A stretch of DNA of 64,000 nucleotides, taken from NCBI GenBank assembly GCA_044351695.1, contig JBILFF010000001.1, forward strand, positions 66,722 through 130,721. Direction: 5' to 3'. Under the pieces are notes generated by a model. That model made no database searches. It was not told where the DNA came from and worked only from the letters and a program-made list of their open reading frames with translations. Positions 1 to 64,000 of this stretch are shown here, one piece after another (positions within the stretch are counted from its first letter, which is position 1; every line of letters begins with the position of its first letter). The position numbers and the translations under genes are program-made. This stretch comes from Bdellovibrionota bacterium (lineage in GTDB: Bacteria; Bdellovibrionota; UBA2394).

Positions 1-581
1 ATGCTCAGTCGGGCGTGATCGCCGAGGTGGGTCTTGAGCTCTATAATGAAATGCTTCATGAGTGCCTCACTGAAATTAGAAACGAGGTACGTGCAGAGCC
101 ACTACCAGACTTACAATCTGGATACAGCGCTTACATTCCCGCAGATTATATTTCAGATGCAGGCGTAAGAATTTCGACCTACCGACGATTCAATCAAATC
201 CGCAGCGATCAGGAGCTTTTGGATTTTGAAAGTGAGCTTTTGGACCGCTTTGGTTTGTACCCAGAAGAGGTGGATCTTTTGTGTCAAATCGCCAGCCTTC
301 GAAGTCGGGCCGCTAAACTTCGGGCCAAAGCAGTGGAGATACGGCCTGGTCGTATGCTTCTTGAGTTTAAGCCCAACACCCCGCTTGATCCGCAGCGAGT
401 ATTAAAAGACTACTCCCCCCAGGTCAGCCTAGACCCCAAGGGACGGCTTAATTTTAACTTTAAGTCTGCCATGCTCGACGCTCAGATCCTCAGCACCTCC
501 TCCTTTCGCTCGCCCGCGCTCCACGATCTCTTTGAGTGTCGCCAGTTTCTGAAAAAATTGACTGAAGACGTTAGCTCATAA
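1..581 (+). CDS. mfd: Transcription-repair coupling factor Mfd, C-terminal fragment. The gene begins upstream of the window and the reading frame is open from nt 1
   Basis: The translation (…ELLDRFGLYPEEV…IRPGRMLLEF…) matches the conserved Mfd C-terminal D7 region. The frame is open to the window edge. Confidence 0.7.
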   Translation, partial: AQSGVIAEVGLELYNEMLHECLTEIRNEVRAEPLPDLQSGYSAYIPADYISDAGVRISTYRRFNQIRSDQELLDFESELLDRFGLYPEEVDLLCQIASLRSRAAKLRAKAVEIRPGRMLLEFKPNTPLDPQRVLKDYSPQVSLDPKGRLNFNFKSAMLDAQILSTSSFRSPALHDLFECRQFLKKLTEDVSS

Positions 582-599
582 GCTTGTCATAATGCGCTC

Positions 600-1502
600 A
601 TGAGACTCTTCACTCTCTTGATGCTTGGCTTTTCTTGTGTAGCCTGTGAGAGGCGCCCACAAGCGCCCGTGCAGAATTCGGGCTTGGTCATTGCTGAGAT
701 CGATCAAAAGAAGATTGTAGATCGTGATTTTCTTTCGCTCATCGAGATCATCGAACAAAGAACCCCCCTTCAGCTCGAGTCCTATCCCCAGAGACGCGAG
801 CTTTTGGACCAACTCATTCATGTCGAGCTTCTCTACCAAGAGGCGCTCGCTCAGGGCCTTGCTGAATCCGTGCAGTTTAAAACGCGGCTGGCAGATGCTT
901 ATGTCGAAGAGCTCGCACGTCGCGCTCGTCAAGCCATCACCGAGCTCGATGTCAAAAATGAATACGCACGAAATCCAGCCGCCTACGATCAGATATCGGC
1001 TCGACATATTTTGCTGGCCCTGCCCGAGGGGCGATCGACATCGGAGTCTGTGCGAGAAGAAAAGCGTCGGCGGGCTCAGCAACTCCGTGAAGAGCTCGTC
1101 CAAGACCCCAATCTATTTGTTCAATACGCTCGTCAGTATTCTGAAGATCGCAGTGGTCGACAGGGCGGAGAGCTTGGTTTTTTTATTCGAGAACAAATGG
1201 ATGCCGAATTTTCAAAGGCCGCTTTTGCTCTCAAAAAAGTCGGCGATATCAGCCCGGTCGTTCGCTCCAATTTTGGTTATCATATCATCCAGCTCACCGG
1301 CGATCGGCGTGGCCTTCAAAACCACCAAGAGACTATTCGCAGCTATCTTGTTCAAAAAAATCAGCGGGCGATTCTTCAAAGAGAGCTTGATCGTCTTAAA
1401 GAAAATCGATCGATACAGGTCTACGAAGAAAATCTTTCAAAAATTAGTCCTCTCCCCGCGCTTATTAAAAAGGACCCCCTTCCATTGATCGAGGAAAAGT
1501 AA
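600..1502 (+). CDS. SurA/PrsA-family parvulin-type peptidyl-prolyl isomerase, lipoprotein (paralog 1 of 3)
   Basis: N-terminal signal with lipobox Cys (LGFSCVAC). C-terminal parvulin domain (…ARHILL…GGELGFF…FGYHIIQL…). Position upstream of pdxA as in the E. coli surA-pdxA arrangement. Confidence 0.75.
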   Translation: MRLFTLLMLGFSCVACERRPQAPVQNSGLVIAEIDQKKIVDRDFLSLIEIIEQRTPLQLESYPQRRELLDQLIHVELLYQEALAQGLAESVQFKTRLADAYVEELARRARQAITELDVKNEYARNPAAYDQISARHILLALPEGRSTSESVREEKRRRAQQLREELVQDPNLFVQYARQYSEDRSGRQGGELGFFIREQMDAEFSKAAFALKKVGDISPVVRSNFGYHIIQLTGDRRGLQNHQETIRSYLVQKNQRAILQRELDRLKENRSIQVYEENLSKISPLPALIKKDPLPLIEEK

Positions 1503-2434
1503 TGCGACTTTTAAGTAATCACCCACTCCTTCTCTTGCCCCTCCTTTTTAGCTTTTGGTCCTGCACCTCCGCGCCGAGCGAGTCTGATCCTGTAGCGCGC
1601 GTCAATGGCGTGGTCATCACCGTGCGCGATTATGTGGATCTTTTTGAAAGCTTAAAACCCAGAGACACAAACCTCACCGATCAAGAGCGCCCACAGATTA
1701 GAAATTTGGTTCTCCAAACGCTGGTCAGACGCGCGGTGATTACTACTGCCGCTGAATCCAGAAATGTTTCTGTCACCGATATCGAGCTTCAAAAAGGAAT
1801 TAATAAAGTGAAGGCCGGATATCCCGATCAGCAATTCAACGAAAGTCTTTTAGAGGGAATGGTGGATGAGTCTGTTTGGAAAGAGCGGGTGAAAGAAAGT
1901 CTTTTGATTCAAAAACTTTTTGAACAAAACCGGCCGCAAATTCAAAAGCCCACCCTTCAAGAGGCGCTCGAATTTTTTGAAAAAAACGCCGATAGCTTTC
2001 GCCGAAACGCGCAGGCCAAAGCACTTCATATTGTTGTGGGCGACGAGAGTGTCGCCAAAGATGTGCGGCAAAAAATCGCAGGTGGCCGACTCCGATTTGT
2101 CGAGGCCGCCAGAAATTACAGCACCGGACCCGAAGCGCAGGATTCCGCCGTGATCACGGTCGATCGTGGCGTTCTGCCCCCCCCTCTCGATGATTTTCTT
2201 TTTGAAGGCCCCCTCGACCAGCTCTCGCCGGTTTTAAAAAGCAGTTATGGATATCACCTCCTTCAGGTCCTCTCTCGAAGTGCAGCCATCAACCAAGACT
2301 TCAAGGCGGTAAAAAATCAAATTCTGGATCGCCTGTTTGAGGAGCGCCGACAAGAGTGGCTCTCTCGCTTTGAAGAAGAGCTCATTCGTTCGGCTGAAAT
2401 CGAATACAATCGAGAGCTCATTTCAAAGCTATAA
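1502..2434 (+). CDS. SurA/PrsA-family parvulin-type PPIase, lipoprotein (paralog 2)
   Basis: Signal peptide plus Cys (FWSCTSA). Parvulin-like C-terminus (…KALHIVV…YGYHLLQV…). TAATG overlap with the previous gene. Confidence 0.7.
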   Translation: MRLLSNHPLLLLPLLFSFWSCTSAPSESDPVARVNGVVITVRDYVDLFESLKPRDTNLTDQERPQIRNLVLQTLVRRAVITTAAESRNVSVTDIELQKGINKVKAGYPDQQFNESLLEGMVDESVWKERVKESLLIQKLFEQNRPQIQKPTLQEALEFFEKNADSFRRNAQAKALHIVVGDESVAKDVRQKIAGGRLRFVEAARNYSTGPEAQDSAVITVDRGVLPPPLDDFLFEGPLDQLSPVLKSSYGYHLLQVLSRSAAINQDFKAVKNQILDRLFEERRQEWLSRFEEELIRSAEIEYNRELISKL

Positions 2435-2501
2435 GCGCTGTGATTTCGAGCACTTAAATATCTTTCCCGAGTGGTGGCCAAATCTGATATAAAAGGGGCC
2501 T

Positions 2502-3446
2502 ATGTTTTTTAGCCTGATTGTTTGGTCTTCTGTGTCTGCCGCACCCGCACCCGCACCCACGCTCGAACGGGTTGCGACCCCTCCCTCAGGATCCAAAACG
2601 ATTGAAAGAATTGAAGCCCGAGTGGGAACGCAAATCATCACCACCTCAGAGCTGCGAGCGATGGAGGCCTTGCTCAAATCAGTAGAAGTTCGTGGTAGCT
2701 CCGAAACAACACTTCGCCAGCGAGCACTCGATTTACTGATCGAGCAAGCTTTGATTCGAGACTTTTTAGCAAAGCGAGAGATGACGATTAGTGAGCAAGA
2801 CGTTGAGCGCCGCGTTCAGGGCTTACGATCAAGCCAGGGCCTTTCTAGTTATGAAGAGCTTCAACAGCTTTTAGCCTCAAAAGGCGGAAGCCTTGAGCAA
2901 CTGAGAACCGACCTCAGAATGCAACTCGAGAGCCAGGCTTTTTTTGCAGCCATTAAACGAGAGGGTTTGCAGAGCATTCAAGAGTCGGACCTAAAAAATT
3001 ATTATCAACAAAATCGGGATCAGTTTGATCAGAACATTGAGCTGACTGTTCAGGAGTGCATGATTGATGCGGCCGCCGAAAAAGCCGATGCGCTAGTATC
3101 AAAATATGTATCGCAGCCCAGCTTGTTTGACGAATGTGTTCGCCTTCACAGCATAAGCCCCTCAAAAGCTCGGCAGGGAATGTTGGGCTCGATCACCCGT
3201 GGCATTTTGCGAGAAGAGGTGGAGAGCGTTTTATTTAGCACCGCGGTAGGAAGGGTCGCCCGGGTGAGCCTGCCCAACGCCACTCAGCTTTTAAAAGTGT
3301 TAGGCAAAAAGAATTTGGGAGCTCAGAGCTTTGATCAGGCTCGCTCTCAAATCGAGAGCATTCTAGAAGCGCAGCAAATGAATAAAGCCAAAGAAAGAGT
3401 GCTGAACGAGCTTCGGAGTTCCACTTTTATCAAAGTCGAATCTTAA
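2502..3446 (+). CDS. SurA N-terminal-domain chaperone / PPIase-like periplasmic protein (paralog 3)
   Basis: Signal peptide. SurA_N-like region and degenerate parvulin-like C-terminal domain. Same operon context upstream of pdxA. Confidence 0.6.
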   Translation: MFFSLIVWSSVSAAPAPAPTLERVATPPSGSKTIERIEARVGTQIITTSELRAMEALLKSVEVRGSSETTLRQRALDLLIEQALIRDFLAKREMTISEQDVERRVQGLRSSQGLSSYEELQQLLASKGGSLEQLRTDLRMQLESQAFFAAIKREGLQSIQESDLKNYYQQNRDQFDQNIELTVQECMIDAAAEKADALVSKYVSQPSLFDECVRLHSISPSKARQGMLGSITRGILREEVESVLFSTAVGRVARVSLPNATQLLKVLGKKNLGAQSFDQARSQIESILEAQQMNKAKERVLNELRSSTFIKVES

Positions 3447-3449
3447 AAA

Positions 3450-4379
3450 ATGTCAGAAGTCGTCCTCGCTTTAAGTGTAGGTGACCCCTGCTCGATTGGC
3501 CCCGAGATTGTTGCCGCTGCCCTGCCCGAATTTGTGGGCCGATACCCCGATGTAAGGGTGCGAGTTTTTGGTCAACTCCCGCACCATCTCCATAAAAGTC
3601 TCGAAGGCCTCGCCCGATTAGAGCTCGAAAATGTCGGCGATTCTCGCTTTGAACCGGGCCGACCCTCCGCTCTGTCTGGCCAATCGGCGATTGAATCTCT
3701 TCGTGCAGCGGCTCTTTATTGTCTTCACAGAAAGGCCCAGGCTCTGGTGACCGGTCCCGTAGACAAATATTTTTGTGCGCTCAACGATCAGAGCTTTGTA
3801 GGTCAAACGGAGTTTCTCAAAAAGCTAACACAAAGTAATTCCGTCACGATGATGCTTGCGAACTCACAGCTCCGAGTGGCTTTGGTGACGACGCATCTAG
3901 CTCTTCGCGACGTCTCTCGGGCCGTGACAAGCCAGGGCATTTTGCAGACCACGAGAAACCTCCATCTCTATTTGCGTCGATCTATTTCAAATCCCCAAAT
4001 TGCCGTCTGTGCCTTAAACCCTCACGCTTCTGACCATGGTCTTTTTGGAGACGAAGAGGAGCGCATTTTAAAGCCCGCTATCGATGTATTAAAAGAAGAG
4101 GGCCTCAGCGTATCGGGCCCACTGCCGGCAGATACTGCCTTTTGTCCGCCCCGCAAATTCGATGCGTACGTCTGCATGTACCACGATCAAGCTCTGATTC
4201 CGCTTAAGATGTCGGGTTTTTTTGAAGCGATCAATGTTTCGCTCGGACTGCCCTTCTTGCGCACCAGTGTGGATCATGGAACCGCTTTTGATATTGCGGG
4301 ACGTGGTCAGGCCTCTCCCTTAAGTCTGAAAAACGCACTTGAGGCCGCACGGGAGTGGGCTAAATCTGCTGGTCATTGA
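3450..4379 (+). CDS. pdxA: 4-hydroxythreonine-4-phosphate dehydrogenase
   Basis: Motifs GDPCSIGPEI and …SVDHGTAFDIAGRG… are typical of PdxA. 309 aa. Confidence 0.9.
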   Translation: MSEVVLALSVGDPCSIGPEIVAAALPEFVGRYPDVRVRVFGQLPHHLHKSLEGLARLELENVGDSRFEPGRPSALSGQSAIESLRAAALYCLHRKAQALVTGPVDKYFCALNDQSFVGQTEFLKKLTQSNSVTMMLANSQLRVALVTTHLALRDVSRAVTSQGILQTTRNLHLYLRRSISNPQIAVCALNPHASDHGLFGDEEERILKPAIDVLKEEGLSVSGPLPADTAFCPPRKFDAYVCMYHDQALIPLKMSGFFEAINVSLGLPFLRTSVDHGTAFDIAGRGQASPLSLKNALEAAREWAKSAGH

Positions 4380-4416
4380 TTAGACCGCCGTCTAACTTGG
4401 GGACGCTTAAAACCCT

Positions 4417-6987
4417 ATGGCAAACCCAACGTCCATCGTCAAAAAGAATGCGGCCGAAAGCGCTCAGCTGCGCCAAAGAATTAGCTCAAGCATTCATATC
4501 CAAGGAGCTCGCGAGAATAATCTTAAAAACCTGAGCCTCTCGATTCCAAAAAATAAGCTGATCGTTATTACTGGTCCGAGTGGTAGTGGTAAGTCGACCC
4601 TTGCTTTTGACACCATCTTTGCCGAGGGTCAGCGTCGATACATCGAAAGCTTATCGGCCTATGCTCGGCAGTTCGTCGAACAACTCAAAAAACCCGAGGT
4701 CGATTCGATCACCGGACTTTGCCCCTCCATTGCCATTCAGCAAAAAACGATTTCTAAAAATCCTCGCTCCACCGTTGGGACCATCACTGAAATTTATGAT
4801 TTCATGCGAGTTCTCTTTAGTCGCGTCGGTGATGCGTTTTGTCCTAAGTGTGATAGTCCCATCGCCTCTCAATCTCTCAGCCAGATTGCTGATCAAATCC
4901 TTCATTTTCAAGAGGGCACAAAAATCAATATTTTGGCAGTGATCGCTCAGCGAAAAAAGGGCGAGTTTGCCAAAGAAATCAATCAGCTCATCCGACAGGG
5001 TCATGTACGCGCTCGAATTGATGGACGAGACTATCAAATTGAACTCGGACAAAAATTAGACAAAAGCAAACCCCACGACTTCTATGTCTATCTCGACCGC
5101 CTCGCCATCAAGGCCTCAGCGAGAGATCGAATTTTGCAGGCTGTTGAGACCGCCGCTCAAATTGGGGAGGGGCGGATTTTGGTGGAGCGCTTTGAAGAGG
5201 GCGATTCGGTTTTATTTTCGCAGAGTCTAAGTTGTGCCAAGTGTGGCTTTAGCCTTCCCGAAATGACGCCCCGACTTTTTTCTTTTAATTCGCCCATCGG
5301 AGCTTGTACGAGCTGTCGTGGCCTGGGCAGCCTTTCTTCTGAAGAAGAGCTTGAGTCGGCGGAAGACGAGATCGACGAAGAAGAGTTTACACACGACACC
5401 CAGACCTGTCCCGATTGCCGGGGCGCGCGACTCAAGCCCGAATCTCTGTCGGTTTTCATTCAAGAGACCAACATTTCAACGATCTCAAAAATGAGTGTTC
5501 AAAAAGCTCTCACGTTTTTCAAAGGCCTAGAATTCACAGGAAATCGAAAGATTATCTCTGAAAAAATCCTACACGAAATCGTAGAGCGACTCCGGTTTTT
5601 AGATCAGGTGGGCCTCGACTATCTGAGTCTCGATCGTTTAGCAGCAAGCCTAAGTGGCGGAGAAGAGCAGCGAGTTCGTCTCGCCACTCAAATGGGAGTA
5701 CAGTTGACTGGTGTGCTCTATATTTTGGATGAGCCGAGCATTGGGCTGCACCAAGTGGACAATCAGAAGCTCATTGAGTCATTAAAAAAACTGAGAGATC
5801 AGGGCAATACCGTGATTGTTGTTGAACACGATGTCGACACCATGCTCGCTTCAGACTGGTTGATCGACCTCGGTCCCGGCGCGGGCCGTCACGGAGGCTC
5901 GATTGTCGAGGCGGGAGAGCCCGGGGCGCTTTCTCAGGGAATCACCGCCAAGTTCCTACAAGGGACCGAACGAATTGACCGCCCTCAAAAGGGCTCTGAG
6001 GGTAGTGGCAAATCGCTTTGGATTCGCGGCGCGAATCTACACAATCTCAAAAATGTGGATGTTGAAATTCCGCTGGGCAAGTTTGTGGCCGTCTCAGGAG
6101 TGTCTGGTAGCGGCAAGTCGAGTTTGATTATGGATGTTCTTGCAACGAGCATCCATGATGGCAAAGCCTATCATTGCAAAAAAATAGAGGGGCTACAGCA
6201 CATCGAAAAAATGATTCGCGTCACTCAAAGCCCGATTGGTCGCTCTCCCCGAAGCAACCCCTCAACTTATGTAGGAATTTTTTCAAGTATTCGCGAGCTC
6301 TTTGCTCAAACTCCCGTAGCGCGCCAGCGTGGCTACAGCATTTCTAGATTTAGCTTTAACACTAAGGGGGGGCGCTGTGAGGAGTGTCAGGGCGCTGGTG
6401 TCAAAAAAATTGAAATGCACTTTTTGCCCAACGTCAGCGTCACCTGCGATCGTTGTTACGGCCGGCGCTATAATTCTCAGACGCTCGAGGTTCTTTTTAA
6501 AGGCAAAAATATTTTTGAAGTTCTGGATATGAGCTTCGAAGAGGCTCTCGGTTTTTTTGAAAACATTTCTTTTCTTCATCGTAAAATGAAGAGCTTTTGC
6601 GATGTGGGCTTAGGTTATTTAAAGCTGGGCCAGCCCGCCACCACACTCTCTGGCGGAGAGGCCCAGCGTGTAAAGCTCGTCAAAGAGCTGGTCAAAACGC
6701 ACAGCGGCCAAAGCCTCTATATTTTGGACGAGCCCACCACCGGCCTGCACTTGGTTGACATTCGACAACTGATTCGCGTTTGTCAGGAATTGGTCAAACT
6801 TGGCAACACCGTAGTGGTGATTGAACATCAACTCGATGTGATTAAGGTGGCCGATCACGTGATTGATCTTGGGCCTGCAGGAGGAGAGGGCGGGGGTGTG
6901 ATCGTCGCTCAAGGAAGCCCTGAAGAAGTGGCTAAGAACTCCAAGTCGGCGACCGGCAGGTTTTTAAAGCAAGTTCTCGCTGCATAA
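4417..6987 (+). CDS. uvrA: Excinuclease ABC subunit A (UvrA), insertion domain absent
   Basis: Two ABC ATPase modules (GPSGSGKST; GVSGSGKSS), signature motifs LSGGE(E/A)QR, zinc-finger CxxC pairs. At 856 aa it is about 90-110 aa shorter than E. coli UvrA. Confidence 0.9.
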
Positions 6988-6989
6988 AA

Positions 6990-7018
6990 AAAGCCCAGCC
7001 AATTTCTTGGCCGGGCTT
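6990..7018. terminator. Bidirectional stem-loop between convergent uvrA and atpE
   Basis: agcccagcc-aatttctt-ggccgggct forms an 8/9 bp stem immediately after the uvrA stop, between convergent genes. Confidence 0.4.
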
Positions 7019-7046
7019 AAACAGACTCTCTACTTTCTGAAAGAGA

Positions 7047-7433
7047 TTATCCCAGAACAGTAAGCTTAAATACGAAAGCGAAAATCAAAGTAAAGATCAC
7101 CAGGGCCTCCATGAACGCAAGACCAAGAATCAACGGTGCCAACATAGGACCAGCTGCCTGAGGATTTCTTGAAATCCCTTCCATCGCTGAGCTGACCGCT
7201 TTACCTTGACCAAGGCCCACGCCCAAAACCGCGATACCCATCGCAAAAGCAGCGGCCAAAGCCAGATATTTCAACACTTCAGTCGACCCATCAGCAGCAC
7301 CTGTTGCGGCAACGGCTTCTTCAGCAGTAAGTCCTGCTGCGCTCACCATCAAACATGCTCCGGCGAGTCCGCCAAATCGAATCATTGAGTTTACAAGTTT
7401 CATTCTGAGATTCTCCTTCTTTAAAATTACCAA
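7047..7433 (-). CDS. atpE: F0F1 ATP synthase subunit c. The true start is probably the internal Met (MKLVN…)
   Basis: Two-TM hairpin with the conserved GIAVLGVGLGQGKAV…AMEGISRNPQ…MEALVIF motif of c subunits. Confidence 0.85.
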   Translation of the reverse strand: MVILKKENLRMKLVNSMIRFGGLAGACLMVSAAGLTAEEAVAATGAADGSTEVLKYLALAAAFAMGIAVLGVGLGQGKAVSSAMEGISRNPQAAGPMLAPLILGLAFMEALVIFTLIFAFVFKLTVLG

Positions 7434-8165
7434 TTAATGATCGTGAGATACCGCCATCTGGATGTACACCGTCGACAACAAGGTGAACACCAACGCCTGG
7501 ACCACACAAACGATTAATCCCAAAGCCATTGCCACAATGGGCAAGAAGAGAGGAACCAAACCAGAAACCACACCTTCAAATGTATGATCTCCATTCACAA
7601 CCCCCCAGAGACGGAGACTGAGAGTCATGGGTCGAATGAAGTGACTAAACAATTCTAAGAAAAAGAGGCCCACTCCGATAAACAAGGTGAATACCATCAT
7701 CACCGATCCATAGCCCTTCAGTGGCATCCCACCCATAAAGTGCTTGAGGTATCCAATTCCATTCGCTCTGAATCCAAAAAATTGATAGGCCGCAAAAACA
7801 AACAAACCCATCGCTAGATTGTTATTAAAATCCGCCGTGGGAGACAGCAGGCCCGGAATAAGTCCCATAAAGTTAGAGATAAAAATCAAAACAAAAGTGG
7901 TCGCGATGATTCCCAAATATTGATCTGAGCCGTGGCCAATCATGCCCTTGAGTAGGTTTCTAAAATAATTCATCACCTCAACGAGAGCATTGAAGAGATT
8001 GAACTTCGCTTCGGGCAGCGCATCACCGTCGGCTTGCGCCAGTGCTTTTTTTCGAACCAGCAAGCCCACCGCGACAAGGCCTCCACTGGCCAGCACTGAA
8101 GCCGCAAAATATTTGAGATCTTTTGCGACTCCTACTGCTTCAAAAAGATTAACACCCGATGCCAT
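7434..8165 (-). CDS. atpB: F0F1 ATP synthase subunit a
   Basis: Polytopic membrane protein with LSLRLWGV… and the conserved subunit-a C-terminal region. Adjacent to atpE. Confidence 0.85.
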   Translation of the reverse strand: MASGVNLFEAVGVAKDLKYFAASVLASGGLVAVGLLVRKKALAQADGDALPEAKFNLFNALVEVMNYFRNLLKGMIGHGSDQYLGIIATTFVLIFISNFMGLIPGLLSPTADFNNNLAMGLFVFAAYQFFGFRANGIGYLKHFMGGMPLKGYGSVMMVFTLFIGVGLFFLELFSHFIRPMTLSLRLWGVVNGDHTFEGVVSGLVPLFLPIVAMALGLIVCVVQALVFTLLSTVYIQMAVSHDH

Positions 8166-8175
8166 TTAACAACCT

Positions 8176-8547
8176 TTAAGCTTCGCTTACTTGCCTTTTG
8201 GATCCAAGACTTTCTCGAATCGCCCAAACAATCAGGGAGAAAATAACGATCCCCACACCCATCGTAAAGGGCAAAAGAAGCGGCTTTGCGAACATCAAGA
8301 CTGCCGCAATCATAGCAATGAAGCTAAGGCTTTTCAAAAAAAGGAGGCCCAGAAATACTAATTTGTTTTTCCAGCGGGGAAGCCCTTGCGTCACCAAGTA
8401 GCTGGCCGCCATCAAGTTCATCAGGGCAAAGCCGCCCCCAACTAAAAACCACAGGCAGGCCTCGATCGACATAAAAAGGGCCGTGGCCAGCCCGCCAAAA
8501 AGATAAAGTCCCAAGCCGATCAAGAAGGATTGTTTAATTACTGCCAT
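8176..8547 (-). CDS. ATP synthase protein I (AtpI)-like membrane protein
   Basis: Small 4-TM hydrophobic protein immediately upstream of atpB, the usual position of atpI. Confidence 0.55.
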   Translation of the reverse strand: MAVIKQSFLIGLGLYLFGGLATALFMSIEACLWFLVGGGFALMNLMAASYLVTQGLPRWKNKLVFLGLLFLKSLSFIAMIAAVLMFAKPLLLPFTMGVGIVIFSLIVWAIRESLGSKRQVSEA

Positions 8548-8551
8548 AAGC

Positions 8552-8755
8552 TTAGTCCAATTTATTGGATGATTTTGCTACCTGGAGCAAGACCCGGATG
8601 CCAGCAAATAGCCCCAAAAAAAGCCCCGTCAAGGTAAGGGCGGGTGCAATTCCCCACTCGCGATCTAAATAGGCCCCCCCAACGATTCCGATGACCGTGT
8701 AGAAACCAAACTGAGATGCGGCCCAACCCAGGGCCAAAAGCTTTGACTGGGCCAT
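8552..8755 (-). CDS. AtpZ/AtpR-like small 2-TM membrane protein
   Basis: 67 aa, two TM helices, located between hemL and atpI. Confidence 0.45.
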   Translation of the reverse strand: MAQSKLLALGWAASQFGFYTVIGIVGGAYLDREWGIAPALTLTGLFLGLFAGIRVLLQVAKSSNKLD

Positions 8756-10065
8756 TACGGCACCTTCTCAAAGGCTCGATCGATCGCATCAATACTGGCC
8801 TCAGCCACCGCCTCCATGACGTGAGCTTGGTGCTGAGACGATAAAAAGCAGGACTCGTACTGACTCGGAGGATAATAAACCCCTCGCTCCATCAGTGACC
8901 AAAAGAATGTTTTGAACCTCTCAAGATGCGATTTTTTCGCGTCGGTAAAGTTTTGTGGGAGTTCCCCGCAAAAAAAGACGGTCAACATGCTTCCTACTTG
9001 AGCGACACAAGCCTCATAACCCTTAAACTCAATATGAGAGCGCAAATAGTTGGCCCACTGGCTCGCCGAGTGATCTAGGCTCTGAAAAAAGTACTTCTCG
9101 TCTTCTTCCATCAACTCAATCGAAGCCAGGCCCGCAGCGGCTCCCAAAGGATTGCCCGACAAAGTACCCGCTTGATACATGGGTCCGAGAGGGGCCACGC
9201 ATTGCATGATCTCTTTTTTTCCGCCGTAGGCCCCCACTGGAAGCCCGCCCCCAATCACCTTTCCAAAGCAATTGAGGTCGGGGGATATCGAATACAGTCC
9301 CTGTGCGCCCGCCTTGCTGAGTCGAAAGCCCGTCATCACCTCATCAAAAATCAAAACGCTCTTTTGCTCTGTGCAAAGCCGCCTGAGTTCTTGCACAAAC
9401 CTCAGCTGTGGCGCGACGACGCCCATGTTTCCAGAGACCAGCTCTAAGATGACGCCGGCAATTTGCCCTTCAAAGGTTTTGAAGAGTTGTTGAATCGATT
9501 CGACCGAATTGAATTCGGCCACCTGAGTCATGCTAATTGTTTTCTCGCTCACTCCAGCCGAGTCGGCCATTCCCAAAGTGGCAACCCCGCTGCCCGCAGC
9601 GACCAAAAAACTGTCGGCATGCCCATGGTAGTGACCGCTGAACTTGATAATTAAATCTCTACCCGTGTAAGCGCGCGCCAATCGAATCGCCGATAAACAA
9701 GCCTCGGTTCCTGAATTTACGAGACGCAGCATTTCTACGCTCGGCACGCACTTGGTGATCTTTTCGCAAAGCTGGTACTCGAGCTCACAGCTGATTCCAA
9801 AACTAGCGCCTTTTGCCAGAGCCTTCTCGATGGCAGCTTGAATTCTTGGATGACAATGCCCATGGATCAAGGGCCCCCAACTACAAACGAGATCGACAAA
9901 TCGATTTCCATCGACGTCAAAGAGATAGGGTCCCTTTCCGTGACTGGCAACAAAAGGCCGCCCACCCACCGATCTGAAAGAGCGAACCGGAGAATTTACT
10001 CCACCAGGGATGAATGCTTGGGCCTGAGTATAAAGTTTTTCAGAGCGATTAAAATTAAGTGCCAT
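8755..10065 (-). CDS. hemL: Glutamate-1-semialdehyde 2,1-aminomutase
   Basis: Class-III aminotransferase motifs (…FIPGGVNSPVRSF…, …LIFDEVMTGFR…, …GKVIGGGLPVGAYGG…). Confidence 0.9.
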   Translation of the reverse strand: MALNFNRSEKLYTQAQAFIPGGVNSPVRSFRSVGGRPFVASHGKGPYLFDVDGNRFVDLVCSWGPLIHGHCHPRIQAAIEKALAKGASFGISCELEYQLCEKITKCVPSVEMLRLVNSGTEACLSAIRLARAYTGRDLIIKFSGHYHGHADSFLVAAGSGVATLGMADSAGVSEKTISMTQVAEFNSVESIQQLFKTFEGQIAGVILELVSGNMGVVAPQLRFVQELRRLCTEQKSVLIFDEVMTGFRLSKAGAQGLYSISPDLNCFGKVIGGGLPVGAYGGKKEIMQCVAPLGPMYQAGTLSGNPLGAAAGLASIELMEEDEKYFFQSLDHSASQWANYLRSHIEFKGYEACVAQVGSMLTVFFCGELPQNFTDAKKSHLERFKTFFWSLMERGVYYPPSQYESCFLSSQHQAHVMEAVAEASIDAIDRAFEKVP

Positions 10066-10075
10066 GGCATCCTTT

Positions 10076-10876
10076 TTATCGGGTCAGTTTTTGGCGTTGT
10101 CTTTTTTTGAGATTCTCGAGCAAAAAATGTGCCCTTAGATTTTTGGGGTCTTTTCGAATCATTTCTTCGAAAATCGCGGTTGCTTTTGCAACCTCTCCCG
10201 TCATTTCAAAGCAACTGGCTTTTTCAACCAGAATTCCAATTTCATCTCGCCCACAGTTTTTAGGAAACTGCATTTCTGCCAAATCAAAAACCTCTTTGCA
10301 CTTATCTTGAACCGAATAAACCTGAAGAAGATCTAACTGCAAGCTTCGCAACTCCTCGCAATTCTCTACCTTTCTCGCCATCTCGAGACTCTGACGAAAC
10401 CAATGGGAGGCTTGCTCATAATCGTTATTGGCCAAATAAACGCGGGCCAGCTCCTCACAAAACTCCAAAGTGAAGGGCCCAGCCTGAACCATGGGTGACA
10501 GGGCATCCAGAGCCCGCTCTGGATTCTCTAAATTAATTCTCCAAATCTTTGAGGCCATCAATCTCAAAGCTCGGATCTCTGCCTGATACTCAGAAACCTG
10601 CGAGTACTCTTCAAACAATCTTGAGAGGGCCGCCGTGGCTTCACGATACTCGTTAAGTTGCATCGCCGAAACCATCGCCAAGCCTTTGAGCGCTCGATAG
10701 CGAACGGCATCTCTTTCTTTTCGTTTTTCGAGAACTTGCAAATAGAGATACTTTGCAAGCTGGGCCTTTTGATCGAGAGCCTCACGATCCGCTTTCTCTA
10801 CCAGCCTCACATGATCCGGAGTGCAGGCTCCCAAGATCCAAAAAAAGCTGGCTACGACCAATGCTCTCGCAGTCAT
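10076..10876 (-). CDS. TPR-repeat lipoprotein
   Basis: Signal peptide with lipobox (LGAC), then multiple TPR-like helical repeats. Confidence 0.6.
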   Translation of the reverse strand: MTARALVVASFFWILGACTPDHVRLVEKADREALDQKAQLAKYLYLQVLEKRKERDAVRYRALKGLAMVSAMQLNEYREATAALSRLFEEYSQVSEYQAEIRALRLMASKIWRINLENPERALDALSPMVQAGPFTLEFCEELARVYLANNDYEQASHWFRQSLEMARKVENCEELRSLQLDLLQVYSVQDKCKEVFDLAEMQFPKNCGRDEIGILVEKASCFEMTGEVAKATAIFEEMIRKDPKNLRAHFLLENLKKRQRQKLTR

Positions 10877-10879
10877 TTT

Positions 10880-13321
10880 TTACTCCGCTGAGTCCTCATC
10901 TCCTGCCACACGAGCCACTGAAGAAACTTTTTCTCCGTCATCCAGGCTGATCAATCGCATGCCCTGAGTATTTCGTCCGATCACTGAAATCTCCTCTACT
11001 TTCATGCGAATCAGCTTTCCTCCGTCGGTGACGATCATGACTTCGACTTTGTCTTTCACTTGCAGAACAGCAACGACCGGACCATTTCGCTCTGAGGTTT
11101 TAATCGTGATCACCCCCTTACCGCCCCGACTTTGAACACGATATTCCTCAGCCTCTGTCCGCTTTCCATAGCCGAGTGAGCTCACACTTAAGAGCTTAGA
11201 GTCGCCTTCAATCACGTCCAAACTAACGACTCGATCATTCTTTTCGAGATCGATTCCTCTCACCCCGCGCGCTGATCTTCCCATGGGCCGGCAGTCTTCT
11301 TCAGAGAATCGGATACTCATTCCCTCCGCGGTACAAAGCAGCACATCGTCTTTACCGTTTGTAATTGTCGCACTCACCAATGAATCACCATCATCAAAAG
11401 AAATCGCGATGATTCCCGACGCTCGAACATTGGAGAATGCTTTCAGCTCGGTCTTTTTAACCGTGCCTTGCTCAGTGACCATGAAAACGAATCGACCTTC
11501 TTCTTCTAGGTTTTTAACAGGCAAAATAGAGCAGAGCTTCTCATCGGGCGCCATTTTGACGAGATTCACTAGGGGTCGTCCCTTCGCTGTTCTTCCCGCC
11601 TCTGGCACCTCATGTACCCTCAACCAAAGAAGGCGTCCCTTGTTCGTAAAGATCAACAGGTAAGAATGCGTCGATGCCACAAATAAGTGCTGAACAAAAT
11701 CATCTTCTTTGGTGGTCATGCCGATCTTGCCGCTGCCGCCTCGGCGCTGCGCACGGTAGGCAGAGGTTGGACTGCGCTTCACGTAACCCGCATGAGAAAT
11801 CGTAACCACGACCTCTTCTTCTTCAATCAGATCTTCGGCAACAAACTTTCCGATCTCAGGCAAGAGCTTGGTTCGTCGCTCATCACCAAATGAATCTCGA
11901 ATCGCTACAGACTCATCTCGAATCACTTTCATCAGTTTTTCTTTAGAGCTTAGCAACTCTTTGAGTCCCTGAATTTTGAGCGCCAGCTCTTTGAGTTCAG
12001 CACGAATCTTCTCGCGCTCAAGTCCCGTGAGTCTCTGGAGCCTCATCTCCAAAATGGCGTTAGCCTGCTCAATTGAAAAATCAAACCTTTTCACTAGCCC
12101 GGCTTTAGCTTCTTCAGCCGTCTGACTTTTTCGAATGAGCTCGATCACGGCATCAATTTTATCCAAGGCTTTTTCGTAGCCCTCAAGAATGTGTGCTCGT
12201 TGTTGGGCCTTTCGTAGCTCAAAAATGGATCGACGAATAACGACGTCTTTTCGATGGTCGATAAAATTCTTTAAAATCTCCGCCAGCGAAAAAACTTTAG
12301 GTCGCTTATTGGAAATAGCGAGATTAATAATTCCAAAATTCGATTGAAGTTGGGTGTGTTGATAAAGCTGATTGAGAACAATTTCAGCTTGAGCATCTTT
12401 TTTTAGCTCAACCACCACACGAATACCTTCGCGATTACTCTCGTCACGAAGATCGCTAATACCATCTACTTTTTTATCTCTAACCAAATTTGCGATTTCT
12501 TCGATCATCACCGACTTATTCACTTGGTAAGGGACTTCAGTAATGATGATGGCCTCGCGATTGCCGAGCTCTTCGACTTTCGCCACTCCACGCATGGTGA
12601 TCGAACCACGGCCCGTTTCGTACGCCTTGCGAATCCCAGAGGTACCACAAATGGTAGCTCCTGTGGGCAAGTCCGGACCCGGAATGATTTTAATGAGCTC
12701 GTCCAGACCCAAATCGGGCTGATCGATGAGAGCAATGACCGCGTTCATCACCTCTGTGAGATTGTGCGGCAACATATTGGTCGCCATTCCCACAGCGATT
12801 CCTGTGGTTCCGTTCACTAAGAGATTAGGAATGGGGCTCGGTAAAATAATTGGTTCTGTGGTCGCTCCATCAAAGTTTGGCTGAAAATCCACAGTTTCTT
12901 GATCGATCTCTGCTAAGAAAGTTTCGGCAATTTTTTGAAGTCGTGCTTCTGTGTAACGGTAAGCGGCTGCGCTATCGCCATCGATCGAACCAAAGTTTCC
13001 TTGGCCCTCAACCAAAACATATCTCATGTTCCAGTCTTGAGCCATTCGCACCATACTCTCGTAAACAGCAGAGTCTCCGTGGGGATGGTATTTTTTAAGC
13101 ACCTCTCCAACAACCCCAGCAGACTTGGCAAATCTTTTCGAGGAGAGCAGGCCCTCACGAAACATCGCGTAAAGTATTCGTCGGTGAACCGGTTTTAAGC
13201 CGTCTCGAATATCCGGGATCGCGCGTCCTATGATCACGCTCATCGCATAATCGAGATAAGAATTTCTCATCTCGTCTTCGATTGTGATGGGCGTTATTCC
13301 TGGCTTTAAATTTTCAGACAT
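10880..13321 (-). CDS. gyrA: DNA gyrase subunit A
   Basis: N-terminal …[28 protein letters not shown]… and C-terminal beta-pinwheel repeats. 813 aa. Confidence 0.95.
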
Positions 13322-13353
13322 AAATCACCGTCTCTCTTAAAATTCTATCGGAC

Positions 13354-15738
<2,385 letters not shown>

Positions 15739-15762
15739 CTAGAGCGAAGATTAGCCTGAGGC

Positions 15763-16908
15763 TTAGGAGAGAAGCAAGCCAGCATCCGCCGCTAATTCGG
15801 CATTTATACGGCTTTTTGGAGCATTTGAACTGAGTTCATACGACTGAAAATTAGCAAAGTTTTCCCTCAAATTTTCAATCTTAGTTTTCTCAACAGTGGT
15901 TAAAAACATCTGGCCTGGATAGTGGCTGAGGTAACTTAAAAGCGCCCGTACTCGATCCTCATCAAGCTCTGAAATAATATCATCTAAGAGAAGCAGAGGG
16001 GCTACTTTTTGTGCTTCTCGAGTTAGCTCCAACTGGGCCACTTTTAAGGCAATCACAAGGCTGCGGCACTGGCCCTGACTGGCAAAAGAGCGACTAGCAA
16101 GCCCGTTGATTTTGATCTCCAGATCATCGCGATGCGGCCCAATCAGAGAGTAGCCCACTGCGATTTCAGCTATCCGACGAGACTGAAGGCGCTTTAAAAA
16201 TTCTTCGGCACTGGGAATTTGATCGTTAAATTGGTTTAGGTAATGAAGGCTCAGCTCTTCAGCGACCCCAAAAAGACGATTGTAGATGCGGGGCAGAACC
16301 GGTGACAATTTACTCACCACGGATTCACGAATTTCATACACTCGTATCGCCTCTCGAATAAAAGCTTCATCCCATAAATCAAGTGACGACTGCGAGTGAC
16401 CCTCTTGAAGTTGCTTAAGGAGCCGATTTCGCTGCGTCAGTGTCTTTGCGAATTGGGCGAAGATTGTCGCTATTGAAGGATCTATGTTGATGGCTAAATC
16501 ATCTAAAAAATCGCGCCTTTCGTCCGGCCCGGCTTTAATTAGGCTTAAGTCATCGGGACTAAAAGACACGCTTGTACCTAAAAACTCATATCGTGATCGA
16601 TGATTAATCGCCTTTCCGTCGATCTGTACCCGCTTTCGCTTTTGATCAAAGCCAAACAAAATTTTTGTTGGATAGGGCTTTGTCAGTTCACATGAAATCG
16701 AGGCTTCTTGCTGACCGTAAAGAATCAAATCCTGATTCTTTGAGCTTCTAAAGCTTTTAAATTGAGTAATTAAATAAAGTGATTCGAGGATTGAAGTTTT
16801 ACCCTGTGCATTATGACCAACAATCACATTGAGTTGCGGGCCAAATCCCATGACTTCAAAGAAGCTAAACTTTCGAAACTGAATCAGCTTAAGGGAGTGA
16901 ACTTGAAT
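15763..16908 (-). CDS. recF: DNA replication/repair protein RecF. Proposed AUU start at 16908; the first canonical ATG is at 16851
   Basis: Walker A GHNAQGKTS and the conserved RecF body. The conserved N-terminal beta-strands (IQVHSLKLIQFRKFSFFEV) are encoded in frame upstream of the first ATG, directly after the dnaN stop. Confidence 0.8.
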   Translation of the reverse strand: MQVHSLKLIQFRKFSFFEVMGFGPQLNVIVGHNAQGKTSILESLYLITQFKSFRSSKNQDLILYGQQEASISCELTKPYPTKILFGFDQKRKRVQIDGKAINHRSRYEFLGTSVSFSPDDLSLIKAGPDERRDFLDDLAINIDPSIATIFAQFAKTLTQRNRLLKQLQEGHSQSSLDLWDEAFIREAIRVYEIRESVVSKLSPVLPRIYNRLFGVAEELSLHYLNQFNDQIPSAEEFLKRLQSRRIAEIAVGYSLIGPHRDDLEIKINGLASRSFASQGQCRSLVIALKVAQLELTREAQKVAPLLLLDDIISELDEDRVRALLSYLSHYPGQMFLTTVEKTKIENLRENFANFQSYELSSNAPKSRINAELAADAGLLLS

Positions 16909-16920
16909 ATGCCACCCACT

Positions 16921-18081
16921 TTAATTGGCTTCGCTACCCAATTGCATGGGCATCACAATATTGAGTGAGCCGTCGCTCTTCATTCCTTTAATAAGACTGG
17001 GAGAAAGAACATCGCTCAGTTCAATCACCACATTCTCTTGGTTGTTCATCGCATTCAAAATATCGATAAAGTATCCGGCATTAAAACCGATTTCGATATC
17101 ACTGCCTTGATAATCAATATCTAGATCTTCTTTCGCTTCTCCCAACTTAGGATTGCTTGAAGATAAATGCAGTCGTCCATTCTTCAGTTCAAATCTCACC
17201 GAGCGCGAATGCTCCATCGATAAGACTGAAATTCTTTTTAGAGAATTGAGCAGCTGCTCTCTCTTGATGATTACCCTCTTATCGTTGCTGTCTGGAATGA
17301 CGGGTGTGTAATCAGGAAACTCACCATCCAAGAGACGCATAAATAACTGAATCTGTTGGTTATCTGTCCAAAAAACTGCGTTTGAATTCATCAAACAACA
17401 ATAAAAAGAATCTTCTTCACTCAAAAGACGGCGAAGTTCTGAGAGCCCTTTACGAGGTAAAATGACTCCCTTTTCAAGATCTACTTCGCCTCCGGCCTCA
17501 ACCATTTGATCCATCATCGATAGACGATGCCCATCGGTAGCCACCATTCGAAGATAGTCTTTTCCTTTTTCTTTGAGTCGCTCTAAAAATACGCCGCTCA
17601 AATCATAACGACTTTGATCGTTTGAAACCGCAAAGATCGTATGATCAATCATTTGAGCAAATTGGGATGATGTCAGTTTGAAGGATTTCTCAGAATCGAT
17701 TTGTGGAAGCTGAGGAAACTCATCTGCATCTTGGCCAACTAATTTAAAGACACTCTTGCCCGAGATCAGCTCGATCCAAAAATTATCAAAAATATGAAAC
17801 TGACATTCGCTATCAAGAGGAAGCTCTCGAACTATTTCATAAAGACTTTTTGCAGGCACAGCCACTTTACCAGCTTTACTCACCTTCGCCGGAAAGCTAA
17901 GGCGCAGCCCGACTTCTAAATCTGTGGCACTAAAGATCACGCGATCTTCACCGGCTTCTATGAGTAAATGGCTCAGAATCGGAATCGTATTCTTTTTGTC
18001 CACGACAGACTGAACCCTTTGCAAAGCTTTCAACAAGCTTTCTCGTCCAATCTCAAAGCCGGCTTTTTGATGGCTCTTCAT
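16921..18081 (-). CDS. dnaN: DNA polymerase III beta sliding clamp
   Basis: Three-domain beta-clamp. Classical dnaA-dnaN-recF-gyrB order. Confidence 0.9.
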   Translation of the reverse strand: MKSHQKAGFEIGRESLLKALQRVQSVVDKKNTIPILSHLLIEAGEDRVIFSATDLEVGLRLSFPAKVSKAGKVAVPAKSLYEIVRELPLDSECQFHIFDNFWIELISGKSVFKLVGQDADEFPQLPQIDSEKSFKLTSSQFAQMIDHTIFAVSNDQSRYDLSGVFLERLKEKGKDYLRMVATDGHRLSMMDQMVEAGGEVDLEKGVILPRKGLSELRRLLSEEDSFYCCLMNSNAVFWTDNQQIQLFMRLLDGEFPDYTPVIPDSNDKRVIIKREQLLNSLKRISVLSMEHSRSVRFELKNGRLHLSSSNPKLGEAKEDLDIDYQGSDIEIGFNAGYFIDILNAMNNQENVVIELSDVLSPSLIKGMKSDGSLNIVMPMQLGSEAN

Positions 18082-18150
18082 ATTGATAGGCTCTAGGAAT
18101 ATGTTTCTGTAAACCCTTTGTAAATTCGTTTTTGATGGGCCTAAAAGATT

Positions 18151-18226
18151 TGGTGGACCGGATCGGGGTCGAACCGACGACCTCTACAATGCCATTGTAG
18201 CGCTCTACCAACTGAGCTACCGGCCC
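18151..18226 (-). tRNA. tRNA-Ala(GGC), CCA encoded
   Basis: Cloverleaf folded by hand: acceptor GGGCCGG/CCGGTCC with the G3:U70 Ala identity pair, anticodon loop AT-GGC-AT, T-loop TTCGACC, 3' CCA. Confidence 0.85.
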
Positions 18227-18834
18227 ACTGAAAGACTCTTCTTCTTACGTGAAAGATTTTCAGATCTCAAATGAGATTCGCTCTGACGCTGTGCGTAATT
18301 ATGCACAAGCTCGCCAGATTCTACTAAGAGGGGCCTTTTAGTTTTAATTTTTTCTAATAGTAGTCGTAGTAGGTACCCCACTTCCCTGTGGAAATGTACT
18401 AACATACTGTAATTATTGACTAATTTATTCACAGCGCCTGTGGAGATTTTATACACAATTTTGGATTTTCAAAAATTTATCCACAATTTCTAAAAATCTC
18501 ACACAGAATTCACAGGCTACACACAGGAGTTATGCACAGGTCTGACAATTTCATGCACAGCTGTGCATAAATACCTGTGCATAAGTCTCTTTTTCCTTCA
18601 TTTATGCACAGCTTTGTCTTCTTGCGGCGCGAGAGCCTGTGCATAACTCCTAATAAATTAAAAAAAATGAGTAATTTCAATAGGATATTATCCACAGGCC
18701 TGTGCATAAATCTGTGCATAAAGTGTGCATAACTGCCAAAATCTGTGCATAAATAATGACAAGCTTTGCTGAGACCAGCAAAAGTGACGACTATAAGTCA
18801 CCTTTAAAAATTGAAAGATTAAAAAAAATAGAAC
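18227..18834. promoter_or_regulatory. Chromosomal origin of replication (oriC) with DnaA-box cluster and AT-rich unwinding element
   Basis: At least 14 copies of TTAT(C/G/A)CACA or TGTGCATAA. Starts: 18299, 18425, 18449, 18477, 18530, 18562, 18576, 18602, 18638, 18688, 18701, 18713, 18724, 18744. AT-rich stretch about 18650-18690. Lies between dnaA and dnaN. Confidence 0.85.
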
Positions 18835-20358
18835 TTAAACGCCTAGATCTCGAATCTGAGTTTCAATTCGACCGAGAGATTCTTTCAGAAAAGGATCCGA
18901 ATCTTGCAATCGTCCAATTCGTCGAACGGCATGCAGAACCGTCGTGTGATTCTTCCCACCAAATAGGGTTCCAATATCGGGCAATGAGAGATTGGTGTAC
19001 TTGCGACACAAAAACATCGCTAACTGTCTGGGAGTAGCGAGTTCACGGGTCTTCTTTTCACCCTTCAGATCGCCGATGCTCAAGCGGTACTGACGAGCGA
19101 CCAGCTTCATGATCTCTTCAGGATCACGAAATACTGGAGAGCCGTCTTGCGACTCCGGTTTTAAAACATTTTTGGCTAATTCTACAGTGATCTCTGATCC
19201 TGAGAGCGAGGCGAAGGCACTCAATTTTAAAAGAGCTCCCTCAAGCTCTCGAATGTTGGACCGATACATTTTAGCTAGAAGAAAAGCCACATCCTCGGAC
19301 AAATTGATTCCATCGGATTCTGCTTTCTTAAAAATAATCGCTACACGAGTCTCCATTTCGGGAGGCTGAATATCCACCAACAATCCCATCTCAAAACGAC
19401 TACGCATACGGTCCTCAAGGCCTTCGATGTCTTTCGGGGGTCGGTCGGAGGAGAGAACAATCTGTTTTTGATGTTCGTAGAGGGCATTAAAGGTATGAAA
19501 AAACTCTTCTTGGGTTCGCTCTTTGCCCTTCACAAATTGAATATCGTCGATAATCAAAACGTCGCAGTTTTTACGATATCGATCTCTAAATTCTTCCATT
19601 TTCTCGAAGCGAATGCTTTCGATCATGTGATTGGTGAACTTTTCAAAGGTCGTATAATGCACGCGCAAAGAGGGGTATCGCTCTTGGATTTTAAGACCAA
19701 TCGCATTTAAGAGATGTGTCTTACCGAGACCAACATCTCCATAGATAAAAAGCGGATTGTAATGTTTACCCGGGGCTTCAGTGACCGTGTAAGCCGCTGC
19801 GTGAGCAAATTGATTACTGGCACCGACCACAAAAGTTTCGAAACCATACTTAGTGTTGAGCACTGTTTCAGAAGAAAGAGTGGAGGGTCCCGTCTTTGAT
19901 GGTCCCGTTGGAGGAACAGCGGACACATTTTTTTTGAGAGTCTGAGCCGAAACCGCCGTGCTTGGTCGAGCCACAGCTCTACCGGGGCTAGAAACCCGCT
20001 TTTGTTCAATCGAGAACTCCAAACGATATTTGGCATTTGAGGCCAAACTAAACTGCTCTTCAATTAAGCCTGAATAGTGGTCGTAGACCCAGTCTCTTGA
20101 AAAACCATTAGGAAATCCTAAAACTAAGGTGTTTTCTTTAGCGCCGAGAAGTCGAATGGTAAGGATAAACGATTGAAAATATTGAGGTCTTACAACTGAC
20201 TCGATCGCCTTGAGGGTCCGATCCCAAGCGACCGCCATGTCCTCTGGGACATTTGATTCCTCGCCTTGATTCTCCTCCTCAGTTCTCATATACCTCACAT
20301 CGATCTTTGGGATACCACCTCGGTGGATCTGCAGTAGGTAGTAACTTGTACTCAGCAT
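18835..20358 (-). CDS. dnaA: Chromosomal replication initiator DnaA. Likely start at an internal Met, about 20238 or 20289
   Basis: AAA+ Walker A GDVGLGKTHLL, sensor motifs, and the C-terminal DnaA-box-binding helix-turn-helix (…ATPRQLAMFLCRKYTNLSLPDIGTLFGGKNHTTVLHAVRRI…). Confidence 0.95.
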   Translation of the reverse strand: MLSTSYYLLQIHRGGIPKIDVRYMRTEEENQGEESNVPEDMAVAWDRTLKAIESVVRPQYFQSFILTIRLLGAKENTLVLGFPNGFSRDWVYDHYSGLIEEQFSLASNAKYRLEFSIEQKRVSSPGRAVARPSTAVSAQTLKKNVSAVPPTGPSKTGPSTLSSETVLNTKYGFETFVVGASNQFAHAAAYTVTEAPGKHYNPLFIYGDVGLGKTHLLNAIGLKIQERYPSLRVHYTTFEKFTNHMIESIRFEKMEEFRDRYRKNCDVLIIDDIQFVKGKERTQEEFFHTFNALYEHQKQIVLSSDRPPKDIEGLEDRMRSRFEMGLLVDIQPPEMETRVAIIFKKAESDGINLSEDVAFLLAKMYRSNIRELEGALLKLSAFASLSGSEITVELAKNVLKPESQDGSPVFRDPEEIMKLVARQYRLSIGDLKGEKKTRELATPRQLAMFLCRKYTNLSLPDIGTLFGGKNHTTVLHAVRRIGRLQDSDPFLKESLGRIETQIRDLGV

Positions 20359-20427
20359 TGATCGTCAAAGCTTTTTTCGAGGCAAGCCCTTGACTTGGTT
20401 TTCGATGTTATTGAGATTGGAGAGCTT

Positions 20428-20577
20428 ATGAAAAGAACCTTTCAACCCAGCAAGATTCGGCGAAAGCGATCGCACGGTTTTTTGACTAGAATGGCTACAC
20501 CAGGTGGTCGTCGTATTTTATCAAACCGTCGAGCAAAGGGCCGTGCACGCCTTATCCCCACAGTCTACGAAAAGTAA
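20428..20577 (+). CDS. rpmH: 50S ribosomal protein L34
   Basis: [42 protein letters not shown] matches L34 almost residue for residue. Confidence 0.9.
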
Positions 20578-20959
20578 GCCTCAGACGCTTTCTTACCCGA
20601 AAGCACTTAGGCTGAAATCTCGAGCAGATTTTTTATCTGTATTTGCTGATTCTCGGTCCGAGAACGGAAGGATTTTTCGCGGCCAGATTTTTAGCTTTTT
20701 TGTATCGAGAGCAAAAAAATTGGCCGATCATCCGAAATTCGGAATTAGTGTTTCTAAAAAAAATCTTCGTAAGGCTCATGATCGAAATCAACTAAAACGC
20801 TGGCTTCGAGAGTGGTTTCGACATCATCAACATGAACTGAACGTTTCTTGTGTGGTTCGATGGGATGGTAAGCGAGAGGATCTGAGTCGAGAACAGATCT
20901 TGAAAGAGCTTGAGAGATTTTTGAATAAGCAAAAATCATGGGCCAACAAATTCTCTTAA
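20504..20959 (+). CDS. rnpA: RNase P protein component. The GTG start overlaps rpmH by about 74 nt
   Basis: RnpA motif …[23 protein letters not shown]…. No in-frame canonical start lies downstream of the rpmH stop. Confidence 0.8.
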
Positions 20960-21213
20960 TCCTCTACAAAGCCCTGCTGCCCATCAATCTGGTTATTCAT
21001 CATTTTTGTCATTTTTTTGGGATTCGACTGGTCTGCAAGTTCTCGAGATCTTGCTCGCAATTTACTCTCGAAGAGTTGAGGGCCGCGGGTGTCACGTCAA
21101 AAAATCGTCAGTCTTTGTTGCGAAGTCTCAGTCGTATCGTGCTAAGACTGATCGCTTGCTCGCCGCTCTTTGGGTGTTTTGAAAAAGCGGGCATTGTAAA
21201 AAATTTATACTGA
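20938..21213 (+). CDS. yidD: Membrane protein insertion efficiency factor YidD
   Basis: CxFxPSCSQ(F/Y) motif. Position between rnpA and yidC. Confidence 0.7.
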   Translation: MGQQILLILYKALLPINLVIHHFCHFFGIRLVCKFSRSCSQFTLEELRAAGVTSKNRQSLLRSLSRIVLRLIACSPLFGCFEKAGIVKNLY

Positions 21214-21301
21214 GCTGTTTGTTTTCGTTGCATGCCACACCGGGCTGACATCGAGAGTCGTCAGAAGAAGTAGGTATAAACAAATTTAGTTGAGGTGATT
21301 T

Positions 21302-22963
21302 TTGGACTGGAAGACTTTTTTAGCAATCGCACTAATGATGGTCGTTTACTTTTTGACCTTTCCACCCACACCCCCGCCCGCCCCCGCTCCGGCGGTGAAT
21401 GCAGTAACGCAAAGCGGCGGGCGCGATGCGTTAACTACAACTTCTGCTGCAGCCTCTCGAAAACCTGTTGCCGAGCTTAAAGTAGACCATCAACTCAAGC
21501 AGCTCGCCGATTGGAGATCGGAGCGAAAGTTTTTTGAAACAAAAGATCTTAAGGTCGAGATGAATGGGCTGGGAGAGGTCACAGGGGTTGGGTTTCTGAA
21601 GTATCCTCAAGAGCCCAAAGCGAAAGAAGTGGTGGGCCGAGAGTTCGCCGCTGCAAAAAATTTGAATCGAAGCACTTTAAGAGTGGGAGCTGAGGAAGTT
21701 GTTTGGACAAAACAGGAGTGGGGTTCAAACGAGCTTAGGCTCTTTGCTCAGAGAGAGGGTGTAGAGATTCAAAGGCGTGTTTGGCTTGAAGAGGGCGACT
21801 ACTTTTTGAGAATTAGCGACACTGTTCAAAATAACAGCGCTCAAAGCTTAGAGGCGGCGGTTGAATTAAGCCTTGGAGAGTCGATTGATCCGAAAAAGCA
21901 AAGCGGATTTTGGATGAGGCTCTTCAAGCCCCAAACGGACTTTCAAAAGTCGGCCTGGGTAAAAAAAGACTCTCTCGACTATCAGATGTTTGACCAATCG
22001 GGTCGCCTGGAGGTCGAGGAGGCAGCCGCCCTAAGCTGGTCGGGTTTTGCAGATAAGTATTTTCTTTATGCAGCCTTTCCCAAAAACATGTCTTTTGAAA
22101 GTCTGGAGGCTGTACGCGAGGGCAATACCGTTCAACAGAAGATGAAGTGGTCGTCTAAGCAAAGCCCCCCAGGCGAGAGGCTGAGCTTAGATTATGCGAT
22201 CTATATGGGCCCAAAAAAAATCAGCGATCTTGAAAAGCTAAGCCCCAGCCTGAGTCTCTCAATTGAATACGGCAACTGGGTGGGACCTATTGCCCGCTTT
22301 CTTTTGAGTGTTCTTATGTTCTTTCAGGGACTGGTGAGTAATTTTGGCGTCGCTATTTTCTTGCTAACCCTGATTGTGAAGGTCGTTCTCTTTCCTTTGT
22401 CTTATAAAGCGGCTGTCTCAATGCGAAAGCTCTCCCTCATTCAACCCAAGATGATTGAGATTCGAGAAAAGTATAAAAAAGACCCCCATCGAATGAACTC
22501 AGAGATGATGAGTCTTTATAAAACAGAGAAAGTGAACCCTGTGGGTGGTTGCTTGCCCATGCTTCTTCAGATGCCGATCTTTTTTGCGCTCTATAGAGTG
22601 TTCTTTGCTTCTATTGAAATGAGGCACGCTCCTTTTGTGGGTTGGATCAACGATCTCTCTCACTACGACCCCTTCTTTGTTCTTCCGGTGAGCATGACAA
22701 TTCTCATGGTTCTTCAGCAGAAGCTCACTCCTATGCCTGAAACGGGCCAGGATTCAGAGGCTGTGAGGATACAAAAAGCCATGTTTAAGTGGATGCCCTG
22801 GTTTTTTGGCGCCATCATGCTTTTTCTGCCTGCCGGACTCTCCTTTTATATGTTTGTGAATGCTGGAATTTCGATTGCCCAGCAGCTTTTCATCAACAAA
22901 CGGATGGATAAGCTCTATCCACGAAATACAGCTCCCAAGCTTCAAGTTGTGAATGGTGGATAA
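21302..22963 (+). CDS. yidC: Membrane protein insertase YidC
   Basis: N-terminal TM, large periplasmic domain, C-terminal 5-TM core with conserved …MYKTEKVNPVGGCLPMLLQMPIFFALY…. Confidence 0.9.
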   Translation: MDWKTFLAIALMMVVYFLTFPPTPPPAPAPAVNAVTQSGGRDALTTTSAAASRKPVAELKVDHQLKQLADWRSERKFFETKDLKVEMNGLGEVTGVGFLKYPQEPKAKEVVGREFAAAKNLNRSTLRVGAEEVVWTKQEWGSNELRLFAQREGVEIQRRVWLEEGDYFLRISDTVQNNSAQSLEAAVELSLGESIDPKKQSGFWMRLFKPQTDFQKSAWVKKDSLDYQMFDQSGRLEVEEAAALSWSGFADKYFLYAAFPKNMSFESLEAVREGNTVQQKMKWSSKQSPPGERLSLDYAIYMGPKKISDLEKLSPSLSLSIEYGNWVGPIARFLLSVLMFFQGLVSNFGVAIFLLTLIVKVVLFPLSYKAAVSMRKLSLIQPKMIEIREKYKKDPHRMNSEMMSLYKTEKVNPVGGCLPMLLQMPIFFALYRVFFASIEMRHAPFVGWINDLSHYDPFFVLPVSMTILMVLQQKLTPMPETGQDSEAVRIQKAMFKWMPWFFGAIMLFLPAGLSFYMFVNAGISIAQQLFINKRMDKLYPRNTAPKLQVVNGG

Positions 22964-24275
22964 TCCTGAAACCATTGTTGCATTATCGACCCCCCCGGGC
23001 CGCTCGGCCCTTGCGATAGTTCGGGTCTCGGGGCCAGAGGCCTTTGCGGTGATTCAGGGGATGACTTCGATGCAGGATCTTCCGAAGGCCCGCTTTGCCG
23101 CCCTAAGGCACTTGAGGCGCAAGGATGGGGAGCTTCTGGACGAGTCCTTGGTGCTTTTGTTTCCGGGACCTGGGTCTTATACTGGCGAGGACTTGGTAGA
23201 AATTCATTGTCACGGAAACCCTCTCATTTATGAGGCTATTCTTGCTGAGATTGTTTCACGTGGAACGCGCCTAGCCCGACCCGGAGAGTTTAGTTTGCGG
23301 GCGGCCCTGAACCAGAAGCTCAGCCTTCACGAGCTTGAGGGCTTAGATTTGATACTGAACGGTCAGAGTGAGGCGGTGGTTCGGATGGGCCTCAGGGCAA
23401 AAATGGGAGATTTCTCTCAAAGAGCCCAAGAATTAAAAGAAAAAATACTCAATTTAAGTGCAGAGCTTGAGGCCCGACTCGATTTTCTTGAAGAAGATCT
23501 CGATGATGGCCTAAAAAGCAGGATTCAAGGCGAGCTTTTGGGGGTGGAGCGATCTCTCTCGGAGTGGTTAGCAAGCTATCAGAGATCAAGGCGCTTTATT
23601 GCTCGCCAATCGGCTTGCTTAGTGGGCAGGCCTAATGTGGGAAAGTCCTCTCTTTTTAATGCTCTGATTGGCGAAGAAAGGGCCTTGGTGCACGAGTTGG
23701 CGGGCACCACTCGAGACTACCTTGAGGTAGAGCTTCGCCTGGGCGATCGATATATTCTTTTATTCGATACCGCCGGTCTAAGAGAAGCACAGGACCCGAT
23801 CGAACAGATGGGAATTGAAAAGAGCAAAGAAGCCATTGCTCGATCGGATACGGTGATTTGGGTGTCTGATACAGGCGAGGAGCCGCCCGAGGCCCTGACT
23901 CTTGGGCTCGGAGATCGTCGCCTTATTAGGGTTCTATCGAAATCAGAAGGAGACAGGCCGGCTGCCCAGGGATTTTTGTCTGTATCTGCTAAAGAAGGTG
24001 TAGGGCTTGAGGCTCTAAAAGCGGCTATTTTGGGCCCCAAAGAGGATTCAATCGGAGATCTTTCTTATATTTTATCAGATCGAGAGGCAAAGGTCTTGGA
24101 GCGAGCTATGCAAATTGGCGCCCAAATGCGTGAGGGTTTAAGTTCTGGAGAGCCCCTTGAGTTGGGAGCAGAGAGGCTTAGGGCTTTGGCCGCCCAGCTA
24201 GAGGACTTGATTGGCAAAAAAGCACACGAAGACGTTTTGAAAAGAATTCTGGGGCGGTTCTGTATCGGAAAGTGA
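22953..24275 (+). CDS. mnmE: tRNA modification GTPase MnmE
   Basis: G domain GRPNVGKSSLFNAL, DTAGLRE, and C-terminal CIGK motif. Confidence 0.9.
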   Translation: MVDNPETIVALSTPPGRSALAIVRVSGPEAFAVIQGMTSMQDLPKARFAALRHLRRKDGELLDESLVLLFPGPGSYTGEDLVEIHCHGNPLIYEAILAEIVSRGTRLARPGEFSLRAALNQKLSLHELEGLDLILNGQSEAVVRMGLRAKMGDFSQRAQELKEKILNLSAELEARLDFLEEDLDDGLKSRIQGELLGVERSLSEWLASYQRSRRFIARQSACLVGRPNVGKSSLFNALIGEERALVHELAGTTRDYLEVELRLGDRYILLFDTAGLREAQDPIEQMGIEKSKEAIARSDTVIWVSDTGEEPPEALTLGLGDRRLIRVLSKSEGDRPAAQGFLSVSAKEGVGLEALKAAILGPKEDSIGDLSYILSDREAKVLERAMQIGAQMREGLSSGEPLELGAERLRALAAQLEDLIGKKAHEDVLKRILGRFCIGK

Positions 24276-24279
24276 GTAT

Positions 24280-24325
24280 TGTTTCACATGAAACATTTGA
24301 TCCATTCAATGTTTCATGTGAAACA
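24280..24325. promoter_or_regulatory. Pair of 16-bp sites (TGTTTCA-NN-TGAAACA) that are exact reverse complements of each other, separated by 14 bp, in the 61-bp mnmE-mnmG intergenic region
   Basis: Site 1 at 24280-24295 is tgtttcacatgaaaca. Site 2 at 24310-24325 is tgtttcatgtgaaaca, its exact reverse complement. Each site is itself a 7-2-7 palindrome. Confidence 0.5.
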
Positions 24326-24336
24326 GTGGCGGTTTA

Positions 24337-26229
24337 ATGGTGGATTTTGATGTCATTGTCGTTGGCTCAGGACATGCGGGAGTAGAAGCAGCCCTGGCCG
24401 CTGCTCGCATGGGGGCAAAGACTCTTTGTATGACCATGAGCGCCGACCAGATTGGCACCATGTCTTGTAATCCAGCGATAGGCGGATTAGGAAAATCGCA
24501 TTTGGCCAAAGAAATCGACCTTCTTGGTGGGTGGATGTGTAGGGCCGCGGACTTCTCGGCGATGCAATACCGGGTTTTGAACGAAAAAAAAGGCGCGGCC
24601 GTTCGCTCAACCCGGGTACAAACGGATAGACATCAGTATCGAGAGCATTTGAAGTGGGTTTTAGAGACTCAGCCGAATCTGCGACTTATGCAGGCCCAGG
24701 TTGAGAGCTTAATTTTAAGCTCGGGAAGGGTGTCGGGCGTTCAGACCACATTGGGAATTCGCGTTTCTGCTTCAAAAGTTATTATCACCACCGGAACCTT
24801 TATGAACGGGCGGGCTCATGTAGGAAAGCAAAGCTTTTCTTCGGGCCGAGCGGGTGAGCCGCCCTCTTTGGGTTTATCCGAGTTTTTGAAAGCACAGGGG
24901 GTTAGGCTGGGCAGATTCAAAACAGGAACTGTTCCGCGCGTGGATGGTCGAAGCATTGATTTTTCAAAGCTAGAGGCCCAGGGCTCGCATGAATTTGCTC
25001 GTCCCATGTCGTATTTCACTGTCGAGAAGCGAAAAGACCTCGAGCCTGCCTTTATTGGGCACACTAACCCGCGCACGCACGAGATTATTCGAGGCGATCT
25101 CGATAAATCGCCGCTCTACTCGGGCATTATCGAGAGTCGAGGCCCCCGCTATTGTCCGTCTGTAGAGGACAAGATAGTTCGTTTTGCAGACAAAGAGAGA
25201 CATCAGATCTTTGTGGAGCGAGAGGGCCGCAAAACCAATGAGCATTATGTGGGCGGGCTAAGCACGAGTCTTCCTTACGAAACTCAATTGGAGTTTCTTC
25301 GAAGCATCGTGGGCTTGGAGCGAGTTGAGATTGTGCGTCCGGGATACGCGATTGAGTACGATTATATAGACGCCACCCAACTAAACAGTCGGCTAGAAAT
25401 GAAAGAAATGCCGGGGCTCTACTTTGCGGGCCAGGTGAACGGGACTTCGGGTTATGAAGAAGCTGCGGCCCAGGGGATTGTGGCGGGGATCAATGCTGCA
25501 GCATCGAGTTTGGGCCACGAAGCTTTAGAGCTTGATCGATCAGAGTCTTATATTGGGATTCTTATCGACGACCTTACTCGCATCGTGGGCACCGAACCCT
25601 ATCGAATGATGACCTCACGAGCTGAACATCGCCTGGCTTTGCGTGAAGACAATGTTGACGAGCGCTTAATCTCTCACTCAAAGCGGCTACGCTTGCTGAG
25701 CGATCGGGAGCTTCAGAGGCTTGAGAGCAATTTAAAAAAGAAGGCCCAAATAAAAGAAGAGCTCGAATCTAAAAAGCTAAAACCAGACGCCGCAACTCAA
25801 GAGCTTTTTCGGTTATTAGGAGAGGGCGAGTTGAAAAGTCAGATAAGTCTTTTAGATTTTTCAAGAAGGCCGAACATTTCGGCTCAAGATTTGATGAGGC
25901 TCTTTTGTTTTGAATATCCTTCGGATGTGTTTGAGACGGTAATTACAGATATTAAATATGAGGGCTACATCAAGCAGGCCCACTCTCAACTGCGGCAGCT
26001 CGAAAAAATGAGAAGCTTAAAAATTCCCGAAGGGCTTCGTTATGAGTTTATCAAGGGCTTAAGTCGAGAGGCGATCGATCGGCTTAATCAATCTAAGCCC
26101 AAGGATCTGGCAGAGGCTTCTCGACTAGAAGGTGTGAGCTCTGCCGCGCTCACTGTTCTTTCTATTTTTCTTTCAAAGAGAGAATCGAGAAGTTCTTATA
26201 AAGATTCTTGCGCTGCAGAATCAGCATAA
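24337..26229 (+). CDS. mnmG: tRNA uridine 5-carboxymethylaminomethyl modification enzyme MnmG (GidA)
   Basis: FAD-binding N-terminus VVGSGHAGVEAALAAARMG and the conserved GidA body. 630 aa. Confidence 0.95.
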   Translation: MVDFDVIVVGSGHAGVEAALAAARMGAKTLCMTMSADQIGTMSCNPAIGGLGKSHLAKEIDLLGGWMCRAADFSAMQYRVLNEKKGAAVRSTRVQTDRHQYREHLKWVLETQPNLRLMQAQVESLILSSGRVSGVQTTLGIRVSASKVIITTGTFMNGRAHVGKQSFSSGRAGEPPSLGLSEFLKAQGVRLGRFKTGTVPRVDGRSIDFSKLEAQGSHEFARPMSYFTVEKRKDLEPAFIGHTNPRTHEIIRGDLDKSPLYSGIIESRGPRYCPSVEDKIVRFADKERHQIFVEREGRKTNEHYVGGLSTSLPYETQLEFLRSIVGLERVEIVRPGYAIEYDYIDATQLNSRLEMKEMPGLYFAGQVNGTSGYEEAAAQGIVAGINAAASSLGHEALELDRSESYIGILIDDLTRIVGTEPYRMMTSRAEHRLALREDNVDERLISHSKRLRLLSDRELQRLESNLKKKAQIKEELESKKLKPDAATQELFRLLGEGELKSQISLLDFSRRPNISAQDLMRLFCFEYPSDVFETVITDIKYEGYIKQAHSQLRQLEKMRSLKIPEGLRYEFIKGLSREAIDRLNQSKPKDLAEASRLEGVSSAALTVLSIFLSKRESRSSYKDSCAAESA

Positions 26230-26256
26230 GTTTTAATAGTACTGGGAGGGCTGCAA

Positions 26257-27486
26257 GTGGAGACAGATGCGCCGATGATAAGCGGACAGTTGAAGATTAT
26301 TTCTGTGGCGAACCAAAAAGGTGGCGTGGGCAAAACAACATCTTCAGTAAACTTTGCAGCTTCTCTTGCCGCGGCGGGCCATAAAACTCTTTTGATCGAT
26401 TTAGATCCTCAGGGCAATGCGAGTTCGGGTTTGGGGGTTGATCGTTATGCGTCTTCGACCATTTACGATGTCTTGATTGGCCGCACCGAGCTAACGCAAA
26501 GCATTCAAAAAAGTGTTTTGGACGACCTGTACGTTATTCCTGCTAATCAGAACTTAATTGGGGCTGAGGTAGAGTTAATTAATGCGATTTCTCGGGAGCG
26601 CAAGCTTAAGACCGCGCTCAAGAAGCTTCCCGAGGATTTTAGGTTCGTTGTTTTTGATTGTCCGCCCAGTTTGGGTCTTTTGACGATCAACGCTTTCACG
26701 GCAAGTCACAGCCTATTGATTCCAATTCAGTGCGAGTACTATGCGATGGAGGGTTTGGGGCAGTTGCTGAACACCTTTCAGATTGTGAAGGAAGACCTAA
26801 ATCAAGACCTGCGTATCGAAGGGATTGTTTTAACGATGTATGACCCCCGCAACAAATTGACGCACGAGGTCGTAAAAGAAATGCGAACGCATTTTCCAAA
26901 TGAGCTTTACGAGACCCATGTGCCCAGGAACGTCAAGCTTTCGGAGGCCCCCAGTTTTGGTAAGCCAGTCTTATTATATGATTGGGATTCGAAGGGCTGT
27001 CAGGCCTACTTGCAGTTGGCGGGAGAGTTTTTAAAAAGAAACTCTCTTCCGGAGCCAAACTGGAAGCTGATTCAGAAAAAATATCTGCCCCTTGTGGAAC
27101 AAGAGGCGGTTGAGGTGGTTGCCGCAGAGCAGGCGCCGACTGAGATGATTGCCCTAGAGCAGGCACCGACTGAGATGATTGCCTTAGAGCAGGCACCGGG
27201 TGAGCATGAGCAAATGGACCTCGCTCCGGTTGAGCTAGAACTCTCGAGCTTAGATCTATCTGGCGCGGCGCCCAATCTTTCTGAGGCGGGCGAGGATGGC
27301 CGGGCCTCTTTTATAACGCAGCAAGTCGAGTTTTTTGATAAGAGCCTTGACTTAAATGAAACGAAGGAGCCTGAATTGGTCGAATTGTCGTCTCAGGCCA
27401 ACGAAGGTCAGGTTTTAGAGCCCATAGACCAGGCTCCAGCCCTTCAGATAACAGAAGAGCTGTCGGCTCAAGAATTAAGGAACTAG
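26257..27486 (+). CDS. parA: Chromosome partitioning ATPase ParA/Soj with an approximately 140-aa acidic C-terminal extension containing tandem repeats
   Basis: Deviant Walker A NQKGGVGKTT. The ParA fold spans about 270 aa. It is followed by a Glu/Ala/Pro-rich tail (AEQAPTEMIALEQAPTEMIALEQAPGEHEQ…). Confidence 0.85.
   Translation: METDAPMISGQLKIISVANQKGGVGKTTSSVNFAASLAAAGHKTLLIDLDPQGNASSGLGVDRYASSTIYDVLIGRTELTQSIQKSVLDDLYVIPANQNLIGAEVELINAISRERKLKTALKKLPEDFRFVVFDCPPSLGLLTINAFTASHSLLIPIQCEYYAMEGLGQLLNTFQIVKEDLNQDLRIEGIVLTMYDPRNKLTHEVVKEMRTHFPNELYETHVPRNVKLSEAPSFGKPVLLYDWDSKGCQAYLQLAGEFLKRNSLPEPNWKLIQKKYLPLVEQEAVEVVAAEQAPTEMIALEQAPTEMIALEQAPGEHEQMDLAPVELELSSLDLSGAAPNLSEAGEDGRASFITQQVEFFDKSLDLNETKEPELVELSSQANEGQVLEPIDQAPALQITEELSAQELRN
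27122..27203 (+). repeat. 30-nt tandem repeat, about 2.6 copies, inside the parA 3' extension
   Basis: gagcaggc(g/a)ccgactgagatgattgcc(c/t)tag repeated at 27125, 27155 and partially at 27185. It encodes EQAPTEMIAL repeats. Confidence 0.8.
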
Positions 27487-27504
27487 TTTTCGGCGGAGGA
27501 AATT

Positions 27505-28425
27505 ATGGAAACAACACAGGGGACAGGAAATCAGCAAGCAAATCGGAGCGTTTTGGGTCGAGGTATTGGCAGTCTTTTGCCCGAGACCAATAAGCGCGGC
27601 TATATTTTGTGTGCCGTAGGAGAGCTCTATCCAAACCCCGCGCAACCGCGGAAACATTTTGATCCTGCCAAGCTCGATGAGCTCGCACAAAGTATTCGCG
27701 AAAAGGGTGTCCTACAGCCGATTTTGGCCAAAAAGACTGAGCGCGGGTACATGATTATTGCGGGAGAGCGTCGCTGGAGAGCTTCTCAAATCGCGGGCAA
27801 GAAAGAGGTGCCCGTCATTATTAAAGAACTTTCTGATCATGAAATCCTAGAGCTGGCGCTCATCGAGAATATTCAGAGAGAGGATCTTAACCCGATTGAG
27901 GAGGCTGAATCCTATCAGCGTCTCATTATTGATCTTGGTCTCACTCAGGATGAAATCTCCAAGCGGGTCGGAAAGGATCGATCCACGATTGCCAACGCGC
28001 TTCGGCTTCTAAAGCTTTCTAAAGAGGTTCGTGAGAAAATTTCGTCTGGGGAGCTCAGTGTTGGCCATGCGCGCTGTCTGATTACGCTGGAAGATAAGAA
28101 GGTTCAGAATCAAATCATGGAGGAGATTCTGACGAAGCAGTATTCGGTGCGCCAGGTCGAAGCCCTGGTAAAGCGGTTCCGCGGAGCCGGCGCTTCGGAC
28201 GAGCCCGGCGCCGAGGGCGCAGAAACCAGCATCGAAACCGAGCTGGCCGGGTATGGAGAAATCACGAATTCCTTGCGCAAGCTCTTGGACACCAAAGTGG
28301 AGATCCGGTCTCAAAAGGCGGGACGGGGCCAGCTCGTTCTTCATTTTTTGACGCCTGCCGACTTAAACAAGATTCTTGGTAGACTAGGCTATGGCAGCGA
28401 TCGGCAAGAAGATGCAACAGCCTGA
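27505..28425 (+). CDS. parB: Chromosome partitioning protein ParB/Spo0J
   Basis: ParB box …IIAGERRWRAS… and helix-turn-helix …STIANALRLLKL…. Confidence 0.9.
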   Translation: METTQGTGNQQANRSVLGRGIGSLLPETNKRGYILCAVGELYPNPAQPRKHFDPAKLDELAQSIREKGVLQPILAKKTERGYMIIAGERRWRASQIAGKKEVPVIIKELSDHEILELALIENIQREDLNPIEEAESYQRLIIDLGLTQDEISKRVGKDRSTIANALRLLKLSKEVREKISSGELSVGHARCLITLEDKKVQNQIMEEILTKQYSVRQVEALVKRFRGAGASDEPGAEGAETSIETELAGYGEITNSLRKLLDTKVEIRSQKAGRGQLVLHFLTPADLNKILGRLGYGSDRQEDATA

Positions 28426-28785
28426 AACAATCACCCTCCTCGATAAGGGATGTGAGTTTCAAGGAAAGCTTTCCTTTGAGGGTGTGGTTCGTATTGATGG
28501 GGGCTTTGAGGGAGAAATTTTTTCTCAAGACCACCTCATTATTGGAGAAGGTGCTCGGGTTGAGGCCACAATCCATGTGGGCCGACTTGAGGTTGGCGGC
28601 TTTTTTAAGGGGACTCTACGGGCCGCATTGAGGGGCATATTCAGGCAAAAGATATTGAGGCTCATCATGGAGCTGTGATCGATGGCCAGCTGGACATGAG
28701 TGCGCTCCGGCAGACGAGTATAGACGCTCAGTCGATGAACTCTGCCCTCAGTGTGCTGACCGCGGAAGTCCGTTCTCACAGCTAA
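28391..28785 (+). pseudogene. Bactofilin (DUF583) gene interrupted by a -1 frameshift at a GGGG run near 28609-28612. This is either a sequencing error or a genuinely disrupted gene
   Basis: Frame 1 encodes …GEGARVEATIHVGRLEVGGFFKG. The frame offset by one nucleotide continues DSTGRIEGHIQAKDIEAHHGAVIDGQLDM… to the stop at 28783-28785. Both halves are bactofilin beta-helix repeats. A fifth G would restore one ORF of about 130 aa. Confidence 0.6.
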
Positions 28786-28859
28786 AATCCGCTCAAACGC
28801 TTAGTTGAATTCTTTGACGGCAGCCCCACGTATCCGTTAAGTAGGGGAATCGTCATTCT

Positions 28860-29300
28860 ATGGATTTAAGTATAAAACCTTTAAACCTTTTGTTGCACCT
28901 GGGTCTCTACATCTCGGTGCTTTTAGTGATGAAATTTCTTTATGTGGACCCTGTTTTGCGTCTTCTGCGAAAACGTGAAGCGCTCACAGAGGGTCGCACA
29001 AAGTCCTCGCAAGAAATGCAGCTCAAGATTGCGGAGTTGCAATCGCAGTATGATACGCAGATATCAAGCGTGAAGGCAGAGCTTGAGCTTCGCCGATCAG
29101 GCGAGCTTCGCTCCGCCCAAAAAGAAGTTGGCGAGAAGGTGAAGCGAGCTCAAAAAGAGTTAGATTTGAAACTTCAAGCAAAGCAGGCCCAGCTTGAGGC
29201 GATGGCGAGTGATCTTAAGAAACAAATTCCTGTCTTGGGTGATCAGGTGGGGCGGGAAATGGCCGAAGCTATTATGAGTGGAAGGGTCGTGAGATCATGA
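28860..29300 (+). CDS. atpF: ATP synthase F0 subunit b' (b-type stator subunit)
   Basis: Single N-terminal TM, then a long coiled-coil. First of two b-type genes before atpH. Confidence 0.7.
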   Translation: MDLSIKPLNLLLHLGLYISVLLVMKFLYVDPVLRLLRKREALTEGRTKSSQEMQLKIAELQSQYDTQISSVKAELELRRSGELRSAQKEVGEKVKRAQKELDLKLQAKQAQLEAMASDLKKQIPVLGDQVGREMAEAIMSGRVVRS

Positions 29301-29797
29301 GCCTTTTGTTTAAAGGGATCAATATTGCCATTCTTCTGTTGATCCTCTTTTGGTTTTTAAAGAAAAAGATGGAAACCTACTTTCAACAGCAGCGTGACGA
29401 GCTTGATGGTCATATGAGGCGCGCCGCTGCAGAGTTAGAGAAGATCGAACAAGACTATCAGCAAGTATCAGACAAAATGGCGGGTCTCGACGCCCAGCTT
29501 TCTGAAATGCAAAAACAGAGTGAAGAGTCGATTCAAAAAGATGTGCAGCGACTCAAGAAGGATGCCGACGCCCTCATTCAAAAAATGTCGATGGAGGCAG
29601 AGCAGCGAATGGATAATGAGCTTGGAAAAGCGAAAGCTGAGTTCACGAACGAGCTCATTGATGCCGCTCTCGCTGGAGCGCGTGCTGAGCTTAACAGCAA
29701 GATGTCAAAGATGGACGAGTCTTGGACGGTCAAAATGGTTTCAGATGGAATGAGCGCTGAAAAAGGATCAAGAGAGAGGGCGAACTATGCCTCGTAA
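29297..29797 (+). CDS. atpF: ATP synthase F0 subunit b
   Basis: N-terminal TM plus coiled-coil. Overlaps the previous gene by 4 nt. Confidence 0.75.
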   Translation: MSLLFKGINIAILLLILFWFLKKKMETYFQQQRDELDGHMRRAAAELEKIEQDYQQVSDKMAGLDAQLSEMQKQSEESIQKDVQRLKKDADALIQKMSMEAEQRMDNELGKAKAEFTNELIDAALAGARAELNSKMSKMDESWTVKMVSDGMSAEKGSRERANYAS

Positions 29798-30332
29798 TTC
29801 CGAAGCAGCTCGTCGCTATGCCCGAGCTTTGTATCAGCTCAGCGAGTCCGGCGATCATGGCTCTCGCCCTCAGCAGGTAGTGCAGGAGCTTCGAGCTTTT
29901 GAGCAGGCCTTCACCAAGACCGCAGAGGTTCGGGTGTTTTTAGAATCCCCCATTGTTCAGGTCGCAGAGAAGAGGGAGGCGCTACAGGCGCTTGAGCCGA
30001 GCCTTCCAGCGGCGACAAGATTTCTGATTGTTTTGATGGAGGCTGGTCGCATTTCTCTAATCAAAGAGGTTCGTCGTGAATTCGAATTGCTGATGGAGCA
30101 TGCGTCTGGAGAGGTTTCGGTCACGCTAGAAACCGCGCGCAGCTTTTCAGAGAGAGGGATCGAAGAGATCAAAAGACTCTTAGAGTCTGAGTGGAACAAG
30201 AAAGTGAAGATTGAGCCGGTAGTGAATCCCGAACTTATTGGTGGGTTTGTGGCAAGCTCGGCCGGAAAAAGTTTAAACGCGAGCGCGTTGGGGCAGTTGG
30301 AGCTCCTCAGCGAAAAGCTTGCGTCTGTGTAG
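29787..30332 (+). CDS. atpH: ATP synthase F1 delta subunit
   Basis: OSCP-family size and position. Conserved C-terminal …ELIGGFV…. Confidence 0.8.
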   Translation: MPRNSEAARRYARALYQLSESGDHGSRPQQVVQELRAFEQAFTKTAEVRVFLESPIVQVAEKREALQALEPSLPAATRFLIVLMEAGRISLIKEVRREFELLMEHASGEVSVTLETARSFSERGIEEIKRLLESEWNKKVKIEPVVNPELIGGFVASSAGKSLNASALGQLELLSEKLASV

Positions 30333-30350
30333 ATTAAGGAGAAGCAGCTC

Positions 30351-31871
30351 ATGTCAGTTCGCGCAGAAGAAGTGAGTGAAATTTTAAAGTCAAAGATTAG
30401 AAAGTTCGAGCGTGTCCTTGAGGCCAAAGACTCTGGAACAGTCATCAGTGCCAGTGATGGGATTGCGAGAATTTACGGGCTTGATTCGGCCATCGCCGGT
30501 GAGTTGGTTGAGTTTCCCGGTGGAATTCGAGGTTTGGTTTTGAATCTCGAGTCTTCAGAGGTGGGCGTGGCGATTTTGGGCCGCTACGAGAAAATTAAAG
30601 AGGGCGACACGGTAAAGCGAACGGGTGAAATTGCTTCGGTTCCTGTGGGCGAGGCGCTTTTGGGCCGCGTCGTTGATGCTCTAGGAAATCCTATTGATGG
30701 GAAGGGCCCGATCGATACGAAGCATCGCCGCCCAATTGAAATGAAGGCGCCGGGAATTGTTCCTCGGCAATCGGTGAAAGAGCCCCTTCAAACGGGTATC
30801 AAGGCTATCGATGGAATGATTCCGATTGGCCGTGGTCAGAGGGAGTTGATCATTGGGGATCGTCAAACCGGCAAGACGGCTATCGCGATCGATACGATCA
30901 TTAATCAAAAAGGCCAGGATGTTCATTGCTTCTATGTGGCGATCGGCCAAAAGCAATCTTCTGTGGCACAGGTTGTCTCAAAGCTCGATCGTGCCGGAGC
31001 GATGGAGTACACTACAGTTATTACGGCATCTGCAAATGAGCCTGCCCCTCTTCAGTTTTTGGCTCCATACGCTGGATGCGCGATGGCTGAATATTTTCGA
31101 GACACCAAGAGACATGCTTTGATTGTCTATGACGATCTTTCAAAACAAGCTGTGGCCTATCGTCAGCTTTCGTTGCTTTTGAGACGACCTCCGGGTCGAG
31201 AGGCTTATCCTGGAGATGTTTTTTACGTACATAGCCGACTCTTGGAGCGGGCGTGCAAAAGAAACGACGCTACCGGTGGCGGCTCGCTCACGGCTCTTCC
31301 TATTATTGAAACTCAGGCGGGAGATGTTTCTGCTTATGTTCCGACGAATGTGATTTCAATCACGGATGGGCAGATCTTTTTAGAGAGCGACCTTTTTTAC
31401 TCGGGCGTTCGACCCGCAATCAACGTAGGAATTTCGGTTTCTCGAGTGGGCGGCTCCGCTCAGATCAAGGCGATGAAGTCTGTTGCGGGTAGCTTGCGAC
31501 TGAATTTAGCACAATACCGAGAGCTGGAGTCCTTTGCGCAGTTTGGAAGTGATTTGGATGCAGCGACTCAGCAGCAGCTGACGCGAGGAAGCCGATTAGT
31601 TGAGCTGCTCAAGCAGGGCCAGTACCAGCCGCTGTCTGTAGAAAAGCAGGTCATCTCGATTTACATGGGAGTCAGTGGATTCCTCGATGACATCCAAGTC
31701 AGTGATGTTCGTCGATTTGAGTCGGAGTTTTTAGGATATCTCACGAATCATCATCAAGGAATTCTAGAAGAGATCCGATTGAAAAAGGTGATCGATGATA
31801 ACCATAAGGCCCAGCTCAACCAGATCATCAAAGATTTTAAAGCCAATCAGTTCGTGGGGACTAAAAAGTAG
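30351..31871 (+). CDS. atpA: ATP synthase F1 alpha subunit
   Basis: GDRQTGKT P-loop and the canonical alpha sequence. 506 aa. Confidence 0.97.
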
Positions 31872-31876
31872 AGCTT

Positions 31877-32740
31877 ATGCCTTCTTTAAAGCAAATTCGA
31901 AAACGGATCACGAGCGTTAAGAATACGCGAAAGATCACGAAGGCGATGAAGATGGTCTCTGCGGCCAAGCTGCGTCGGGCAACTGAAAAAGCAGAGTCGT
32001 CGCGACCATATGAGGCCGAGCTTTTAAGGATCTGCTCGACGGTGTTGAAGGATCTAGAGTGGCACTCGCCTCTCTCGGAAAATCGTGAATCTAAAAAAGT
32101 GGTCCTCGTTTTGGTGTCCACGGATCGCGGATTGTGCGGGAGCCTTAACACCAACCTATTTAAGGCCGTGAGTCGCTATGTTGAAGCTCACCCACAGGTG
32201 GATTTTGAGGCGGTATGTTTTGGAAAAAAGGCTCGGATATTTTGCAACAAGAGAGGAATTAAGATCCGAGAAGCGCATATCGATCTTCTGCGGAACGGAA
32301 GATACGCACTCTTCGAATCGGTGGCGCAAAAGCTGAGAGACGCGTTTCTGAACAAACAAATCGATCGAGTTGAGCTTTTCTTTATGCAGTTTAGATCGGC
32401 GCTGATTCAGATGCCCATTCGCAGCACATGGCTTCCTTTTGAGCTGCCGACCGATGTGGAGGCGCTGGAAGGGGCGAGTAGCTATTTGTTTGAGCCCAAG
32501 GGGGCAGAGCTTTTGGATCGCCTAGTTCCTTTGCTGATTAATTTTAAACTATATCGAGCTTATTTGGAGTCTGTGGCTTCGGAGCACGGGGCGCGCATGA
32601 CAGCGATGGATGCGGCCTCCAACAACTGCCGAGACATGATCTCGAGACTGACCTTGCAGATGAACCGTGCGCGACAAGCAGCGATCACCAAAGAGCTAAT
32701 GGAGATTATTGGTGGAGCAGAGGCGATCTCTGCGGCCTAA
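31877..32740 (+). CDS. atpG: ATP synthase F1 gamma subunit
   Basis: MPSLKQIRKRITSVKNT…KITKAMKMVSAAKLRRA N-terminus and conserved C-terminus. Confidence 0.95.
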   Translation: MPSLKQIRKRITSVKNTRKITKAMKMVSAAKLRRATEKAESSRPYEAELLRICSTVLKDLEWHSPLSENRESKKVVLVLVSTDRGLCGSLNTNLFKAVSRYVEAHPQVDFEAVCFGKKARIFCNKRGIKIREAHIDLLRNGRYALFESVAQKLRDAFLNKQIDRVELFFMQFRSALIQMPIRSTWLPFELPTDVEALEGASSYLFEPKGAELLDRLVPLLINFKLYRAYLESVASEHGARMTAMDAASNNCRDMISRLTLQMNRARQAAITKELMEIIGGAEAISAA

Positions 32741-34203
<1,463 letters not shown>

Positions 34204-34204
<1 letters not shown>

Positions 34205-34446
34205 TGAAAGTAAGAATTTCAACACCCGAGCAGGTTGTCTATGCGGGTGAAGCGGATTCTTTAGTGATCGAGGGAGATCAAGGACAGCTCGAGATTCTCC
34301 CTCAGCACGCTCGACTAGTCACTTTTGTGAGGGCAGGTTTGGCGCGGGTTCGCAAGGGCACTCAAGTTCAAGAGTTTAATTTGAACGAGGGAGTGATGAG
34401 GATTCAGAATGATGAAATCAGCATTCTCTCCTCAAGGCTTGCTTAA
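34204..34446 (+). CDS. atpC: ATP synthase F1 epsilon subunit, beta-sandwich domain only, 80 aa
   Basis: Matches the N-terminal domain of epsilon. There is no C-terminal two-helix domain. The stop abuts a convergent gene. Confidence 0.8.
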
Positions 34447-35036
34447 GATTTAGGGCTTTCTTTAGCAGAGAGCTTGATTTGAAGTTTGCCGCGCTCGTCT
34501 TTGCCGAGTTTTAGGGCCAGACCCTTTCCGGGGTGTTTTTCTTTAAAATGAAGGATTTGCTTTTCGAGCTTAAGTTCAAATGAAGCCCGGTCGGGTAGCT
34601 TTGCGGTTGGCCCCGAGCTTTCGGCCAACTTTTTATAGAGAGCATCGATAGCCTTTTTTTCTTTGGGCGAAATTTTGAGCTCGTTTGCTGGGGCGGATGA
34701 GGACTGGGTTTGCCGCGGAGCCGCTCTTTCTCGCTCGTGTACTTTCGCAATAAACTTATCGCGCCTATAAACTCCCTCCTCGATTTGCTGACAAATCTTT
34801 GCCCAGTGAACATGAAGTTGATTGTATCGAGCCTTCAAATTGACGAAGCGGAACTTTTGAGAAGTGGAGTTCATGTCCGCAGGATTGACTCCCAGAAGTT
34901 GGCGTCGCCAATCCGTATGCTGATCTCGAGGTTCAATGCGGGCTTGACCCGAGAAGTAGAGTTCATAAGCGTGCTTAAGATCTTCAAGACCAGATTCAAG
35001 CGATTGAAGCTTCGCGTCTGTCGCGACTGCACTCAT
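34443..35036 (-). CDS. Conserved hypothetical cytoplasmic protein, 197 aa
   Basis: Long ORF with a good coding look. No family recognised. Lys-rich C-terminus. Confidence 0.5.
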   Translation of the reverse strand: MSAVATDAKLQSLESGLEDLKHAYELYFSGQARIEPRDQHTDWRRQLLGVNPADMNSTSQKFRFVNLKARYNQLHVHWAKICQQIEEGVYRRDKFIAKVHERERAAPRQTQSSSAPANELKISPKEKKAIDALYKKLAESSGPTAKLPDRASFELKLEKQILHFKEKHPGKGLALKLGKDERGKLQIKLSAKESPKS

Positions 35037-35197
35037 GAGTGGGCCCTCACCTCTCTATTGTACTCCGAGTGACCTGGGGCGCGAGTGTCGCGAGGTGTGC
35101 GGGCCCTGCGGCCCTAGCCTCCCGGAATCCTTGTGGTTTCGCGCCCCCCCGGGATCGCATAGAAATTGCAAATCTGAAGGGCTGGGGAGGATTCTAG

Positions 35198-36712
35198 TTG
35201 GTGGGCCGAATATTTCGCGGGCTTCTTTTTTTTCTAGCGAGCCTTGTGATGGTGGAATTTGGAGAGGGCCTGAGGGCTTCGGCCAGACACGCACTCCTTT
35301 TTTCTCCTTCGGGTCAGCGGATTAACGAATCGCCAGCGCCAGCCAATTCGCGCGCTATTTTTCATCGATTGAGTACTGCGTGCGACTTGGATCCACAAAG
35401 AATCTGCATTAACTATCAGTTACAACTCCCCTCAAACATTCAAGAGGTTGAGGTTCTTACTCAGGCCGCAAGCAGCGTCCAGCTATGGACCACATCATCT
35501 GGAGCTCATTTGGGATCGCAGTATCAAGGCTTGTTTGCCGGCTCGGGCCTTCCTTTTGAACGAGACGGGGCTGGGTCTATTTTGCTGGACGAGTTTGGAA
35601 ATCAAAAACTTTCGGGTCCTATTCTGATCTCACTCGCACCGCCACCAGAACTGATTGAGGATTTTGCTGCAAACGAAGTGGCTCGAAACATCTACTACGT
35701 TCTGCCGGATCTCCAAAATTCTCAAGGGGAGCTGCTGTGGGCAGGAATTTACATTAATCCAAAGTTTAATCCCTTGATGGATTGCCAAGCGCCGGCCGCC
35801 AGCTGCTTTTCTATGACGGGCTTTGGTAGCTTTTCTTTGCGGTCTATCATCATTTATCAGTTGGGCTTAATCTTGGGAATCGCAGCTTCCGCTCTTCCAG
35901 ACTCTGTCATGTTTCCAGTGCAAAATCCGAGCTGGCCCAAGAACTACTCTAATCTCAGAGAGCATGAAAAAAATCTCGTGAGAAAGATTTATCAGGGCCC
36001 AGAACCAGAAGATCTCGGAAGCTTGAGGGGCCGGGTCACAAGCGGCGATGGGGGCGCGGGGCGCCCCGGGGCCAGCGTTTTTGCGTTGGCCGCAGATCGG
36101 ATGGATGCCGTGATTCGCACCCAAAGCTTAGATTTGTTTTCAGCATCTACGACGACCAGGCAAGGTGGCGAGTTCGTCTTTGAGGCGCTGATTCCTGGAG
36201 AGTATCTCATTTTTGTAGAATCTCCATTGGCACGGGGGCTTTCAAAAAATAAATTTGATGAATGGGTGAAGCGGTTTGGCGCGGATGAGTATTTTGCGCC
36301 CGAGCTCTATGATGGTCGAGATCGAGAGTCAAACAATGAGCCCGCAGATTTTTCTCCGCAGCTTTTTCGCGTGGCCGCGCGGGTCGTGGTGACAGCCGGA
36401 GAAGAGACCTCGGGTGTTCATGTCATTACCCAGCGAAGTCAATCTGGGTCGGCTCAATTAGTGGCCGGAGGCTCCACCAACGAAATTCTTTCGGATTACG
36501 AATTCAAAGACTTGAAGAATTTGATTCGGGATGAAATTCGATCTCAGCTCGATCGGCCCGAGAAGGCCAAGGGATCCTCAGGTTGTGCCGTCGGCACGCG
36601 GCCAGAAAAGTCTGGCTGGGGTTTTATTTTTGTTTTTTGGATTGCACTATGCCTGTGGTTTCGATTCCGATGGGGTCAGAAAGCAAAATTACACCCTGCT
36701 GGATGCCGGTGA
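35198..36712 (+). CDS. Secreted protein carrying a degenerate (catalytically dead) metzincin-like motif, a CarboxypepD_reg-like beta-sandwich, and a C-terminal TM plus basic tail
   Basis: Signal peptide. IIYQLGLILGI…SVMFP resembles HExxHxxGxxH plus Met-turn with all His/Glu replaced. …GRVTSGDG…GASVFALAADRMD…GEFVFEALIPGEYLIFVESPLARG is CarbopepD_reg-like. Ends …GSSGCAVGTRPEKSGWGFIFVFWIALCLWFRFRWGQK. Confidence 0.55.
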   Translation: MVGRIFRGLLFFLASLVMVEFGEGLRASARHALLFSPSGQRINESPAPANSRAIFHRLSTACDLDPQRICINYQLQLPSNIQEVEVLTQAASSVQLWTTSSGAHLGSQYQGLFAGSGLPFERDGAGSILLDEFGNQKLSGPILISLAPPPELIEDFAANEVARNIYYVLPDLQNSQGELLWAGIYINPKFNPLMDCQAPAASCFSMTGFGSFSLRSIIIYQLGLILGIAASALPDSVMFPVQNPSWPKNYSNLREHEKNLVRKIYQGPEPEDLGSLRGRVTSGDGGAGRPGASVFALAADRMDAVIRTQSLDLFSASTTTRQGGEFVFEALIPGEYLIFVESPLARGLSKNKFDEWVKRFGADEYFAPELYDGRDRESNNEPADFSPQLFRVAARVVVTAGEETSGVHVITQRSQSGSAQLVAGGSTNEILSDYEFKDLKNLIRDEIRSQLDRPEKAKGSSGCAVGTRPEKSGWGFIFVFWIALCLWFRFRWGQKAKLHPAGCR

Positions 36713-37907
36713 TTCTTTGGATGCTTTCGATTTTGCGGTGGCCGGAACTGTCTCGGCTTAACTGAACAAGAATGTCTAAAGCGCTGGCGATTTGAGATCG
36801 AATATAGGCAGGATCCACAGACCAGCCCGATCCCAACACGAGAGTTTCAACGCGGGTAATAGCATCTCGGGGGCTGTTCGCATGAATTGTGGTGATGCAG
36901 CCCGAATGCCCGGTGTTGATACACTGAAGAAAATCCTGCGCTTCATCGCCACGAATCTCGCTGACGATGAGGCGATTGGGGCGAAACCGAAGACTTTCTC
37001 GGATTCCTTCTTTCAGGCCTCCGCGGCCTGTTTCAACGAGGATGGCGTGAGGATGCGGCCAGGTCGTTTCGGCCTCTTCTTCAAGAATAACGAGCCGCTC
37101 TTCTGAGGGAACGGATTCGACAAGACTTCTCATGAGCACTGTTTTTCCGGTAGAGGTCGGGCCGCTGATCAGAATACTTTCTCGTCTTTCGATAACATCT
37201 TTTAGAAATTGGATCTGCTCTTCGCTTCCAAATTTTCTTGCTAAAAGTTCGTTCAAACTAAAAACATGCGGGCGTCCTTTGCGAATACAAATGTGCGGGC
37301 TTTCGACCAGAGGCGGTAGCGCAGCGTGAATGCGTAAGTGTTTTTTGAGGCGCCATGAGGCCCAGCCAGATGATTTTTGAGAGCCAGCCTGGATGAGCTG
37401 AGCGACAAAGTCATCGCTCGAAAAGCGCCAGGGCGAAGCATGGAGGCTTCCTTGATAGTCCACGTAAATGCGGCCTGAGCCGTTGATCATGACCTCATCA
37501 AATTGATCTTCTTCAACTAAATAATTCCACAGCGCTTCATCGCCTGCCGGCTGCGGTCGAAATGGAAATTTTGGTTTTGCCCGAGGAGCGGCCTCATAAG
37601 AAAAGCGAAGCCGGTGTTGGTCTAAAAGAATCTCATCACCCGATTGAAGAGGATGTTGATGAGAGATCAAGAGACCATTCTGCCGAACGAGAGAAGACTG
37701 AGAGCTGTTGATGAGCCACCATTGACCCTCTTCAAACCGTATCTCTACCGAAAAGTTTTTGGAGCTGAGGGTCAGATCAATATCATTAAGGGTGCTCGTG
37801 CCGATTTTGACGCTCTTTGAGCTGATTCGAACACTGCGGAGATTTTTTTTGTTTCCCGCGATCTTTTCTTCGATCTCTAAGTGGATGGGTGGAATATAGC
37901 TCGACAT
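36624..37907 (-). CDS. FHA-domain fused to a TadA/CpaF/VirB11-family secretion ATPase
   Basis: N-terminal FHA (…VKIGTS…NGLLISHQ…GDEILLDQHRLRF). ATPase Walker A GPTSTGKT, Walker B/Asp box RLIVSEIRGDEA, His box TGHSGCITTIHANS. Confidence 0.8.
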   Translation of the reverse strand: MSSYIPPIHLEIEEKIAGNKKNLRSVRISSKSVKIGTSTLNDIDLTLSSKNFSVEIRFEEGQWWLINSSQSSLVRQNGLLISHQHPLQSGDEILLDQHRLRFSYEAAPRAKPKFPFRPQPAGDEALWNYLVEEDQFDEVMINGSGRIYVDYQGSLHASPWRFSSDDFVAQLIQAGSQKSSGWASWRLKKHLRIHAALPPLVESPHICIRKGRPHVFSLNELLARKFGSEEQIQFLKDVIERRESILISGPTSTGKTVLMRSLVESVPSEERLVILEEEAETTWPHPHAILVETGRGGLKEGIRESLRFRPNRLIVSEIRGDEAQDFLQCINTGHSGCITTIHANSPRDAITRVETLVLGSGWSVDPAYIRSQIASALDILVQLSRDSSGHRKIESIQRITGIQQGVILLSDPIGIETTGIVQSKKQK

Positions 37908-37916
37908 TTCATAGAC

Positions 37917-38171
37917 CTATCGAAAGTCGGCCGTTTGCTCATCTCGTTGCTCTTCGGAGAGCGGCGTCCCGCCACTGCGCAGATACTCCTCGTAGTCAAA
38001 TTTGCCGCCGCTTTGGCAGTCGGGGGTAAAGGCAGCCTCATTGACCGGCCGATCGGTAACATCATTTGCATCGAGGACACACAGATTTTCGGTCCCACAG
38101 GCGCTCAAAACCCCTAAAAGCATTAGAAAACTGAAGAGCTTCCAATATTGCATGCCGGAACTTAGTAGCAA
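37917..38171 (-). CDS. Small Cys-containing lipoprotein (84 aa), probably co-transcribed with the FHA-ATPase
   Basis: Signal peptide with lipobox LSAC. Ends 10 nt upstream of the ATPase start. Four Cys. Confidence 0.5.
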   Translation of the reverse strand: MLLSSGMQYWKLFSFLMLLGVLSACGTENLCVLDANDVTDRPVNEAAFTPDCQSGGKFDYEEYLRSGGTPLSEEQRDEQTADFR

Positions 38172-38278
38172 TTCCGATGCCTGCTTTTGTTGCGTATCTT
38201 TGGGGGCTTAGCGGCATTTATGCAACTTCTGCGGGGATTCCTGACTTTAGGTCAAAGCCTCGATAGGATAGAAATACA

Positions 38279-39142
38279 GTGTTAGGTGCTTTGGTGAATT
38301 TTTCTTCGAGGTCCGGAGGAGCGTTTAGAGATCCAGTTTGGCTGGGGGCCTGGCTTATGGTTTCGCTTCTCATTCATGCCATGATCATGAGTTTTGTGGT
38401 TTTTTGGGCGCCTCAGATGGGCGGCACGAAGAGCCATGTGAGTTCGCCGATTCCGGTAGAGATTGTTCAGCGACCTAGCGAGCTCATCAAGACCCTACAG
38501 CCCGAAGCCACCGAGAAGCCCGATGATGCCAATTTTGTGAGTGATCGGGATTTGAAAGCAGATGAAGAAACAAGCCCAGAACTGGCCGCTCTCGATATGC
38601 CGAGCGCGGGCACGGCAGGAGCCGCTAAGGGGCGATCTGTACGTGAATCAAAGCCCAAGACCCGCGAGAGCTTTGGTTTGAGCTCCGCTGATAAAGAAGC
38701 GCTCGAAGATCCACTGCAGGGCGGGCAAGCGAGAGAGTTTCGTCAGTTTTCTCCGGGCTTTCAAAAGCGTCTCAAGCGAGGTGAGCAACTGAAGGTCAAC
38801 GCCTTTGGCCTTGATTACGGCCAGTATTATTTACGCATGAAAGAGAGGCTCGCGCAGCGCTGGAGGCCGCTTTCAGTGATCAGTCCGGCCATGTACAATT
38901 ACGATGAAGTTCAGGTTCTAGTGGCGATTGTTTTAAACTCAGCGGGTGAGCTGGTGGACCTCGAAATTCTTCGACCCTCTTTCTTTTCGCGCTACGATCA
39001 GGTGGCGATCGATGCCATAAAGGCAGCCGCTCCATTTCCGAATCCACCCAAGTCGATCATTCAGGACGACGGACGAGTCTATGTGACCTGGGGATTTGTT
39101 TTAAACATTGGCCGTTCAGGACTTCAGCGCGGGATCCAGTGA
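38279..39142 (+). CDS. TonB C-terminal-domain protein (TonB-family energy transducer-like)
   Basis: N-terminal TM anchor, charged linker, C-terminal TonB_C-like domain (…VLVAIVLNSAGELVDLEILRPS…AIDAIKAAAPFPNPP…). Confidence 0.6.
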   Translation: MLGALVNFSSRSGGAFRDPVWLGAWLMVSLLIHAMIMSFVVFWAPQMGGTKSHVSSPIPVEIVQRPSELIKTLQPEATEKPDDANFVSDRDLKADEETSPELAALDMPSAGTAGAAKGRSVRESKPKTRESFGLSSADKEALEDPLQGGQAREFRQFSPGFQKRLKRGEQLKVNAFGLDYGQYYLRMKERLAQRWRPLSVISPAMYNYDEVQVLVAIVLNSAGELVDLEILRPSFFSRYDQVAIDAIKAAAPFPNPPKSIIQDDGRVYVTWGFVLNIGRSGLQRGIQ

Positions 39143-40666
39143 TCACAACCATCTGAGGCGCGCTTGTTTTTGAGCGCGCAACTCATCGACACGACGACGA
39201 AAAGTTCGCGTCGGAGCGTGAGCCACGAGTTCGCGATCCGTCTTTACCTCGTTGGCGATTTGAATCATGGCATCACAAAACTCGTCTAGGGCTTCTTTCG
39301 TTTCACTCTCTGTGGGCTCGATAAGCATCGCTCCAGAGACCACCAGCGGAAAGTAAACCGTCATCGGATGATAGCCGTAGTCCATCAGGCGCTTAGCAAT
39401 ATCGAGCGTCTTGATGCCGTACTCTTCTTGAAATCGGTCTGAGATGAGGCACTCGTGCATACAAATTCTTTTAAATGGAATGTCGTAATGATCCTGTAGT
39501 CGAACTCGAATATAATTTGCATTCAGCACAGCTGCTTCGGCTATCTTTCGAAGATAACTCGACTCTCCATCTTCAGTGGTTCCGATCGACAGCATATAGG
39601 TGAGCGCTCGAATATGAATGGCAAAATTACCAAAGTAGCCGCCAATTCGCCCGATGCTATACGGAGCATGATAGTCATATCGAAAGCTTGAACCCTCTCT
39701 GACCACTCGGGGGTTCGGCAAAAACTCTCGAAGATGTTCTCGAACCGCCACTGCGCCCGCGCCAGGACCACCACCTCCGTGGGGGGTTGAGAATGTTTTG
39801 TGTAGGTTGATGTGCATGACATCGACGCCCAAATCTCCCGGTCGAACGATTCCTAAGATCGCGTTAAAGTTTGCCCCGTCCATATAAAAGACGCCGTCAA
39901 CGGCATGAATCAGTTCGGCAATTTCATGAATATGATCTTCAAACAGCCCCAAGGTGTTTGGGTTGGTCATCATGATGCCGGCAACAGACTCATCAATCAG
40001 CGGCTTGATGTCGGCAATCTCAACAACACCCTTAGGATTTGTGGGAATAGAAACAATCTCATATCCCACCATGCTACAGGTAGCGGGGTTCGTGCCATGC
40101 GCTGACTCAGGAATCAGCACTTTTGTTTTTCTGTGATCTTGATTCTTCTTTCGATGATAGGCCTGAATAATTTTGATGCCCGCGTATTCCCCGTGAGCCC
40201 CTGCACTTGGCTGAAGCGTGACTCCGGGTAGGCCGGTGACTCGTGCTAAAAGATCTTCAAGCTCATGCTGAATTTTCATGCCCACTTGCAAAAAACTCTC
40301 ATCCCAAAAGGGGTGCAGCTCAGCAAGCGCGGGCAAGCGCGCAATCTCTTCGTTGATTTTAGGATTATACTTCATGGTGCAGCTGCCGAGAGGATAGAGT
40401 CCCAAATCAATCGCGTAATTTTTTTGCGAAAGGCGGGTGTAGTGTCGGACTACTTCATTTTCGCTGATCTCTGGAAAGCCTGCGACTTCGCTTCTCACTA
40501 AAGAAGCCTTCCATTGCTTGCTGGCCTCTGCTTGCGGAACATCTAGCGGTGCAAAGCTAAATCCTCGTCTGCCCGTCACGCTTTTGTCAAAGAGGGTAGG
40601 CTCTTCGAAGGTGGTAACCTGACCAAGCCTTGGATGACTTTCGAGTTTAGGATTGTCTTTTGTCAT
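39143..40666 (-). CDS. gcvPB: Glycine dehydrogenase (decarboxylating) subunit 2. Start taken as the Met overlapping the gcvPA stop
   Basis: PLP-dependent GcvP C-terminal half (…NLHKTFSTPHGGGGPG…). Confidence 0.9.
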   Translation of the reverse strand: MTKDNPKLESHPRLGQVTTFEEPTLFDKSVTGRRGFSFAPLDVPQAEASKQWKASLVRSEVAGFPEISENEVVRHYTRLSQKNYAIDLGLYPLGSCTMKYNPKINEEIARLPALAELHPFWDESFLQVGMKIQHELEDLLARVTGLPGVTLQPSAGAHGEYAGIKIIQAYHRKKNQDHRKTKVLIPESAHGTNPATCSMVGYEIVSIPTNPKGVVEIADIKPLIDESVAGIMMTNPNTLGLFEDHIHEIAELIHAVDGVFYMDGANFNAILGIVRPGDLGVDVMHINLHKTFSTPHGGGGPGAGAVAVREHLREFLPNPRVVREGSSFRYDYHAPYSIGRIGGYFGNFAIHIRALTYMLSIGTTEDGESSYLRKIAEAAVLNANYIRVRLQDHYDIPFKRICMHECLISDRFQEEYGIKTLDIAKRLMDYGYHPMTVYFPLVVSGAMLIEPTESETKEALDEFCDAMIQIANEVKTDRELVAHAPTRTFRRRVDELRAQKQARLRWL

Positions 40667-42000
40667 TTGGACATCGCCCCCACGAAGGCGGCCATTTTTT
40701 GAATGTCCTCTTTGCTGTGCATCTCGCTCACGTGAATCAATAGTCGATGTTTCCATGAATCCTTAAACCTCCCGAGGTCAACGCCCACCACCCACGACTC
40801 TTCGGCGGCTTTTCGAACGACTTGTGCCGCGGGGATGGAGAGCTCGCATGTGAACTCATTAAAAGTGGGGCCCTCAAGAACACCAACGCCCGCTTTCTTA
40901 AGAGTGGACTTGGCAAACTCCGCTTTCGAAAAATTAATTTGTGCCAACTCGCGCATGCCCACTTTGCCCAAGCTTGCTAAATGAAACAATCCAGCCAGCA
41001 TGTTGAGATTGTTATTGGTACAAATGTTAGAGGTTGCTCGTCCCCGACGAATAAACTGCTCGCGGGTGGCGAAGGTGAGCGTGTAGCTGCGGCGGCCCTC
41101 TTCATCTAAGGTTTCACCCACCAATCGGCCCGGCAGGTTTCTCAGATATTCGTTTCTCGTGCAAAAAATTCCAAAACTAGATCCGCCCAAGTAGGGGCCG
41201 TTACCAAAAGAGGAGCCCTCACCCGTCACAATATGAGCACCAAAAGCTCCAGGCCCTCGGAGCAGTCCCCAAACCAAGGGCTCCATGGTGGAGCTAATCC
41301 AAAAAGCCCCGCGCTCTTTGACGATGCGACCAATCTCTTCATCGTCTTCAATGAGACCAAAAACATTCGGGCTTTGCGTGATAAGAATATCACCCTCTTC
41401 TAAGCGGCCCCGCAAGTCCTTCGCATCGATTCGACCCGAGCTTGAGGCAAAATCTGCAAGCCTTTCTTTAAAGGGATCGGAGTAAGATCGAACCACCTCT
41501 TGATAGTTGGGGTGTACATTGTCGGGCATCCAGATCTTGCTCGTTGTTTTCTTTTGAATTCTCACAGCCATCAGCACGGCCTCGCCGAGCGAGGTGGCGC
41601 CGTCGTAGAGCGAAGCATTTGAAAGCTCTGTCTCGGTGAGCTGACACGCCAGCGTTTGATACTCAAAAATACACTGAAGGGTGCCTTGAGAAATCTCGGG
41701 CTGGTAGGGCGTATAAGAGGTGGCGAACTCTGATCGCATCTGAAGAGTCGGAACAATGCTCGGCACGTCGTGTTGATAAATTCCGCAGCCCGCAAAACTG
41801 ATCGTGGGACGGGGGTGTGCTGCGAGCAGCTCTTTAAACTTCTTTCGCAACTCAAACTCAGAGTGTGCACGGGGATAATCGATTTTTTTGGGAAGCCGAT
41901 GCTGTTTGGGAATGGCCTCAAAGAGCTCGTCGACGGACTGCACACCGACCTTGGACAGCAGAGCTGTCTGATCGCTTGAGGACTGCGGAATGTACTTCAT
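40663..42000 (-). CDS. gcvPA: Glycine dehydrogenase (decarboxylating) subunit 1
   Basis: GcvP N-terminal half. Operon position. Confidence 0.9.
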   Translation of the reverse strand: MKYIPQSSSDQTALLSKVGVQSVDELFEAIPKQHRLPKKIDYPRAHSEFELRKKFKELLAAHPRPTISFAGCGIYQHDVPSIVPTLQMRSEFATSYTPYQPEISQGTLQCIFEYQTLACQLTETELSNASLYDGATSLGEAVLMAVRIQKKTTSKIWMPDNVHPNYQEVVRSYSDPFKERLADFASSSGRIDAKDLRGRLEEGDILITQSPNVFGLIEDDEEIGRIVKERGAFWISSTMEPLVWGLLRGPGAFGAHIVTGEGSSFGNGPYLGGSSFGIFCTRNEYLRNLPGRLVGETLDEEGRRSYTLTFATREQFIRRGRATSNICTNNNLNMLAGLFHLASLGKVGMRELAQINFSKAEFAKSTLKKAGVGVLEGPTFNEFTCELSIPAAQVVRKAAEESWVVGVDLGRFKDSWKHRLLIHVSEMHSKEDIQKMAAFVGAMSK

Positions 42001-42032
42001 AAAACCTTCCCCGGGACGGGGCTCGGATTCTA

Positions 42033-42455
42033 TTACTTTTTCTTGGCGAGCTTTGAAACCAGCTTCAAATACTCAGCGGCAGGAAGAAGCTCTTCCAACT
42101 GCTTTTCATCTTCAATTTCTAACTTCACCATCCAGCCACGATTGTAAGGATCTTCATTCACCAATTCTGCATTGTTAGGCAGATCAGAATTGATTTCTAA
42201 AACCTCACCCGCAACTGGAGCGTAAAGCTCAGCCACTGTCTTTAGCGAATCAACCGTCCCAAAAACTTTTTCTTTTCCAAAGGCAGCCCCCTCTTCTGGA
42301 AGCTCTACGTAGGTAATGTCACCAAGTTGGTTTTGTGCATAGTCTGTAATTCCAACGACGATAGAGCCGTCTTCAACACGCACCCACTCATGATTTTTAG
42401 TGTAGAGAAGATCTTGGGGAACGTTAAAACCGGGTTCAGCTTTCTCAAGTGCCAT
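42033..42455 (-). CDS. gcvH: Glycine cleavage system H protein
   Basis: Lipoyl-lysine motif …SLKTVAELYAPV… (ESVKAASD-like). Confidence 0.9.
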   Translation of the reverse strand: MALEKAEPGFNVPQDLLYTKNHEWVRVEDGSIVVGITDYAQNQLGDITYVELPEEGAAFGKEKVFGTVDSLKTVAELYAPVAGEVLEINSDLPNNAELVNEDPYNRGWMVKLEIEDEKQLEELLPAAEYLKLVSKLAKKK

Positions 42456-42466
42456 TTTTTTCTTCC

Positions 42467-43636
42467 TTATTGAACCTGTGCCGCCTTTGAAGGTCCTGCC
42501 GAAGCCGGAACCCTGCGCTTAACTCTCGAAGTCTCAACAAACGGTGCCAGAACCATTCGGGCTTCCCGTTGCCGTCCTCCGCTATCAACTAAACATATGA
42601 TTCCGTCAGGTGATGGATCTAAGTCAAGCGAAGCGAGTATCAAACCCACGCCCATACCCTTCTTTAAAACGGGCGAATAAGAGCCGCTAGTGAGCGCGCC
42701 TATTTCTTTGCCGCGAACCCAAATTCGTTCTCCTGCGCGCATGGGTTTTGGGCTGTCAGCCAGCAAACAAATGGGGCGCCAGCGAGCCGGGCCTTGAGCA
42801 GCATTTTTGCCCAAAAAATCTGACTTCGCGCTTACCGCAAAATGCGCCAGAGTTTCGCCAGGATGAAGCTCATCCGAAAGCTCGTGGCCATAAAGCGGAA
42901 AGCAAACCTCAAGGCGCAAAGTATCTCGCGCACCCAAACCAATCGGCACCACTCCTTGCGAAAAAAGCCATTCCCAAAGTTCAAGAGCCTTTGAGGGGGG
43001 CAAAAAGATCTCCAGCCCGTCTTCACCTGTGTAGCCTGTATGGCTTAAAATCGCTTCTTCATGCTTTTTAAAGGCATAGTAGCGTAGCGATTGGAGGCTT
43101 CCGTATCGACGCTCCAAAATCTCAAGTGCTGTGGGCCCCTGAACGGCAATCAAAGCCCATCGATCACTTTCATCGACCAATTGAACGCTAAAGCCCTTGG
43201 CCTGCTGAGAGAGGTGTAAAAAGTCCTTTTGAATATTGGCGGCATTTACCACCATGAAGAACTCTTTATCGCTTAAGCGATAAACAATCACATCATCCAC
43301 AATGCCGCCGTGTTCGTGAAGAAGTAGGCAGTATTGGGCTCGGCCAGGCTCCATTGAGTCCACCGGCCTCGTGCAGACGCGATTCAGAAACTTACTTGCC
43401 CCATCGCCATGAATGCGAAACTCGCCCATGTGGGACACATCAAACATGCCCGCCGATTCGCGGACTTTCAGGTGTTCATTCTTCATGCCGCCCGATACGG
43501 GGTCGTAAGAAATCGGCATATCAAAGCCGGCAAACTCAGCCATCCGAGCGCCTGAGCGCAAATGCCATTCATGCAAAACGGTTTTTTTAAGCACCACCAC
43601 CTTTTTAGGGCTTCGAAAGCTTAGCGTCAACAGCAT
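42467..43636 (-). CDS. gcvT: Glycine cleavage system aminomethyltransferase T
   Basis: …LKKTVLHEWHLRSGARMAEFAGFDMPISY… N-terminus and fold-specific motifs. Confidence 0.9.
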   Translation of the reverse strand: MLLTLSFRSPKKVVVLKKTVLHEWHLRSGARMAEFAGFDMPISYDPVSGGMKNEHLKVRESAGMFDVSHMGEFRIHGDGASKFLNRVCTRPVDSMEPGRAQYCLLLHEHGGIVDDVIVYRLSDKEFFMVVNAANIQKDFLHLSQQAKGFSVQLVDESDRWALIAVQGPTALEILERRYGSLQSLRYYAFKKHEEAILSHTGYTGEDGLEIFLPPSKALELWEWLFSQGVVPIGLGARDTLRLEVCFPLYGHELSDELHPGETLAHFAVSAKSDFLGKNAAQGPARWRPICLLADSPKPMRAGERIWVRGKEIGALTSGSYSPVLKKGMGVGLILASLDLDPSPDGIICLVDSGGRQREARMVLAPFVETSRVKRRVPASAGPSKAAQVQ

Positions 43637-43730
43637 CCCCAGGGATTGGTGAAGCCAAAGATTGGCAGCCTATGCGCTTGCAAAGTAAAGTGGAAACCAG
43701 ATTAAAAGAGGGTTTAAGGAGACAATCGTC

Positions 43731-44846
43731 ATGGGCGTTCCAATTTCGCAAATGTACACAGTGGCCTCTTACGTTCTGAAGCAAAAAATTTCGGGGCGAA
43801 AACGATACCCGTTGGTTTTAATGCTCGAGCCCTTGTTTCGCTGCAACTTATCTTGTGCTGGCTGCGGAAAGATTCAGTACCCTGAACATATTCTGAAAAA
43901 GCGCTTATCGCCGGAGGAGTGTTTTAGGGCGGCCGACGAGTGCGGTGCTCCGATTGTGAGCATTCCGGGTGGTGAGCCCCTCCTTCACCCCGAGATCAAA
44001 GAGATCGTCGAGGGTTTGGTCGCTCGTAAAAAATATATTTATCTTTGCACCAATGCGATTTTGCTGAAGTCGAAAATCGATCTCTTTAAGCCGACCAAAT
44101 ATCTGAGTTTTTCTGTTCATATGGATGGTCTCAAGCACGAGCATGATGAGGCGGTTTGTCGCGAGGGGGTTTACGACAAGGCGATTGAGGGCATCAAAGA
44201 AGCCCTCTCCAGAGGCTTTCGAGTCACCACCAACACCACGTTGTTTGATGGGGCCAAATCAGAGCGCGTGCGCGAGTTTTTTGATGAGATGATGCGCCTC
44301 GGTGTTGAGGGAATGATGGTTTCACCGGGCTATAGTTATCCAAAGGCTCCCGACCAAGATAACTTTTTAGAGCGCAAAAAAACCTATGAGCTTTTTAGGA
44401 AAATTCTTTTCAAGGCAAAGCGCAGCTGGAGGTTTAATCAGTCACCGCTGTTCCTCGAGTATTTGGCGGGCTCAAGACATTTTGAGTGTACTCCTTGGGG
44501 GAATCCGACCTTCAATGTGTTTGGCTGGCAAAAGCCCTGCTACCTTTTGCAAGAGGGGTACGCCAAAGGATTTCAAGAAATGATGGATACGACGGATTGG
44601 GATCAGTACGGCCAAAAAAGCGGAAACCCCTCTTGTGCCAATTGCATGGTTCACTGCGGCCACGAGCCGACGGCGGTCGACTACACTTTTGGATCGTGGA
44701 GAGGGTTTTTTGATACCGTTCGCGCGACACTATCGGGACTTCAGATCAAATCACCGCATTCTAAGGAGATGCCTATTCTTCCGAAGCGCGCACATTTTGA
44801 AAAAAACAAATCGATGATTGAAGAAAAGAGAGTCGCCAATGGCTGA
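43731..44846 (+). CDS. HpnH-like radical SAM protein (adenosylhopane-synthase family homolog)
   Basis: CNLSCAGC radical-SAM cluster within …RYPLVLMLEPLFRCNLSCAGCGKIQYP…, plus …CTPWGNPTFNVFGWQKPCYLL… and …CANCMVHCGHE…. From memory these closely match HpnH (TIGR03470-type). Confidence 0.7.
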   Translation: MGVPISQMYTVASYVLKQKISGRKRYPLVLMLEPLFRCNLSCAGCGKIQYPEHILKKRLSPEECFRAADECGAPIVSIPGGEPLLHPEIKEIVEGLVARKKYIYLCTNAILLKSKIDLFKPTKYLSFSVHMDGLKHEHDEAVCREGVYDKAIEGIKEALSRGFRVTTNTTLFDGAKSERVREFFDEMMRLGVEGMMVSPGYSYPKAPDQDNFLERKKTYELFRKILFKAKRSWRFNQSPLFLEYLAGSRHFECTPWGNPTFNVFGWQKPCYLLQEGYAKGFQEMMDTTDWDQYGQKSGNPSCANCMVHCGHEPTAVDYTFGSWRGFFDTVRATLSGLQIKSPHSKEMPILPKRAHFEKNKSMIEEKRVANG

Positions 44847-45177
44847 GCAACAGCAAAAGTTTAAGCAGGGTGTAGAGATTCGTCCTACAGACAAAGATTT
44901 TGAAGAGGGAATGCGGGCGGCCGTTGACTATCGTGGAGATGTCAGCGTGACCCTCAAAGACGGAAGTGTGGTCGAGGGCTTTTTGTTTAATTTCTTCAAT
45001 CGCGTGATGGATTTGTTTCCTAAAAACTCACCCCAGAAGCTAAGCGTTTCAATGGATGATGTGACGAGCATTGTTTTTTCGGGCAAGGATGAGGCTCTGG
45101 GGAAGAGCTGGGAAGATTATATGAAAAAGCGTGCTCAAGCGGCACGCTCCCACGGCTCTTCGAATTTGATCCACTGA
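44818..45177 (+). CDS. Hypothetical protein, 119 aa
   Basis: ORF overlapping the 3' end of the radical-SAM gene by 29 nt. No motif recognised. Confidence 0.35.
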   Translation: MKKRESPMAEQQQKFKQGVEIRPTDKDFEEGMRAAVDYRGDVSVTLKDGSVVEGFLFNFFNRVMDLFPKNSPQKLSVSMDDVTSIVFSGKDEALGKSWEDYMKKRAQAARSHGSSNLIH

Positions 45178-45232
45178 TCTTTGGCTCTCATCGTTGGCTC
45201 TTTACCAAAGCGTAAAAAACGAGCTCAAAAAA

Positions 45233-45306
45233 CGAGCCCAGAGGGATTCGAACCCCCGACCCACAGATTAGAAATCTGTTGCTCTATCCGGCTGAGCTAT
45301 GGGCTC
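45233..45306 (-). tRNA. tRNA-Arg(TCT)
   Basis: Cloverleaf: acceptor GAGCCCA/TGGGCTC, anticodon loop TT-TCT-AA, T-loop TTCGAAT. No encoded CCA. Confidence 0.85.
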
Positions 45307-45424
45307 TCGATTAAACCAAGGTCACCAGAGCGCGAGGGCGCCGGCAAGTGAGTTTTCTTGAAAATATTCTCAGCTTCAAAGGCCCAGGAGTTGCTAAAGA
45401 TTCGGGCATTTAGGAAGGTGGCTC

Positions 45425-46600
45425 ATGCTCCATGATCAGCCGCAAATCGGAATTTTGGGCGCGGGCCAGTTATCACGCTATTTGGCTGAGGCCGCAACTC
45501 GTTATGGCTATGAAGTGCGCGTGCTTTGTCAGAGCCTCGAAGAGCCGGCCGCACAGCTCAGCGTAGCCCGAAGTGTTGATCGACAGACTGAAGAGTCCCG
45601 AGATTTTTTTTTGTCGGGTCTTAAGCTTGTGTTGTTCGAAAACGAGTTCATAAACGGAGATCGATTTCGTGCGTCGAGATTTCAACCCGAAGCCTTTCCC
45701 TCCTGGGAGAGTGTTTCGGCGCTTTCGTGGAAGAACAATCAAAAAAAACTTTTAGACCGATTAAAAATTCCCACCGCGCGCTGGCTGGAAATGAATGATG
45801 CGGATCCCGAAGACTGGCTCGTGCTGGTCTTGCAAGAGTTTTCGGGTCGGGCCGTGATCAAGTGGGGTCGCTTGGGCTACGATGGATACGGAAATTTTGT
45901 AATTCAAGATGTCTCTCAGTTGGCGGCGGCAAAAGAATTTATTTTGCGAGCGCGCGAGCTCTCGGTGCCCGTTTTTGCCGAGGAGTTCATCGATTTTGAA
46001 AAAGAGTTTTCGTTGGTCAGCTGCCGCTCGCGTGAGGGGACACTGAGTTTTTTTCCGGTGGTGCTGAGTGAGCAAAAATCGGCGGCTTGTTTTAAAGTTC
46101 TCGGACCCGCAAAAGAGTTTGGTTTTTCAGAAGCTCAAGAAGAGCGCGCCCGATCTTGGGCTCAGCAAATTTCAGAAAGTTCGGGGCTAATGGGTGTTTT
46201 TGCGGTCGAGCTGTTTTGGAGCGCCCGCCGCGGACTCTTGGTGAATGAGATTGCGCCTCGCGTTCACAACACTGGGCACTTCTCACTTTCTTCAGCGAAC
46301 CTGAGTCAATTTGATCTTCAGATTTTGAGTGCGATGAATCAGCCGCTGCCCGATCTTGAGACCCGAGCTTTTTTTGGAATGTTGAATTTACTGGGGCCGC
46401 GAGAGAAGCCGTCCTGCCCCCCGATCGAGGGACCACCTTTGGAGCAGACAGAGTTTTTTTGGTACGGCAAGAGAGACCTTAAGCCTGGCAGAAAAATGGG
46501 CCACATTAATTTTTGGGCAAAAACGAAGACAGAGCTTTTGGATCTTGAAGCGAAGCTAATGAAGTGGGAGAGAGAAGTATGGCAAAACTTCGGAAGATAA
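45425..46600 (+). CDS. purK: N5-carboxyaminoimidazole ribonucleotide synthase
   Basis: ATP-grasp. N-terminus …[17 protein letters not shown]… typical of PurK. Confidence 0.8.
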
Positions 46601-47091
46601 GCCGAGACCGAATCAGTGCGCCGCGTGTCGCCATCATTATGGGAAGTGACTCCGATTGGCCGACGATGAAGTTGGCTAGCGAGACTCTAAAGGAATTTGG
46701 TGTAACCCATGAGAAGCGAGTGGTTTCGGCGCACCGAACCCCCCATGAAATGTTTGAATTTGCGCTTCAGGCTAGAGATCGTGGAATTGAAATCATTATT
46801 GCGGGAGCTGGCGGAGCTGCTCACTTGCCGGGAATGGTGGCGTCCATGACAAGTCTTCCTGTGATTGGGGTCCCCATTGAAACCAAAGCCCTCAAGGGGC
46901 TCGACTCACTTCTTTCTATCGCTCAAATGCCAGCGGGAGTTCCTGTTTCGTGTATGGCCATTGGCGGGGCCGTGAATGCGGCTTTGCAGGCCGTCAAGAT
47001 TCTATCAATTAATGATGTGCGGCTGGCGCAGCGGCTGGATGCGCATCGAGCAAATCTTCGATCGAAGGTTCGCAAGATGAAGTTACGTTAG
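46564..47091 (+). CDS. purE: N5-carboxyaminoimidazole ribonucleotide mutase
   Basis: …[15 protein letters not shown]… and …[17 protein letters not shown]…[10 protein letters not shown]… motifs. Confidence 0.9.
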
Positions 47092-47121
47092 AGCGCCATC
47101 GTGGCAGCGGCGCTCCCAGAT

Positions 47122-48135
47122 CTAGCGCGACTCTGATCGAATATAATCGAGCTGTTCGGCCGCCCCGATTTTTGCGGCATCATCGATGAGCTGCTTAAGT
47201 GGCCCGTAGTGACTGTTTAGATCTCGCTCCATATCTAAAAGCTTGGTGACTACGATGCGTTTACGAATTTCTTCTTTGGCTTTTGGACGAATATCAACAA
47301 AACACATGAGGCTGTTAAGGCCCGACAGGAGGCCGATCACATCAGTAATGATTCCTCCCCAGCGCTGCAGCTCCTTGCCCTCATTGGTGCTGGCTCCAAA
47401 AGTTTTTGAGCCATTAATAATTTTTCCGAGTGCAGCCCAGCGGGTACCAACCACATAGGCGCTATTGGGTTGGCGCGGCAGGAGATTTCCCATCAAGGCC
47501 CATGCCATATCGTATTTAAAGCGGAGACCAATTTCTTCGGTAGGAACTTGGCTGAGGGCTTTATAAAAATTATCCATGGATGGATCGTTGCAGAGGTGCG
47601 CTGCAAAAAATCGCGAGAACTCACGAAGCCCAAAAGCCACATCGAGTCGGTTTAGTTTAGTAAAAAAGCCCGACTTCGATTCAATGATCTTGAAATCCAC
47701 AGACGCGGGAGTCCTCTCAAGGTAGTGTTTGACACCATAAAAATTCAAAGTTTGATACAGAGCCTCCATCGCCATTAAAAAAGAGGCGCCCTGCCGCGAG
47801 CTGCTGCTCGGAAAAAATCCCGGGCCCGGATCAAAAGAGGGAACAGCGGGTCGGTTAACAGGGTCTTCTCCAAACAAGTCATCAAGATCTGTGCCCGGAG
47901 GAGGATCGAGCGGAATTTTTTGTGCGTCTTCGCGTGCGGCTGAGCCCGCGAGGAGTCTCTCTCTTGCTGAGACGTAGTTTGCAAAGCTCGATAAAATCAA
48001 ATCAAGTTCGCCCCGCTCAAACGAATCTTCGCGAATGAGATCCTCTGCGTGGATATCTCGAACCTGTGCTTGAAAACCCACCAAACCAATGATGCTCGAA
48101 AGCAAGAGCGACCAAAAAGATCGACGTCCCTTCAT
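47122..48135 (-). CDS. Hypothetical secreted protein, 337 aa
   Basis: Signal peptide (MKGRRSFWSLLLSSIIGLVGFQA). No recognised domain. Confidence 0.45.
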   Translation of the reverse strand: MKGRRSFWSLLLSSIIGLVGFQAQVRDIHAEDLIREDSFERGELDLILSSFANYVSARERLLAGSAAREDAQKIPLDPPPGTDLDDLFGEDPVNRPAVPSFDPGPGFFPSSSSRQGASFLMAMEALYQTLNFYGVKHYLERTPASVDFKIIESKSGFFTKLNRLDVAFGLREFSRFFAAHLCNDPSMDNFYKALSQVPTEEIGLRFKYDMAWALMGNLLPRQPNSAYVVGTRWAALGKIINGSKTFGASTNEGKELQRWGGIITDVIGLLSGLNSLMCFVDIRPKAKEEIRKRIVVTKLLDMERDLNSHYGPLKQLIDDAAKIGAAEQLDYIRSESR

Positions 48136-48209
48136 AGAATATTCTCCCCCTCAGCCAATGTACGTGACGCGTTGCCGAGCGAGCAAGGTCTATGACGTGA
48201 TGCGACGCC

Positions 48210-48692
48210 CTAGCGCTTTGCGCTAAGCCTGCTTTTAAATTTCTTTTTTGGTTTGCTTGGATTCGTTGCTTTCATTTTGACTTGATAGTCAGTCGTTAAG
48301 GGGCTGATTCTTTGTAGCGGGGCGCGAGTGCTTTGACTTTGGAGTTCGTCGGTGAGCCGGCCCTCCATCATCTTGAGCGAAAGATCGCCCGCATGAGCCT
48401 CTTTTTTCACAGAACAACTAGAGAGCGCTTTTGCAGTGTAGATCACTTGTTGAGAGGGGGATTGAAGGGCGATAGAAATTTCGGTGTTGTCTCTGGTTAG
48501 ACAAAGCAGCTCAAGATTGATGGAGTGTGAGCTTTCAAAATAAAAGACACTCTTAATTTTGACTGGAATTTTTGCGCCTTGCAGGGGTGCGGTGAAAACA
48601 GAGGCGACGAAGCAAACAAAACCCACCACGAAGCTTGCCCAGAAGGCCTGACTCGAATTTTCGTTGCAGCTGAAAACTTGACTCATAGGCAA
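48210..48692 (-). CDS. Hypothetical membrane-anchored protein, 160 aa
   Basis: N-terminal TM. No recognised domain. Tandem with the downstream secreted hypothetical. Confidence 0.4.
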   Translation of the reverse strand: MPMSQVFSCNENSSQAFWASFVVGFVCFVASVFTAPLQGAKIPVKIKSVFYFESSHSINLELLCLTRDNTEISIALQSPSQQVIYTAKALSSCSVKKEAHAGDLSLKMMEGRLTDELQSQSTRAPLQRISPLTTDYQVKMKATNPSKPKKKFKSRLSAKR

Positions 48693-49065
48693 CGAGCTGT
48701 AGCAGAAGGCCTTGTTCTTGAGAGCCCCCCAGCGCCCCGGGCTCGCAAGCGCCTAATACAACTCGACTTTTTTGATGACAAAAATAACAGCTGTCGCCCC
48801 GTTTACAGCGACGCAACGCCGTGGTAGTTTTCGGTTGCCGAATCTTTTGCCGGCGAGGCTACCGAGCCTCCCGCCCTGGTGGAATCAGGCAGCAAGATGA
48901 GGTTTTTAGATTAAGAGTAACAAGGTATTTGGGACGAGTAGAGTAAGTAGGATCTCAGGGGAAATTTAGTTTTTTGTGAGAGTTTCTTTGGGCCAGAAAT
49001 CGGGGCTGGCGACAGAGAGAAGAGCAGAACGAGTAAGTTTCTTTTGTTCCTTGGGGGTATGAGTA

Positions 49066-49707
49066 ATGAGCATTCAACGAAGCGCGCTTCGCACTTCTTT
49101 AACCAATAAGACTAATTCTTCAAAATCGGCGGTACGCTCGATTAAGCCTAAGGCAGGTAAGCCCATGGCATCGAAGGCTGTGGTAAAAAAGCCTGCTTCC
49201 TCAGCGGAGCAGACAACAGCTTCTTCATTCAATGAGGGCCAGAAAGTAGTTTATCCAGGCCACGGCGTTGGTCAAATCCAGGCGATTGAGACCAAAGAGA
49301 TCTCGGGCGTTCAGATTTCTTTTTATATGATTCGCGTTCTTGAGAATGACATCACGGTGATGGTTCCTGTGAATAAAGTTCAAAGCGTGGGCGTCCGCGC
49401 CATCAGCAGCGAAAAAGAGGTGAAGAAAGTCTACGAGATGCTGAAAGACAAAAAAATTGTTGTTGAGCAGACCACCTGGAACCGGCGCTACCGAGAATAT
49501 ATGGAAAAGATTAAATCGGGGTCGATTTTTGAGATCACTGAGGTTCTGCGGGATTTGTGCGTTCTGCGCGCAGAGAAGGTTCTTTCTTTTGGTGAGCGAA
49601 AAATGCTCGAGCTGGCAAAGACTCATTTGATCAAAGAGCTGGCGATTGCCGAAGATACCGATGAGCCGACCGTTGAGGCTCAAATCGAAGAGCTTTTTGC
49701 AGCTTAA
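49066..49707 (+). CDS. carD: CarD/CdnL-family RNA-polymerase-binding transcription factor with a Lys/Ser-rich N-terminal extension. An internal start is possible
   Basis: …QKVVYPGHGVGQIQAIE… Tudor-like RNAP-interaction domain plus C-terminal helical domain. Confidence 0.8.
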   Translation: MSIQRSALRTSLTNKTNSSKSAVRSIKPKAGKPMASKAVVKKPASSAEQTTASSFNEGQKVVYPGHGVGQIQAIETKEISGVQISFYMIRVLENDITVMVPVNKVQSVGVRAISSEKEVKKVYEMLKDKKIVVEQTTWNRRYREYMEKIKSGSIFEITEVLRDLCVLRAEKVLSFGERKMLELAKTHLIKELAIAEDTDEPTVEAQIEELFAA

Positions 49708-49710
49708 GTT

Positions 49711-50421
49711 ATGTTCGAGCTTTCCGCAGTGCTGGTCGCGGCGGGGAGAAGCCGGCGATTCATTGAGAAGTCGGGAGATCGGGGCCTAGCCTCCAAAGTC
49801 TTTTTGGAGTGGAATGGTCAACCCGTTTTTTTGAAGAGCTTAGAGAATCTTTTGGCGTGGGTCGACGGGTCGGTGGCGCTTGTGCTTCAGAGAGAACATG
49901 AAGAATTTGCGCGTGCCTGGGTCGAAAAGCTTTCACAGAAGGAGCGAGTGATTTTTGCGAGGGGCGGCGATCGGCGCCAAGACTCGGTTCGAAGCGGGAT
50001 CGAGCTTCTGAGCCCATGCCGATTTGTGGCGATTCATGATGCGGCTCGCCCTGTTTTGTCGGCGCAGATGTTGCAAAGCTTAAAAGAGAAGCTTCAAAGC
50101 CATGAGGCAGTCGTGCCTGCGATTCGAGTGACAGAAACCCTCAAAGAAATCGATGCGCAGGGGCGCATTTTGCGAACGGTAGATCGTTCAAAGATTGTGC
50201 GTGTGCAAACACCTCAGGTGTTCAGATTCGATCTCATCCATAGCGTGCATCAACGATTGATGAACTCTCCCGTAGAGTTTACTGACGATGCTATGATGTG
50301 TGAGCATTTCGATATTCCTGTTCATATGACAGAGGGTTGTCTGACCAACGTGAAGATCACCACTCCAGAGGATCTTCCGCTGCTTGAAAAAGAGCTTTTG
50401 CGCGCGGGGACAGCGCGATGA
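49711..50421 (+). CDS. ispD: 2-C-methyl-D-erythritol 4-phosphate cytidylyltransferase
   Basis: VLVAAGRSRRF motif. IspD size. Confidence 0.85.
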   Translation: MFELSAVLVAAGRSRRFIEKSGDRGLASKVFLEWNGQPVFLKSLENLLAWVDGSVALVLQREHEEFARAWVEKLSQKERVIFARGGDRRQDSVRSGIELLSPCRFVAIHDAARPVLSAQMLQSLKEKLQSHEAVVPAIRVTETLKEIDAQGRILRTVDRSKIVRVQTPQVFRFDLIHSVHQRLMNSPVEFTDDAMMCEHFDIPVHMTEGCLTNVKITTPEDLPLLEKELLRAGTAR

Positions 50422-50906
50422 GTTTGGGTTTGCGCATAGGAATTGGTAGTGATGTGCATGGCTTTGAAGAGAATCGCCCCTTGATGATTGGCGGCATTGA
50501 AGTTCCGCACGCTAAGGGCTTGGCCGGCCATTCTGATGCCGACGTTCTTTTGCACGCGGTGGTCGATGCTCTTTTGGGAGCGGCGGGGCTTGGTGATATT
50601 GGCATGCACTTTCCTTCAAGCGACCCGCGTTGGAAAAACAAGCCCAGTTCAGAGTTTCTTTTGTGGACCTGTGAGCGGCTTCGTCAGGACGGTTTTAAGA
50701 TTCTTTCGGTGGACTCGGTCATTATTGCTCAAGAGCCGGTGATGAGACCTCATATTCCGCAAATGGAGGCCTCTCTGAGGGCTTTGATCCGAGATCCAGA
50801 GGCGCATATTCATGTGAAAGCAACGACCACAGATCATTTGGGTTTTGTGGGCCGTCGAGAGGGAATTGCTTGTCAGGCGGTGGCCCTTTTGTCGCGCGGA
50901 GCCTGA
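50418..50906 (+). CDS. ispF: 2-C-methyl-D-erythritol 2,4-cyclodiphosphate synthase
   Basis: …RIGIGSDVHGF… and …GHSDADVLLHA… zinc-binding motifs. Confidence 0.9.
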   Translation: MSLGLRIGIGSDVHGFEENRPLMIGGIEVPHAKGLAGHSDADVLLHAVVDALLGAAGLGDIGMHFPSSDPRWKNKPSSEFLLWTCERLRQDGFKILSVDSVIIAQEPVMRPHIPQMEASLRALIRDPEAHIHVKATTTDHLGFVGRREGIACQAVALLSRGA

Positions 50907-50943
50907 TTGATGATTGTCAATTGAAGCGCTAGGCTGCGCTTCT

Positions 50944-52389
50944 ATGTCTACTCTTGTTAGAACACGCTTTGCTCCGTCGCCGACGGGATTCATGCACTTA
51001 GGAAACGCCCGCACCGCCTTGTTTAGCTATCTTTACGCGAAACACAGGGGGGGGCGTTTTCTCTTAAGAATCGAGGATACCGATATGGAGCGACTCGTTG
51101 AGGGCGCTGAGGCGGCCATCTATCGAGATCTGAGGTGGCTGGGTATCGAATGGGATGAGGGCCCCGATGTGGGCGGTCCGGTAGGACCCTACCGCTGCTC
51201 TGAGCGCTCTCAGATTTACAGCGAGTATTTAAAGAAGCTGCAAAAAGTGACTCGAGTATATCGCTGCTTTGCGACTCCAGAGGAGCTCGAGCAAGATCGA
51301 AAACTTCAAATGGCCCAAGGGAAGCCCATCAAGTATTCGGGACGATACCGCAATCTCAGCGATGCAGAATCTCAAAAGCGTGCGGACGCCGGTGAGAAGT
51401 TTGTTTGGCGAATGTATGTCGATGAGAAGTCGGCGCCTATCCAGATTCAGGATCTGATACGCGATGATGTCACCATGGAGTCCGAAGTGATCGGAGATTT
51501 TGTTCTCTGTCGATCTAATGGAGTGCCGGTGTTTCTTTTTGCAAACGCGATCGATGACGCTTTGATGGAAATTACTCACGTGACCCGCGGAGAAGACCAT
51601 CTCTCAAACACCTTTCGACAGGTTTTGATTTTTAAAGCCTTGGGATTTCCTGAGCCAAAATATGCTCACTTGCCGATGATTGGAGATAGTGATGGCGGAA
51701 AGTTTTCGAAGCGAGCGGGTAGCCTCTCGATTGAAAATCTGAGAGACCAGGGTTATCTGAAAGAGGGAATCATCAATTATATGTGCTTGCTGGGTTGGTC
51801 GCCAGGCAACACAGAGGAGACGGGCGAAAAATTTACTAAAGAACAACTCATACAGTTGTTTGACTTGGAGCGGGTTCATAAGGGCCGAGCTCTTTTTGAT
51901 TTTAAGAAGCTAGACTTTTTGAACTCCCAACACCTTCAAGATAAAAGCCTAGAAGAATTGGCCCGGCTCAGGCCCGCCCCAAAACCAGACTGGGAGAGTA
52001 TTTGGCCGCAAGCCATTGCGCTTGTTAAACCTCAGGCCAATACCTTGCTCGATTTAGATCAAGTGGCGAAGTATTTAGAAAGCCCCGATTATTCAGCGTC
52101 GGAGATTGCAAAAGAAGTGTTGAGTCGGCCCAGCACAAAGCCGCTTTTAGAAAAGGCCCTCAGTGGTCTTCGAGCAGAGCTGAATCTGCCGATTGAGCAG
52201 GCGTTGCCTGAGAATATTAAAAAGCTGGGCAAGGAGCTTAATCTCAAGGGTAAGGATTTATACTTTCCTTTTCGAATTGCGCTGACGGGTTCCGAGTCTG
52301 GGCCTGAGCTGGTTCCGATGTCTAAGGTCTTAGGTCGAGATTCGGTTTTGGGTCGAATTGAGCAAGCGCTTCGATTTGCGAGTGAGTGA
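50944..52389 (+). CDS. gltX: Glutamyl-tRNA synthetase (start taken at MSTLVRTRF…)
   Basis: HIGH-type motif …RFAPSPTGFMHLGNART… and KMSKS-type motif KFSKR. Confidence 0.9.
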   Translation: MSTLVRTRFAPSPTGFMHLGNARTALFSYLYAKHRGGRFLLRIEDTDMERLVEGAEAAIYRDLRWLGIEWDEGPDVGGPVGPYRCSERSQIYSEYLKKLQKVTRVYRCFATPEELEQDRKLQMAQGKPIKYSGRYRNLSDAESQKRADAGEKFVWRMYVDEKSAPIQIQDLIRDDVTMESEVIGDFVLCRSNGVPVFLFANAIDDALMEITHVTRGEDHLSNTFRQVLIFKALGFPEPKYAHLPMIGDSDGGKFSKRAGSLSIENLRDQGYLKEGIINYMCLLGWSPGNTEETGEKFTKEQLIQLFDLERVHKGRALFDFKKLDFLNSQHLQDKSLEELARLRPAPKPDWESIWPQAIALVKPQANTLLDLDQVAKYLESPDYSASEIAKEVLSRPSTKPLLEKALSGLRAELNLPIEQALPENIKKLGKELNLKGKDLYFPFRIALTGSESGPELVPMSKVLGRDSVLGRIEQALRFASE

Positions 52390-54392
52390 TGCTGCAGCGA
52401 TCGGGTGGCGACGAAAAATTTTCGCTTCGAAGCCCGCTTACGCCTAAAGGGAGCCAGCCCGAGGCCATTGATCGACTGCTGAAAGGCCTTCGGTCTGGGA
52501 TCAAGGATCAGGTTTTGCTGGGGATCACGGGGTCTGGAAAGACCTTCACGATTGCAAACGTGGTTCATCAAATCAATCGGCCCACGCTGGTGATGGCCCA
52601 CAACAAAACCTTGGCCGCACAGCTTTTTATGGAGTTTCGAGAACTCTTTCCTGAGAATGCCGTGGAGTATTTTGTAAGCTTTTACGATTACTACCAGCCC
52701 GAAGCCTACGTGCCCTCCAGCGACACCTATATTGAAAAAGATTCTACGATCAACGAGACCATCGATAAAATGCGGCACTCCGCAACGCAGTCTTTGCTCG
52801 AGCGAAATGATGTTCTTATTGTGAGTTCGGTATCTTGCATTTACGGCCTTGGATCGCCCGAGGCCTACTATGGATTGCTTTTGCATCTACATGCGGATCA
52901 GTCGATTAAGCGCGAAGAGATTATTCAGAAGCTGGTGGAGATCCGTTACTCTCGTCGAGACCAAGATTTTTCAAGGGGCTGCTTTCGAGTTCGAGGAGAT
53001 GTGATTGAGGTTTTTCCTGCCTCAGAGGAGCGGCTAGCGATTCGAATCGAGCTGTTCGGAGATTATATTGAGTCCCTATCTGAAATTGACCCGCTGACGG
53101 GTACAAAAATTCGCAAACTCTCAAAGGCCTCTATTTATCCAACCTCTCACTACATTACTTGGCCTGATACGCTTAAAAAAGCGCGCGAGACTATTCGCGA
53201 GGAGTTAGAGGCCTGTGTCGTTGATCTTCGCAATCGCGAAAAAATTTTAGAGGCTAAGCGATTAGAGCAAAGAACGCGCTTTGATTTAGAGATGATGGAG
53301 CAGGTCGGTTTTTGTGCAGGCATTGAGAATTACTCGCGGCATCTCACGGGCCGAAAAACGGGAGAGCCCCCCTACACCTTGCTCGACTACTTTCCGAAAG
53401 ATTTTTTGCTGGTAGTCGATGAAAGCCATCAAACCATACCGCAGATCGGTGGCATGTATCATGGCGACCGCTCTCGCAAAATGACCCTGGTGGATCATGG
53501 ATTTCGTTTGCCCTCGGCCTTAGATAACCGCCCCCTAACCTTTGAAGAGTTTAAAGAAAGAACAGGACAAACAATTTATGTTTCTGCAACGCCGGCAGCT
53601 TATGAGCTTAAGTTGGCGGGGCCCAATGTGGCAGAACAAGTCATTCGACCGACTGGTTTGTTAGACCCCGAAATCGAGATAAAGCCCGCGACCAACCAGG
53701 TCGATCATTTAATGGCGCATTTGCGCGATCAAGTGAAGCGGGCCGAGAGAACGCTGATCACGACGCTCACTAAAAATAGTGCTGAGAATCTCTGCGAGTA
53801 TCTTCAAAAGCTGAATTTTCGGGTTCGCTACATGCACGCCGATGTCGAAACCATGGAGCGCTCTCAACTCATTAAGGATTTACGGCTTGGACTTTTTGAT
53901 ATTCTGATCGGAATCAATCTTTTGCGAGAGGGTCTGGATATTCCAGAAGTGAGTTTGGTGGCAGTGCTGGACGCCGACAAAGAGGGTTTCTTGCGATCTG
54001 AAACGGCGCTGCTTCAAATTTGTGGTCGAGCCGCGCGTAATGTGCGGGGCCGGGTCATTATGTTTGCCGACGAGGTGACCGAATCGATGAGGCGGTGTAT
54101 CGAAATCACGCAAAAGAGACGCAAACTCCAAGAGGACTATAATCTAAAACATGGAGTGAAGCCCGGCACCATCAAGCGGGAGATTCAAAAAAGTCTGCAA
54201 GAGGTGGCTAAAGAAGTTGGGCTTGTGGTCGAAGAGACCGCTGCGATTGAAGATTTGGGTAGTGATATTGCGCAACTTGAGGCGCAGAAAAAAGAGGCCG
54301 TTAAGAATTTAGACTTTGAGTCGGCGGCAAAAATTCGAGACCGAATCGCGGAGCTCAAAAAGGCTATCGTCTTAGAGGGCAATCGTGCCTGA
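52386..54392 (+). CDS. uvrB: Excinuclease ABC subunit B
   Basis: Helicase motifs (GITGSGKT, DESH), beta-hairpin region, C-terminal UVR domain (…NLDFESAAKIRDRIAELK…). Confidence 0.95.
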   Translation: MMLQRSGGDEKFSLRSPLTPKGSQPEAIDRLLKGLRSGIKDQVLLGITGSGKTFTIANVVHQINRPTLVMAHNKTLAAQLFMEFRELFPENAVEYFVSFYDYYQPEAYVPSSDTYIEKDSTINETIDKMRHSATQSLLERNDVLIVSSVSCIYGLGSPEAYYGLLLHLHADQSIKREEIIQKLVEIRYSRRDQDFSRGCFRVRGDVIEVFPASEERLAIRIELFGDYIESLSEIDPLTGTKIRKLSKASIYPTSHYITWPDTLKKARETIREELEACVVDLRNREKILEAKRLEQRTRFDLEMMEQVGFCAGIENYSRHLTGRKTGEPPYTLLDYFPKDFLLVVDESHQTIPQIGGMYHGDRSRKMTLVDHGFRLPSALDNRPLTFEEFKERTGQTIYVSATPAAYELKLAGPNVAEQVIRPTGLLDPEIEIKPATNQVDHLMAHLRDQVKRAERTLITTLTKNSAENLCEYLQKLNFRVRYMHADVETMERSQLIKDLRLGLFDILIGINLLREGLDIPEVSLVAVLDADKEGFLRSETALLQICGRAARNVRGRVIMFADEVTESMRRCIEITQKRRKLQEDYNLKHGVKPGTIKREIQKSLQEVAKEVGLVVEETAAIEDLGSDIAQLEAQKKEAVKNLDFESAAKIRDRIAELKKAIVLEGNRA

Positions 54393-56244
54393 AATTTCTT
54401 ATCAGGCTTACAGCGATCTTGAGCAGCTTCCGACGGGTACAGGATGTTATATTTTTAAGAGCCAAGAAGGCGGAGTTGTTCTTTATGTGGGTAAGGCTAA
54501 AAACCTTCGGGCCCGGGTCCGACAATATTTTATTCATGAAGAAGGGGATGGCCGTGCTTTTTCTAGGATCATCGGAGAGCGTACTCGCTTTATTGAGTTT
54601 ATTCTCGTTCAGACCGAGCAAGACGCTTTTGTCTTAGAGAACGAGCTCATCAAAAAACACCACCCTCTCTACAATATTCACTTAAAGGACGACAAAAGAT
54701 ATCTCAGCCTTCGTTTGGATCTGCAGCACGAGTGGCCCCGAGTCGATGTGGTGAGAAAAATTAAAAAAGACGGAGCGGTCTACTTTGGACCGTTTTCGTC
54801 AGCCACTCGTTTGCGTGAAACACTGAATACGATGCAGCAGGTCTTTCCGCTTCGTTCATGTCCTGACTCAAAGCTCTATAACCGGTCTCGGCCCTGTATC
54901 GAATACGATATCAAACGATGTGTGGCCCCGTGTGTAGGCAAGGTGACCCGAGAAGACTACCGCGCGCTGGTGGACCAAGCTGTAAAATTTTTAAAAGGAG
55001 ACAGTGAGCCGCTGATGACTGAGCTAGAGAGTCAGATGAATGAGGCCGCACACTCAGAGAAGTACGAAGAAGCCGCCCTGCTTCGAGATCGCTTAAAAGC
55101 CATCGCTGAAATCACGCAATCCAAGCAACAGGTGATATCGCAAGATCAATATCAAAAAGGATTCGATTGTGATGCGCTCGGCCTCGCGCGAGACGAGGAG
55201 CGGTTGATTGTTGTTCTCCTGTTTGTGAGGAGCGGGGTGATCTTGGATCAGCGAAGCTTTGATATCCGACATAAAAATCTCGAAGAAGCGGAGCTCCTCG
55301 CGCAGTTCATTGATCGCTACTACAACAGTGAGGTCTATGTGCCTCATGAGGTTTTGGTTCGGCGAACTTTGGACTCGGATCAAGAGCTTTTGCCGGTGCG
55401 ACTGGTGATTCCTCGGGCCGAGGAGAAGAAGAACTTTTTACAGATCGCCGAAAAAAATGCCGAAGCTCAGCTGACGGCGCGGCGCGAGAGAAAAGAAAAG
55501 GTTTCGGCCATCTTGGATGCTCTTCAAAAGCACTTGGGCCTGAGCAAGCGCCCCACGACCATGGACTGTCTGGATATTTCGCACCACCAGGGAGAAGAGG
55601 TGGTGGCTTCGGTCGTGCGATTTCGCGATGGCGTGCCGGAGAAGGATTTTTATCGTCGAATTCGGCTCGAGGTGCAGCGGGTAGATGATTTTGCCTCCAT
55701 GAGAGAGGTGATCCGAAGGCGATACAAGAAACAAGAGGATCTGCCTGATCTCGTGGTGATTGATGGGGGCCGAGGACAACTAAGCTCTGCGGAGGAGGCC
55801 TTTCGCGAGAATGGATTTTTAGAGCATATCGATTTGGTTTCGCTGGCCAAGGCGCGCGAGACCCATGAGCCCATCGACCCCTTTAATCCGATGAATCGAG
55901 AGCGCATTTTTAAGTTGGGGCAAAAAAATCCAATTTTGTTAGCAAAAGATTCGTCAGAAGAATTGCTTTTGAGCTTTTTGCGAGATGAGGCCCATCGTTT
56001 TGCGATCACTTATCATCGCAAGCGGCGTTTAGATTCGATTTCGACCTCTATTTTAGATCAGATTCCGGGAATGAGCTCGAAACAGAAAATTAGACTTTTA
56101 AAAGAGTTTGGCTCGGTGAAGGGGATACGGGGAGCCAGCGATTTTGATTTGCTTAAACTGGTGAAGCCAAGACTGCTCGAAAAAATTCGAGAACATCTTT
56201 CGGCGGAGCTCGACGTCGAAGAGGATTTTTCAGAAGAAGAATAA
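54385..56244 (+). CDS. uvrC: Excinuclease ABC subunit C
   Basis: GIY-YIG N-terminus (GCYIFKS…LYVGKAKNLRARV), UVR domain, Endo V-like domain and HhH. Confidence 0.95.
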   Translation: MPEISYQAYSDLEQLPTGTGCYIFKSQEGGVVLYVGKAKNLRARVRQYFIHEEGDGRAFSRIIGERTRFIEFILVQTEQDAFVLENELIKKHHPLYNIHLKDDKRYLSLRLDLQHEWPRVDVVRKIKKDGAVYFGPFSSATRLRETLNTMQQVFPLRSCPDSKLYNRSRPCIEYDIKRCVAPCVGKVTREDYRALVDQAVKFLKGDSEPLMTELESQMNEAAHSEKYEEAALLRDRLKAIAEITQSKQQVISQDQYQKGFDCDALGLARDEERLIVVLLFVRSGVILDQRSFDIRHKNLEEAELLAQFIDRYYNSEVYVPHEVLVRRTLDSDQELLPVRLVIPRAEEKKNFLQIAEKNAEAQLTARRERKEKVSAILDALQKHLGLSKRPTTMDCLDISHHQGEEVVASVVRFRDGVPEKDFYRRIRLEVQRVDDFASMREVIRRRYKKQEDLPDLVVIDGGRGQLSSAEEAFRENGFLEHIDLVSLAKARETHEPIDPFNPMNRERIFKLGQKNPILLAKDSSEELLLSFLRDEAHRFAITYHRKRRLDSISTSILDQIPGMSSKQKIRLLKEFGSVKGIRGASDFDLLKLVKPRLLEKIREHLSAELDVEEDFSEEE

Positions 56245-56314
56245 GCGCCGAAACCACTTCATGACGGAGGTTTCTTCGGGCCGAGTGTAAACGGAGGCTG
56301 GCGCAAAGGCCTCT

Positions 56315-58411
56315 GTGGGCCCGGGCTGCGCAGGATGCATTTTGCCTGTGCGAAACTTTCCGTTTCTTGTTTTGTTTTTGGGTGTCGTGGCGGGGGCCAG
56401 TTTTTTTTGGATGGATGAGCGGTGGTCGATGGGTCTTGTCTTGGGGCTCAGCTTGCTTTTCGGCCGCTCCTTTTATTTTTTCTTAGGACTTGTGGGCGGC
56501 GGGTTTTCTCAGTTTTTGAGTGCTGTATTTTTGCCCGTGCAAAGCACTCCTCCCGATTGGGAGAGCTACTTGACTCAGCAAAGCATTCGAGTAAGTGAGC
56601 GCGGGCCGTATGGTTCCTTGGTCGAGTGGCGCGGCGGCATGTGGAGGAGCTCGTTGCATTTAGCTCGCGGGCAAGAATGCATCGCTGACTTTTCTATTCA
56701 TCCCAGGACGACTGAGGAGGGCTTGGCTTTTCCTTCGGTAGAGCGGCTCAGGAGGGCTCGCGAAGATGAGGGCCGGCTAAAGATTTACACGAGCAATTGT
56801 GAGGTCGAAAAATCGAGTTCTGAGGGGGGAGTGGCCCATCGCCTTTTTAGGGCCCTTTGGTTGGGAGATCAGTCGGCTCTGGCACAGTCGTGGTGGAGAG
56901 ATCTCAATCACTTGAGCATGAGTCATTTGATCGTTGTCTCGGGCTCTCACTTGGCCATGATTGTGGGTTTTTGGGTTTTTTCGTTGAGTTGGGTGGTTCG
57001 TCGCTTTGCGCTTCCTGCACATTATCTTTTTTTTCGCGCCAGTGTAGCGACCGTGGTTTTGGGTCTATGCTTTCTTTGGCCGCCTGAAGTTCCGATTCTG
57101 CGCGCAGCCGCGGCTTATCTCTCGCGAAGTTTCTTGGGCTATTGGTGGCCAGCGGTGTTTCGGTTTCGACTGAGTGAGTGGACGATGATGGTGGCGATCT
57201 TGTTTGCGTTGATCTTTCCAGCCGAGCTACACACTAAATCTTTTCTGTTTAGTTTTGGGGCGGCCTGGTCTTTAGCGGCAGCCCACGAGTCTCGCGCAAC
57301 TCAATCTTGGATGGTTTTGCTGGTACCCAGCTTTTTTGTCGCCGGACTGGCTTCTTTTTGGGCGCTCGATCAAAGCGGTCTCAGCGTTCTGTTGAGTCTG
57401 CCGATGATTGCTTTTTTCGGGTTCATTCTTATGCCTGGTGTGGCGGTGGCAGAGATTTTTGGGGGCCTCTCAGCGATAGAGCGGATCGCCCAGACTTTTA
57501 TTGAAAGCACTCATCAGATCGCAGAGTTCTCGCGCAGCTCGGTGATACAGCCCTCATCACCTGCCTGGCTAGGGCTGGGGTTATTTTTCTTGATGGTGGT
57601 GGTTTTGTGCAAAGAGCGGGCGCCTCTTTTTAAAAAGCTGTGTTTGCTCATCCCTCTTTATGGAGCCCTGTTTATTCCCGTGCATTTACGACCCACGGCT
57701 AACCAACTAGAGATGATTGATGTGGGGCAGGGTGATGGCTTTATTCTGAGTCTTGATGGTCGTCGAATGGTGATCGATGGAGGAGATCGCCCGCACCTGG
57801 TCGACAGCCTTCTGCGCTCGGGCAGGGCTCATGTGGATCTCTGGGTGCTTTCACATTTTGATCAGGACCACTCCAAAGCGGTTCTTGAAAATCTTCATCG
57901 CCTTTCGATTGAGCAAATTTGGGTCCCACGTCTTGATCGATCGAAGCTATCAAAATCTTTGCGATCAAGGGCCGTGATCGAGCTGGGCTCGTCTTGGCGC
58001 GAATGGACTTTGGGGGACTGGCGAGTGGTGGGTGTTGTGCCGACGCCGGGTCGAAGAGGTAAGATAAGAAATAAAAACAGTCTTTGTTTGTTTGTTTTTA
58101 AAAAACAGCGCTTGATCGCTCTTTTCTTGGGCGATCTGGATGCTCAAGGGGAGCGCCGACTCATGGAGCTCTGGAATTTTAGTGACGCGCGGCTTCCGAT
58201 TCTTAAGGTGGCGCATCATGGATCCAGGTCGAGTTCATCCCAAGAGCTATTAAGTCAAAGCCGGCCTCAGTCGGCACTGGTGTCGTCGGGTCGAGTCAAT
58301 CAGTATGGTCACCCGCATTATGACGTGATCGATAGATTGGAACGCACCGGCTCTTTTATTATGTCCACCTCAGCCCAAGGCTCGGTGATTTTAGATCTGG
58401 ACCGAATATAA
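56315..58411 (+). CDS. comEC: DNA internalization competence protein ComEC/Rec2
   Basis: Polytopic competence domain plus C-terminal metallo-beta-lactamase domain (…IDVGQGDGFIL…, …HFDQDH…, …KVAHHGS…). Confidence 0.8.
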   Translation: MGPGCAGCILPVRNFPFLVLFLGVVAGASFFWMDERWSMGLVLGLSLLFGRSFYFFLGLVGGGFSQFLSAVFLPVQSTPPDWESYLTQQSIRVSERGPYGSLVEWRGGMWRSSLHLARGQECIADFSIHPRTTEEGLAFPSVERLRRAREDEGRLKIYTSNCEVEKSSSEGGVAHRLFRALWLGDQSALAQSWWRDLNHLSMSHLIVVSGSHLAMIVGFWVFSLSWVVRRFALPAHYLFFRASVATVVLGLCFLWPPEVPILRAAAAYLSRSFLGYWWPAVFRFRLSEWTMMVAILFALIFPAELHTKSFLFSFGAAWSLAAAHESRATQSWMVLLVPSFFVAGLASFWALDQSGLSVLLSLPMIAFFGFILMPGVAVAEIFGGLSAIERIAQTFIESTHQIAEFSRSSVIQPSSPAWLGLGLFFLMVVVLCKERAPLFKKLCLLIPLYGALFIPVHLRPTANQLEMIDVGQGDGFILSLDGRRMVIDGGDRPHLVDSLLRSGRAHVDLWVLSHFDQDHSKAVLENLHRLSIEQIWVPRLDRSKLSKSLRSRAVIELGSSWREWTLGDWRVVGVVPTPGRRGKIRNKNSLCLFVFKKQRLIALFLGDLDAQGERRLMELWNFSDARLPILKVAHHGSRSSSSQELLSQSRPQSALVSSGRVNQYGHPHYDVIDRLERTGSFIMSTSAQGSVILDLDRI

Positions 58412-58524
58412 AAAGGGATTAAGAATAAAGAAGTAAAAATTCGAACAAGTTTGGCGATTTAGACCGCTTGTTTAAAAATCAGTAAGTGAGTGAAATAGAA
58501 AGTTAAAAGGAGCTTAGGATTACA

Positions 58525-59034
58525 ATGAAAAGATTGGTTTCTACTTGGGGAGTATTGGGTCTGGCCTTAGCGGCTATGGCATTTACGTCGGGTTGCGCAT
58601 CTAAAAAGTCACGCGCAACAACTGGTGCGGGCAGTGAAAATAATGTGACTTATGGAACTTCTGCCGATGGCTCTTCAGACAATGGCGGCATTGGTTTGGG
58701 AACTTTGGCTCGCGTGTATTTTGATTACGACAGCTCAAATCTCTCGAGCGATTCTCGAGAGACGCTTGAGAAAAACGCTAAGGCGATCAAAGATAATCGT
58801 AAAATGCGAGTGCTGGTCGAGGGACACTGCGATGAGCGCGGATCGAATGAATACAACATCGCTTTGGGCGAAAGACGTTCTCGCGCTGTGATCGATTATT
58901 TGGTGAATTTGGGAGTGCAGAGAAGCCGCCTCGAGATGAAGAGCTGGGGAGAAGAACGACCTCTCAATGCTCAGTCCAGCGAATCTGCTTGGAAGATGAA
59001 TCGGCGAGCCGAATTCGTTATTCTTGCTAAGTAA
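58525..59034 (+). CDS. pal: Peptidoglycan-associated lipoprotein (OmpA-family)
   Basis: Lipobox TSGCAS. OmpA_C domain …VYFDYDSSNL…EGHCDERGSNEYNIALGERR…. Confidence 0.85.
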   Translation: MKRLVSTWGVLGLALAAMAFTSGCASKKSRATTGAGSENNVTYGTSADGSSDNGGIGLGTLARVYFDYDSSNLSSDSRETLEKNAKAIKDNRKMRVLVEGHCDERGSNEYNIALGERRSRAVIDYLVNLGVQRSRLEMKSWGEERPLNAQSSESAWKMNRRAEFVILAK

Positions 59035-59054
59035 TCATCATTTGGTTTTTCTTA

Positions 59055-59097
59055 AAGCCCGCATCAGCTAGATTAAGTTGATGCGGGCTTTTTATTT
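59055..59097 (+). terminator. Rho-independent terminator after pal
   Basis: aaagcccgcatcagc–tagattaa–gttgatgcgggcttttt: 11-bp GC-rich stem plus U-tract. Overlaps the annotated ybgF start. Confidence 0.7.
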
Positions 59098-59794
59098 TTA
59101 TCCCAGATTTTTTTTAGGGTTCTTTGTACTTTCTTTTGCCGTATCCGGCTGCGCTCAGCGAATCGATGAGTTTGAGATTCGAATGAAAGACATGGATGAG
59201 CGAATGAAGCTCATGGAGGGAAGATCGGGCGGTCCAGTGGGGAGCGATCGAGAGTTGTTAGAGGGTCGAAAGATTGCCGACGTCAGAACTCAACTCTCGG
59301 CCATGCGTAACGAGATCACCGTGATGAGTGGTAAGCTTGAGGCTCTCGAGCTAGAGCTGAAGAGCTTGCGAGAGCAAACCGATAACTCGCTCCGCGATCT
59401 CGATCGAAAAATCGGTCAGCAATCGTCTTCAGGCGGCGCCCCAAACGCGCCAGCGCCAGTGGCCGGGGGAGAGGCAAAGTATCGAGAAGCGTTGATGGCG
59501 CATCAGGCGGGAGATTTTGTGAAGTCTCGACGACTATTCGAGGAGTTTGTGAAGGAAAGTCCACGCTCCGCATTTGCTGACAACGCCGTTTATTGGATGG
59601 GGGAGTCCTATATGCTGGAGCGAGATCATCGCAAAGCGCTGATCCGTTTTGATGATCTGATTGCAAAGTTTCCGAATTCCGATAAAAGGTGCGATTCCCG
59701 CGATCGGCAGATCGAGGCGCTCAAAGCCCTCGGGATGGAGGATCAAGCAAAGACCTTCGCCGATCTCCGGAACTCGGAATGCAAGAAGCGCTAA
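59078..59794 (+). CDS. ybgF: Tol-Pal system protein YbgF/CpoB (coiled-coil plus TPR)
   Basis: Signal peptide, N-terminal coiled-coil, C-terminal TPR repeats (…AFADNAVYWMGESY…). Immediately downstream of pal. Confidence 0.75.
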   Translation: MMRAFYFYPRFFLGFFVLSFAVSGCAQRIDEFEIRMKDMDERMKLMEGRSGGPVGSDRELLEGRKIADVRTQLSAMRNEITVMSGKLEALELELKSLREQTDNSLRDLDRKIGQQSSSGGAPNAPAPVAGGEAKYREALMAHQAGDFVKSRRLFEEFVKESPRSAFADNAVYWMGESYMLERDHRKALIRFDDLIAKFPNSDKRCDSRDRQIEALKALGMEDQAKTFADLRNSECKKR

Positions 59795-60837
59795 AGACCA
59801 TTCGAATTCTTTCTTTTGAGTCGAGTTGTGATGACACATCGATTTGCTTAATCGAGGGGGCTCGTGGATCGAGACCGCGCGTTCTGGGCTTGGCAATTCA
59901 ATCTCAAAACGAAGTTCATGAGAAGTATGGAGGAGTCGTTCCTGAGCTGGCATCGCGGGCCCATCTCGATAATTTGATTCCCTGTCTCAAAAAAGTTCTT
60001 TCAGAGTCGGGCTTAAAAATTGAAGATCTTGATGCGATTGCGGCGACATCGCGGCCCGGCTTGGTCGGAAGCCTTTTGGTGGGCCATGCGGCTGCAAAAA
60101 CCTTGGCCTTTGTTTTCAAAAAGAAGTTCATTTCTTGCAATCATCTCGAGGGGCATCTTGCTTCGATTGAGCTGGAGGCTGAAGCTCTTCTTCCACAGAT
60201 TTGTCTCTTAGTGTCTGGGGGGCACAGCAGTATTTATTGGCGAGAGTCGCTCGATCATCATGAGGTCCTCGCACAAACATTAGATGATGCGTGTGGAGAG
60301 GCTTTTGACAAAGGGGCCAAGCTTTTGGGTTTGGGATTTCCGGGAGGAGCTGAGCTTGAGAAGCTGGCAAAAGGGGGCGACTCTCATGCCTTTGATTTTG
60401 GGGTGGTCCGGGTTCCGGGACTAGATTTAAGTTTTAGTGGTCTCAAGTCTCAACTCAATCGCTTTATTCAGAAGCGAGCTGATCAGGAGCGACTAGATCG
60501 AGATTCACAGGAGCTTAAGAACTTAGCAGCCTCTTATCAAAAAGCGCTTTTTGATCATCTCGTTGCAAAACTCAATCGGGCTCTTGAAGAAAAGAAGCCC
60601 CAGTCTCTCGCGGTCGTGGGTGGGGTTGCACGCAATCAAGAGTTGCGCTCAAGAATCGAGGCTCTGGTTCAAAAGCATCGCCTCAAGCAGCTTCTCATTC
60701 CTTCTCCCGCTTATTGTACTGACAACGCGGCGATGATTGCGGCTCTTGCTCTTCGAAAATTCTGGCGCTCAGAATTTTCGGATCTTTCAGACGATGTGGC
60801 GTCTACGACGAGACCACCGGTGAGACATGCCCGTTAA
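59779..60837 (+). CDS. tsaD: tRNA N6-adenosine threonylcarbamoyltransferase TsaD (start taken at MQEALKTIRIL…)
   Basis: …ILSFESSCDDTSI…, …GVVPELASRAH…, …VSGGHSS… motifs. Confidence 0.9.
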   Translation: MQEALKTIRILSFESSCDDTSICLIEGARGSRPRVLGLAIQSQNEVHEKYGGVVPELASRAHLDNLIPCLKKVLSESGLKIEDLDAIAATSRPGLVGSLLVGHAAAKTLAFVFKKKFISCNHLEGHLASIELEAEALLPQICLLVSGGHSSIYWRESLDHHEVLAQTLDDACGEAFDKGAKLLGLGFPGGAELEKLAKGGDSHAFDFGVVRVPGLDLSFSGLKSQLNRFIQKRADQERLDRDSQELKNLAASYQKALFDHLVAKLNRALEEKKPQSLAVVGGVARNQELRSRIEALVQKHRLKQLLIPSPAYCTDNAAMIAALALRKFWRSEFSDLSDDVASTTRPPVRHAR

Positions 60838-61597
60838 GTTTGGCCAAAATTTTTTAAATGATCCGAGTTGGCAAAAGCGAATTGTGGATTGGTTTAAGCC
60901 TGAGGGATTTGTAGTAGAGATCGGGCCGGGTCGGGGCGCCTTGACCCAGCACTTGAAAAAAAAATATCAGGATCTTCTCGCCATCGAAATTGATCGTCGC
61001 CTGACCGAGATTCATCAAAACCAGGGCTATGGCTTTATCAGTCAGGATTTTTTAGAATGGGATTTTCGATGGGCAGATCAAGAGCTCAAATCTTTTTCGG
61101 TGATTAGTAATCTTCCTTACGATGTAGGGACAAAGATCCTCGAGCGACTGGTGATCGAGCAGGCTCGTGTTCCGCATTTCGTGGTGATGCTGCAAAAAGA
61201 AGTGGCTGAACGTGTGGCCGCAAAGCCAAGGACGAAGTCCTTTGGAAGCTTGAGTGTGCTTGTTCAGGGGGCTTATGAGATTGAGCTGCTCGGAACGCTT
61301 CCGCCCGGGGCGTTTTCACCACCGCCAAAAGTTTACTCTTCAGTGATTCGTGGATTTCGGCGCGTGACAGCCGTGGTACCGCAAACCGAGGCTTTTCGTG
61401 CCTTTGTGAAGCGAGCCTTCTTGCACAAAAGAAAAACGATTTCTAACGCTCTTCGGGCGTTTTTAGATCGTGATCAGGTCGTCTCAGCACTGCTCAGCGC
61501 GCAGATTCTGCCCACCGCTCGAGCGGAGGAGCTTGATTTGTCGGACTGGAATCGGCTCTATAGTCAATTGAGCGAGGCCATGAAGTCGGGTGAATAA
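60827..61597 (+). CDS. rsmA: 16S rRNA (adenine1518/1519-N6)-dimethyltransferase
   Basis: …GQNFL.D… N-terminus, SAM-binding EIGPGRGALT, …NLPY…. Confidence 0.9.
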   Translation: MPVKFGQNFLNDPSWQKRIVDWFKPEGFVVEIGPGRGALTQHLKKKYQDLLAIEIDRRLTEIHQNQGYGFISQDFLEWDFRWADQELKSFSVISNLPYDVGTKILERLVIEQARVPHFVVMLQKEVAERVAAKPRTKSFGSLSVLVQGAYEIELLGTLPPGAFSPPPKVYSSVIRGFRRVTAVVPQTEAFRAFVKRAFLHKRKTISNALRAFLDRDQVVSALLSAQILPTARAEELDLSDWNRLYSQLSEAMKSGE

Positions 61598-62048
61598 GCG
61601 AGATCAAAAAGAGACCTTGATTGCAGAGAATCGCAAGGCTCGATTCAACTATAGCATTCAAGAAACTTACGAAGCGGGCATCGTTTTGAGGGGGACGGAG
61701 GTCAAATCTTGTCGTGCGCATAAGGTGAACCTCTCGGATGGATTTTGTAGTTTTAAGGGGCACGAACTTTTTTTGAACAATGTGCACATCAATGAGTTCA
61801 CGCACGGAAATCGTTTTAATCATGAGGTAAGAAGGGTTCGAAAGTTGCTTCTGAAGAAAAAAGACCTTCTTAAGTTGCTGCCATCGGTGCAGAAGTCTTT
61901 GAGCTTGATTCCTCTAAAAATGTACATCAAAGGAAGCTTTATTAAAGTTTTGATCGGATTGGGTAAGGGCAAAAAAGCTCACGACAAGAGAGAAGACATT
62001 AAAAAGAAAGATACAGATCGCGAGATTCAGCGACAAATGAGACGGTGA
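61590..62048 (+). CDS. smpB: SsrA-binding protein
   Basis: …IAENRKARFNY.I.E..EAGIVL.GTEVKS… canonical SmpB. Confidence 0.95.
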   Translation: MNKRDQKETLIAENRKARFNYSIQETYEAGIVLRGTEVKSCRAHKVNLSDGFCSFKGHELFLNNVHINEFTHGNRFNHEVRRVRKLLLKKKDLLKLLPSVQKSLSLIPLKMYIKGSFIKVLIGLGKGKKAHDKREDIKKKDTDREIQRQMRR

Positions 62049-62788
62049 TGAAGCAGAAAGATCGATTTTTAATTTTCGCAGATGGTGCCTGTCGTCGTAA
62101 TCCCGGTCCGGGAGGCTGGGCCTTTCTGATCGCCTCGCAAGATAGCGTGTGGGAGGCTTGTGGTTTTGAGGCCGACACGACGAATAATAAAATGGAGCTC
62201 AGGGCTCTCATCGAGGCGCTGAGGTTTGTTCAAAAGCAAAATCTCACTGGCCGCCTTGAGATTCATCTCGACTCACAGTATGTGCTCTCGGGCTGCATTG
62301 CTTGGATTTATGCCTGGAAGCGGCGGGGCTGGGTGACCACAGACAGTGAGCCCGTAAAAAACAGGGAGCTCTGGCAGCAAGTGGCAGATCTACTGGATGC
62401 TCTCAAAAGCAGCGCAGACTTCAATTGGTATTATGTGCCGGGCCATGCAGGAGTGCCGGGTAACGAGCGTGTCGATTCACTGGCCGCTTCGGAGGCCGAT
62501 GGAATCGAAGGGCCTGCCTATCAAGGACCGCGCTCCGCGTGGGCTCACGGAGATTTAGAGGGTGGGCTGAGTCGCGAGACTTATGATCCCAATCGAGTCA
62601 GTCGCCCACAACAAAAGACTCCAGTCTACTATTTGAGCCTCATTCAGGGCTCTGTTTTTCGTGACGCCACTTGGCCAGAATGTGAAGCGAGAGTTCGTGG
62701 GCGTGCTGGAGCGCGATACAAAAAAGTAAAGAGTCGAGAAGAAGAGCTACAAGTGCTCAAGAGCTGGGGTCATGTGTCCAAAGACTGA
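62045..62788 (+). CDS. rnhA: Ribonuclease HI with a C-terminal hybrid-binding (Cauli_VI-like) domain
   Basis: N-terminal RNase H fold (…FADGACRRNPGPGGWAFLI…, …TNNKMELRALIEAL…, …HLDSQYV…, …YYVPGHAGVPGNERVDSLA…). C-terminal …YYLSLIQGSVFRDATWPECEARVRGRAGARYKKVKSREEE… resembles the RNase H1 HBD. Confidence 0.8.
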   Translation: MMKQKDRFLIFADGACRRNPGPGGWAFLIASQDSVWEACGFEADTTNNKMELRALIEALRFVQKQNLTGRLEIHLDSQYVLSGCIAWIYAWKRRGWVTTDSEPVKNRELWQQVADLLDALKSSADFNWYYVPGHAGVPGNERVDSLAASEADGIEGPAYQGPRSAWAHGDLEGGLSRETYDPNRVSRPQQKTPVYYLSLIQGSVFRDATWPECEARVRGRAGARYKKVKSREEELQVLKSWGHVSKD

Positions 62789-62798
62789 GTGAACTCGA

Positions 62799-63797
62799 TC
62801 AAGACGGCATCGAGGCCAGAAGCTTTTTTATTCTTAATACAAATCGATGATTATGTCCGGAGTGGCGGCCCTGAAATTCAATCAGCTCGAATCGAGCACC
62901 AATCTCTTGCAAGGATTCTGCAAGTTGACGATGACCAAGTTGAGCGCCGTATTCATCAGATGTTCCAGCATCAAGAAGAATGTGCTGCAGTTTTAAAATA
63001 TTCTCTCGATAATCTTTTACTCTCCGAACGGGATCCTGGCCGAGGTAGCGATGCCAGATCTCGTGATCGATTTTTCCGCTCTTGAGATCAAAAAAAAGAT
63101 CACCAAAAAGAGGGGGCTTTTTCGGTTGCGGGGCATAGCAAGGCGCAAGCGAAAGACATAGCATCGCGAGCATTTTGGAGGGGCCGAAAGAGCTGGGGTT
63201 GGGGTGATTTAAAAATTCAGAGATAAAAGCTTCGATACTCCCCGACTTTTCAATCTCTAAAATGGTCGGAAGAATTAAGGGCATCAAATGAAATTCAAAA
63301 AAACTATCTCCTGAAGCGCTGGCGACATTTAAAAATCGATCGGGTCTTTCAAGGGCCAGTCGCAAAGCGCCAAACCCACCACTCGAATGTCCCATGACAG
63401 CTCGGTAGCGCGCTGCGGATTTCGTCGAAAATTTTTGATCAACCCAATCGACCAGCTCATCGGCTATAAAGTTTTGATAATTTCCGAGCGAAGGTGAATT
63501 TAAAAACTGGCTCGATCCCAATTTAGAACCCGCGTCGGGCGCGATCAAAATGCAGGCGGGCAGATCAGCCTGGCGGATGGCTTGATCCAGAAGTGTTTGC
63601 AGTGGACGTCCAAAAATCGAGTCCTCTGAAAAATACTTCATCGGTTGATTGCCCCAAGCACTCAAAAGATAAACGCTGGGGTAGGAGCGGCTCGAGTCGT
63701 AGTCGGGGGGAAGGTAGACTCCCACTCGGCGCTCGGCCGAGTCTCCCATCGGAAAGTTTTGGAGCTGCGAACTCTTTATCGAATGCCACTCAAGCAT
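62799..63797 (-). CDS. Putative esterase (alpha/beta hydrolase, esterase-D/enterochelin-esterase-like family)
   Basis: GHSSGG nucleophile elbow (…VMGHSSGGFGALRLAL…). Size and His near the C-terminus fit the family. Confidence 0.7.
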   Translation of the reverse strand: MLEWHSIKSSQLQNFPMGDSAERRVGVYLPPDYDSSRSYPSVYLLSAWGNQPMKYFSEDSIFGRPLQTLLDQAIRQADLPACILIAPDAGSKLGSSQFLNSPSLGNYQNFIADELVDWVDQKFSTKSAARYRAVMGHSSGGFGALRLALERPDRFLNVASASGDSFFEFHLMPLILPTILEIEKSGSIEAFISEFLNHPNPSSFGPSKMLAMLCLSLAPCYAPQPKKPPLFGDLFFDLKSGKIDHEIWHRYLGQDPVRRVKDYRENILKLQHILLDAGTSDEYGAQLGHRQLAESLQEIGARFELIEFQGRHSGHNHRFVLRIKKLLASMPS

Positions 63798-64000
63798 TCC
63801 TCAGTTTAGGCAGGACGCCAAAAATATCGAAGTGGTTTTTTGGCCCAAGAGCCTGCGTAATCAACTCCAATTCGAGGGGCGCGGTGAATCTCGGCCGGAG
63901 TAGGGGCGTCTAAGAAAAAAAGTTCGTCTCCACAAACATCCAGATTGTTGTGCCGCATTTCAATTCCTAGAGCAGCACTCAGCTTGCCCGGACCATTCAG

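Follow-up and report, generated by a model that had tools for sequence, protein, structure and literature searches.

At which codon does translation of recF begin when the first ATG of its reading frame lies inside the conserved protein? The question arises in a window of 64,000 nt, the whole stretch of DNA that was analyzed, taken from contig JBILFF010000001.1 (positions 66,722-130,721, forward strand) of assembly GCA_044351695.1, a Bdellovibrionota bacterium (UBA2394). A preliminary description of this DNA had proposed that recF lacks a canonical start and is initiated at an ATT located 12 nt after the dnaN stop codon. The features needed to examine this proposal are as follows.

The dnaN-recF junction

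13354-15735, minus strand: gyrB (ORF list; Pfam assignments of the JGI gene calls for this contig)
15763-16908, minus strand: recF coding sequence as proposed, 381 codons plus the stop codon at 15765-15763 (translation, TIGR00611)
16795-16818, minus strand: GHNAQGKT (Walker A), residues 31-38 when the ATT is codon 1 (translation)
16849-16851, minus strand: first in-frame ATG of recF (Met20), the start used by automatic annotation, giving a 362-aa product
16852-16905, minus strand: codons 2-19 of full-length RecF (QVHSLKLIQFRKFSFFEV), predicted beta-strands 1 and 2 of the ATPase head, with R12 and F14
16906-16908, minus strand: ATT, at which recF is proposed to initiate (AUU), aligned to Met1 in the RecF profile and in homologues
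16912-16917, minus strand: Shine-Dalgarno (SD)-like GGGTGG, 3 nt before the ATT
16921-18081, minus strand: dnaN, DNA polymerase III beta clamp (ORF list; TIGR00663, 314 bits)

The dnaN gene lies directly 5' of recF and ends in TAA (16923-16921, minus strand), and gyrB follows recF after a gap of 27 nt, which completes the dnaA-dnaN-recF-gyrB arrangement. Read in the recF frame, the TAA is followed by AGT GGG TGG CAT, by the ATT at 16908-16906, by codons 2-19 (CAA GTT CAC TCC CTT AAG CTG ATT CAG TTT CGA AAG TTT AGC TTC TTT GAA GTC) and by ATG 16851. No ATG, GTG or TTG was found in this frame between the dnaN TAA and ATG 16851, and the GTGs within AGTGGGTGG are out of the recF frame. The sequence thus confirmed the missing canonical start and the 12-nt spacing of the ATT. 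Two other in-frame start candidates, CTG 16887 and ATT 16884, were rejected; they lie 24-27 nt from the SD-like element and do not align with Met1. A search of Rfam found no RNA family at the dnaN-recF junction.

The need for a non-canonical start was shown to be specific to recF within the window. Of its 51 large ORFs, 14 leave at least 8 codons open before their first canonical start; among these, a family profile demands a substantially earlier start for recF alone. Stop-to-stop translations of the other 13 were scanned and none needed an earlier start, so that genome-wide relaxed start use was rejected as an explanation. For atpF and purK the start was ambiguous by no more than 5 residues, and the alignments there were weak. 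The infC gene, sought as an internal control, is not present in the window.

The RecF N-terminus and the start codon in relatives

RecF translated from the ATT matched TIGR00611 with 314.3 bits (cut-off 172), the alignment covering profile positions 2-339 of 339 from residue 4 onward, whereas RecF translated from ATG 16851 scored 305.1 bits and its alignment began only at profile position 19. According to the RecF profile, the 19 codons bypassed by the ATG start are the RecF N-terminus, which bears out the earlier claim that about 20 conserved residues would be lost; the ATT likewise fell at Met1 in both the profile and the homologues, where it had been placed. In alignment A3 (53 sequences), Walker A residues G31, N33, G36 and K37 do not vary. 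The Walker B/D-loop LLLDDxxSELD is present as LLLDDIISELD at residues 306-316, and its columns, like those of Walker A, are invariant in alignments A2 and A3. The N-terminal beta-hairpin with L-x-L-x-x-F-R ahead of Walker A occurs as SLKLIQFRKF at residues 5-14, and only in the ATT-initiated form. Solved RecF structures were matched as well, with query residue 7 aligned to residue 3 of 8a8j chain A. By its profile match, Walker A, Walker B/D-loop and N-terminal hairpin, the full-length protein belongs to the RecF family (TIGR00611, SMC/ABC-type ATPases).

Automatic annotation starts the gene elsewhere. Both the database entry P0001 and the gene predicted by JGI begin at ATG 16851, the first canonical start, and internal starts are likewise annotated in many relatives. 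If they were right, a RecF of 362 residues would be made without its first 19 residues, and the stretch upstream of the ATG would be an untranslated spacer. The supposed spacer behaves like coding sequence. Entropy over codons 2-20 was 1.28, 0.68 and 1.54 at codon positions 1, 2 and 3, which in an alignment is the typical coding pattern, against about 1.8 in all three phases further upstream. R12 and F14 are invariant among 25 sequences of the clade, and R12 is also invariant in alignment A3. In an AlphaFold2 model of RecF (mean pLDDT 91.7), this stretch forms two high-confidence beta-strands of the ATPase head, residues 2-11 and 14-20 at pLDDT 95-97, wholly upstream of Met20. Together, the alignment and the predicted structure showed these 19 codons to be protein-coding and structurally essential. 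The Met20 column itself is hypervariable, with Met in the window genome only and N, K, D, R, E, G, P, Q, S or T in the relatives. In these, a canonical codon is often not encountered until Walker A itself or 1-5 codons ahead of it, or is missing altogether (L004, L011, L089 and L090). No strong SD was found before ATG 16851; the SD-like element is 61 nt upstream of it, beside the ATT. We therefore consider translation from the annotated ATG improbable. ATG 16851 is probably an internal methionine, at which some additional initiation may occur.

The codon homologous to the ATT was then compared in a clade sample of 25 distinct sequences with 45-69% identity, all from uncultured organisms and taken from MAGs and metagenome contigs labelled Bdellovibrionota/Bacteriovoracaceae. 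A metagenome scan had yielded only 17 loci, and the sample was therefore widened with further contigs encoding RecF. The codon was ATT in 18 sequences, ATC in 1, ATA in 1, TTG in 2, GTG in 2 and ATG in 1. The preliminary description had left it to related genomes whether ATT is conserved or replaced; in the 18/25 majority it is conserved, and elsewhere it is replaced only by initiator-capable codons. Leu is encoded at this column solely as TTG and Val solely as GTG, all codons being initiators of table 11. Because 5/25 sequences use a canonical codon, ATT is not obligatory in the clade. In all ATT and ATC loci, no canonical start was found between the upstream in-frame stop and the ATT or ATC; in the ATA sequence (L091), a TTG stands two codons upstream of the ATA. 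Among ATT, ATC and ATA, ATT accounted for 15/17 in a 22-sequence sample, which does not clearly exceed a background Ile usage of 64-74% (P = 0.03-0.15, phylogeny ignored).

In a neighbor-joining tree, ATT was found on all major branches and canonical codons on scattered tips. The closest relative (L100, 69% identity) keeps ATT. The outgroup recF genes, in contrast, had ATG, GTG or TTG in 70/70 loci, 28-33 codons ahead of the Walker A glycine, which lies 30 codons past the start in all clade members. Judged from these alignments, the difference between clade and outgroup is far from chance, and the ATT of the window genome is the majority and ancestral state in the clade.

The ATT is one base away from ATG, and five relatives are canonical at its position, as would be expected if an original ATG had been altered by an error in sequencing or assembly, or by a mutation private to this strain. 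The junction, including the ATT, is identical in contigs of two other sample accessions (Logan SRR27426722 and JGI 3300044729), which in effect refutes an error. ATT is also spread over the whole tree, and the 18/25 distinct sequences that have it, the closest relative among them, come from many unrelated projects. The probability of an error or private mutation is thus negligible. The preliminary description had itself raised a base-call error, and had named canonical relatives combined with a point difference in this strain as what would count against the AUU start; canonical relatives turned out to be few, with ATT in the majority and reproduced.

A fusion of DnaN and RecF through readthrough of the dnaN TAA would remove the need for a recF start codon. 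In the window genome, TAA 16923-16921 is in frame with recF and just four sense codons separate it from the ATT. Among 22 clade loci, however, the frame offset of the dnaN stop was 0, 1 and 2 in 11, 6 and 5 loci, with gaps of -4 to 60 nt, and in several loci the dnaN-recF interval holds additional stops in frame. The junction showed no recoding signal, and its fold z-score was -0.85. TAA is, moreover, generally the least leaky stop codon. Such a fusion is very improbable.

Ribosome-binding site and mode of initiation

GGGTGG at 16917-16912 had been pointed out in the preliminary description as lying just upstream of the ATT. Its GGTG core (16916-16913) ends 4 nt before the ATT, and the same GGTG is found at the same spacing in L100 and L101. 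Pairing with the anti-SD was calculated with the standard anti-SD, which may not be that of the host, because the window contains no 16S rRNA gene. With this assumption, the duplex formed by the 20 nt upstream of the window ATT was predicted at -9.8 kcal/mol, which ranks in the top 1% when compared with 331 in-frame ATT codons internal to genes and in the top 4% when compared with random 20-mers drawn from the window. The median at the clade starts was -7.4 kcal/mol, compared with -3.3 kcal/mol at the same 331 internal ATT codons (Mann-Whitney P = 1.5e-9). ATT and a putative SD were shown to be conserved in a deep lineage. Where the start is TTG or GTG, stop and start overlap or are spaced by 3 nt, and the SD is weak (-3.1 and -3.9 kcal/mol).

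A hairpin that masks the SD until dnaN is translated was considered but was not supported. The minimum free energy fold pairs GCCCAU of dnaN with GUGGGU, but its z-score was -0.85, 40/200 shuffles folded equally well, and the hairpin cannot form in relatives with GGAG-type SDs.

The explanation that we favor, with a probability of about 0.85, is that recF starts at AUU 16908-16906, a codon that would be positioned by the SD and disfavored by IF3, so that a full-length RecF of 381 residues is made and kept below DnaN. The relatives, the SD and the conserved N-terminus all support this proposal, and AUU is probably the start codon that is actually used. [quoted passage not shown] Because IF3 disfavors AUU complexes, RecF synthesis would be well under that of the co-transcribed clamp DnaN and sensitive to IF3 activity. 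In E. coli, AUU gives 1-2% of the expression of AUG in one report (bioRxiv 10.1101/063800) and 6-8-fold less than AUG in another (PMC3592434), and surplus IF3 inhibits non-canonical starts (PMC2268962). By analogy with E. coli, the AUU would serve to keep RecF low, and recF expression would probably respond to IF3 (PMC2268962; PMC5499595).

A variant of this explanation keeps the same start site but has it used mainly by termination-reinitiation, with dnaN ribosomes sliding 12 nt and RecF made as a fixed small fraction of DnaN output. The dnaN gene is directly upstream of recF in 22/22 clade loci examined (from a total of 25 distinct sequences); the gap between them is 12 nt in the window and ranges from -4 to 60 nt over the clade, and the TTG and GTG members show the classic coupled layout of overlap or 3-nt spacing with a weak SD. 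In E. coli reporters with short gaps, among them the infC junction UAA-GGU-AUU, reinitiation and de novo initiation contributed about equally, and reinitiation fell off with distance (PMC3592434). The strong SDs of the ATT-start members and their gaps of up to 60 nt favor de novo initiation. We regard predominant reinitiation as possible but doubtful.

Known AUU starts and the meaning of a probable recF AUU

The recF locus shows what would be expected of a gene started at AUU: no canonical alternative, an alignment with Met1 in which only initiator codons alternate, and a putative SD at a functional spacing. One of these genes is infC, which encodes IF3. In infC a conserved AUU also replaces AUG a few nucleotides past the preceding stop and is preceded by an SD (UAA GGU AUU in E. 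coli; PMC3592434), and reduced, IF3-sensitive initiation is expected in both genes. They differ in that the infC AUU is almost universal in bacteria, whereas the recF AUU was seen only in this lineage (0/70 outgroup loci). The preliminary description had expected low, autoregulatable expression as in infC. Autoregulation of infC arises because IF3 itself discriminates against AUU; RecF is not known to act in initiation, and autoregulation is therefore not expected. That part of the claim was dropped, and the part that stands, low and IF3-sensitive expression, is an expectation drawn from E. coli.

The recF gene of E. coli is reportedly limited in translation as well; Sandler and Clark (Gene, 1990) are said to have found an ATG with a poor ribosome-binding site and inhibitory sequences in the coding region. 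The gene and its dnaA-dnaN-recF context are the same and the low level is reportedly also set post-transcriptionally, but E. coli combines a poor ribosome-binding site with ATG, whereas the window recF combines a good putative SD with a poor start codon.

Three other genes offer comparisons. In E. coli pcnB, which encodes poly(A) polymerase I, an inefficient AUU is described as limiting a protein that is needed scarcely and harmful in excess, and the start codon is described as differing among orthologues of other taxa (Binns & Masters, 2002, as cited in PMC2830850 and bioRxiv 10.1101/063800). It is another gene in another taxon and its AUU is, by these accounts, experimentally verified, whereas that of recF comes from comparative evidence. 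In Deinococcus, dnaA has a lineage-conserved AUH start in the dnaA-dnaN-recF neighborhood that was missed by automatic annotation, and re-annotation restored a conserved N-terminus; that case concerns ATC in dnaA, not ATT in recF, and the start was proven by N-terminal (TMPP) proteomics (PMC2830850). The recF gene of Deinococcus has a GTG start on a leaderless mRNA (PMC4007540). Enterococcus faecalis ebpA has an ATT start 5' of an annotated in-frame ATG, with attenuated expression, but it is a surface pilus gene, its start was shown by mutagenesis, and it presents no lineage-wide conservation in a housekeeping gene (PMC4447247).

We found no report of an AUU or ATT start for recF in the literature; the sole match, Nostoc recF, has ATG. 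Two AUU starts are confirmed in E. coli, those of infC and pcnB (bioRxiv 10.1101/063800). Well-supported, lineage-conserved AUU starts are few in bacteria, and a conserved recF AUU would add a DNA-repair gene to them, with a rare but known kind of start holding a protein scarce.

Because gene callers ignore ATT, most public RecF entries of the lineage are truncated at the N-terminus by 19 to at least 60 residues, including the 362-aa product of the window contig; the NCBI protein P0014 of L004 already begins with M at the ATT. The truncated entries are without two beta-strands and the invariant arginine, and some are also without Walker A. Structure prediction, family models and presence/absence calls would be misled by such entries.

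More speculatively, the AUU could be a selected set-point device, kept since the origin of the lineage, that ties RecF abundance to IF3 activity, through which growth rate or stress would act on it, and fixes the RecF:DnaN ratio on the shared mRNA. If so, the strength of the start codon and that of the SD or coupling would compensate each other (a strong SD where the start is ATT, versus overlapping stop and start without an SD where it is TTG or GTG), and recF would join infC as a broadly conserved member of an AUU regulon, linking translation status to recombinational gap repair. The recF AUU would in addition offer a natural system for studying how start codon, SD and coupling are traded off to hold a protein low beside a highly expressed operon partner.

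The dnaN-recF junction and the N terminus of RecF

The genes around the junction, taken from the ORF list, were as follows:

20358-18835, minus strand, dnaA
18081-16921, minus strand, dnaN
between dnaN and gyrB, minus strand, recF
15735-13354, minus strand, gyrB

The dnaN stop codon was TAA (16923-16921, minus strand), and beyond it the recF frame read AGT GGG TGG CAT ATT CAA GTT CAC TCC CTT AAG CTG ATT CAG TTT CGA AAG TTT AGC TTC TTT GAA GTC ATG. The ATT codon lay at 16908-16906, with GGGTGG upstream of it at 16917-16912. The earliest in-frame canonical start was the ATG at 16851-16849, and no ATG, GTG or TTG occurred in frame between the two. On re-reading of the window, all sequence statements of the preliminary description, which had proposed an AUU start for recF, were correct. 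In two further sample accessions, Logan SRR27426722 and JGI 3300044729, the contigs that encode this RecF had an identical junction, ATT included, which makes the base-call error that the description had raised unlikely.

The stretch between ATT and ATG belongs to RecF. The ATT-initiated protein matched equivalog TIGR00611 with 314.3 bits from profile position 2 (residue 4) through the end; for the ATG-initiated protein the score was 305.1 bits and the alignment began no earlier than profile position 19. In a 53-sequence RecF alignment covering several phyla, the FRK-motif residue R12 was invariant; among the 25 sequences of the clade (the Bdellovibrionota-affiliated lineage of the window), R12 and F14 did not vary and K7 and L8 hardly did. 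In the same 25 sequences, codons 2-20 had entropies of 1.28, 0.68 and 1.54 at codon positions 1, 2 and 3, a coding signature, and the 30 nt upstream of the start had an entropy of about 1.8 in each of the three phases. The AlphaFold2 model (mean pLDDT 91.7, pTM 0.88) placed beta-strands at residues 2-11 and 14-20 (pLDDT 95-97), both upstream of Met20. The Met20 column was hypervariable in the clade alignment, and Met there was unique to the window genome.

At the other end, clade RecF proteins (loci L003-L107) had a low-pLDDT tail of 20-35 residues past the end of the RecF profile (15766-15870 in the window, residues ~347-381), which was absent from outgroup RecF. The tail often terminated in a short hydrophobic motif (GLLLS, DLRFS, DLRIS, PLNLS, QNLFS, KFPLF, SLALS, TLGF). 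This motif loosely resembles a C-terminal clamp-binding-type peptide, a link that is pure speculation.

Upstream, the dnaA-dnaN intergenic region held 14 DnaA-box-like 9-mers on both strands at 18299-18752 (two TTATCCACA, ten TTATGCACA, one TTATTCACA and one TTATACACA); the entire window held 26 matches versus 8.6 expected. This cluster is very likely oriC. Two ORFs overlapped it and are probably spurious: 18510-18719, and 18217-18456, which the JGI record lists as a gene but which had no Pfam hit. A tRNA-Ala(GGC) (18151-18226, minus strand) lay between the cluster and the dnaN start (18081). In the longest dnaA ORF (18835-20358, minus strand), the leader from ATG 20358 onward was unusual (MLSTSYYLLQIHRGGIPKIDVRYMRTEEEN...), and a downstream ATG may be the true start. 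Divergent from dnaA, at about 20428-20577 (plus strand), lay rpmH (L34).

The proposed start codon among relatives

Loci were drawn from a genome scan, a metagenome scan and look-ups of individual database proteins. The clade sample comprised 25 distinct recF loci with 45-69% protein identity, all from uncultured members, in records labelled Bacteriovoracaceae, Bdellovibrionota, 'Deltaproteobacteria' or Bradymonadales MAGs. The Walker-A glycine lay exactly 30 codons past the ATT-homologous codon in 25/25 loci, and ATT was conserved in most of the clade.

Codons at the recF start column in the clade
ATT: 18/25 loci, including the closest relative, L100 (69% identity)
ATC: 1/25, L011
ATA: 1/25, L091, with an additional TTG two codons upstream
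TTG: 2/25, L005 and L083
GTG: 2/25, the L085 group and L107
ATG: 1/25, L010

Since TTG was the sole Leu codon and GTG the sole Val codon, the column held initiator-capable codons only. In-frame stops lay 3-87 nt before the homologous codon, and where that codon was ATT or ATC, the interval from the stop was free of canonical starts. In a neighbour-joining tree, ATT was present on every major branch and canonical codons were scattered tips; thus ATT is the ancestral, retained state. Preference for ATT over ATC or ATA was not significant given background codon usage. In the outgroup (Bacillota, Myxococcota/Bradymonadales, Nitrospirota and Acidobacteriota), ATG, GTG or TTG stood 28-33 codons ahead of the Walker-A glycine in 70/70 loci.

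Within the window, the requirement for a non-canonical start is specific to recF and not genome-wide. At least eight open codons preceded the first canonical start in 14 of 51 large ORFs. When the other 13 were scanned stop-to-stop against NCBIfam, none needed an earlier start: matches of GcvPA, GcvT, HpnH, IspF, RNase HI, ParA, AtpH and DnaN began at or after the canonical codon, and AtpF and PurK, with weak alignments, were ambiguous by no more than 5 residues. The adenosyl-hopene transferase HpnH (43731-44846, plus strand) matched TIGR03470 strongly (544 bits), which points to hopanoid side-chain biosynthesis in the organism; the glycine-cleavage genes gcvT (42467-43636) and gcvPA (40663-42000) adjoined it on the opposite strand.

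Ribosome binding and proposed initiation at AUU

Pairing with the anti-Shine-Dalgarno (anti-SD) sequence was computed on the 20 nt before the start codon, with a standard anti-SD tail assumed. Clade start codons had a median of -7.4 kcal/mol; the control, 331 in-frame ATT codons inside these genes, had -3.3 kcal/mol (Mann-Whitney p = 1.5e-9). For recF of the window the value was -9.8 kcal/mol, in the top 1% of the internal-ATT control and the top 4% of the window's random 20-mers. GGTG exactly 4 nt ahead of ATT was common to the window, L100 and L101, and more distant members had GGAG or GAGG 5-9 nt ahead of the start. The organism does use SDs, because pairing of -6 kcal/mol or better was found at roughly half of the ATG-ORF starts in the window versus 21% of random sites. 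A candidate SD-sequestering hairpin is not supported: the junction folded no better than shuffled sequence, and such a hairpin is impossible in relatives with GGAG-type SDs.

dnaN was directly upstream of recF in every clade locus examined, with a gap of -4 to 60 nt between stop and start. The dnaN stop was offset from the recF frame by 0 in 11, 1 in 6 and 2 in 5 loci. That the window's TAA is in frame is therefore a coincidence, and a DnaN-RecF readthrough fusion is unsupported. ATT members paired the weak codon with a strong SD and longer gaps. The SD was weak in the TTG member L083 (L083/L084), whose start overlaps the dnaN stop (TTGA; -3.1 kcal/mol), and in the GTG member L085 (L085/L086/L102, TAG-TCG-GTG), with a 3-nt gap (-3.9 kcal/mol). 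Start-codon strength may thus be offset by SD or coupling strength, though canonical-start members were few and L005, L010 and L107 departed from this pattern.

The best-supported reading of the sequence is that the SD would place the ribosome at the recF AUU, where fMet-tRNA would start translation, de novo or coupled to that of dnaN. AUU would hold RecF at a much lower level than the co-transcribed DnaN and would render RecF synthesis sensitive to initiation factor 3 (IF3). E. coli, too, reportedly restricts RecF translation, by other means (Sandler and Clark 1990). The comparison with infC made in the preliminary description holds for the AUU start; 'autoregulatable' expression does not transfer to recF, because autoregulation of infC exists only as IF3 itself is the discriminator. 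In E. coli reporters, AUU gave 1-2% of AUG (bioRxiv 10.1101/063800) or was 6-8-fold below it (PMC3592434). Non-canonical starts are suppressed by excess IF3 (PMC2268962). Where stop and start are close together, also at the infC-type junction UAA GGU AUU, reinitiation was about equal to the de novo share (PMC3592434).

Known non-canonical starts and annotation

AUU/AUH starts are established for infC and E. coli pcnB. Deinococcus dnaA has an ATC start proven through N-terminal proteomics (PMC2830850), E. faecalis ebpA an ATT start (PMC4447247) and Deinococcus recF a GTG start (PMC4007540). The window's recF is a predicted member of this established class, and a full-text literature search found no earlier report of an AUU/ATT start for recF.

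The NCBI protein P0014 (locus L004; MLVTSLKL...) already starts with M at ATT. Most other clade RecF entries start at internal codons (e.g. MGNNAQGKT, VIVGKNAQGKT, MEALSL), a systematic N-terminal truncation that arose because gene callers took an internal GTG, TTG or ATG. Truncated public proteins include P0005, P0006, P0009, P0013, P0019, P0021, P0023, P0026, P0030, P0036, P0040 and others, and the affected loci include L006, L007, L094, L100, L101 and L103-L105; in part of these entries the Walker A motif is cut into or lost. The AUU start of recF would be of practical value for annotation and of moderate biological interest.

Follow-up and report, generated by a model that had tools for sequence, protein, structure and literature searches.

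What role do two mutually complementary palindromes play in the short gap between mnmE and mnmG on the chromosome of an uncultured Bdellovibrionota bacterium? In the 64-kb stretch of DNA analyzed here (64,000 nt, hereafter the window), the mnmE stop codon ends at position 24275 and the mnmG ATG stands at 24337, and the 61 bp between them hold TGTTTCACATGAAACA at 24280-24295 and TGTTTCATGTGAAACA at 24310-24325, two 16-bp palindromes that are exact reverse complements of each other and whose centers lie 30 bp apart. A preliminary description, made by reading the letters alone, had reported precisely this geometry, together with a potential RNA stem ending 11 nt before the mnmG AUG, and both reports agree with the sequence; the complementarity is in fact longer than first noted, with 18-nt arms (24280-24297 and 24308-24325) separated by 10 nt. 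The half-sites TGTTTCA and TGAAACA are perfect in both palindromes, and the pattern TGTTTCANNTGAAACA, with up to two mismatches allowed, is matched four times in the window against 0.41 expected. The source annotation places the mnmG start slightly further downstream, at GTG 24340, for a protein of 629 aa. Two interpretations had been put forward for the pair, as operators of a dimeric regulator or as an RNA element governing processing, attenuation, or translation, and the motif had been held against the boxes of LexA, Fur, CRP/FNR, HrcA, and NrdR.

That comparison omitted parS, the site to which the partition protein ParB binds. The chromosomal parS consensus is TGTTNCACGTGAAACA, and the great majority of bacterial chromosomes carry such sites close to oriC (PMC7022226). 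Each of the two intergenic palindromes agrees with this consensus at 15 of 16 positions, with the single mismatch falling in the central CG, which is replaced by CA in the mnmE-proximal site and by TG in the mnmG-proximal one. Natural functional parS sites tolerate one or two mismatches. When at most one mismatch to the consensus is allowed, five strand-matches occur at three places in the window, as opposed to 0.02 expected, and none of 100 shuffles reaches this count. The third place lies within the mnmE coding sequence at 23252-23267, where TGTTTCACGTGGAACG (on the minus strand CGTTCCACGTGAAACA) carries one mismatch and retains the canonical CACGTG core, such that the three sites together span 1.07 kb. 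Relaxing the threshold to two mismatches still returns just the same three places in the 64 kb; at three mismatches two extra sites appear, at 35910 and 41151, where the total chance expectation has risen to 1.26. A genome-wide pattern search had been suggested as a way to define a regulon, and its execution over the window speaks against one: the sole other site within two mismatches is the one 1 kb away inside mnmE, with no regulon-like spread. These figures also bear on a further alternative, namely that the pair is a chance palindrome or a copy of a dispersed, REP- or MITE-like repeat with no specific function. Such a reading would account for the palindromic shape and for that only, whereas the chance expectation amounts to 0.02 per window, copies of the motif are not scattered over the window, and lineages with MnmG proteins 57-72% identical keep it at the orthologous position. 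The window statistics and the seven-lineage alignment described below together refute it, and we regard its likelihood as negligible.

The setting of the three sites is that of an origin region. Pfam assignments give the order recF, dnaN, and dnaA on the minus strand, followed by rnpA, yidD, yidC, mnmE, mnmG, a parA-like gene, and parB on the plus strand. The mnmE gene (22953-24275, plus strand; TrmE_N, MnmE_helical, and MMR_HSR1 domains) carries the third site in its coding sequence, while mnmG (24337-26229, plus strand; GIDA, E = 9e-155) begins immediately after the pair. The lowest point of the cumulative GC skew lies near 20 kb, and DnaA-box-like 9-mers number 26 in the window versus 8.6 expected, 14 of them packed into about 450 bp between the Pfam-identified dnaN and dnaA genes (18299-18752). 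From the skew minimum and the DnaA-box cluster, the window probably spans the replication origin, with 18299-18752 as the probable oriC and the parS pair 5.5 kb from the cluster. The 9-mers of the cluster mostly follow the variant TTATGCACA and not TTATCCACA; at 18701-18752 several of them crowd together. Farther along, the intergenic distances are 27 bp between mnmG and parA and 18 bp between parA and parB; no rsmG (gidB) gene intervenes between mnmG and parA (26229-26257), and several distant mnmG loci have a wider gap at this point.

The genes for a cognate partition system stand alongside. About 3.2 kb downstream of the pair, as part of a parA-parB locus, parB (27505-28425, plus strand) encodes a protein with ParB_N, HTH_ParB, and ParB_C domains and a GERRWRA motif, the presumed cognate parS-binding CTPase clamp. 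Its strong matches to solved structures include the Thermus Spo0J entry 1vz0 (E = 5.6e-63), and it also matches Myxococcus ParB, Bacillus subtilis Spo0J, Helicobacter pylori 4umk, and Caulobacter 6t1f, the last two of which we take to be entries that include parS complexes. Its helix-turn-helix region aligns without gaps to parS-binding ParB proteins through the GHAR motif. Two specificity residues, R173 and G201, are conserved in parS-specific ParB proteins and different in Noc (PMC7383237), and the window's ParB has Arg and Gly at the corresponding positions, their equivalence being set by alignment on motifs. By its domains and motifs the protein is thus predicted to be a canonical CTPase-type ParB. 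The upstream parA-like gene (26257-27486, plus strand) encodes an ATPase of 409 aa matching the AAA_31, CbiA, MipZ, and ParA families over residues 13-255, while its C-terminal 149 aa (27037-27486) match no Pfam family. A typical chromosomal ParA measures roughly 250-260 aa, and the ParA proteins of the relatives are likewise long, at 338-389 aa.

How deeply the arrangement is conserved was assessed in related metagenomic contigs. The nearest MnmG proteins are 69% (full length), 65%, and then about 60% identical to that of the window, with a short metagenome fragment (L098) at 72%, and few of the MnmG relatives carry names, these being Bacteriovoracaceae, 'Deltaproteobacteria,' and Bradymonadales metagenome-assembled genomes. 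The contigs of the relatives keep the same order from dnaA through parB, the bactofilin gene, and the atp operon. We compared the lineages L084, L085, L087, L098, L210, and L212, with L083 in part, and aligned the intergenic region for seven lineages (alignment A1). All three sites recur at matching places in eight lineages (MnmG 57-72% identical), and the relatives' loci of 14-17 kb contain the same three sites only. Phylogenetic footprinting of the mnmE-mnmG region, another check proposed at the outset, thereby gives a clear result: both 16-mers stand immediately upstream of mnmG in the relatives, with a center spacing of 30-31 bp, and in the alignment they vary only in the central dinucleotide and, once, at an N position, whereas the spacer and the flanks have diverged beyond alignment. 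The spacer between the sites keeps its length (14-15 nt) and not its sequence. The sole arm change is a T-to-C substitution in site 2 of L084, which falls on an N position of the consensus and has no compensating change in site 1. In L083, the closest relative (GCA_964433805.1), a run of N at 5693-5727 has its end within the first of the two parS sites, and the locus has no mnmE gene call; the run is consistent with assembly trouble at a long inverted repeat.

The site inside mnmE offers a separate view of what is being conserved, because its letters also have to spell protein. In each of the eight lineages it falls on the same codons (I/L-V-S-R-G/E-T; I-V-S-R-G-T in the window). The third positions of its GTT, TCA, and CGT codons are fixed except in L087, against variable codons on either side. 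The L087 version of the site, CACATGAAACA, replaces Arg by His and Gly by Glu in the protein and leaves the DNA within one mismatch of the consensus. Since synonymous positions are fixed and, in L087, the protein changes while the site stays, the pattern points to selection for the DNA sequence, not for the protein, at this place.

Taken together, the consensus match, the origin-proximal position, the cognate genes close by, and the deep conservation argue for identifying the two palindromes as chromosomal parS sites which, with the third site 1 kb upstream in mnmE, would constitute a centromere-like ParABS loading region, a reading to which we assign a probability of about 0.93 on the sequence evidence. 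The resemblance to chromosomal parS as known from the B. subtilis Spo0J sites and from most phyla is extensive, comprising the 16-bp palindrome with perfect arms, the origin-proximal location, the adjacency to mnmG (gidA) and parAB, the clustering of copies with one of them intracoding, and the encoding of ParB and ParA alongside; the difference is the CA or TG center, in place of CG, of both intergenic sites throughout the clade. The element is consequently of a well-known kind, and what is new about it is limited to the conserved noncanonical center and the fixed spacing of the doublet.

The parS assignment also reshapes the operator proposal. The sites stand directly upstream of mnmG-parA-parB, whose internal gaps are merely those 27 and 18 bp, and in some species ParB reportedly affects how genes in the vicinity of parS are expressed (PMC7022226), so that ParB at the pair could conceivably repress or tune these three genes, or else an unrelated dimeric regulator with a regulon of its own could bind there. 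Set against this, no sigma-70-like promoter was found in 23800-24800, no further copy of the motif lies upstream of other genes in the 64 kb, the mnmE-internal copy being the only one, and the match to parS makes an unrelated regulator unnecessary. We therefore consider a role as transcriptional operators improbable in either version. What stands of the earlier suggestion is its form, as these do look like sites for a dimeric DNA-binding protein; what gives way is the identity of the players, with the protein being in all likelihood ParB and the sites parS, not the operators of a regulon.

A similar distinction applies to the proposed RNA element, according to which the two sites would fold into a hairpin on an mnmE-mnmG read-through transcript and serve as a processing site, stabilizer, attenuator, or translational control for mnmG and parAB. 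As a calculation the hairpin with its 16-bp stem is strong (-33.5 kcal/mol, z = -5.45), and so it is when folded as single-stranded DNA (-18.4 kcal/mol, z = -7.1); the gap contains no promoter-like site, which makes read-through likely, and complementarity is perfect in five of the seven aligned lineages, with the swapped centers of L210 (TG..CA) preserving the pairing. Neighboring palindromic parS sites are, however, complementary to each other by construction, and their pairing is no independent evidence: both the hairpin and the mutual complementarity arise because two near-palindromic sites stand side by side. Of the 16 stem pairs, 13 are invariant, the two double-sided changes both come from L210 alone, and the three unpaired cells of the alignment are two central mismatches in L098 (CA..CA) and a single uncompensated A-C in L084. 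The covariation is not significant, 33 of 500 shuffles of the seven-lineage alignment reaching the observed score. A terminator scan found no U-tract at the hairpin, and an Rfam search returned no family, with only a chance-level hit to mir-999 (E = 0.68), whose 18.1 bits compare with a gathering score of 58. In the relatives, purine-rich stretches resembling ribosome-binding sites lie 3' of the stem, outside it. An RNA reading, moreover, leaves the third site inside mnmE and the match of the arms to parS without explanation. The stem thus holds as a prediction of folding, whereas a part for it in processing, attenuation, or translational control is unsupported by covariation, U-tract, or Rfam, and we deem it highly improbable. 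The hairpin and the 'unknown operator' alike can be understood as by-products of a textbook element, for which neither a new regulator nor a new RNA is needed.

If the intergenic palindromes are parS sites, their centers deserve a closer look. In all eight sampled lineages the center of each intergenic site is CA or TG and never CG. Five lineages have CA..TG, an arrangement with which L083, its first site cut by the assembly gap, is also consistent; L210 has TG..CA and L098 has CA..CA. The mnmE-internal site, on the other hand, keeps CG, as part of the Arg codon CGT, in seven of eight lineages. Because a change from CA to TG requires two substitutions and passes through CG or TA, the center must have changed within the clade, and it did so without leaving CG in any sampled lineage. 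In the literature searched we found no mention of parS 14- to 16-mers centered on CA or TG.

Three explanations for these centers or their order were considered and set aside. Methylation of ACGT to m5C followed by deamination (CACGTG to CATGTG or CACATG) finds no support in tetranucleotide counts: ACGT is low in the window (observed-to-expected ratio 0.72) but not in the relatives (0.93), and ACAT and ATGT are not enriched. The tetranucleotide CATG, which both variants create, is neither over- nor underrepresented (1.05), which lends no support to its being a methylation or restriction target. Finally, inversion between the arms does not produce the TG..CA order of L210, as inverting a perfect palindrome flips the spacer only and leaves the arm centers as they were.

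Bdellovibrio bacteriovorus provides a close functional reference. Its two parS sites near oriC, upstream of parAB, load ParB in a CTP-dependent manner (Kaljevic et al. 2023, PMC10547168), and the layout described here resembles that pair in having two sites near oriC and upstream of parAB; it differs in that the two B. bacteriovorus sites are identical, TGTTCCACGTGGAACA, whereas the sites of the window combine TGTTTCA and TGAAACA arms with a non-CG center. The B. bacteriovorus ParB distinguishes TGTTCCACGTGGAACA from TGTTTCACGTGAAACA, parS variants with just two differing positions (PMC10547168), and in light of this discrimination a functional meaning of small parS variants is conceivable. 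By extension, the non-CG center and the fixed 30-31-bp doublet might be functional rather than tolerated drift, and might represent a specialized parS variant or doublet architecture of this clade, a notion that we hold to be doubtful at present. Were it correct, such a special parS might tune the affinity or the clamp loading of ParB, or might place centromere assembly under a context-dependent control akin to that in B. bacteriovorus, where the chromosomal context of parS imposes a cell-cycle block on ParB accumulation (PMC10547168). The clade-wide CA or TG center, together with a three-site layout that includes a site in mnmE codons, offers a natural test case for the share of the center in ParB recognition and loading.

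To place the doublet in a broader context, we turned to mnmG loci and parS pairs beyond the clade. In a set of 80 mnmG loci among the matches listed (many phyla, 1.45 Mb, MnmG identity at most 52%), 62 parS-like sites with no more than one mismatch were found against 0.12 expected; 32 of these 62, in the same 80 loci among the matches listed, are no more than 200 bp away from one end or the other of mnmG, and in 57 of the 62, again among the matches listed, the center is CG. The placement of parS beside mnmG thus appears, on the sequences sampled, to be general outside the clade. Close parS pairs are abundant in metagenomes. A metagenome scan for two perfect-arm parS sites 12-17 nt apart, from which 80 loci were fetched among the matches listed, located parA or parB in the fetched DNA of 47 of the 80 (among the matches listed), and a CG center in 67 of 85 close pairs (likewise among the matches listed). 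At least four CA..TG pairs came to light in this survey, one of them (L117) lying between mnmE and mnmG next to an MnmG of 42% identity, and CA..CA pairs occur between mnmE and mnmG in the distant lineages L110 and L122 among the matches listed. The parS doublets found elsewhere in the metagenome survey share with the present one the perfect arms, the 12-17-nt spacers, and the adjoining parA, parB, or mnmG; among the matches listed they are mostly CG/CG and vary in spacing between lineages, in contrast to the fixed 30-31 bp of this clade.

Drawing on established ParB behavior, we infer how the sites would operate. Dimers of the 27505-28425 product would recognize each 16-bp palindrome via their helix-turn-helix domains (PMC7022226, PMC10547168), and would then bind CTP, close into a clamp, and slide onto the flanking DNA. 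The ParA ATPase would move the partition complex that forms in this way next to oriC, and the complex would help to organize the origin region. For annotation, the value of the sites is that they likely show where the centromere and the origin region lie in an uncultured and poorly sampled lineage.

Two further observations concern neighboring genes. Clade-wide (L083, L085, L087, L210, and L212), the gene immediately after parB, and overlapping it, encodes a bactofilin (28391-28678 in the window), and a link between bactofilin and ParAB is known in Myxococcus. With 95 aa, the bactofilin open reading frame of the window aligns to positions 1-65 of a 98-position profile, the relatives' proteins measuring 133-148 aa; it may be truncated or frameshifted. 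Lastly, the AT skew is strongly negative (-0.26) at 56001-58000, over an open reading frame (56315-58411) for a ComEC-like competence protein that includes a metallo-beta-lactamase domain, and the codons used for a membrane protein are probably what this skew reflects.

Follow-up and report, generated by a model that had tools for sequence, protein, structure and literature searches.

Results

Organization of the par locus

The window analysed here, a 64,000-nt stretch of a Bdellovibrionota contig, carries a parA gene on the plus strand at 26257-27486 (stop codon included), which encodes a 409-aa protein from a GTG start with GGGAGGG ahead of it; an alternative ATG start at 26275 would give 403 aa. 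It is followed by parB (27505-28425, plus strand; 306 aa), whose product has ParB_N, HTH_ParB and ParB_C domains and an N-terminal RSVLGRGIGSLL that corresponds to the ParA-binding motif as defined previously (PMC12462528), and then by a disrupted bactofilin gene (28391-28785, plus strand). Frame 0 of the bactofilin gene reaches a stop at 28678 after 95 aa and the remainder lies in another frame (28615-28785); relative to L082, an independent JGI contig, the gene has a frameshifting 31-nt deletion. Upstream, the mnmE-mnmG spacer contains two parS-like sites (24280-24325), TGTTTCACATGAAACA at 24280 and TGTTTCATGTGAAACA at 24310, with one mismatch each. Three parS-like matches were found in all (24280, 24310 and 23252), against 0.32 expected, and a DnaA-box cluster at 18280-18760 coincides with the GC-skew minimum, placing oriC about 8 kb from parA. 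As judged from sequence, the parS-like sites show that the context of parA is an operative chromosomal ParABS system. An Rfam scan of the window found no RNA element in or under the 3' part of parA, and only two tRNAs in the window as a whole.

A canonical ATPase core

Residues 1-262 of ParA (26257-27042, plus strand) correspond to a canonical ParA/Soj ATPase core by Pfam, by comparison with solved structures and by the invariant columns of an alignment of homologues (A1). Pfam assigns AAA_31 (E=3e-62) and CbiA (E=2e-27), covering aa 13-255, and among solved structures M. xanthus ParA (8RAY) is the best match, with chain residues 4-254 of 255 aligned to aa 13-262 (E=1e-86); other solved matches are the Soj proteins of H. 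pylori (6IUB) and T. thermophilus (1WCV), with E about 1e-59. The deviant Walker A motif (K21-G-G-V-G-K26-T27) retains its signature lysine and is invariant in A1. In the PRNVKLSE segment R224 is invariant and K227 at least 90% conserved in the same alignment, and K227 lines up with the second arginine of PRNVRLSE in 8RAY, which is the DNA-binding R238 of M. xanthus ParA (a number derived from chain offsets). By this alignment the DNA-binding basic residue known as R238 in M. xanthus and R189 in B. subtilis has a counterpart here, and the protein is presumably a functional, canonical chromosomal partition ATPase.

Since the 8RAY alignment runs to chain residue 254 of 255, the canonical end falls at about aa 262, in agreement with the initial annotation, which had put it near 260 aa. 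With its 409 aa the protein continues for 147 residues past that point and lies outside the canonical range of about 250-285 aa; this extra length leaves its membership in the ATPase family untouched.

A coding, acidic tail with short conserved islands

The C-terminal extension is clearly coding on sequence criteria, and translated. Its reading frame contains no stop, whereas the remaining plus-strand frames contain 13 and 12, and its GC content by codon position (0.68/0.35/0.55) resembles that of neighbouring genes. The independent contig L082 matches the parA gene over its full length with 100% identity and is identical at the DNA level over 24257-28614, and the ParA protein, tail included, is the same in the NCBI and JGI records. 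Nucleotide 27060, from which the initial annotation counted the tail, lies within codon 268, and the peptide quoted there matches the translation exactly.

The long acidic tail beyond the canonical fold that had been described from the sequence is thus real. Residues 263-409 include 31 D+E (21%) against 7 K+R, with a net charge of -24 and a pI of 4.05. From its most frequent residues (E 17%, L 13.6%, A 11.6%, Q 8.8%, P 7.5%) the tail is acidic and Glu/Leu/Ala/Gln-rich; of the earlier description as Pro/Ala/Glu-rich, the Glu and Ala enrichment stands, but the tail is not markedly Pro-rich.

AlphaFold2 (AF2) divides the tail into four parts, with a pLDDT that exceeds 84 up to aa 280 and is lower beyond it. 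The first, aa 263-280 (27043-27096, plus strand; SLPEPNWKLIQKKYLPLV), is an ordered extension with a P-x-P-[ND]-W motif and a helix at 269-276; with a pLDDT of 96 for aa 261-270 and 84 for aa 271-280, this cap is predicted to belong to the folded domain. Because these residues fall in the ordered part, the disordered tail comes to about 129 aa, not the 140 aa originally assigned to it. An ordered helix likewise follows the ATPase core in the AF2 model of a relative, P0011. The motif P[DNSRE]W occurs in 18 of the 52 tails of the closest homologues (see below), against about 1 in shuffles, and P5, W7, K12 and P16 of the cap are invariant in an alignment of tails (A3).

The second part, aa 281-346 (27097-27294, plus strand), is a disordered acidic linker (pLDDT 40-55). 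Compared with the nearest relative, identity is about 24% here and for the tail in general, while the core reaches 88%. It leads to a conserved distal motif with a predicted helix, aa 347-363 (27295-27345, plus strand; DGRASFITQQVEFFDKS; pLDDT 59-73), with the core [KR]-x-x-[FYH]-[AI] followed by ELD[LI]N; R87, F90, I91 and D103 of A3 are invariant across the four closest tails. A related motif, W-K-S-P-[YH]-A-[IL]-E, is found in 8 further relatives, which brings the total to 12/52 tails against 0.4 in shuffles for a pattern that was defined post hoc, after the tail sequences had been viewed. In the P0011 model the distal motif is a barely visible 3-residue helix with a pLDDT of about 55. The last part, aa 364-409 (27346-27483, plus strand), is again acidic and disordered (pLDDT 42-54) and contains a third, semi-conserved island in A3, VLEPIDQAPALQITEE (aa 386-401; 27412-27459, plus strand).

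With its low pLDDT, biased composition, fast turnover and conserved islands, the tail follows the pattern of a disordered tail with short motifs, the binding role of the islands being putative. A Pfam search found no domain in it, and phmmer with aa 263-409 against 1.84 billion representatives found no true homologue. The single match (E=5e-4) is a PDZ-containing protein with LDQAPSTHRA repeats, which we rejected as a chance low-complexity match to the tandem repeat described next.

A tandem repeat in the linker

Tandem Repeats Finder (TRF) detected two arrays in the window, one of which lies in the linker of parA (27111-27198, 88 nt in total; period 30, 2.9 copies, score 134). In frame (27127-27198, plus strand) it encodes EQAPTEMIAL twice (27127-27156 and 27157-27186) and a partial EQAP (27187-27198). 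The two copies differ at 27135/27165 (GCG/GCA, Ala) and 27154/27184 (CTA/TTA, Leu), both synonymous; the initial annotation had the number of differences right, 2 of 30 nt, but had placed them at 27133 and 27182. The repeat is absent from the related proteins P0002-P0004, including the nearest relative (P0002, contig L081), which is 88% identical over aa 1-280. It is evidently a lineage-private, recent in-frame duplication to judge from these comparisons, and the recent expansion proposed earlier holds: the repeat is private to the species and its copies differ only by the two synonymous changes. The accompanying suggestion of copy-number variation is not supported, as the tail and the copy number are the same in every sequence recorded for the species, four protein records (P0001, P0121, P0122 and P0123) and contig L082, a set of few and possibly related samples, and we rejected a variable-number or contingency locus on these grounds. 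Two exact-pattern scans of metagenome contigs found no further copies of the locus. Low-complexity internal repeats occur in other tails as well, for example in P0037 and P0032.

Tails in related ParA proteins

Every one of the 52 closest homologues (57-88% identity) has an acidic tail, 46-183 aa in length; the homologues come from MAGs labelled Bacteriovoracaceae, Bradymonadales or Deltaproteobacteria. These proteins are 299-436 aa long; all ParAs ranked beyond them have 253-287 aa and are untailed. The composition of the tails is constant, with an acid fraction of 0.18-0.28, about 5% K+R and a median net charge of -16, and their net charge follows their length closely (r = -0.90). Their length varies 4-fold and their sequence has diverged to near-random identity except in short islands (about 20-25% identity between close relatives). 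Other subclades have islands of their own, such as LTxEQWxxLExATAPE and GG tips, and a second Bdellovibrionota lineage has acidic ParA tails ending in G-G-[LV]-E-H-G-I-[SN]. Because every close relative carries one, the tail is, on this sequence survey, a clade trait that marks a lineage, not an oddity of the source genome. The initial annotation had raised the case of a tail both ubiquitous and unremarkable in the clade; ubiquitous it is, but not obviously unremarkable, given the conserved motifs. Searches of a paper library on ParA tails and on Bdellovibrio ParABS brought up no account of such a tail.

Discussion

ParA ATPases are usually pictured as a bare ATPase fold that is regulated by ParB, DNA and lineage-specific landmark proteins. 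A lineage-wide polyanionic tail of 46-183 residues with conserved motifs suggests that ParA is regulated or positioned at a further level, so far undescribed. The reading that we tentatively favour is a canonical ParA with a lineage-acquired, polyanionic, flexible tether that would offer short docking motifs to a putative partner. The whole lineage would have gained a disordered C-terminal extension, which may act as an extended, DNA-repelled tether and present short linear motifs to the surface of a partner that positions or regulates ParA, while its acidity would keep it soluble and away from the nucleoid-binding face. The candidate islands are the P-x-P-N/D-W cap, which would pack on the ATPase fold, the R349-x-x-F352-I353 helix and aa 386-401; the P-x-P-D/N-W cap and the R/K-x-x-F/Y/H-A/I helix make concrete mutational targets. 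The 30-nt repeat would be the product of recent, near-neutral replication slippage that lengthened the linker by 10-14 residues, and probably neither a functional module nor a variable switch. The adjacent bactofilin would not be the favoured partner. A precedent for a terminal ParA peptide that docks on a landmark is the N-terminus of mycobacterial ParA, which binds DivIVA (PMC7379644).

Several observations count against such a tether. The distal helix is predicted with only moderate AF2 confidence in this ParA and hardly at all in P0011, its motif was defined post hoc and reaches only 12 of the 52 tails, and the sharing of motifs among related sequences is partly a matter of descent. Moreover, charge and composition are the sole features common to all 52 tails, and an electrostatic or solubility role would explain them equally well with no docking at all.

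It is possible, though we would not expect it, that the tail is instead a cis-acting polyanionic regulator, folding back on the basic nucleoid-binding face or on the dimer's ParB-peptide pocket. As a tethered mimic of DNA or of a partner it would lower non-specific DNA affinity or tune ATPase activation, in the manner of the acidic tails found on SSB, Hfq and HMGB1. The only property shared by the 52 tails, a strong negative charge that grows with length, speaks for this explanation, and the basic residues with which ParA dimers bind DNA have been kept (R224 and K227). The ParA of plasmid pMF1 depends on a small acidic protein supplied in trans, ParC, to be soluble and active, and ParC-ParA fusions are partly active (PMC7843461). 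Furthermore, since the ParB-binding pocket exists in the dimer only (PMC12462528), our AF2 model, a monomer, could not have shown the tail docked there. However, the core shows no compensating positive charge: the median net core charge is -3.5 in the tailed clade and +2 in untailed ParAs. The core positions that differ between the two groups also differ in the untailed M. xanthus ParA, so we regard this charge difference as a lineage effect, uninformative as to the role of the tail. Simple charge mimicry also does not require specific conserved motifs, and the distal motif is only loosely like the LG[RK]GL helix of ParB.

We consider it rather unlikely that the tail is for the most part neutral or generic, serving as an entropic bristle or a solubility tag kept only for its overall acidity and disorder; the motifs would then be residual ancestry and the repeat mere slippage. 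The 4-fold range of lengths, the low identity even between close relatives, the internal repeats in the tails of P0037 and P0032 and the failure to detect a tail homologue among 1.84 billion representatives would all suit such an appendage, and ParA proteins are prone to insolubility (PMC7843461). But the open frame has been retained in all 52 lineages, the composition stays within a narrow band, and invariant aromatic and basic residues stand amid otherwise randomised sequence.

A more specific proposal, which we think quite improbable, is that the conserved basic-aromatic helix (aa 347-363), tethered by the polyanionic tail, serves as a regulatory peptide in cis that engages the ParA dimer at its ParB-peptide pocket or DNA-binding face. 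If so, nucleoid binding and ATPase activation would in this lineage be slowed or timed from within the ParA molecule, which could be an adaptation to the partitioning of many chromosome copies during filamentous, non-binary growth, as in predatory relatives. The likeness to the LG[RK]GL helix is a loose pattern, with the basic residue at the edge and acidic residues within the helix, and we therefore keep mimicry of the ParB peptide solely as a speculative case.

The initial annotation had taken the adjacent bactofilin gene as a hint that the tail docks on bactofilin, or on scaffolds of the PadC type, in the way known from myxobacteria. This now seems very unlikely. In its favour, the order parA-parB-bactofilin is kept throughout the tailed clade, B. 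bacteriovorus transcribes the three genes together (PMC7186360), and M. xanthus relies on bactofilin scaffolds to organise its ParABS system (PMC5703909). Yet in a genome-contig scan with conserved ATPase patterns, most of the roughly 80 loci with a ParA tail of 0-15 aa also have a bactofilin gene behind parB (more than 50 loci, from Desulfuromonadales, Nitrospira, Deferribacterales and Myxococcales), and since the same synteny is so widespread with untailed ParAs, bactofilin adjacency does not track the tail. In Myxococcales the ParA tails are short (about 11 aa) and basic, not acidic, and in the window the bactofilin gene is frameshifted with the ParA sequence unchanged. A link between the tail and the neighbouring bactofilin is not supported. 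Finally, although a 31-nt indel relative to other assemblies about 1.1 kb downstream makes local assembly or consensus errors conceivable, an artefact (read-through past an overlooked stop or a frameshift, or an assembly error in the repeat) is scarcely credible given the identical independent contig, the agreement of the NCBI and JGI protein records, the shortness of the array (88 nt) with its distinguishable copies, the coding signatures and the tails in all relatives.

Comparison with known systems

The protein shares its core with canonical ParA/Soj proteins (8RAY; 1WCV/2BEJ; 6IUB), including KGGVGKT, AAA_31/CbiA and PRNV[KR]LSE. Whereas these stop within about 0-15 residues of the position of aa 262, the present ParA adds an 18-residue ordered cap and a 129-residue acidic disordered tail. 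Like MinD and FlhG it has a short helix appended C-terminally, but theirs is an amphipathic membrane-targeting helix that has a hydrophobic face and is cationic or neutral in character. The helix here is followed by another 46 residues before the C-terminus; it has acidic residues inside it, and the tail around it has a net charge of -24. With a moderate maximal hydrophobic moment of 0.49 (aa 352-362) and this internal, acidic position, we rejected it as a membrane-targeting helix, and membrane binding is unlikely.

The BacNOP-PadC-ParA system of M. xanthus has, like the window, a bactofilin gene directly downstream of parAB. There ParA is positioned by a non-nucleoid scaffold, being recruited via PadC to BacNOP; the adaptor and BacNOP are encoded elsewhere, and the adjacent bactofilin, BacM, is reported not to be involved in ParABS positioning (PMC5703909). 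The bactofilin of the window thus matches in position a protein that stands outside that system.

Two other systems resemble the tail in part. In pMF1, an acidic polypeptide, ParC, is coupled to ParA for a soluble and active form, and artificial fusions of the two are partly functional (PMC7843461); ParC has a gene of its own, located upstream of the type I parA of the plasmid, and a sequence relationship with the tail would not be expected. In mycobacteria, ParA docks on a landmark, DivIVA (Wag31), in competition with the nucleoid, by way of a terminal peptide that is specific to the lineage and lies outside the ATPase fold (PMC7379644). The mycobacterial peptide, of about 10 residues, sits at the N-terminus and is not polyanionic, whereas the tail described here is C-terminal and exceeds 100 residues.

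The tail of ParA is translated and clade-wide

The plus-strand ORF at 26257-27486 encodes a 409-aa protein that, apart from its tail, is a canonical ParA. Its aa 13-255 match the Pfam families AAA_31 (E=3e-62) and CbiA, and it retains two key elements that do not vary across the family alignment, the deviant Walker A motif (K21GGVGKT27) and the DNA-binding segment PRNVKLSE (R224, K227). The nearest solved structure, M. xanthus ParA21-274 (8RAY), aligns residue for residue with positions 13-262 and then ends; the Soj proteins of T. thermophilus and H. pylori behave in the same way, and no Pfam match was found past aa 255. As the initial annotation had proposed, the protein does extend further, by 147 coding residues past aa 262. 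Their frame contains no stops (the remaining plus-strand frames have 13 and 12), GC content by codon position (0.68/0.35/0.55) matches that of the neighbouring genes, and the parA TAG stop is followed by a good Shine-Dalgarno sequence and then the start of parB. Moreover, an independent JGI contig of the same species (L082) is 100% identical over 24257-28614 and four protein records of the species carry the same tail, so it is neither read-through nor a repeat mis-assembly, and an artefactual origin is essentially excluded.

The tail is strongly acidic (31 D+E vs 7 K+R, net charge -24, pI 4.05), with E, L, A and Q the most abundant residues and Pro at merely 7.5%. In a search of 5.8 billion proteins, the 52 best matches (57-88% identity, at least 411 bits) were all 299-436 aa long, and from match 53 on (at most 61% identity and 336 bits) lengths fell sharply to 253-287 aa. 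All 52 carry a tail, of 46-183 aa (median 90), containing 18-28% D+E and about 5% K+R, with a net charge of -8 to -41 that scales with length (r = -0.90). The acidic tail is therefore a trait of the clade, whose few named members are MAGs labelled Bacteriovoracaceae, Bradymonadales or Deltaproteobacteria, and not a private oddity of this organism. More distant Bdellovibrionota/Bdellovibrionales MAG loci (L059, L073, L075 and L076) also encode ParAs with acidic tails (37-139 aa), which share a G-G-[LV]-E-H-G-I-[SN]-like tip (...GGLEHGIN, ...GGVEHGIS, ...KGVEYGNS, ...KGTDHGIA). Some tails within the clade itself terminate in ...DGGLE, ...DGGIE or ...EVGG, a hint of an old C-terminal tip motif. 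A search of 1.84 billion representative proteins detected no homologue of the tail, its one match (E=5e-4) being a chance alignment of repeat on repeat, and no Rfam family overlaps the tail region.

Anatomy of the tail

In an AlphaFold2 model built with a 55-sequence alignment, order extends to about aa 280 (pLDDT >84), including an extra helix at 269-276 formed by SLPEPNWKLIQKKYLPLV. A linker holding the repeat (aa 281-345, pLDDT 40-55) is followed by a predicted distal helix (aa 347-363, DGRASFITQQVEFFDKS, pLDDT 59-73) and a terminal segment (aa 364-409, pLDDT 42-54). Sequence conservation agrees with this picture: identity to the nearest relative is 88% over aa 1-280 and just 24% over the remainder. 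Among the four closest tails (numbered in their own alignment), P5, W7, K12 and P16 of the cap (aa 263-280), R87, F90, I91 and D103 of the distal motif, and E126 are invariant, and VLEPIDQAPALQITEE forms an additional semi-conserved island. The corresponding position in eight more relatives is occupied by W-K-S-P-[YH]-A-[IL]-E...S-x-I-P, and there are subclade-specific islands such as LTxEQWxxLExATAPE (five tails), G-[FY]-[DE]-K caps, and GG or [ST]EV termini. The pattern [KR]-x-x-[FYHC]-[AI] occurs in 12/52 tails against 0.4 in composition-preserving shuffles, and a P-[DN]-W cap in 18/52 against about 1, counts that are no more than indicative, given that the patterns were defined post hoc on related sequences. 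A second AlphaFold2 model, of the relative P0011, reproduced the ordered cap and placed a marginal 3-residue helix (pLDDT about 55) at its WKSPYALE motif, so that the two models together back a helix in the distal motif only in part. A membrane-targeting helix in the tail was considered and rejected.

The 30-nt repeat (TRF array 27111-27198, period 30, 2.9 copies, score 134) is one of two tandem arrays in the whole 64 kb. It lies in codon register, 27127-27156 and 27157-27186 each encoding EQAPTEMIAL, followed by EQAP. The initial annotation correctly counted two differences between the copies and placed them slightly off; they fall at 27135/27165 (GCG/GCA) and 27154/27184 (CTA/TTA), both synonymous. 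The copy-number variation that it had thought possible is not on record in L082 or the four protein records, and exact-pattern matching, run twice over the metagenome collection, returned no further copies of the locus. This 10-residue duplication is the sole tail feature private to the species; in P0002/L081, the nearest relative, one AAEQVIEAPTE-like stretch stands in its place. We regard the repeat, which is in frame and falls in the segment of lowest conservation and order, as most likely the product of a recent duplication by slippage that lengthened the linker.

Genomic setting

The surroundings are those of an ordinary origin-proximal ParABS system, with the gene order yidC-mnmE-mnmG-parA-parB-bactofilin-atp. 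Three parS-like sites were observed in the window (0.32 expected by chance): two with one mismatch in the 61-nt mnmE-mnmG spacer, 30 nt apart (24280-24295 and 24310-24325), and one with two mismatches inside mnmE (23252-23267). A dense cluster of DnaA-box-like 9-mers at 18280-18760 (TTATCCACA, TTATGCACA, complement TGTGCATAA), about 8 kb from parA, is the probable oriC. It contains a 12-nt-period array (TRF, 18700-18754), coincides with the cumulative GC-skew minimum, and is flanked by a tRNA gene (18154-18226, minus strand) and a dnaA-sized minus-strand ORF of 507 aa (18835-20358).

Some features of the gene junctions are worth recording. The mnmG-parA spacer is just 27 nt (26229-26257) and lacks rsmG (gidB), a compact junction also found in the related loci L081, L083 and L085; upstream of its parA, B. 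bacteriovorus carries bd3908, a gene for a putative rRNA methyltransferase (PMC10547168). parA and parB share a reading frame (27484-27504), separated by the TAG plus six sense codons (FSAEEI), such that hypothetical read-through of this single stop would yield a ParA-ParB fusion. The bactofilin ORF begins before parB ends, with an overlap of 14-35 nt (28391-28425 here, 8029-8057 in L081, 6903-6916 in L083), which suggests that the two genes are translationally coupled.

The bactofilin gene itself (28391-28785) is disrupted, with 31 nt (GATTATGGCTCGCGAGCTACTCATTGTTCAC) missing after 28614 relative to the otherwise identical L082. Frame 0 stops at 28678 (95 aa, compared with 137-148 aa in other assemblies and relatives), and the remainder is readable out of frame at 28615-28785. 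The gap is either a real deletion variant or pseudogene, or an assembly error; the ParA tail is unchanged despite it.

Discussion

The tail is translated and clade-wide; its composition is constrained, disorder is predicted for it, and conserved short motifs are interspersed in it. In our searches of the literature on ParA tails and Bdellovibrio ParABS we found no description of such an acidic, disordered C-terminal tail on a chromosomal ParA. Our preferred reading, which we hold tentatively, is that the tail would act as a polyanionic flexible tether, presenting short linear motifs to the surface of a partner that positions or regulates ParA. Docking through a terminal ParA peptide has a precedent in mycobacteria, where the ParA N-terminus binds DivIVA (PMC7379644).

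The main rival is that the tail serves in cis as an electrostatic regulator, or as a mimic of DNA or a partner. We think this rather unlikely. It is consistent with charge being the sole universal property of the tails and with the pMF1 system, in which ParA requires a small acidic protein to be soluble and active (PMC7843461). Since the ParB-binding pocket is present in the ParA dimer only (PMC12462528), our monomer models cannot bear on this possibility. A generic role in solubility, or a neutral tail, is also rather unlikely.

Specific docking to bactofilin, which the initial annotation had thought plausible from adjacency of the genes, is very improbable. The parA-parB-bactofilin order is conserved in the tailed clade (L081, L083/84, L085 and GCA_041442895.1) and in B. 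bacteriovorus, where bd3906-bd3905-bd3904 are co-transcribed (PMC10547168, PMC7186360), but it also occurs in most of about 80 loci from Desulfuromonadales, Nitrospira, Deferribacterales, Myxococcales and others, in which ParA tails are 0-15 residues, so the adjacency is old and independent of the tail. None of the claims that would set this ParA apart (private oddity, copy-number variation, bactofilin link) was upheld, and the tailed ParA is instead a lineage-wide variation on a well-known kind of protein. In M. xanthus, BacM, the bactofilin encoded downstream of parAB, is stated to have no part in ParABS positioning, and PadC recruits ParA to BacNOP, which are encoded elsewhere (PMC5703909). 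The Myxococcales ParAs that we recovered have short basic tails (for example EKNRVRRTKRVA), in contrast to the acidic tail described here.

Follow-up and report, generated by a model that had tools for sequence, protein, structure and literature searches.

ATPases of the CpaF/TadA family are the motors of Tad (Flp) pili, as exemplified by Caulobacter CpaF (PDB 8rkd, 9e24), whose N2 and ATPase domains are homologous to those of the enzyme described here. Control by sigma-54 is common for pilus genes. In the Kil contact-killing apparatus of M. xanthus, the ATPase KilF is an FHA-CpaF fusion, the genes are split between two clusters that also encode small outer-membrane lipoproteins, and FHA proteins are over-represented, for which a signalling role has been proposed (PMC8460266). 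Other described relatives of the proteins considered below include the matrixins (M10A) such as karilysin and MMP-7, the FHA-like components of secretion systems (T3SS YscD/PrgH and the N-terminus of T7SS EssC), the TonB/TolA transducers, and the myxosortase-processed MYXO-CTERM and JDVT-CTERM proteins; work on such tags (PMC11980579; Haft preprint) describes tripartite signals with an invariant Cys as marks of surface-sorted proteins in Myxococcota.

The five-gene block analyzed here is located in a 64-kb window (the whole stretch of DNA under study) and belongs to an uncultured, Bdellovibrionota-like lineage. The gene order is TonB-like protein, lipoprotein, ATPase, exported pseudo-matrixin (pseudo-MMP) and 197-aa protein (Table 1), and all five ORFs were found where the first-pass annotation had placed them. 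Judged from sequence, the block is a real, modest curiosity that matches no described system.

Table 1. Coordinates of the genes, domains, motifs and promoter elements of the block in the 64-kb window
Feature	Position	Strand	Basis or remark
197-aa cytoplasmic protein, MXAN_5187 type	34443..35036	-	family membership
Promoter-like -24/-12 element TCGCATAGAAATTGCA	35155..35170	+	28 nt 5' of pseudo-MMP start
Exported pseudo-matrixin (pseudo-MMP), 504 aa	35198..36712	+	profile, AF2 model, C-terminal tag
Pseudo-MMP, MMP-fold domain	~aa 30-265	+	after signal peptide
Pseudo-MMP, degenerate zinc motif YQLGLILGIAA, aa 220-230	35855-35887	+	HExxHxxGxxH equivalent
Pseudo-MMP, Met-turn SVMFP	35903-35917	+	retained
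Pseudo-MMP, tag Cys463 + TM helix + basic tail	36575-36709	+	invariant
CpaF/TadA-family ATPase, 427 aa	36624..37907	-	Pfam and structure-relative profile matches
ATPase, His box	36873-36917	-	
ATPase, Walker B	36948-36971	-	
ATPase, Asp box	37068-37088	-	
ATPase, Walker A GPTSTGKT	37140-37163	-	
ATPase, FHA-fold N-domain, aa 1-105	37593-37907	-	PF00498 and EmbR profile matches
Prolipoprotein, 78 aa, lipobox LSAC, Cys19	37917..38153	-	N-terminal motif recurs at every locus
Sigma-54 (-24/-12) promoter GGCATCGGAATTGCT of lipoprotein-ATPase operon	38167..38181	-	conserved GGCAY-N5-TTGCW
TonB/TolA-type protein, 287 aa	38279..39142	+	TonB_2 match
TonB-like protein, SxxxH motif SLLIH	38363-38377	+	in N-terminal TM helix

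Setting and conservation of the block

The block lies about 15 kb from oriC, surrounded by dnaA, parAB, atp and gcv genes, has passed vertically to all members of the lineage, and showed no compositional anomaly when one was sought in this region of the 64-kb window. On these grounds a mobile or accessory island was rejected, and with it the initial description of the genes as accessory. The proposal that they form a conserved unit fared better: the order recurs in about 20 distinct uncultured relatives, with protein identity to the window as low as 43% for the ATPase and 26% for the pseudo-MMP, against 82-94% for AtpD, and the block remained intact through three independent flank rearrangements, namely the replacement of both flanks in locus L018, the insertion of three genes beside the TonB-like gene in L007 and the insertion of 5 kb beside the 197-aa gene in L015.

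An improbable alternative is that the five genes have no function in common and are unrelated envelope genes carried along in a slowly rearranging near-origin region. From parAB to gcvT, all 20 kb are collinear in most loci and, because the housekeeping flanks are common to most loci too, much of the synteny represents simple inheritance; in addition, the TonB-like gene has its own promoter, the 197-aa family is widespread, and the ATPase can be lost alone. On the other side, the block is whole at all three observed flank break-points, its two convergent units have a conserved 3' overlap and paired -24/-12 elements, and the ATPase clade, the pseudo-MMP family and the lipoprotein were found in this arrangement only. 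The loss of the ATPase is seen in haplotype L026, where the gene is deleted exactly and the lipoprotein, the TonB-like gene and the pseudo-MMP are intact, so that the neighbours are not strictly dependent on it. As to co-occurrence, the lipoprotein is paired with the ATPase in the ATPase loci, but strict co-dependence fails in L026.

Unlike Tad pilus loci, the block has no TadB/C, CpaE, secretin, Flp or prepilin peptidase gene nearby, in agreement with the first reading of the window. Among all ORFs of at least 150 aa in the 64-kb window, none matched T2SSF, secretin, prepilin peptidase or Flp, and these were likewise absent within about 10 kb in those related loci whose gene calls come with Pfam listings. 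Tad, pilin, secretin or platform (TadB/C) genes were not found in the window, nor were TadB/C, secretin, pilin or prepilin peptidase genes in any flank of the related loci examined. We know of no way in which a CpaF-type motor acts without a platform, secretin, pilin and prepilin peptidase.

The lipoprotein-ATPase operon

The identification of the ATPase as an FHA::TadA/CpaF fusion stands. The protein matches T2SSE in Pfam (E=9e-34). Among solved structures it comes closest to CpaF (8rkd; E=4e-42 over aa 130-420), which is of similar size and with which all nucleotide-binding motifs are shared; unlike CpaF, where the match begins at residue 154 of the 501-aa chain, it carries an FHA-fold domain N-terminal to the aligned part. 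All 34 clade members keep Walker A, the Asp box, Walker B and the His box intact, and by these motifs the enzyme is predicted to be catalytically intact. Clade members score 367-949 bits with the N-terminal and ATPase parts both aligned, and three shorter entries 305-315 bits, whereas other CpaFs reach at most 201 bits and are covered over the ATPase part only; in these comparisons the clade appears as a distinct, sharply delimited long branch. The HMM of the N-domain matched none of the outgroup CpaFs, including the sole FHA-CpaF in the list.

PF00498 is matched by the 105-aa N-domain of 18 of 24 members (best 3e-7), and the family profile matches the FHA domain of EmbR at 1.5e-5. The first-pass annotation proposed an FHA-gated module as one of two options. 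In such a module the domain would gate the ATPase by reading a phosphothreonine mark set by a Ser/Thr kinase, and both the fold and the prominence of FHA proteins in the Kil system, with the signalling role proposed there (PMC8460266), would fit. We nevertheless consider such gating very unlikely: in all 34 members the GR motif of the phosphothreonine pocket has Ser or Thr in place of Arg, and the SxxH motif has neither its Ser nor its His; within the PF16697/PF12538 pair, Yop-YscD_cpl is matched by 13 of 24 members and FtsK_SpoIIIE_N by 7 of 24, both being, to our knowledge, FHA-like families without phosphopeptide binding; and no kinase or phosphatase gene occurs in the 64-kb window. In combining an FHA fold, devoid of phosphothreonine residues, with a link to a secretion ATPase, the domain recalls YscD/PrgH and the EssC N-terminus; its fusion partner, however, is a CpaF-type ATPase and not an FtsK-type ATPase or a ring protein.

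The lipoprotein assignment was upheld and its start revised: the ATG at 38153 (78 aa) is most likely used instead of the TTG at 38171 (84 aa), which moves the lipobox Cys from position 25 to position 19. With this start the N-terminus reads MQYWKLFSFLMLLGVLSAC|G, and the mature protein of about 59 aa is acidic and starts with C-G-x(3-6)-C. It matched nothing in Pfam or NCBIfam. At every locus the ATPase is preceded by a small lipoprotein that shares this N-terminal motif, with the remainder diverging fast. The stop codon is separated from the ATPase ATG by a conserved spacer of 9 nt, and upstream the pattern GGCAY-N5-TTGCW gives a single match, in the same place, in all 22 ATPase-clade loci that cover the site (canonical form GGCAY-N5-TTGCT; L009 carries TTGCG), with 0.58 matches expected by chance per 64 kb of the window. 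The promoter and spacer in common support the proposed co-transcription, and by these sequence features the two genes form a putative operon behind a canonical sigma-54 promoter. The lipoprotein ATG lies 13 nt past the element (12-14 nt in 15 of 15 loci measured), so that a leaderless or almost leaderless mRNA is predicted.

This operon might instead supply a trans-acting part to a Tad/Kil-like or other type IV filament machine with platform, secretin and pilins encoded elsewhere, the remaining genes of the block being neighbours only. We regard a motor for a pilus encoded elsewhere as doubtful, and yet as nearly as likely as the envelope module proposed below. The ATPase has the make-up of a full CpaF-family motor, its motifs being intact, and is predicted to be under sigma-54 control, as is common for pilus genes, and L026 fits the loss of a dispensable appendage that leaves the neighbours untouched. 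It resembles KilF in combining an N-terminal FHA domain with a CpaF-type ATPase, in its Myxococcota/Bdellovibrionota setting and in the small lipoproteins of the cluster, the Kil genes being divided between two clusters (PMC8460266); compared by description, KilF differs in sitting among prepilin peptidase, secretin and platform genes, and the FHA pocket of the block ATPase is degenerate. What speaks against a filament motor in trans is the gap between the clade and other CpaFs (367 bits for the weakest two-part member versus at most 201), an N-domain without detectable kinship to any outgroup, the absence of filament genes beside the ATPase in about 20 loci, and the ties of the operon to the pseudo-MMP gene, with which it overlaps at the 3' end in every locus that contains both and has its promoter type in common.

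The pseudo-matrixin and the outer genes

The ATPase and pseudo-MMP genes had been described as convergent, which is correct, but their 3' ends in fact overlap, by 89 nt in the window and by 29-113 nt in every locus with both genes. The pseudo-MMP consists of a signal peptide, an MMP fold, a CarboxypepD_reg/CnaB-like beta-sandwich with a conserved FYDGxxRESN insert, and a C-terminal tag. It matches the matrixin domains of karilysin and MMP-7 in fold and, by profile, in both halves (about 2e-7 for the family profile against karilysin and MMP catalytic domains; target-normalised TM-scores of 0.56-0.66 for the AF2 model) and retains the Met-turn. Unlike these enzymes, the whole family has lost the three zinc-binding His, which marks it as a probable pseudo-enzyme. 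The complete replacement of the metzincin motif noted at the outset applies to the subclade of the window, while most relatives keep the catalytic Glu (xExGRxxGLxxS). One homologue is labelled "matrixin family metalloprotease" by PGAP.

The sorting-signal-like tail was confirmed in its Cys-TM-basic architecture, with Cys463, the TM helix and the basic tail invariant in 12 of 12 members and the tag restricted to the pseudo-MMP within all DNA examined. Its Gly-rich motif with an invariant Cys, TM helix and basic tail resembles MYXO-CTERM and JDVT-CTERM, but none of the tails passed an NCBIfam CTERM model (the best, JDVT-CTERM, reached 14.8 bits in 1 of 10 tails, its cut-off being 27), and no sortase-like gene lies nearby.

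The 161-nt leader, first described as GC-rich and hairpin-rich, is indeed GC-rich (63%), but its folding does not exceed that of shuffled sequence (z = -0.58), and Rfam gives no match. It contains a -24/-12 element followed by a GGAGG ribosome-binding site; at least 16 loci have nGCAY-N5-TTGCA ahead of the pseudo-MMP gene, beginning 26-46 nt 5' of the gene start where measured, and the intergenic region outside it is not conserved across loci. The -12 half is perfect, and only about one third of loci have the -24 GG. Of all matches to the relaxed pattern along 678 kb of strand, roughly two thirds lie either here or before the lipoprotein-ATPase operon.

The TonB-like neighbour is also upheld. 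It has an N-terminal TM helix with the motor-coupling motif SxxxH (12 of 12 members, L002 being read by eye), a charged linker and a C-terminal domain that matches TonB_2 at 1.8e-9, above Pfam's cut-off (tonB_Cterm, 2.3e-9; tolA_full, 5e-5, below cut-off). In its single TM helix and overall layout it resembles TonB/TolA transducers, but no ExbBD/TolQR or TonB-dependent receptor gene is nearby, and the gene always stands beside the operon, even where parted from gcvPB (L007, L018). It has its own conserved sigma-70-like promoter (CTGACA, 17 nt, TAGGAT). In the 197-aa protein, a disordered linker joins an N-terminal helical bundle to a small C-terminal domain built helix-helix-strand-strand; its family has 1454 representatives, many with the MXAN_5187 C-terminal domain, and is far wider in distribution than the ATPase clade, and its earlier inclusion as a part specific to the module was abandoned.

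A candidate envelope module

Tentatively, and at less than even odds, the block is best read as an envelope module specific to this lineage, inherited vertically and induced through sigma-54, in which a CpaF-type motor plays an auxiliary part. This possible reading is suggested by the order kept in about 20 relatives, survival of flank breaks, the 3' overlap and the promoter type in common, and further by the intact ATPase motifs, the degenerate FHA pocket, the family-wide matrixin fold that has lost its zinc ligands and the precedent of the Myxococcota tags. Observations that run counter to it are the lack of platform, secretin, pilin and prepilin peptidase genes in the window or flanks, the ATPase loss in L026 and the housekeeping flanks common to most loci, the different promoter type of the TonB-like gene and the breadth of the 197-aa family, and the -24 GG missing from most pseudo-MMP promoters together with a tag that passes no curated model.

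In such an envelope module, an enhancer-binding protein encoded elsewhere would turn on both sigma-54-type units together. The pseudo-MMP would leave the cytoplasm by Sec, be processed at its Cys tag and be displayed on the envelope, acting as a binding protein without catalysis. By analogy, the ATPase hexamer would dock through its FHA-like domain on an inner-membrane partner, perhaps an unlinked platform, perhaps the cytoplasmic tails of the neighbouring proteins, and would then power with ATP a step of assembly or export in which the lipoprotein and the pseudo-MMP take part, with the TonB-like protein possibly providing a proton-motive-force link to the outer membrane. As one natural haplotype has lost it, the ATPase would be an auxiliary rather than an indispensable component of the module.

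Position and conservation of the block

The five open reading frames of the block lie where the first-pass annotation had placed them (see the table), in a region whose gene order reads gyrA, gyrB, recF, dnaN, dnaA / rnpA, yidC, mnmE, mnmG, parA, parB, bactofilin and the atp operon, followed by the block, gcvPB, PA, H and T and further housekeeping genes. The replication origin is located between dnaA and rnpA, where the cumulative GC skew reaches its minimum (~19-20 kb), so that the block is ~15 kb from oriC. A mobile island was considered and rejected, as neither an integrase nor a flanking tRNA nor a compositional shift was found and the block is present in all relatives. The block is not accessory in the usual sense, and its initial description as such had to be abandoned given its position near oriC among housekeeping genes and its normal composition. 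Several other features of the region were recorded. The gene for the ATP synthase a-subunit is found ~21 kb from the remainder of the atp genes, across the origin, and the atp operon is therefore split; three SurA/PpiC-type peptidyl-prolyl isomerase paralogues are arranged in tandem; and two adjacent open reading frames (337 and 160 aa) have no match in Pfam, so that the block is not the sole unannotated stretch of the window.

Features of the block and its surroundings
Feature	Position	Strand	Remarks
SurA/PpiC-type paralogues	600-3446		
ATP synthase a-subunit gene	7434-8165	-	
Class-III aminotransferase gene	8755-10065		
Other exact GGCAY-N5-TTGCW match	10119-10133	-	GGCACATTTTTTGCT
Replication origin	18835-20504		between dnaA (18835-20358, -) and rnpA (20504, +)
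Remaining atp genes	~28.9-34.4 kb		
197-aa protein gene	34443-35036	-	
-24/-12-like element, pseudo-MMP gene	35157-35170	+	nGCAY-N5-TTGCA upstream of start, in at least 16 loci
Pseudo-MMP gene	35198-36712	+	504 aa
ATPase gene	36624-37907	-	
Predicted hairpin	36691-36711	both	short, GC-rich
Lipoprotein gene	37917-38153	-	
Predicted sigma-54 promoter	38167-38181	-	GGCATCGGAATTGCT; GG at -24, GC at -12, fixed TGGCAC-N5-TTGCW spacing
Conserved TGTCAG-N(9-12)-TTTGCA	38205-38240		columns 88-118 of the locus alignment A7
TonB-like protein gene	38279-39142	+	
ORFs without Pfam match	47122-48692	-	337 and 160 aa
Pal-like and CpoB/YbgF-like genes	58525-59794		after comEC

The scan of 185,579 species genomes yielded 11 loci of the clade, all in uncultured MAGs labelled Bdellovibrionota, Bacteriovoracaceae, 'Deltaproteobacteria' or 'Bradymonadales', and further loci from assemblies and from a metagenome scan anchored on the 504-aa protein (pseudo-MMP, for its matrixin fold without zinc ligands) bring the total to ~20 distinct sequence types. 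As far as each contig extends, the order is the same in every locus: TonB-like (-) / lipoprotein (+) / ATPase (+) / pseudo-MMP (-) / 197-aa (+), with the ATPase and pseudo-MMP genes overlapping at their 3' ends by 29-113 nt. A short hairpin predicted on both strands inside this overlap, which is 89 nt long in the window, could be a bidirectional terminator or a chance occurrence. Identity to the window's proteins is 82-94% for AtpD, 43-67% for the ATPase, 36-59% for the TonB-like protein, 29-60% for the 197-aa protein and 26-44% for the pseudo-MMP.

Such an arrangement might reflect frozen synteny without shared function, an explanation that appears unlikely in view of three natural break-points. 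In the locus L018 both housekeeping flanks have been replaced and the four core genes are still together, the 197-aa gene being displaced by a two-gene insertion; in L007 the TonB-like gene is split from gcvPB by three genes; and in L015 a 5-kb heptose-pathway insertion (13499-18424) separates the 197-aa gene from atpC. By these break-points, the block would be more than inherited synteny. The L015 insertion, judged by eye from its sequence, contains sugar-nucleotide/heptose-type genes (epimerase, HldE-like and GmhA-like). One locus, L026, speaks against strict co-dependence of the block genes. On this single short metagenome contig the ATPase appears to be absent, and the pseudo-MMP and lipoprotein genes are direct convergent neighbours that overlap by 41 nt; a 75%-identical relative has ~1.23 kb more, spanning the ATPase ORF. 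The putative ATPase-less haplotype was recorded at L026 1-1400 and L025 2565-3578, and a sister-sample contig with 99.9% identity stops precisely at this junction, a hint of polymorphism within the population. The co-occurrence of lipoprotein and ATPase holds in part: the lipoprotein gene precedes the ATPase gene in every locus having both, and L026 would keep the former without the latter.

The ATPase and its smaller neighbours

The ATPase matches Pfam T2SSE (PF00437; 117 bits against a cut-off of 24.9, 9e-34), and among solved structures CpaF comes closest (8rkd; E=4e-42 over query aa 130-420). No curated NCBIfam equivalog cut-off is reached, the models ranking as TadA-type (TIGR03819, the best, 193.9 vs 373 bits), TrbB (155 vs 304.6) and VirB11 (149 vs 250). 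The Walker A, Asp box, Walker B and His box motifs are invariant in an alignment of 34 full-length relatives, so the enzyme should be active. The clade is sharply delimited: alignments of its members reach 367-949 bits and cover the N-terminal as well as the ATPase part, three shorter entries lie at 305-315 bits, and CpaFs outside the clade score at most 201 bits with the alignment limited to the ATPase part; the HMM of the clade's N-domain matches no outgroup CpaF. The possibility that the protein is an enhancer-binding protein was rejected, since its Sigma54_activat match (E=0.06) reflects P-loop similarity only.

The N-terminal 105 residues adopt an FHA fold according to profile comparisons, with 18 of 24 isolated N-domains matching PF00498 (best 3e-7) and the family profile matching the FHA domains of EmbR (1.5e-5) and KIF13B; the identification of an FHA::TadA/CpaF-type ATPase in the first-pass annotation is thereby upheld. 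True phosphothreonine gating of the ATPase, which had also been proposed there and is compatible with the fold, is very improbable. In the alignment with EmbR, G-[ST] stands where the pocket would have GR, and at SxxH neither the Ser nor the His is conserved, only Gly and Asn being kept; N-domains of clade members also match Yop-YscD_cpl and FtsK_SpoIIIE_N, FHA-like domains that are not known to bind phosphopeptides. The loss of the GR and SxxH residues, together with these matches, suggests a docking module rather than a phosphothreonine reader.

As noted initially, no Tad or pilus apparatus accompanies the ATPase: platform proteins TadB/TadC (T2SSF), secretin, prepilin peptidase and Flp pilin were found neither among ORFs of at least 150 aa in the 64 kb nor, for loci whose gene calls carry Pfam annotation, within ~10 kb. 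As the main rival explanation, the ATPase would work in trans, as the motor of a Tad/Kil-like filament whose genes lie in another part of the genome. KilF is likewise an FHA-CpaF fusion, and the kil genes are split into separate clusters (PMC8460266). We give a trans-acting motor nearly as much weight as the reading favoured below. The small gene upstream of the ATPase encodes a lipoprotein, as first proposed (MQYWKLFSFLMLLGVLSAC|G); its lipobox led to the rejection of a Flp prepilin as the product. Every locus covering both genes has such a lipoprotein ahead of the ATPase, with C-G-x(3-6)-C at the mature N-terminus and the rest of the sequence diverging fast.

The TonB-like protein passes the domain cut-offs of PF13103 (38 vs 22 bits) and TIGR01352 (37.5 vs 27.1), in agreement with its first description as a neighbour with a TonB C-terminal domain, and all 12 members carry SxxxH in the N-terminal TM helix. 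This motif in a TM helix is a signature of ExbBD or TolQR coupling; no ExbB/ExbD or TolQ/TolR partner genes were detected within the 64-kb window. After comEC come genes for a Pal-like OmpA-family protein and a CpoB/YbgF-like TPR protein, without tolQRAB; the gene for their TolA-like partner may lie in another part of the genome, and tolA_full is matched weakly (5e-5) by the block's own TonB_2 protein. The 197-aa protein belongs to a family of 1454 representatives at E<1e-3, distant members of which possess the MXAN_5187 C-terminal domain. The model NF041621 is passed by 33 of 59 short family members, and the window copy does not reach E<0.1; homology of the N-domain to MXAN_5187-type proteins (NF041621/NF041620) is certain from profile alignment (hhalign 99.8%). 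The AF2 model (pLDDT 92) comprises a helical bundle and a small alpha/beta domain and yielded no informative structural neighbours. Literature searches returned nothing relevant on MXAN_5187, orphan FHA-CpaF or bacterial matrixin pseudoproteases.

The pseudo-MMP and the predicted promoters

A 12-member profile of the 504-aa family matches the catalytic domains of karilysin and MMPs (~2e-7) in two places, the sheet region at the N-terminus and the helix of the active site together with its Met-turn, which is conserved as S[VL]M[YF]P. The AF2 model has a pLDDT of 80-90 across most of the MMP domain, and its superposition in Foldseek gave target-normalised TM-scores of 0.56-0.66 against karilysin, MMP-7 and MMP-11. 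The Pfam M10 score is 13 bits, below the cut-off of 24. The HExxHxxGxxH zinc motif is absent, being replaced by xExGRxxGLxxS in most family members and by YQLGLILGIAA in the window's subclade, so that zinc binding is predicted to be lost across the whole family and the Glu as well in that subclade; the proposal that every catalytic residue is replaced thus applies to the window, and most relatives keep the Glu. The NCBI PGAP label of the homologue in L007 (P0276, MBN8553866.1), 'matrixin family metalloprotease', is misleading on the evidence of the missing ligands. In L018, the insertion between the pseudo-MMP and 197-aa genes (12973-19083) codes for two proteins without a Pfam match, one of 460 aa and one of 1447 aa, the latter having an intact HExxH (HELFH).

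The MMP domain is followed by a CarboxypepD_reg/CnaB-like sandwich carrying a conserved FYDGxxRESN insert and by a C-terminal tripartite tag, which consists of an invariant G462-C463, a TM helix and an Arg/Lys-rich basic end and is arranged like the MYXO-CTERM class of sorting signals. The sorting-signal-like tail of the first description proved invariant in 12 of 12 members; ten such tails passed none of the curated models (MYXO-CTERM, JDVT-CTERM and relatives), and no second protein with the same tag was found in the window or in any of the loci. Word-indexed homologue searches with the protein alone or with the 12-sequence profile retrieved only itself and beta-sandwich repeats.

One canonical sigma-54-type promoter, GGCAY-N5-TTGCT, precedes the lipoprotein gene in every locus covering the region, and the lipoprotein ATG lies 12-14 nt past this element in all 15 loci measured. 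By the known geometry of sigma-54 promoters, this constant offset predicts that transcription begins at the ATG itself, which would leave the mRNA with little or no leader; a leaderless transcript from a sigma-54 promoter is an unusual combination. A -24/-12-like element upstream of the pseudo-MMP gene starts 26-46 nt before it where measured; its -12 half is perfect and its spacing constant, GG at -24 is found in about a third of loci, and the surrounding DNA is unconserved. About two thirds of relaxed-pattern matches in 678 kb of strand fall at these two positions. The TonB-like gene has a different promoter, a conserved sigma-70-like CTGACA-17-TAGGAT, and thus the two convergent units look co-regulated and the TonB-like gene independent.

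A conserved TGTCAG-N(9-12)-TTTGCA block ~40-70 nt upstream of the -24 element could be the enhancer at which the activator binds; the TGTCAG within it is at the same time the -35 box of the TonB-like promoter, which is oriented divergently. The sole other exact match to GGCAY-N5-TTGCW in the window lies 54 nt upstream of a class-III aminotransferase gene, inside the 3' end of a TPR gene. A generic scan for sigma-70 promoters and terminators performed at or below chance. The leader that had been described as hairpin-rich was rejected as a structured RNA, its predicted folding being like that of shuffled sequence and Rfam giving no match.

Possible function and significance

The block is a CpaF-type ATPase in a conserved, putatively sigma-54-controlled, non-Tad context with a pseudo-MMP; the original observation is confirmed, with corrections, and its interpretation is partly supported. 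Tentatively, we favour a reading of the block as a lineage-specific, sigma-54-induced envelope module, in which the ATPase would aid some step of assembly or export that the lipoprotein and the displayed pseudo-MMP take part in. A bolder version is quite improbable: a CpaF-type hexameric motor freed from Tad would be the engine of a minimal sigma-54-controlled envelope machine without pilin, secretin or TadB/C platform, its phosphate-blind FHA domain docking alongside a micro-lipoprotein made from a leaderless mRNA, and would help to deploy or operate a surface-anchored, catalytically dead MMP-like binding protein. If true, such a machine would count as a novel class of system with its origin in type IV filament machinery.

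For practical purposes the impact is limited, the organisms being uncultured. Three things are gained from the block: matrixin pseudo-enzymes that form a bacterial family and bear a new C-terminal tag of the Cys type; clear predicted sigma-54 promoters, of leaderless geometry, from an uncultured lineage; and a caution about automatic annotation, which labels a pseudo-enzyme a metalloprotease. Type IV filament ATPases are not known to work other than via their cognate membrane platforms. Here, an intact, well-conserved CpaF clade has no platform encoded alongside it in the loci covered, and what accompanies it in conserved fashion is a micro-lipoprotein together with an MMP-like surface protein that is catalytically dead. 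One possibility is that this predator-related phylum can distribute the genes of Tad/Kil-type machines over the chromosome; the other is that such motors have been recruited to a different task.
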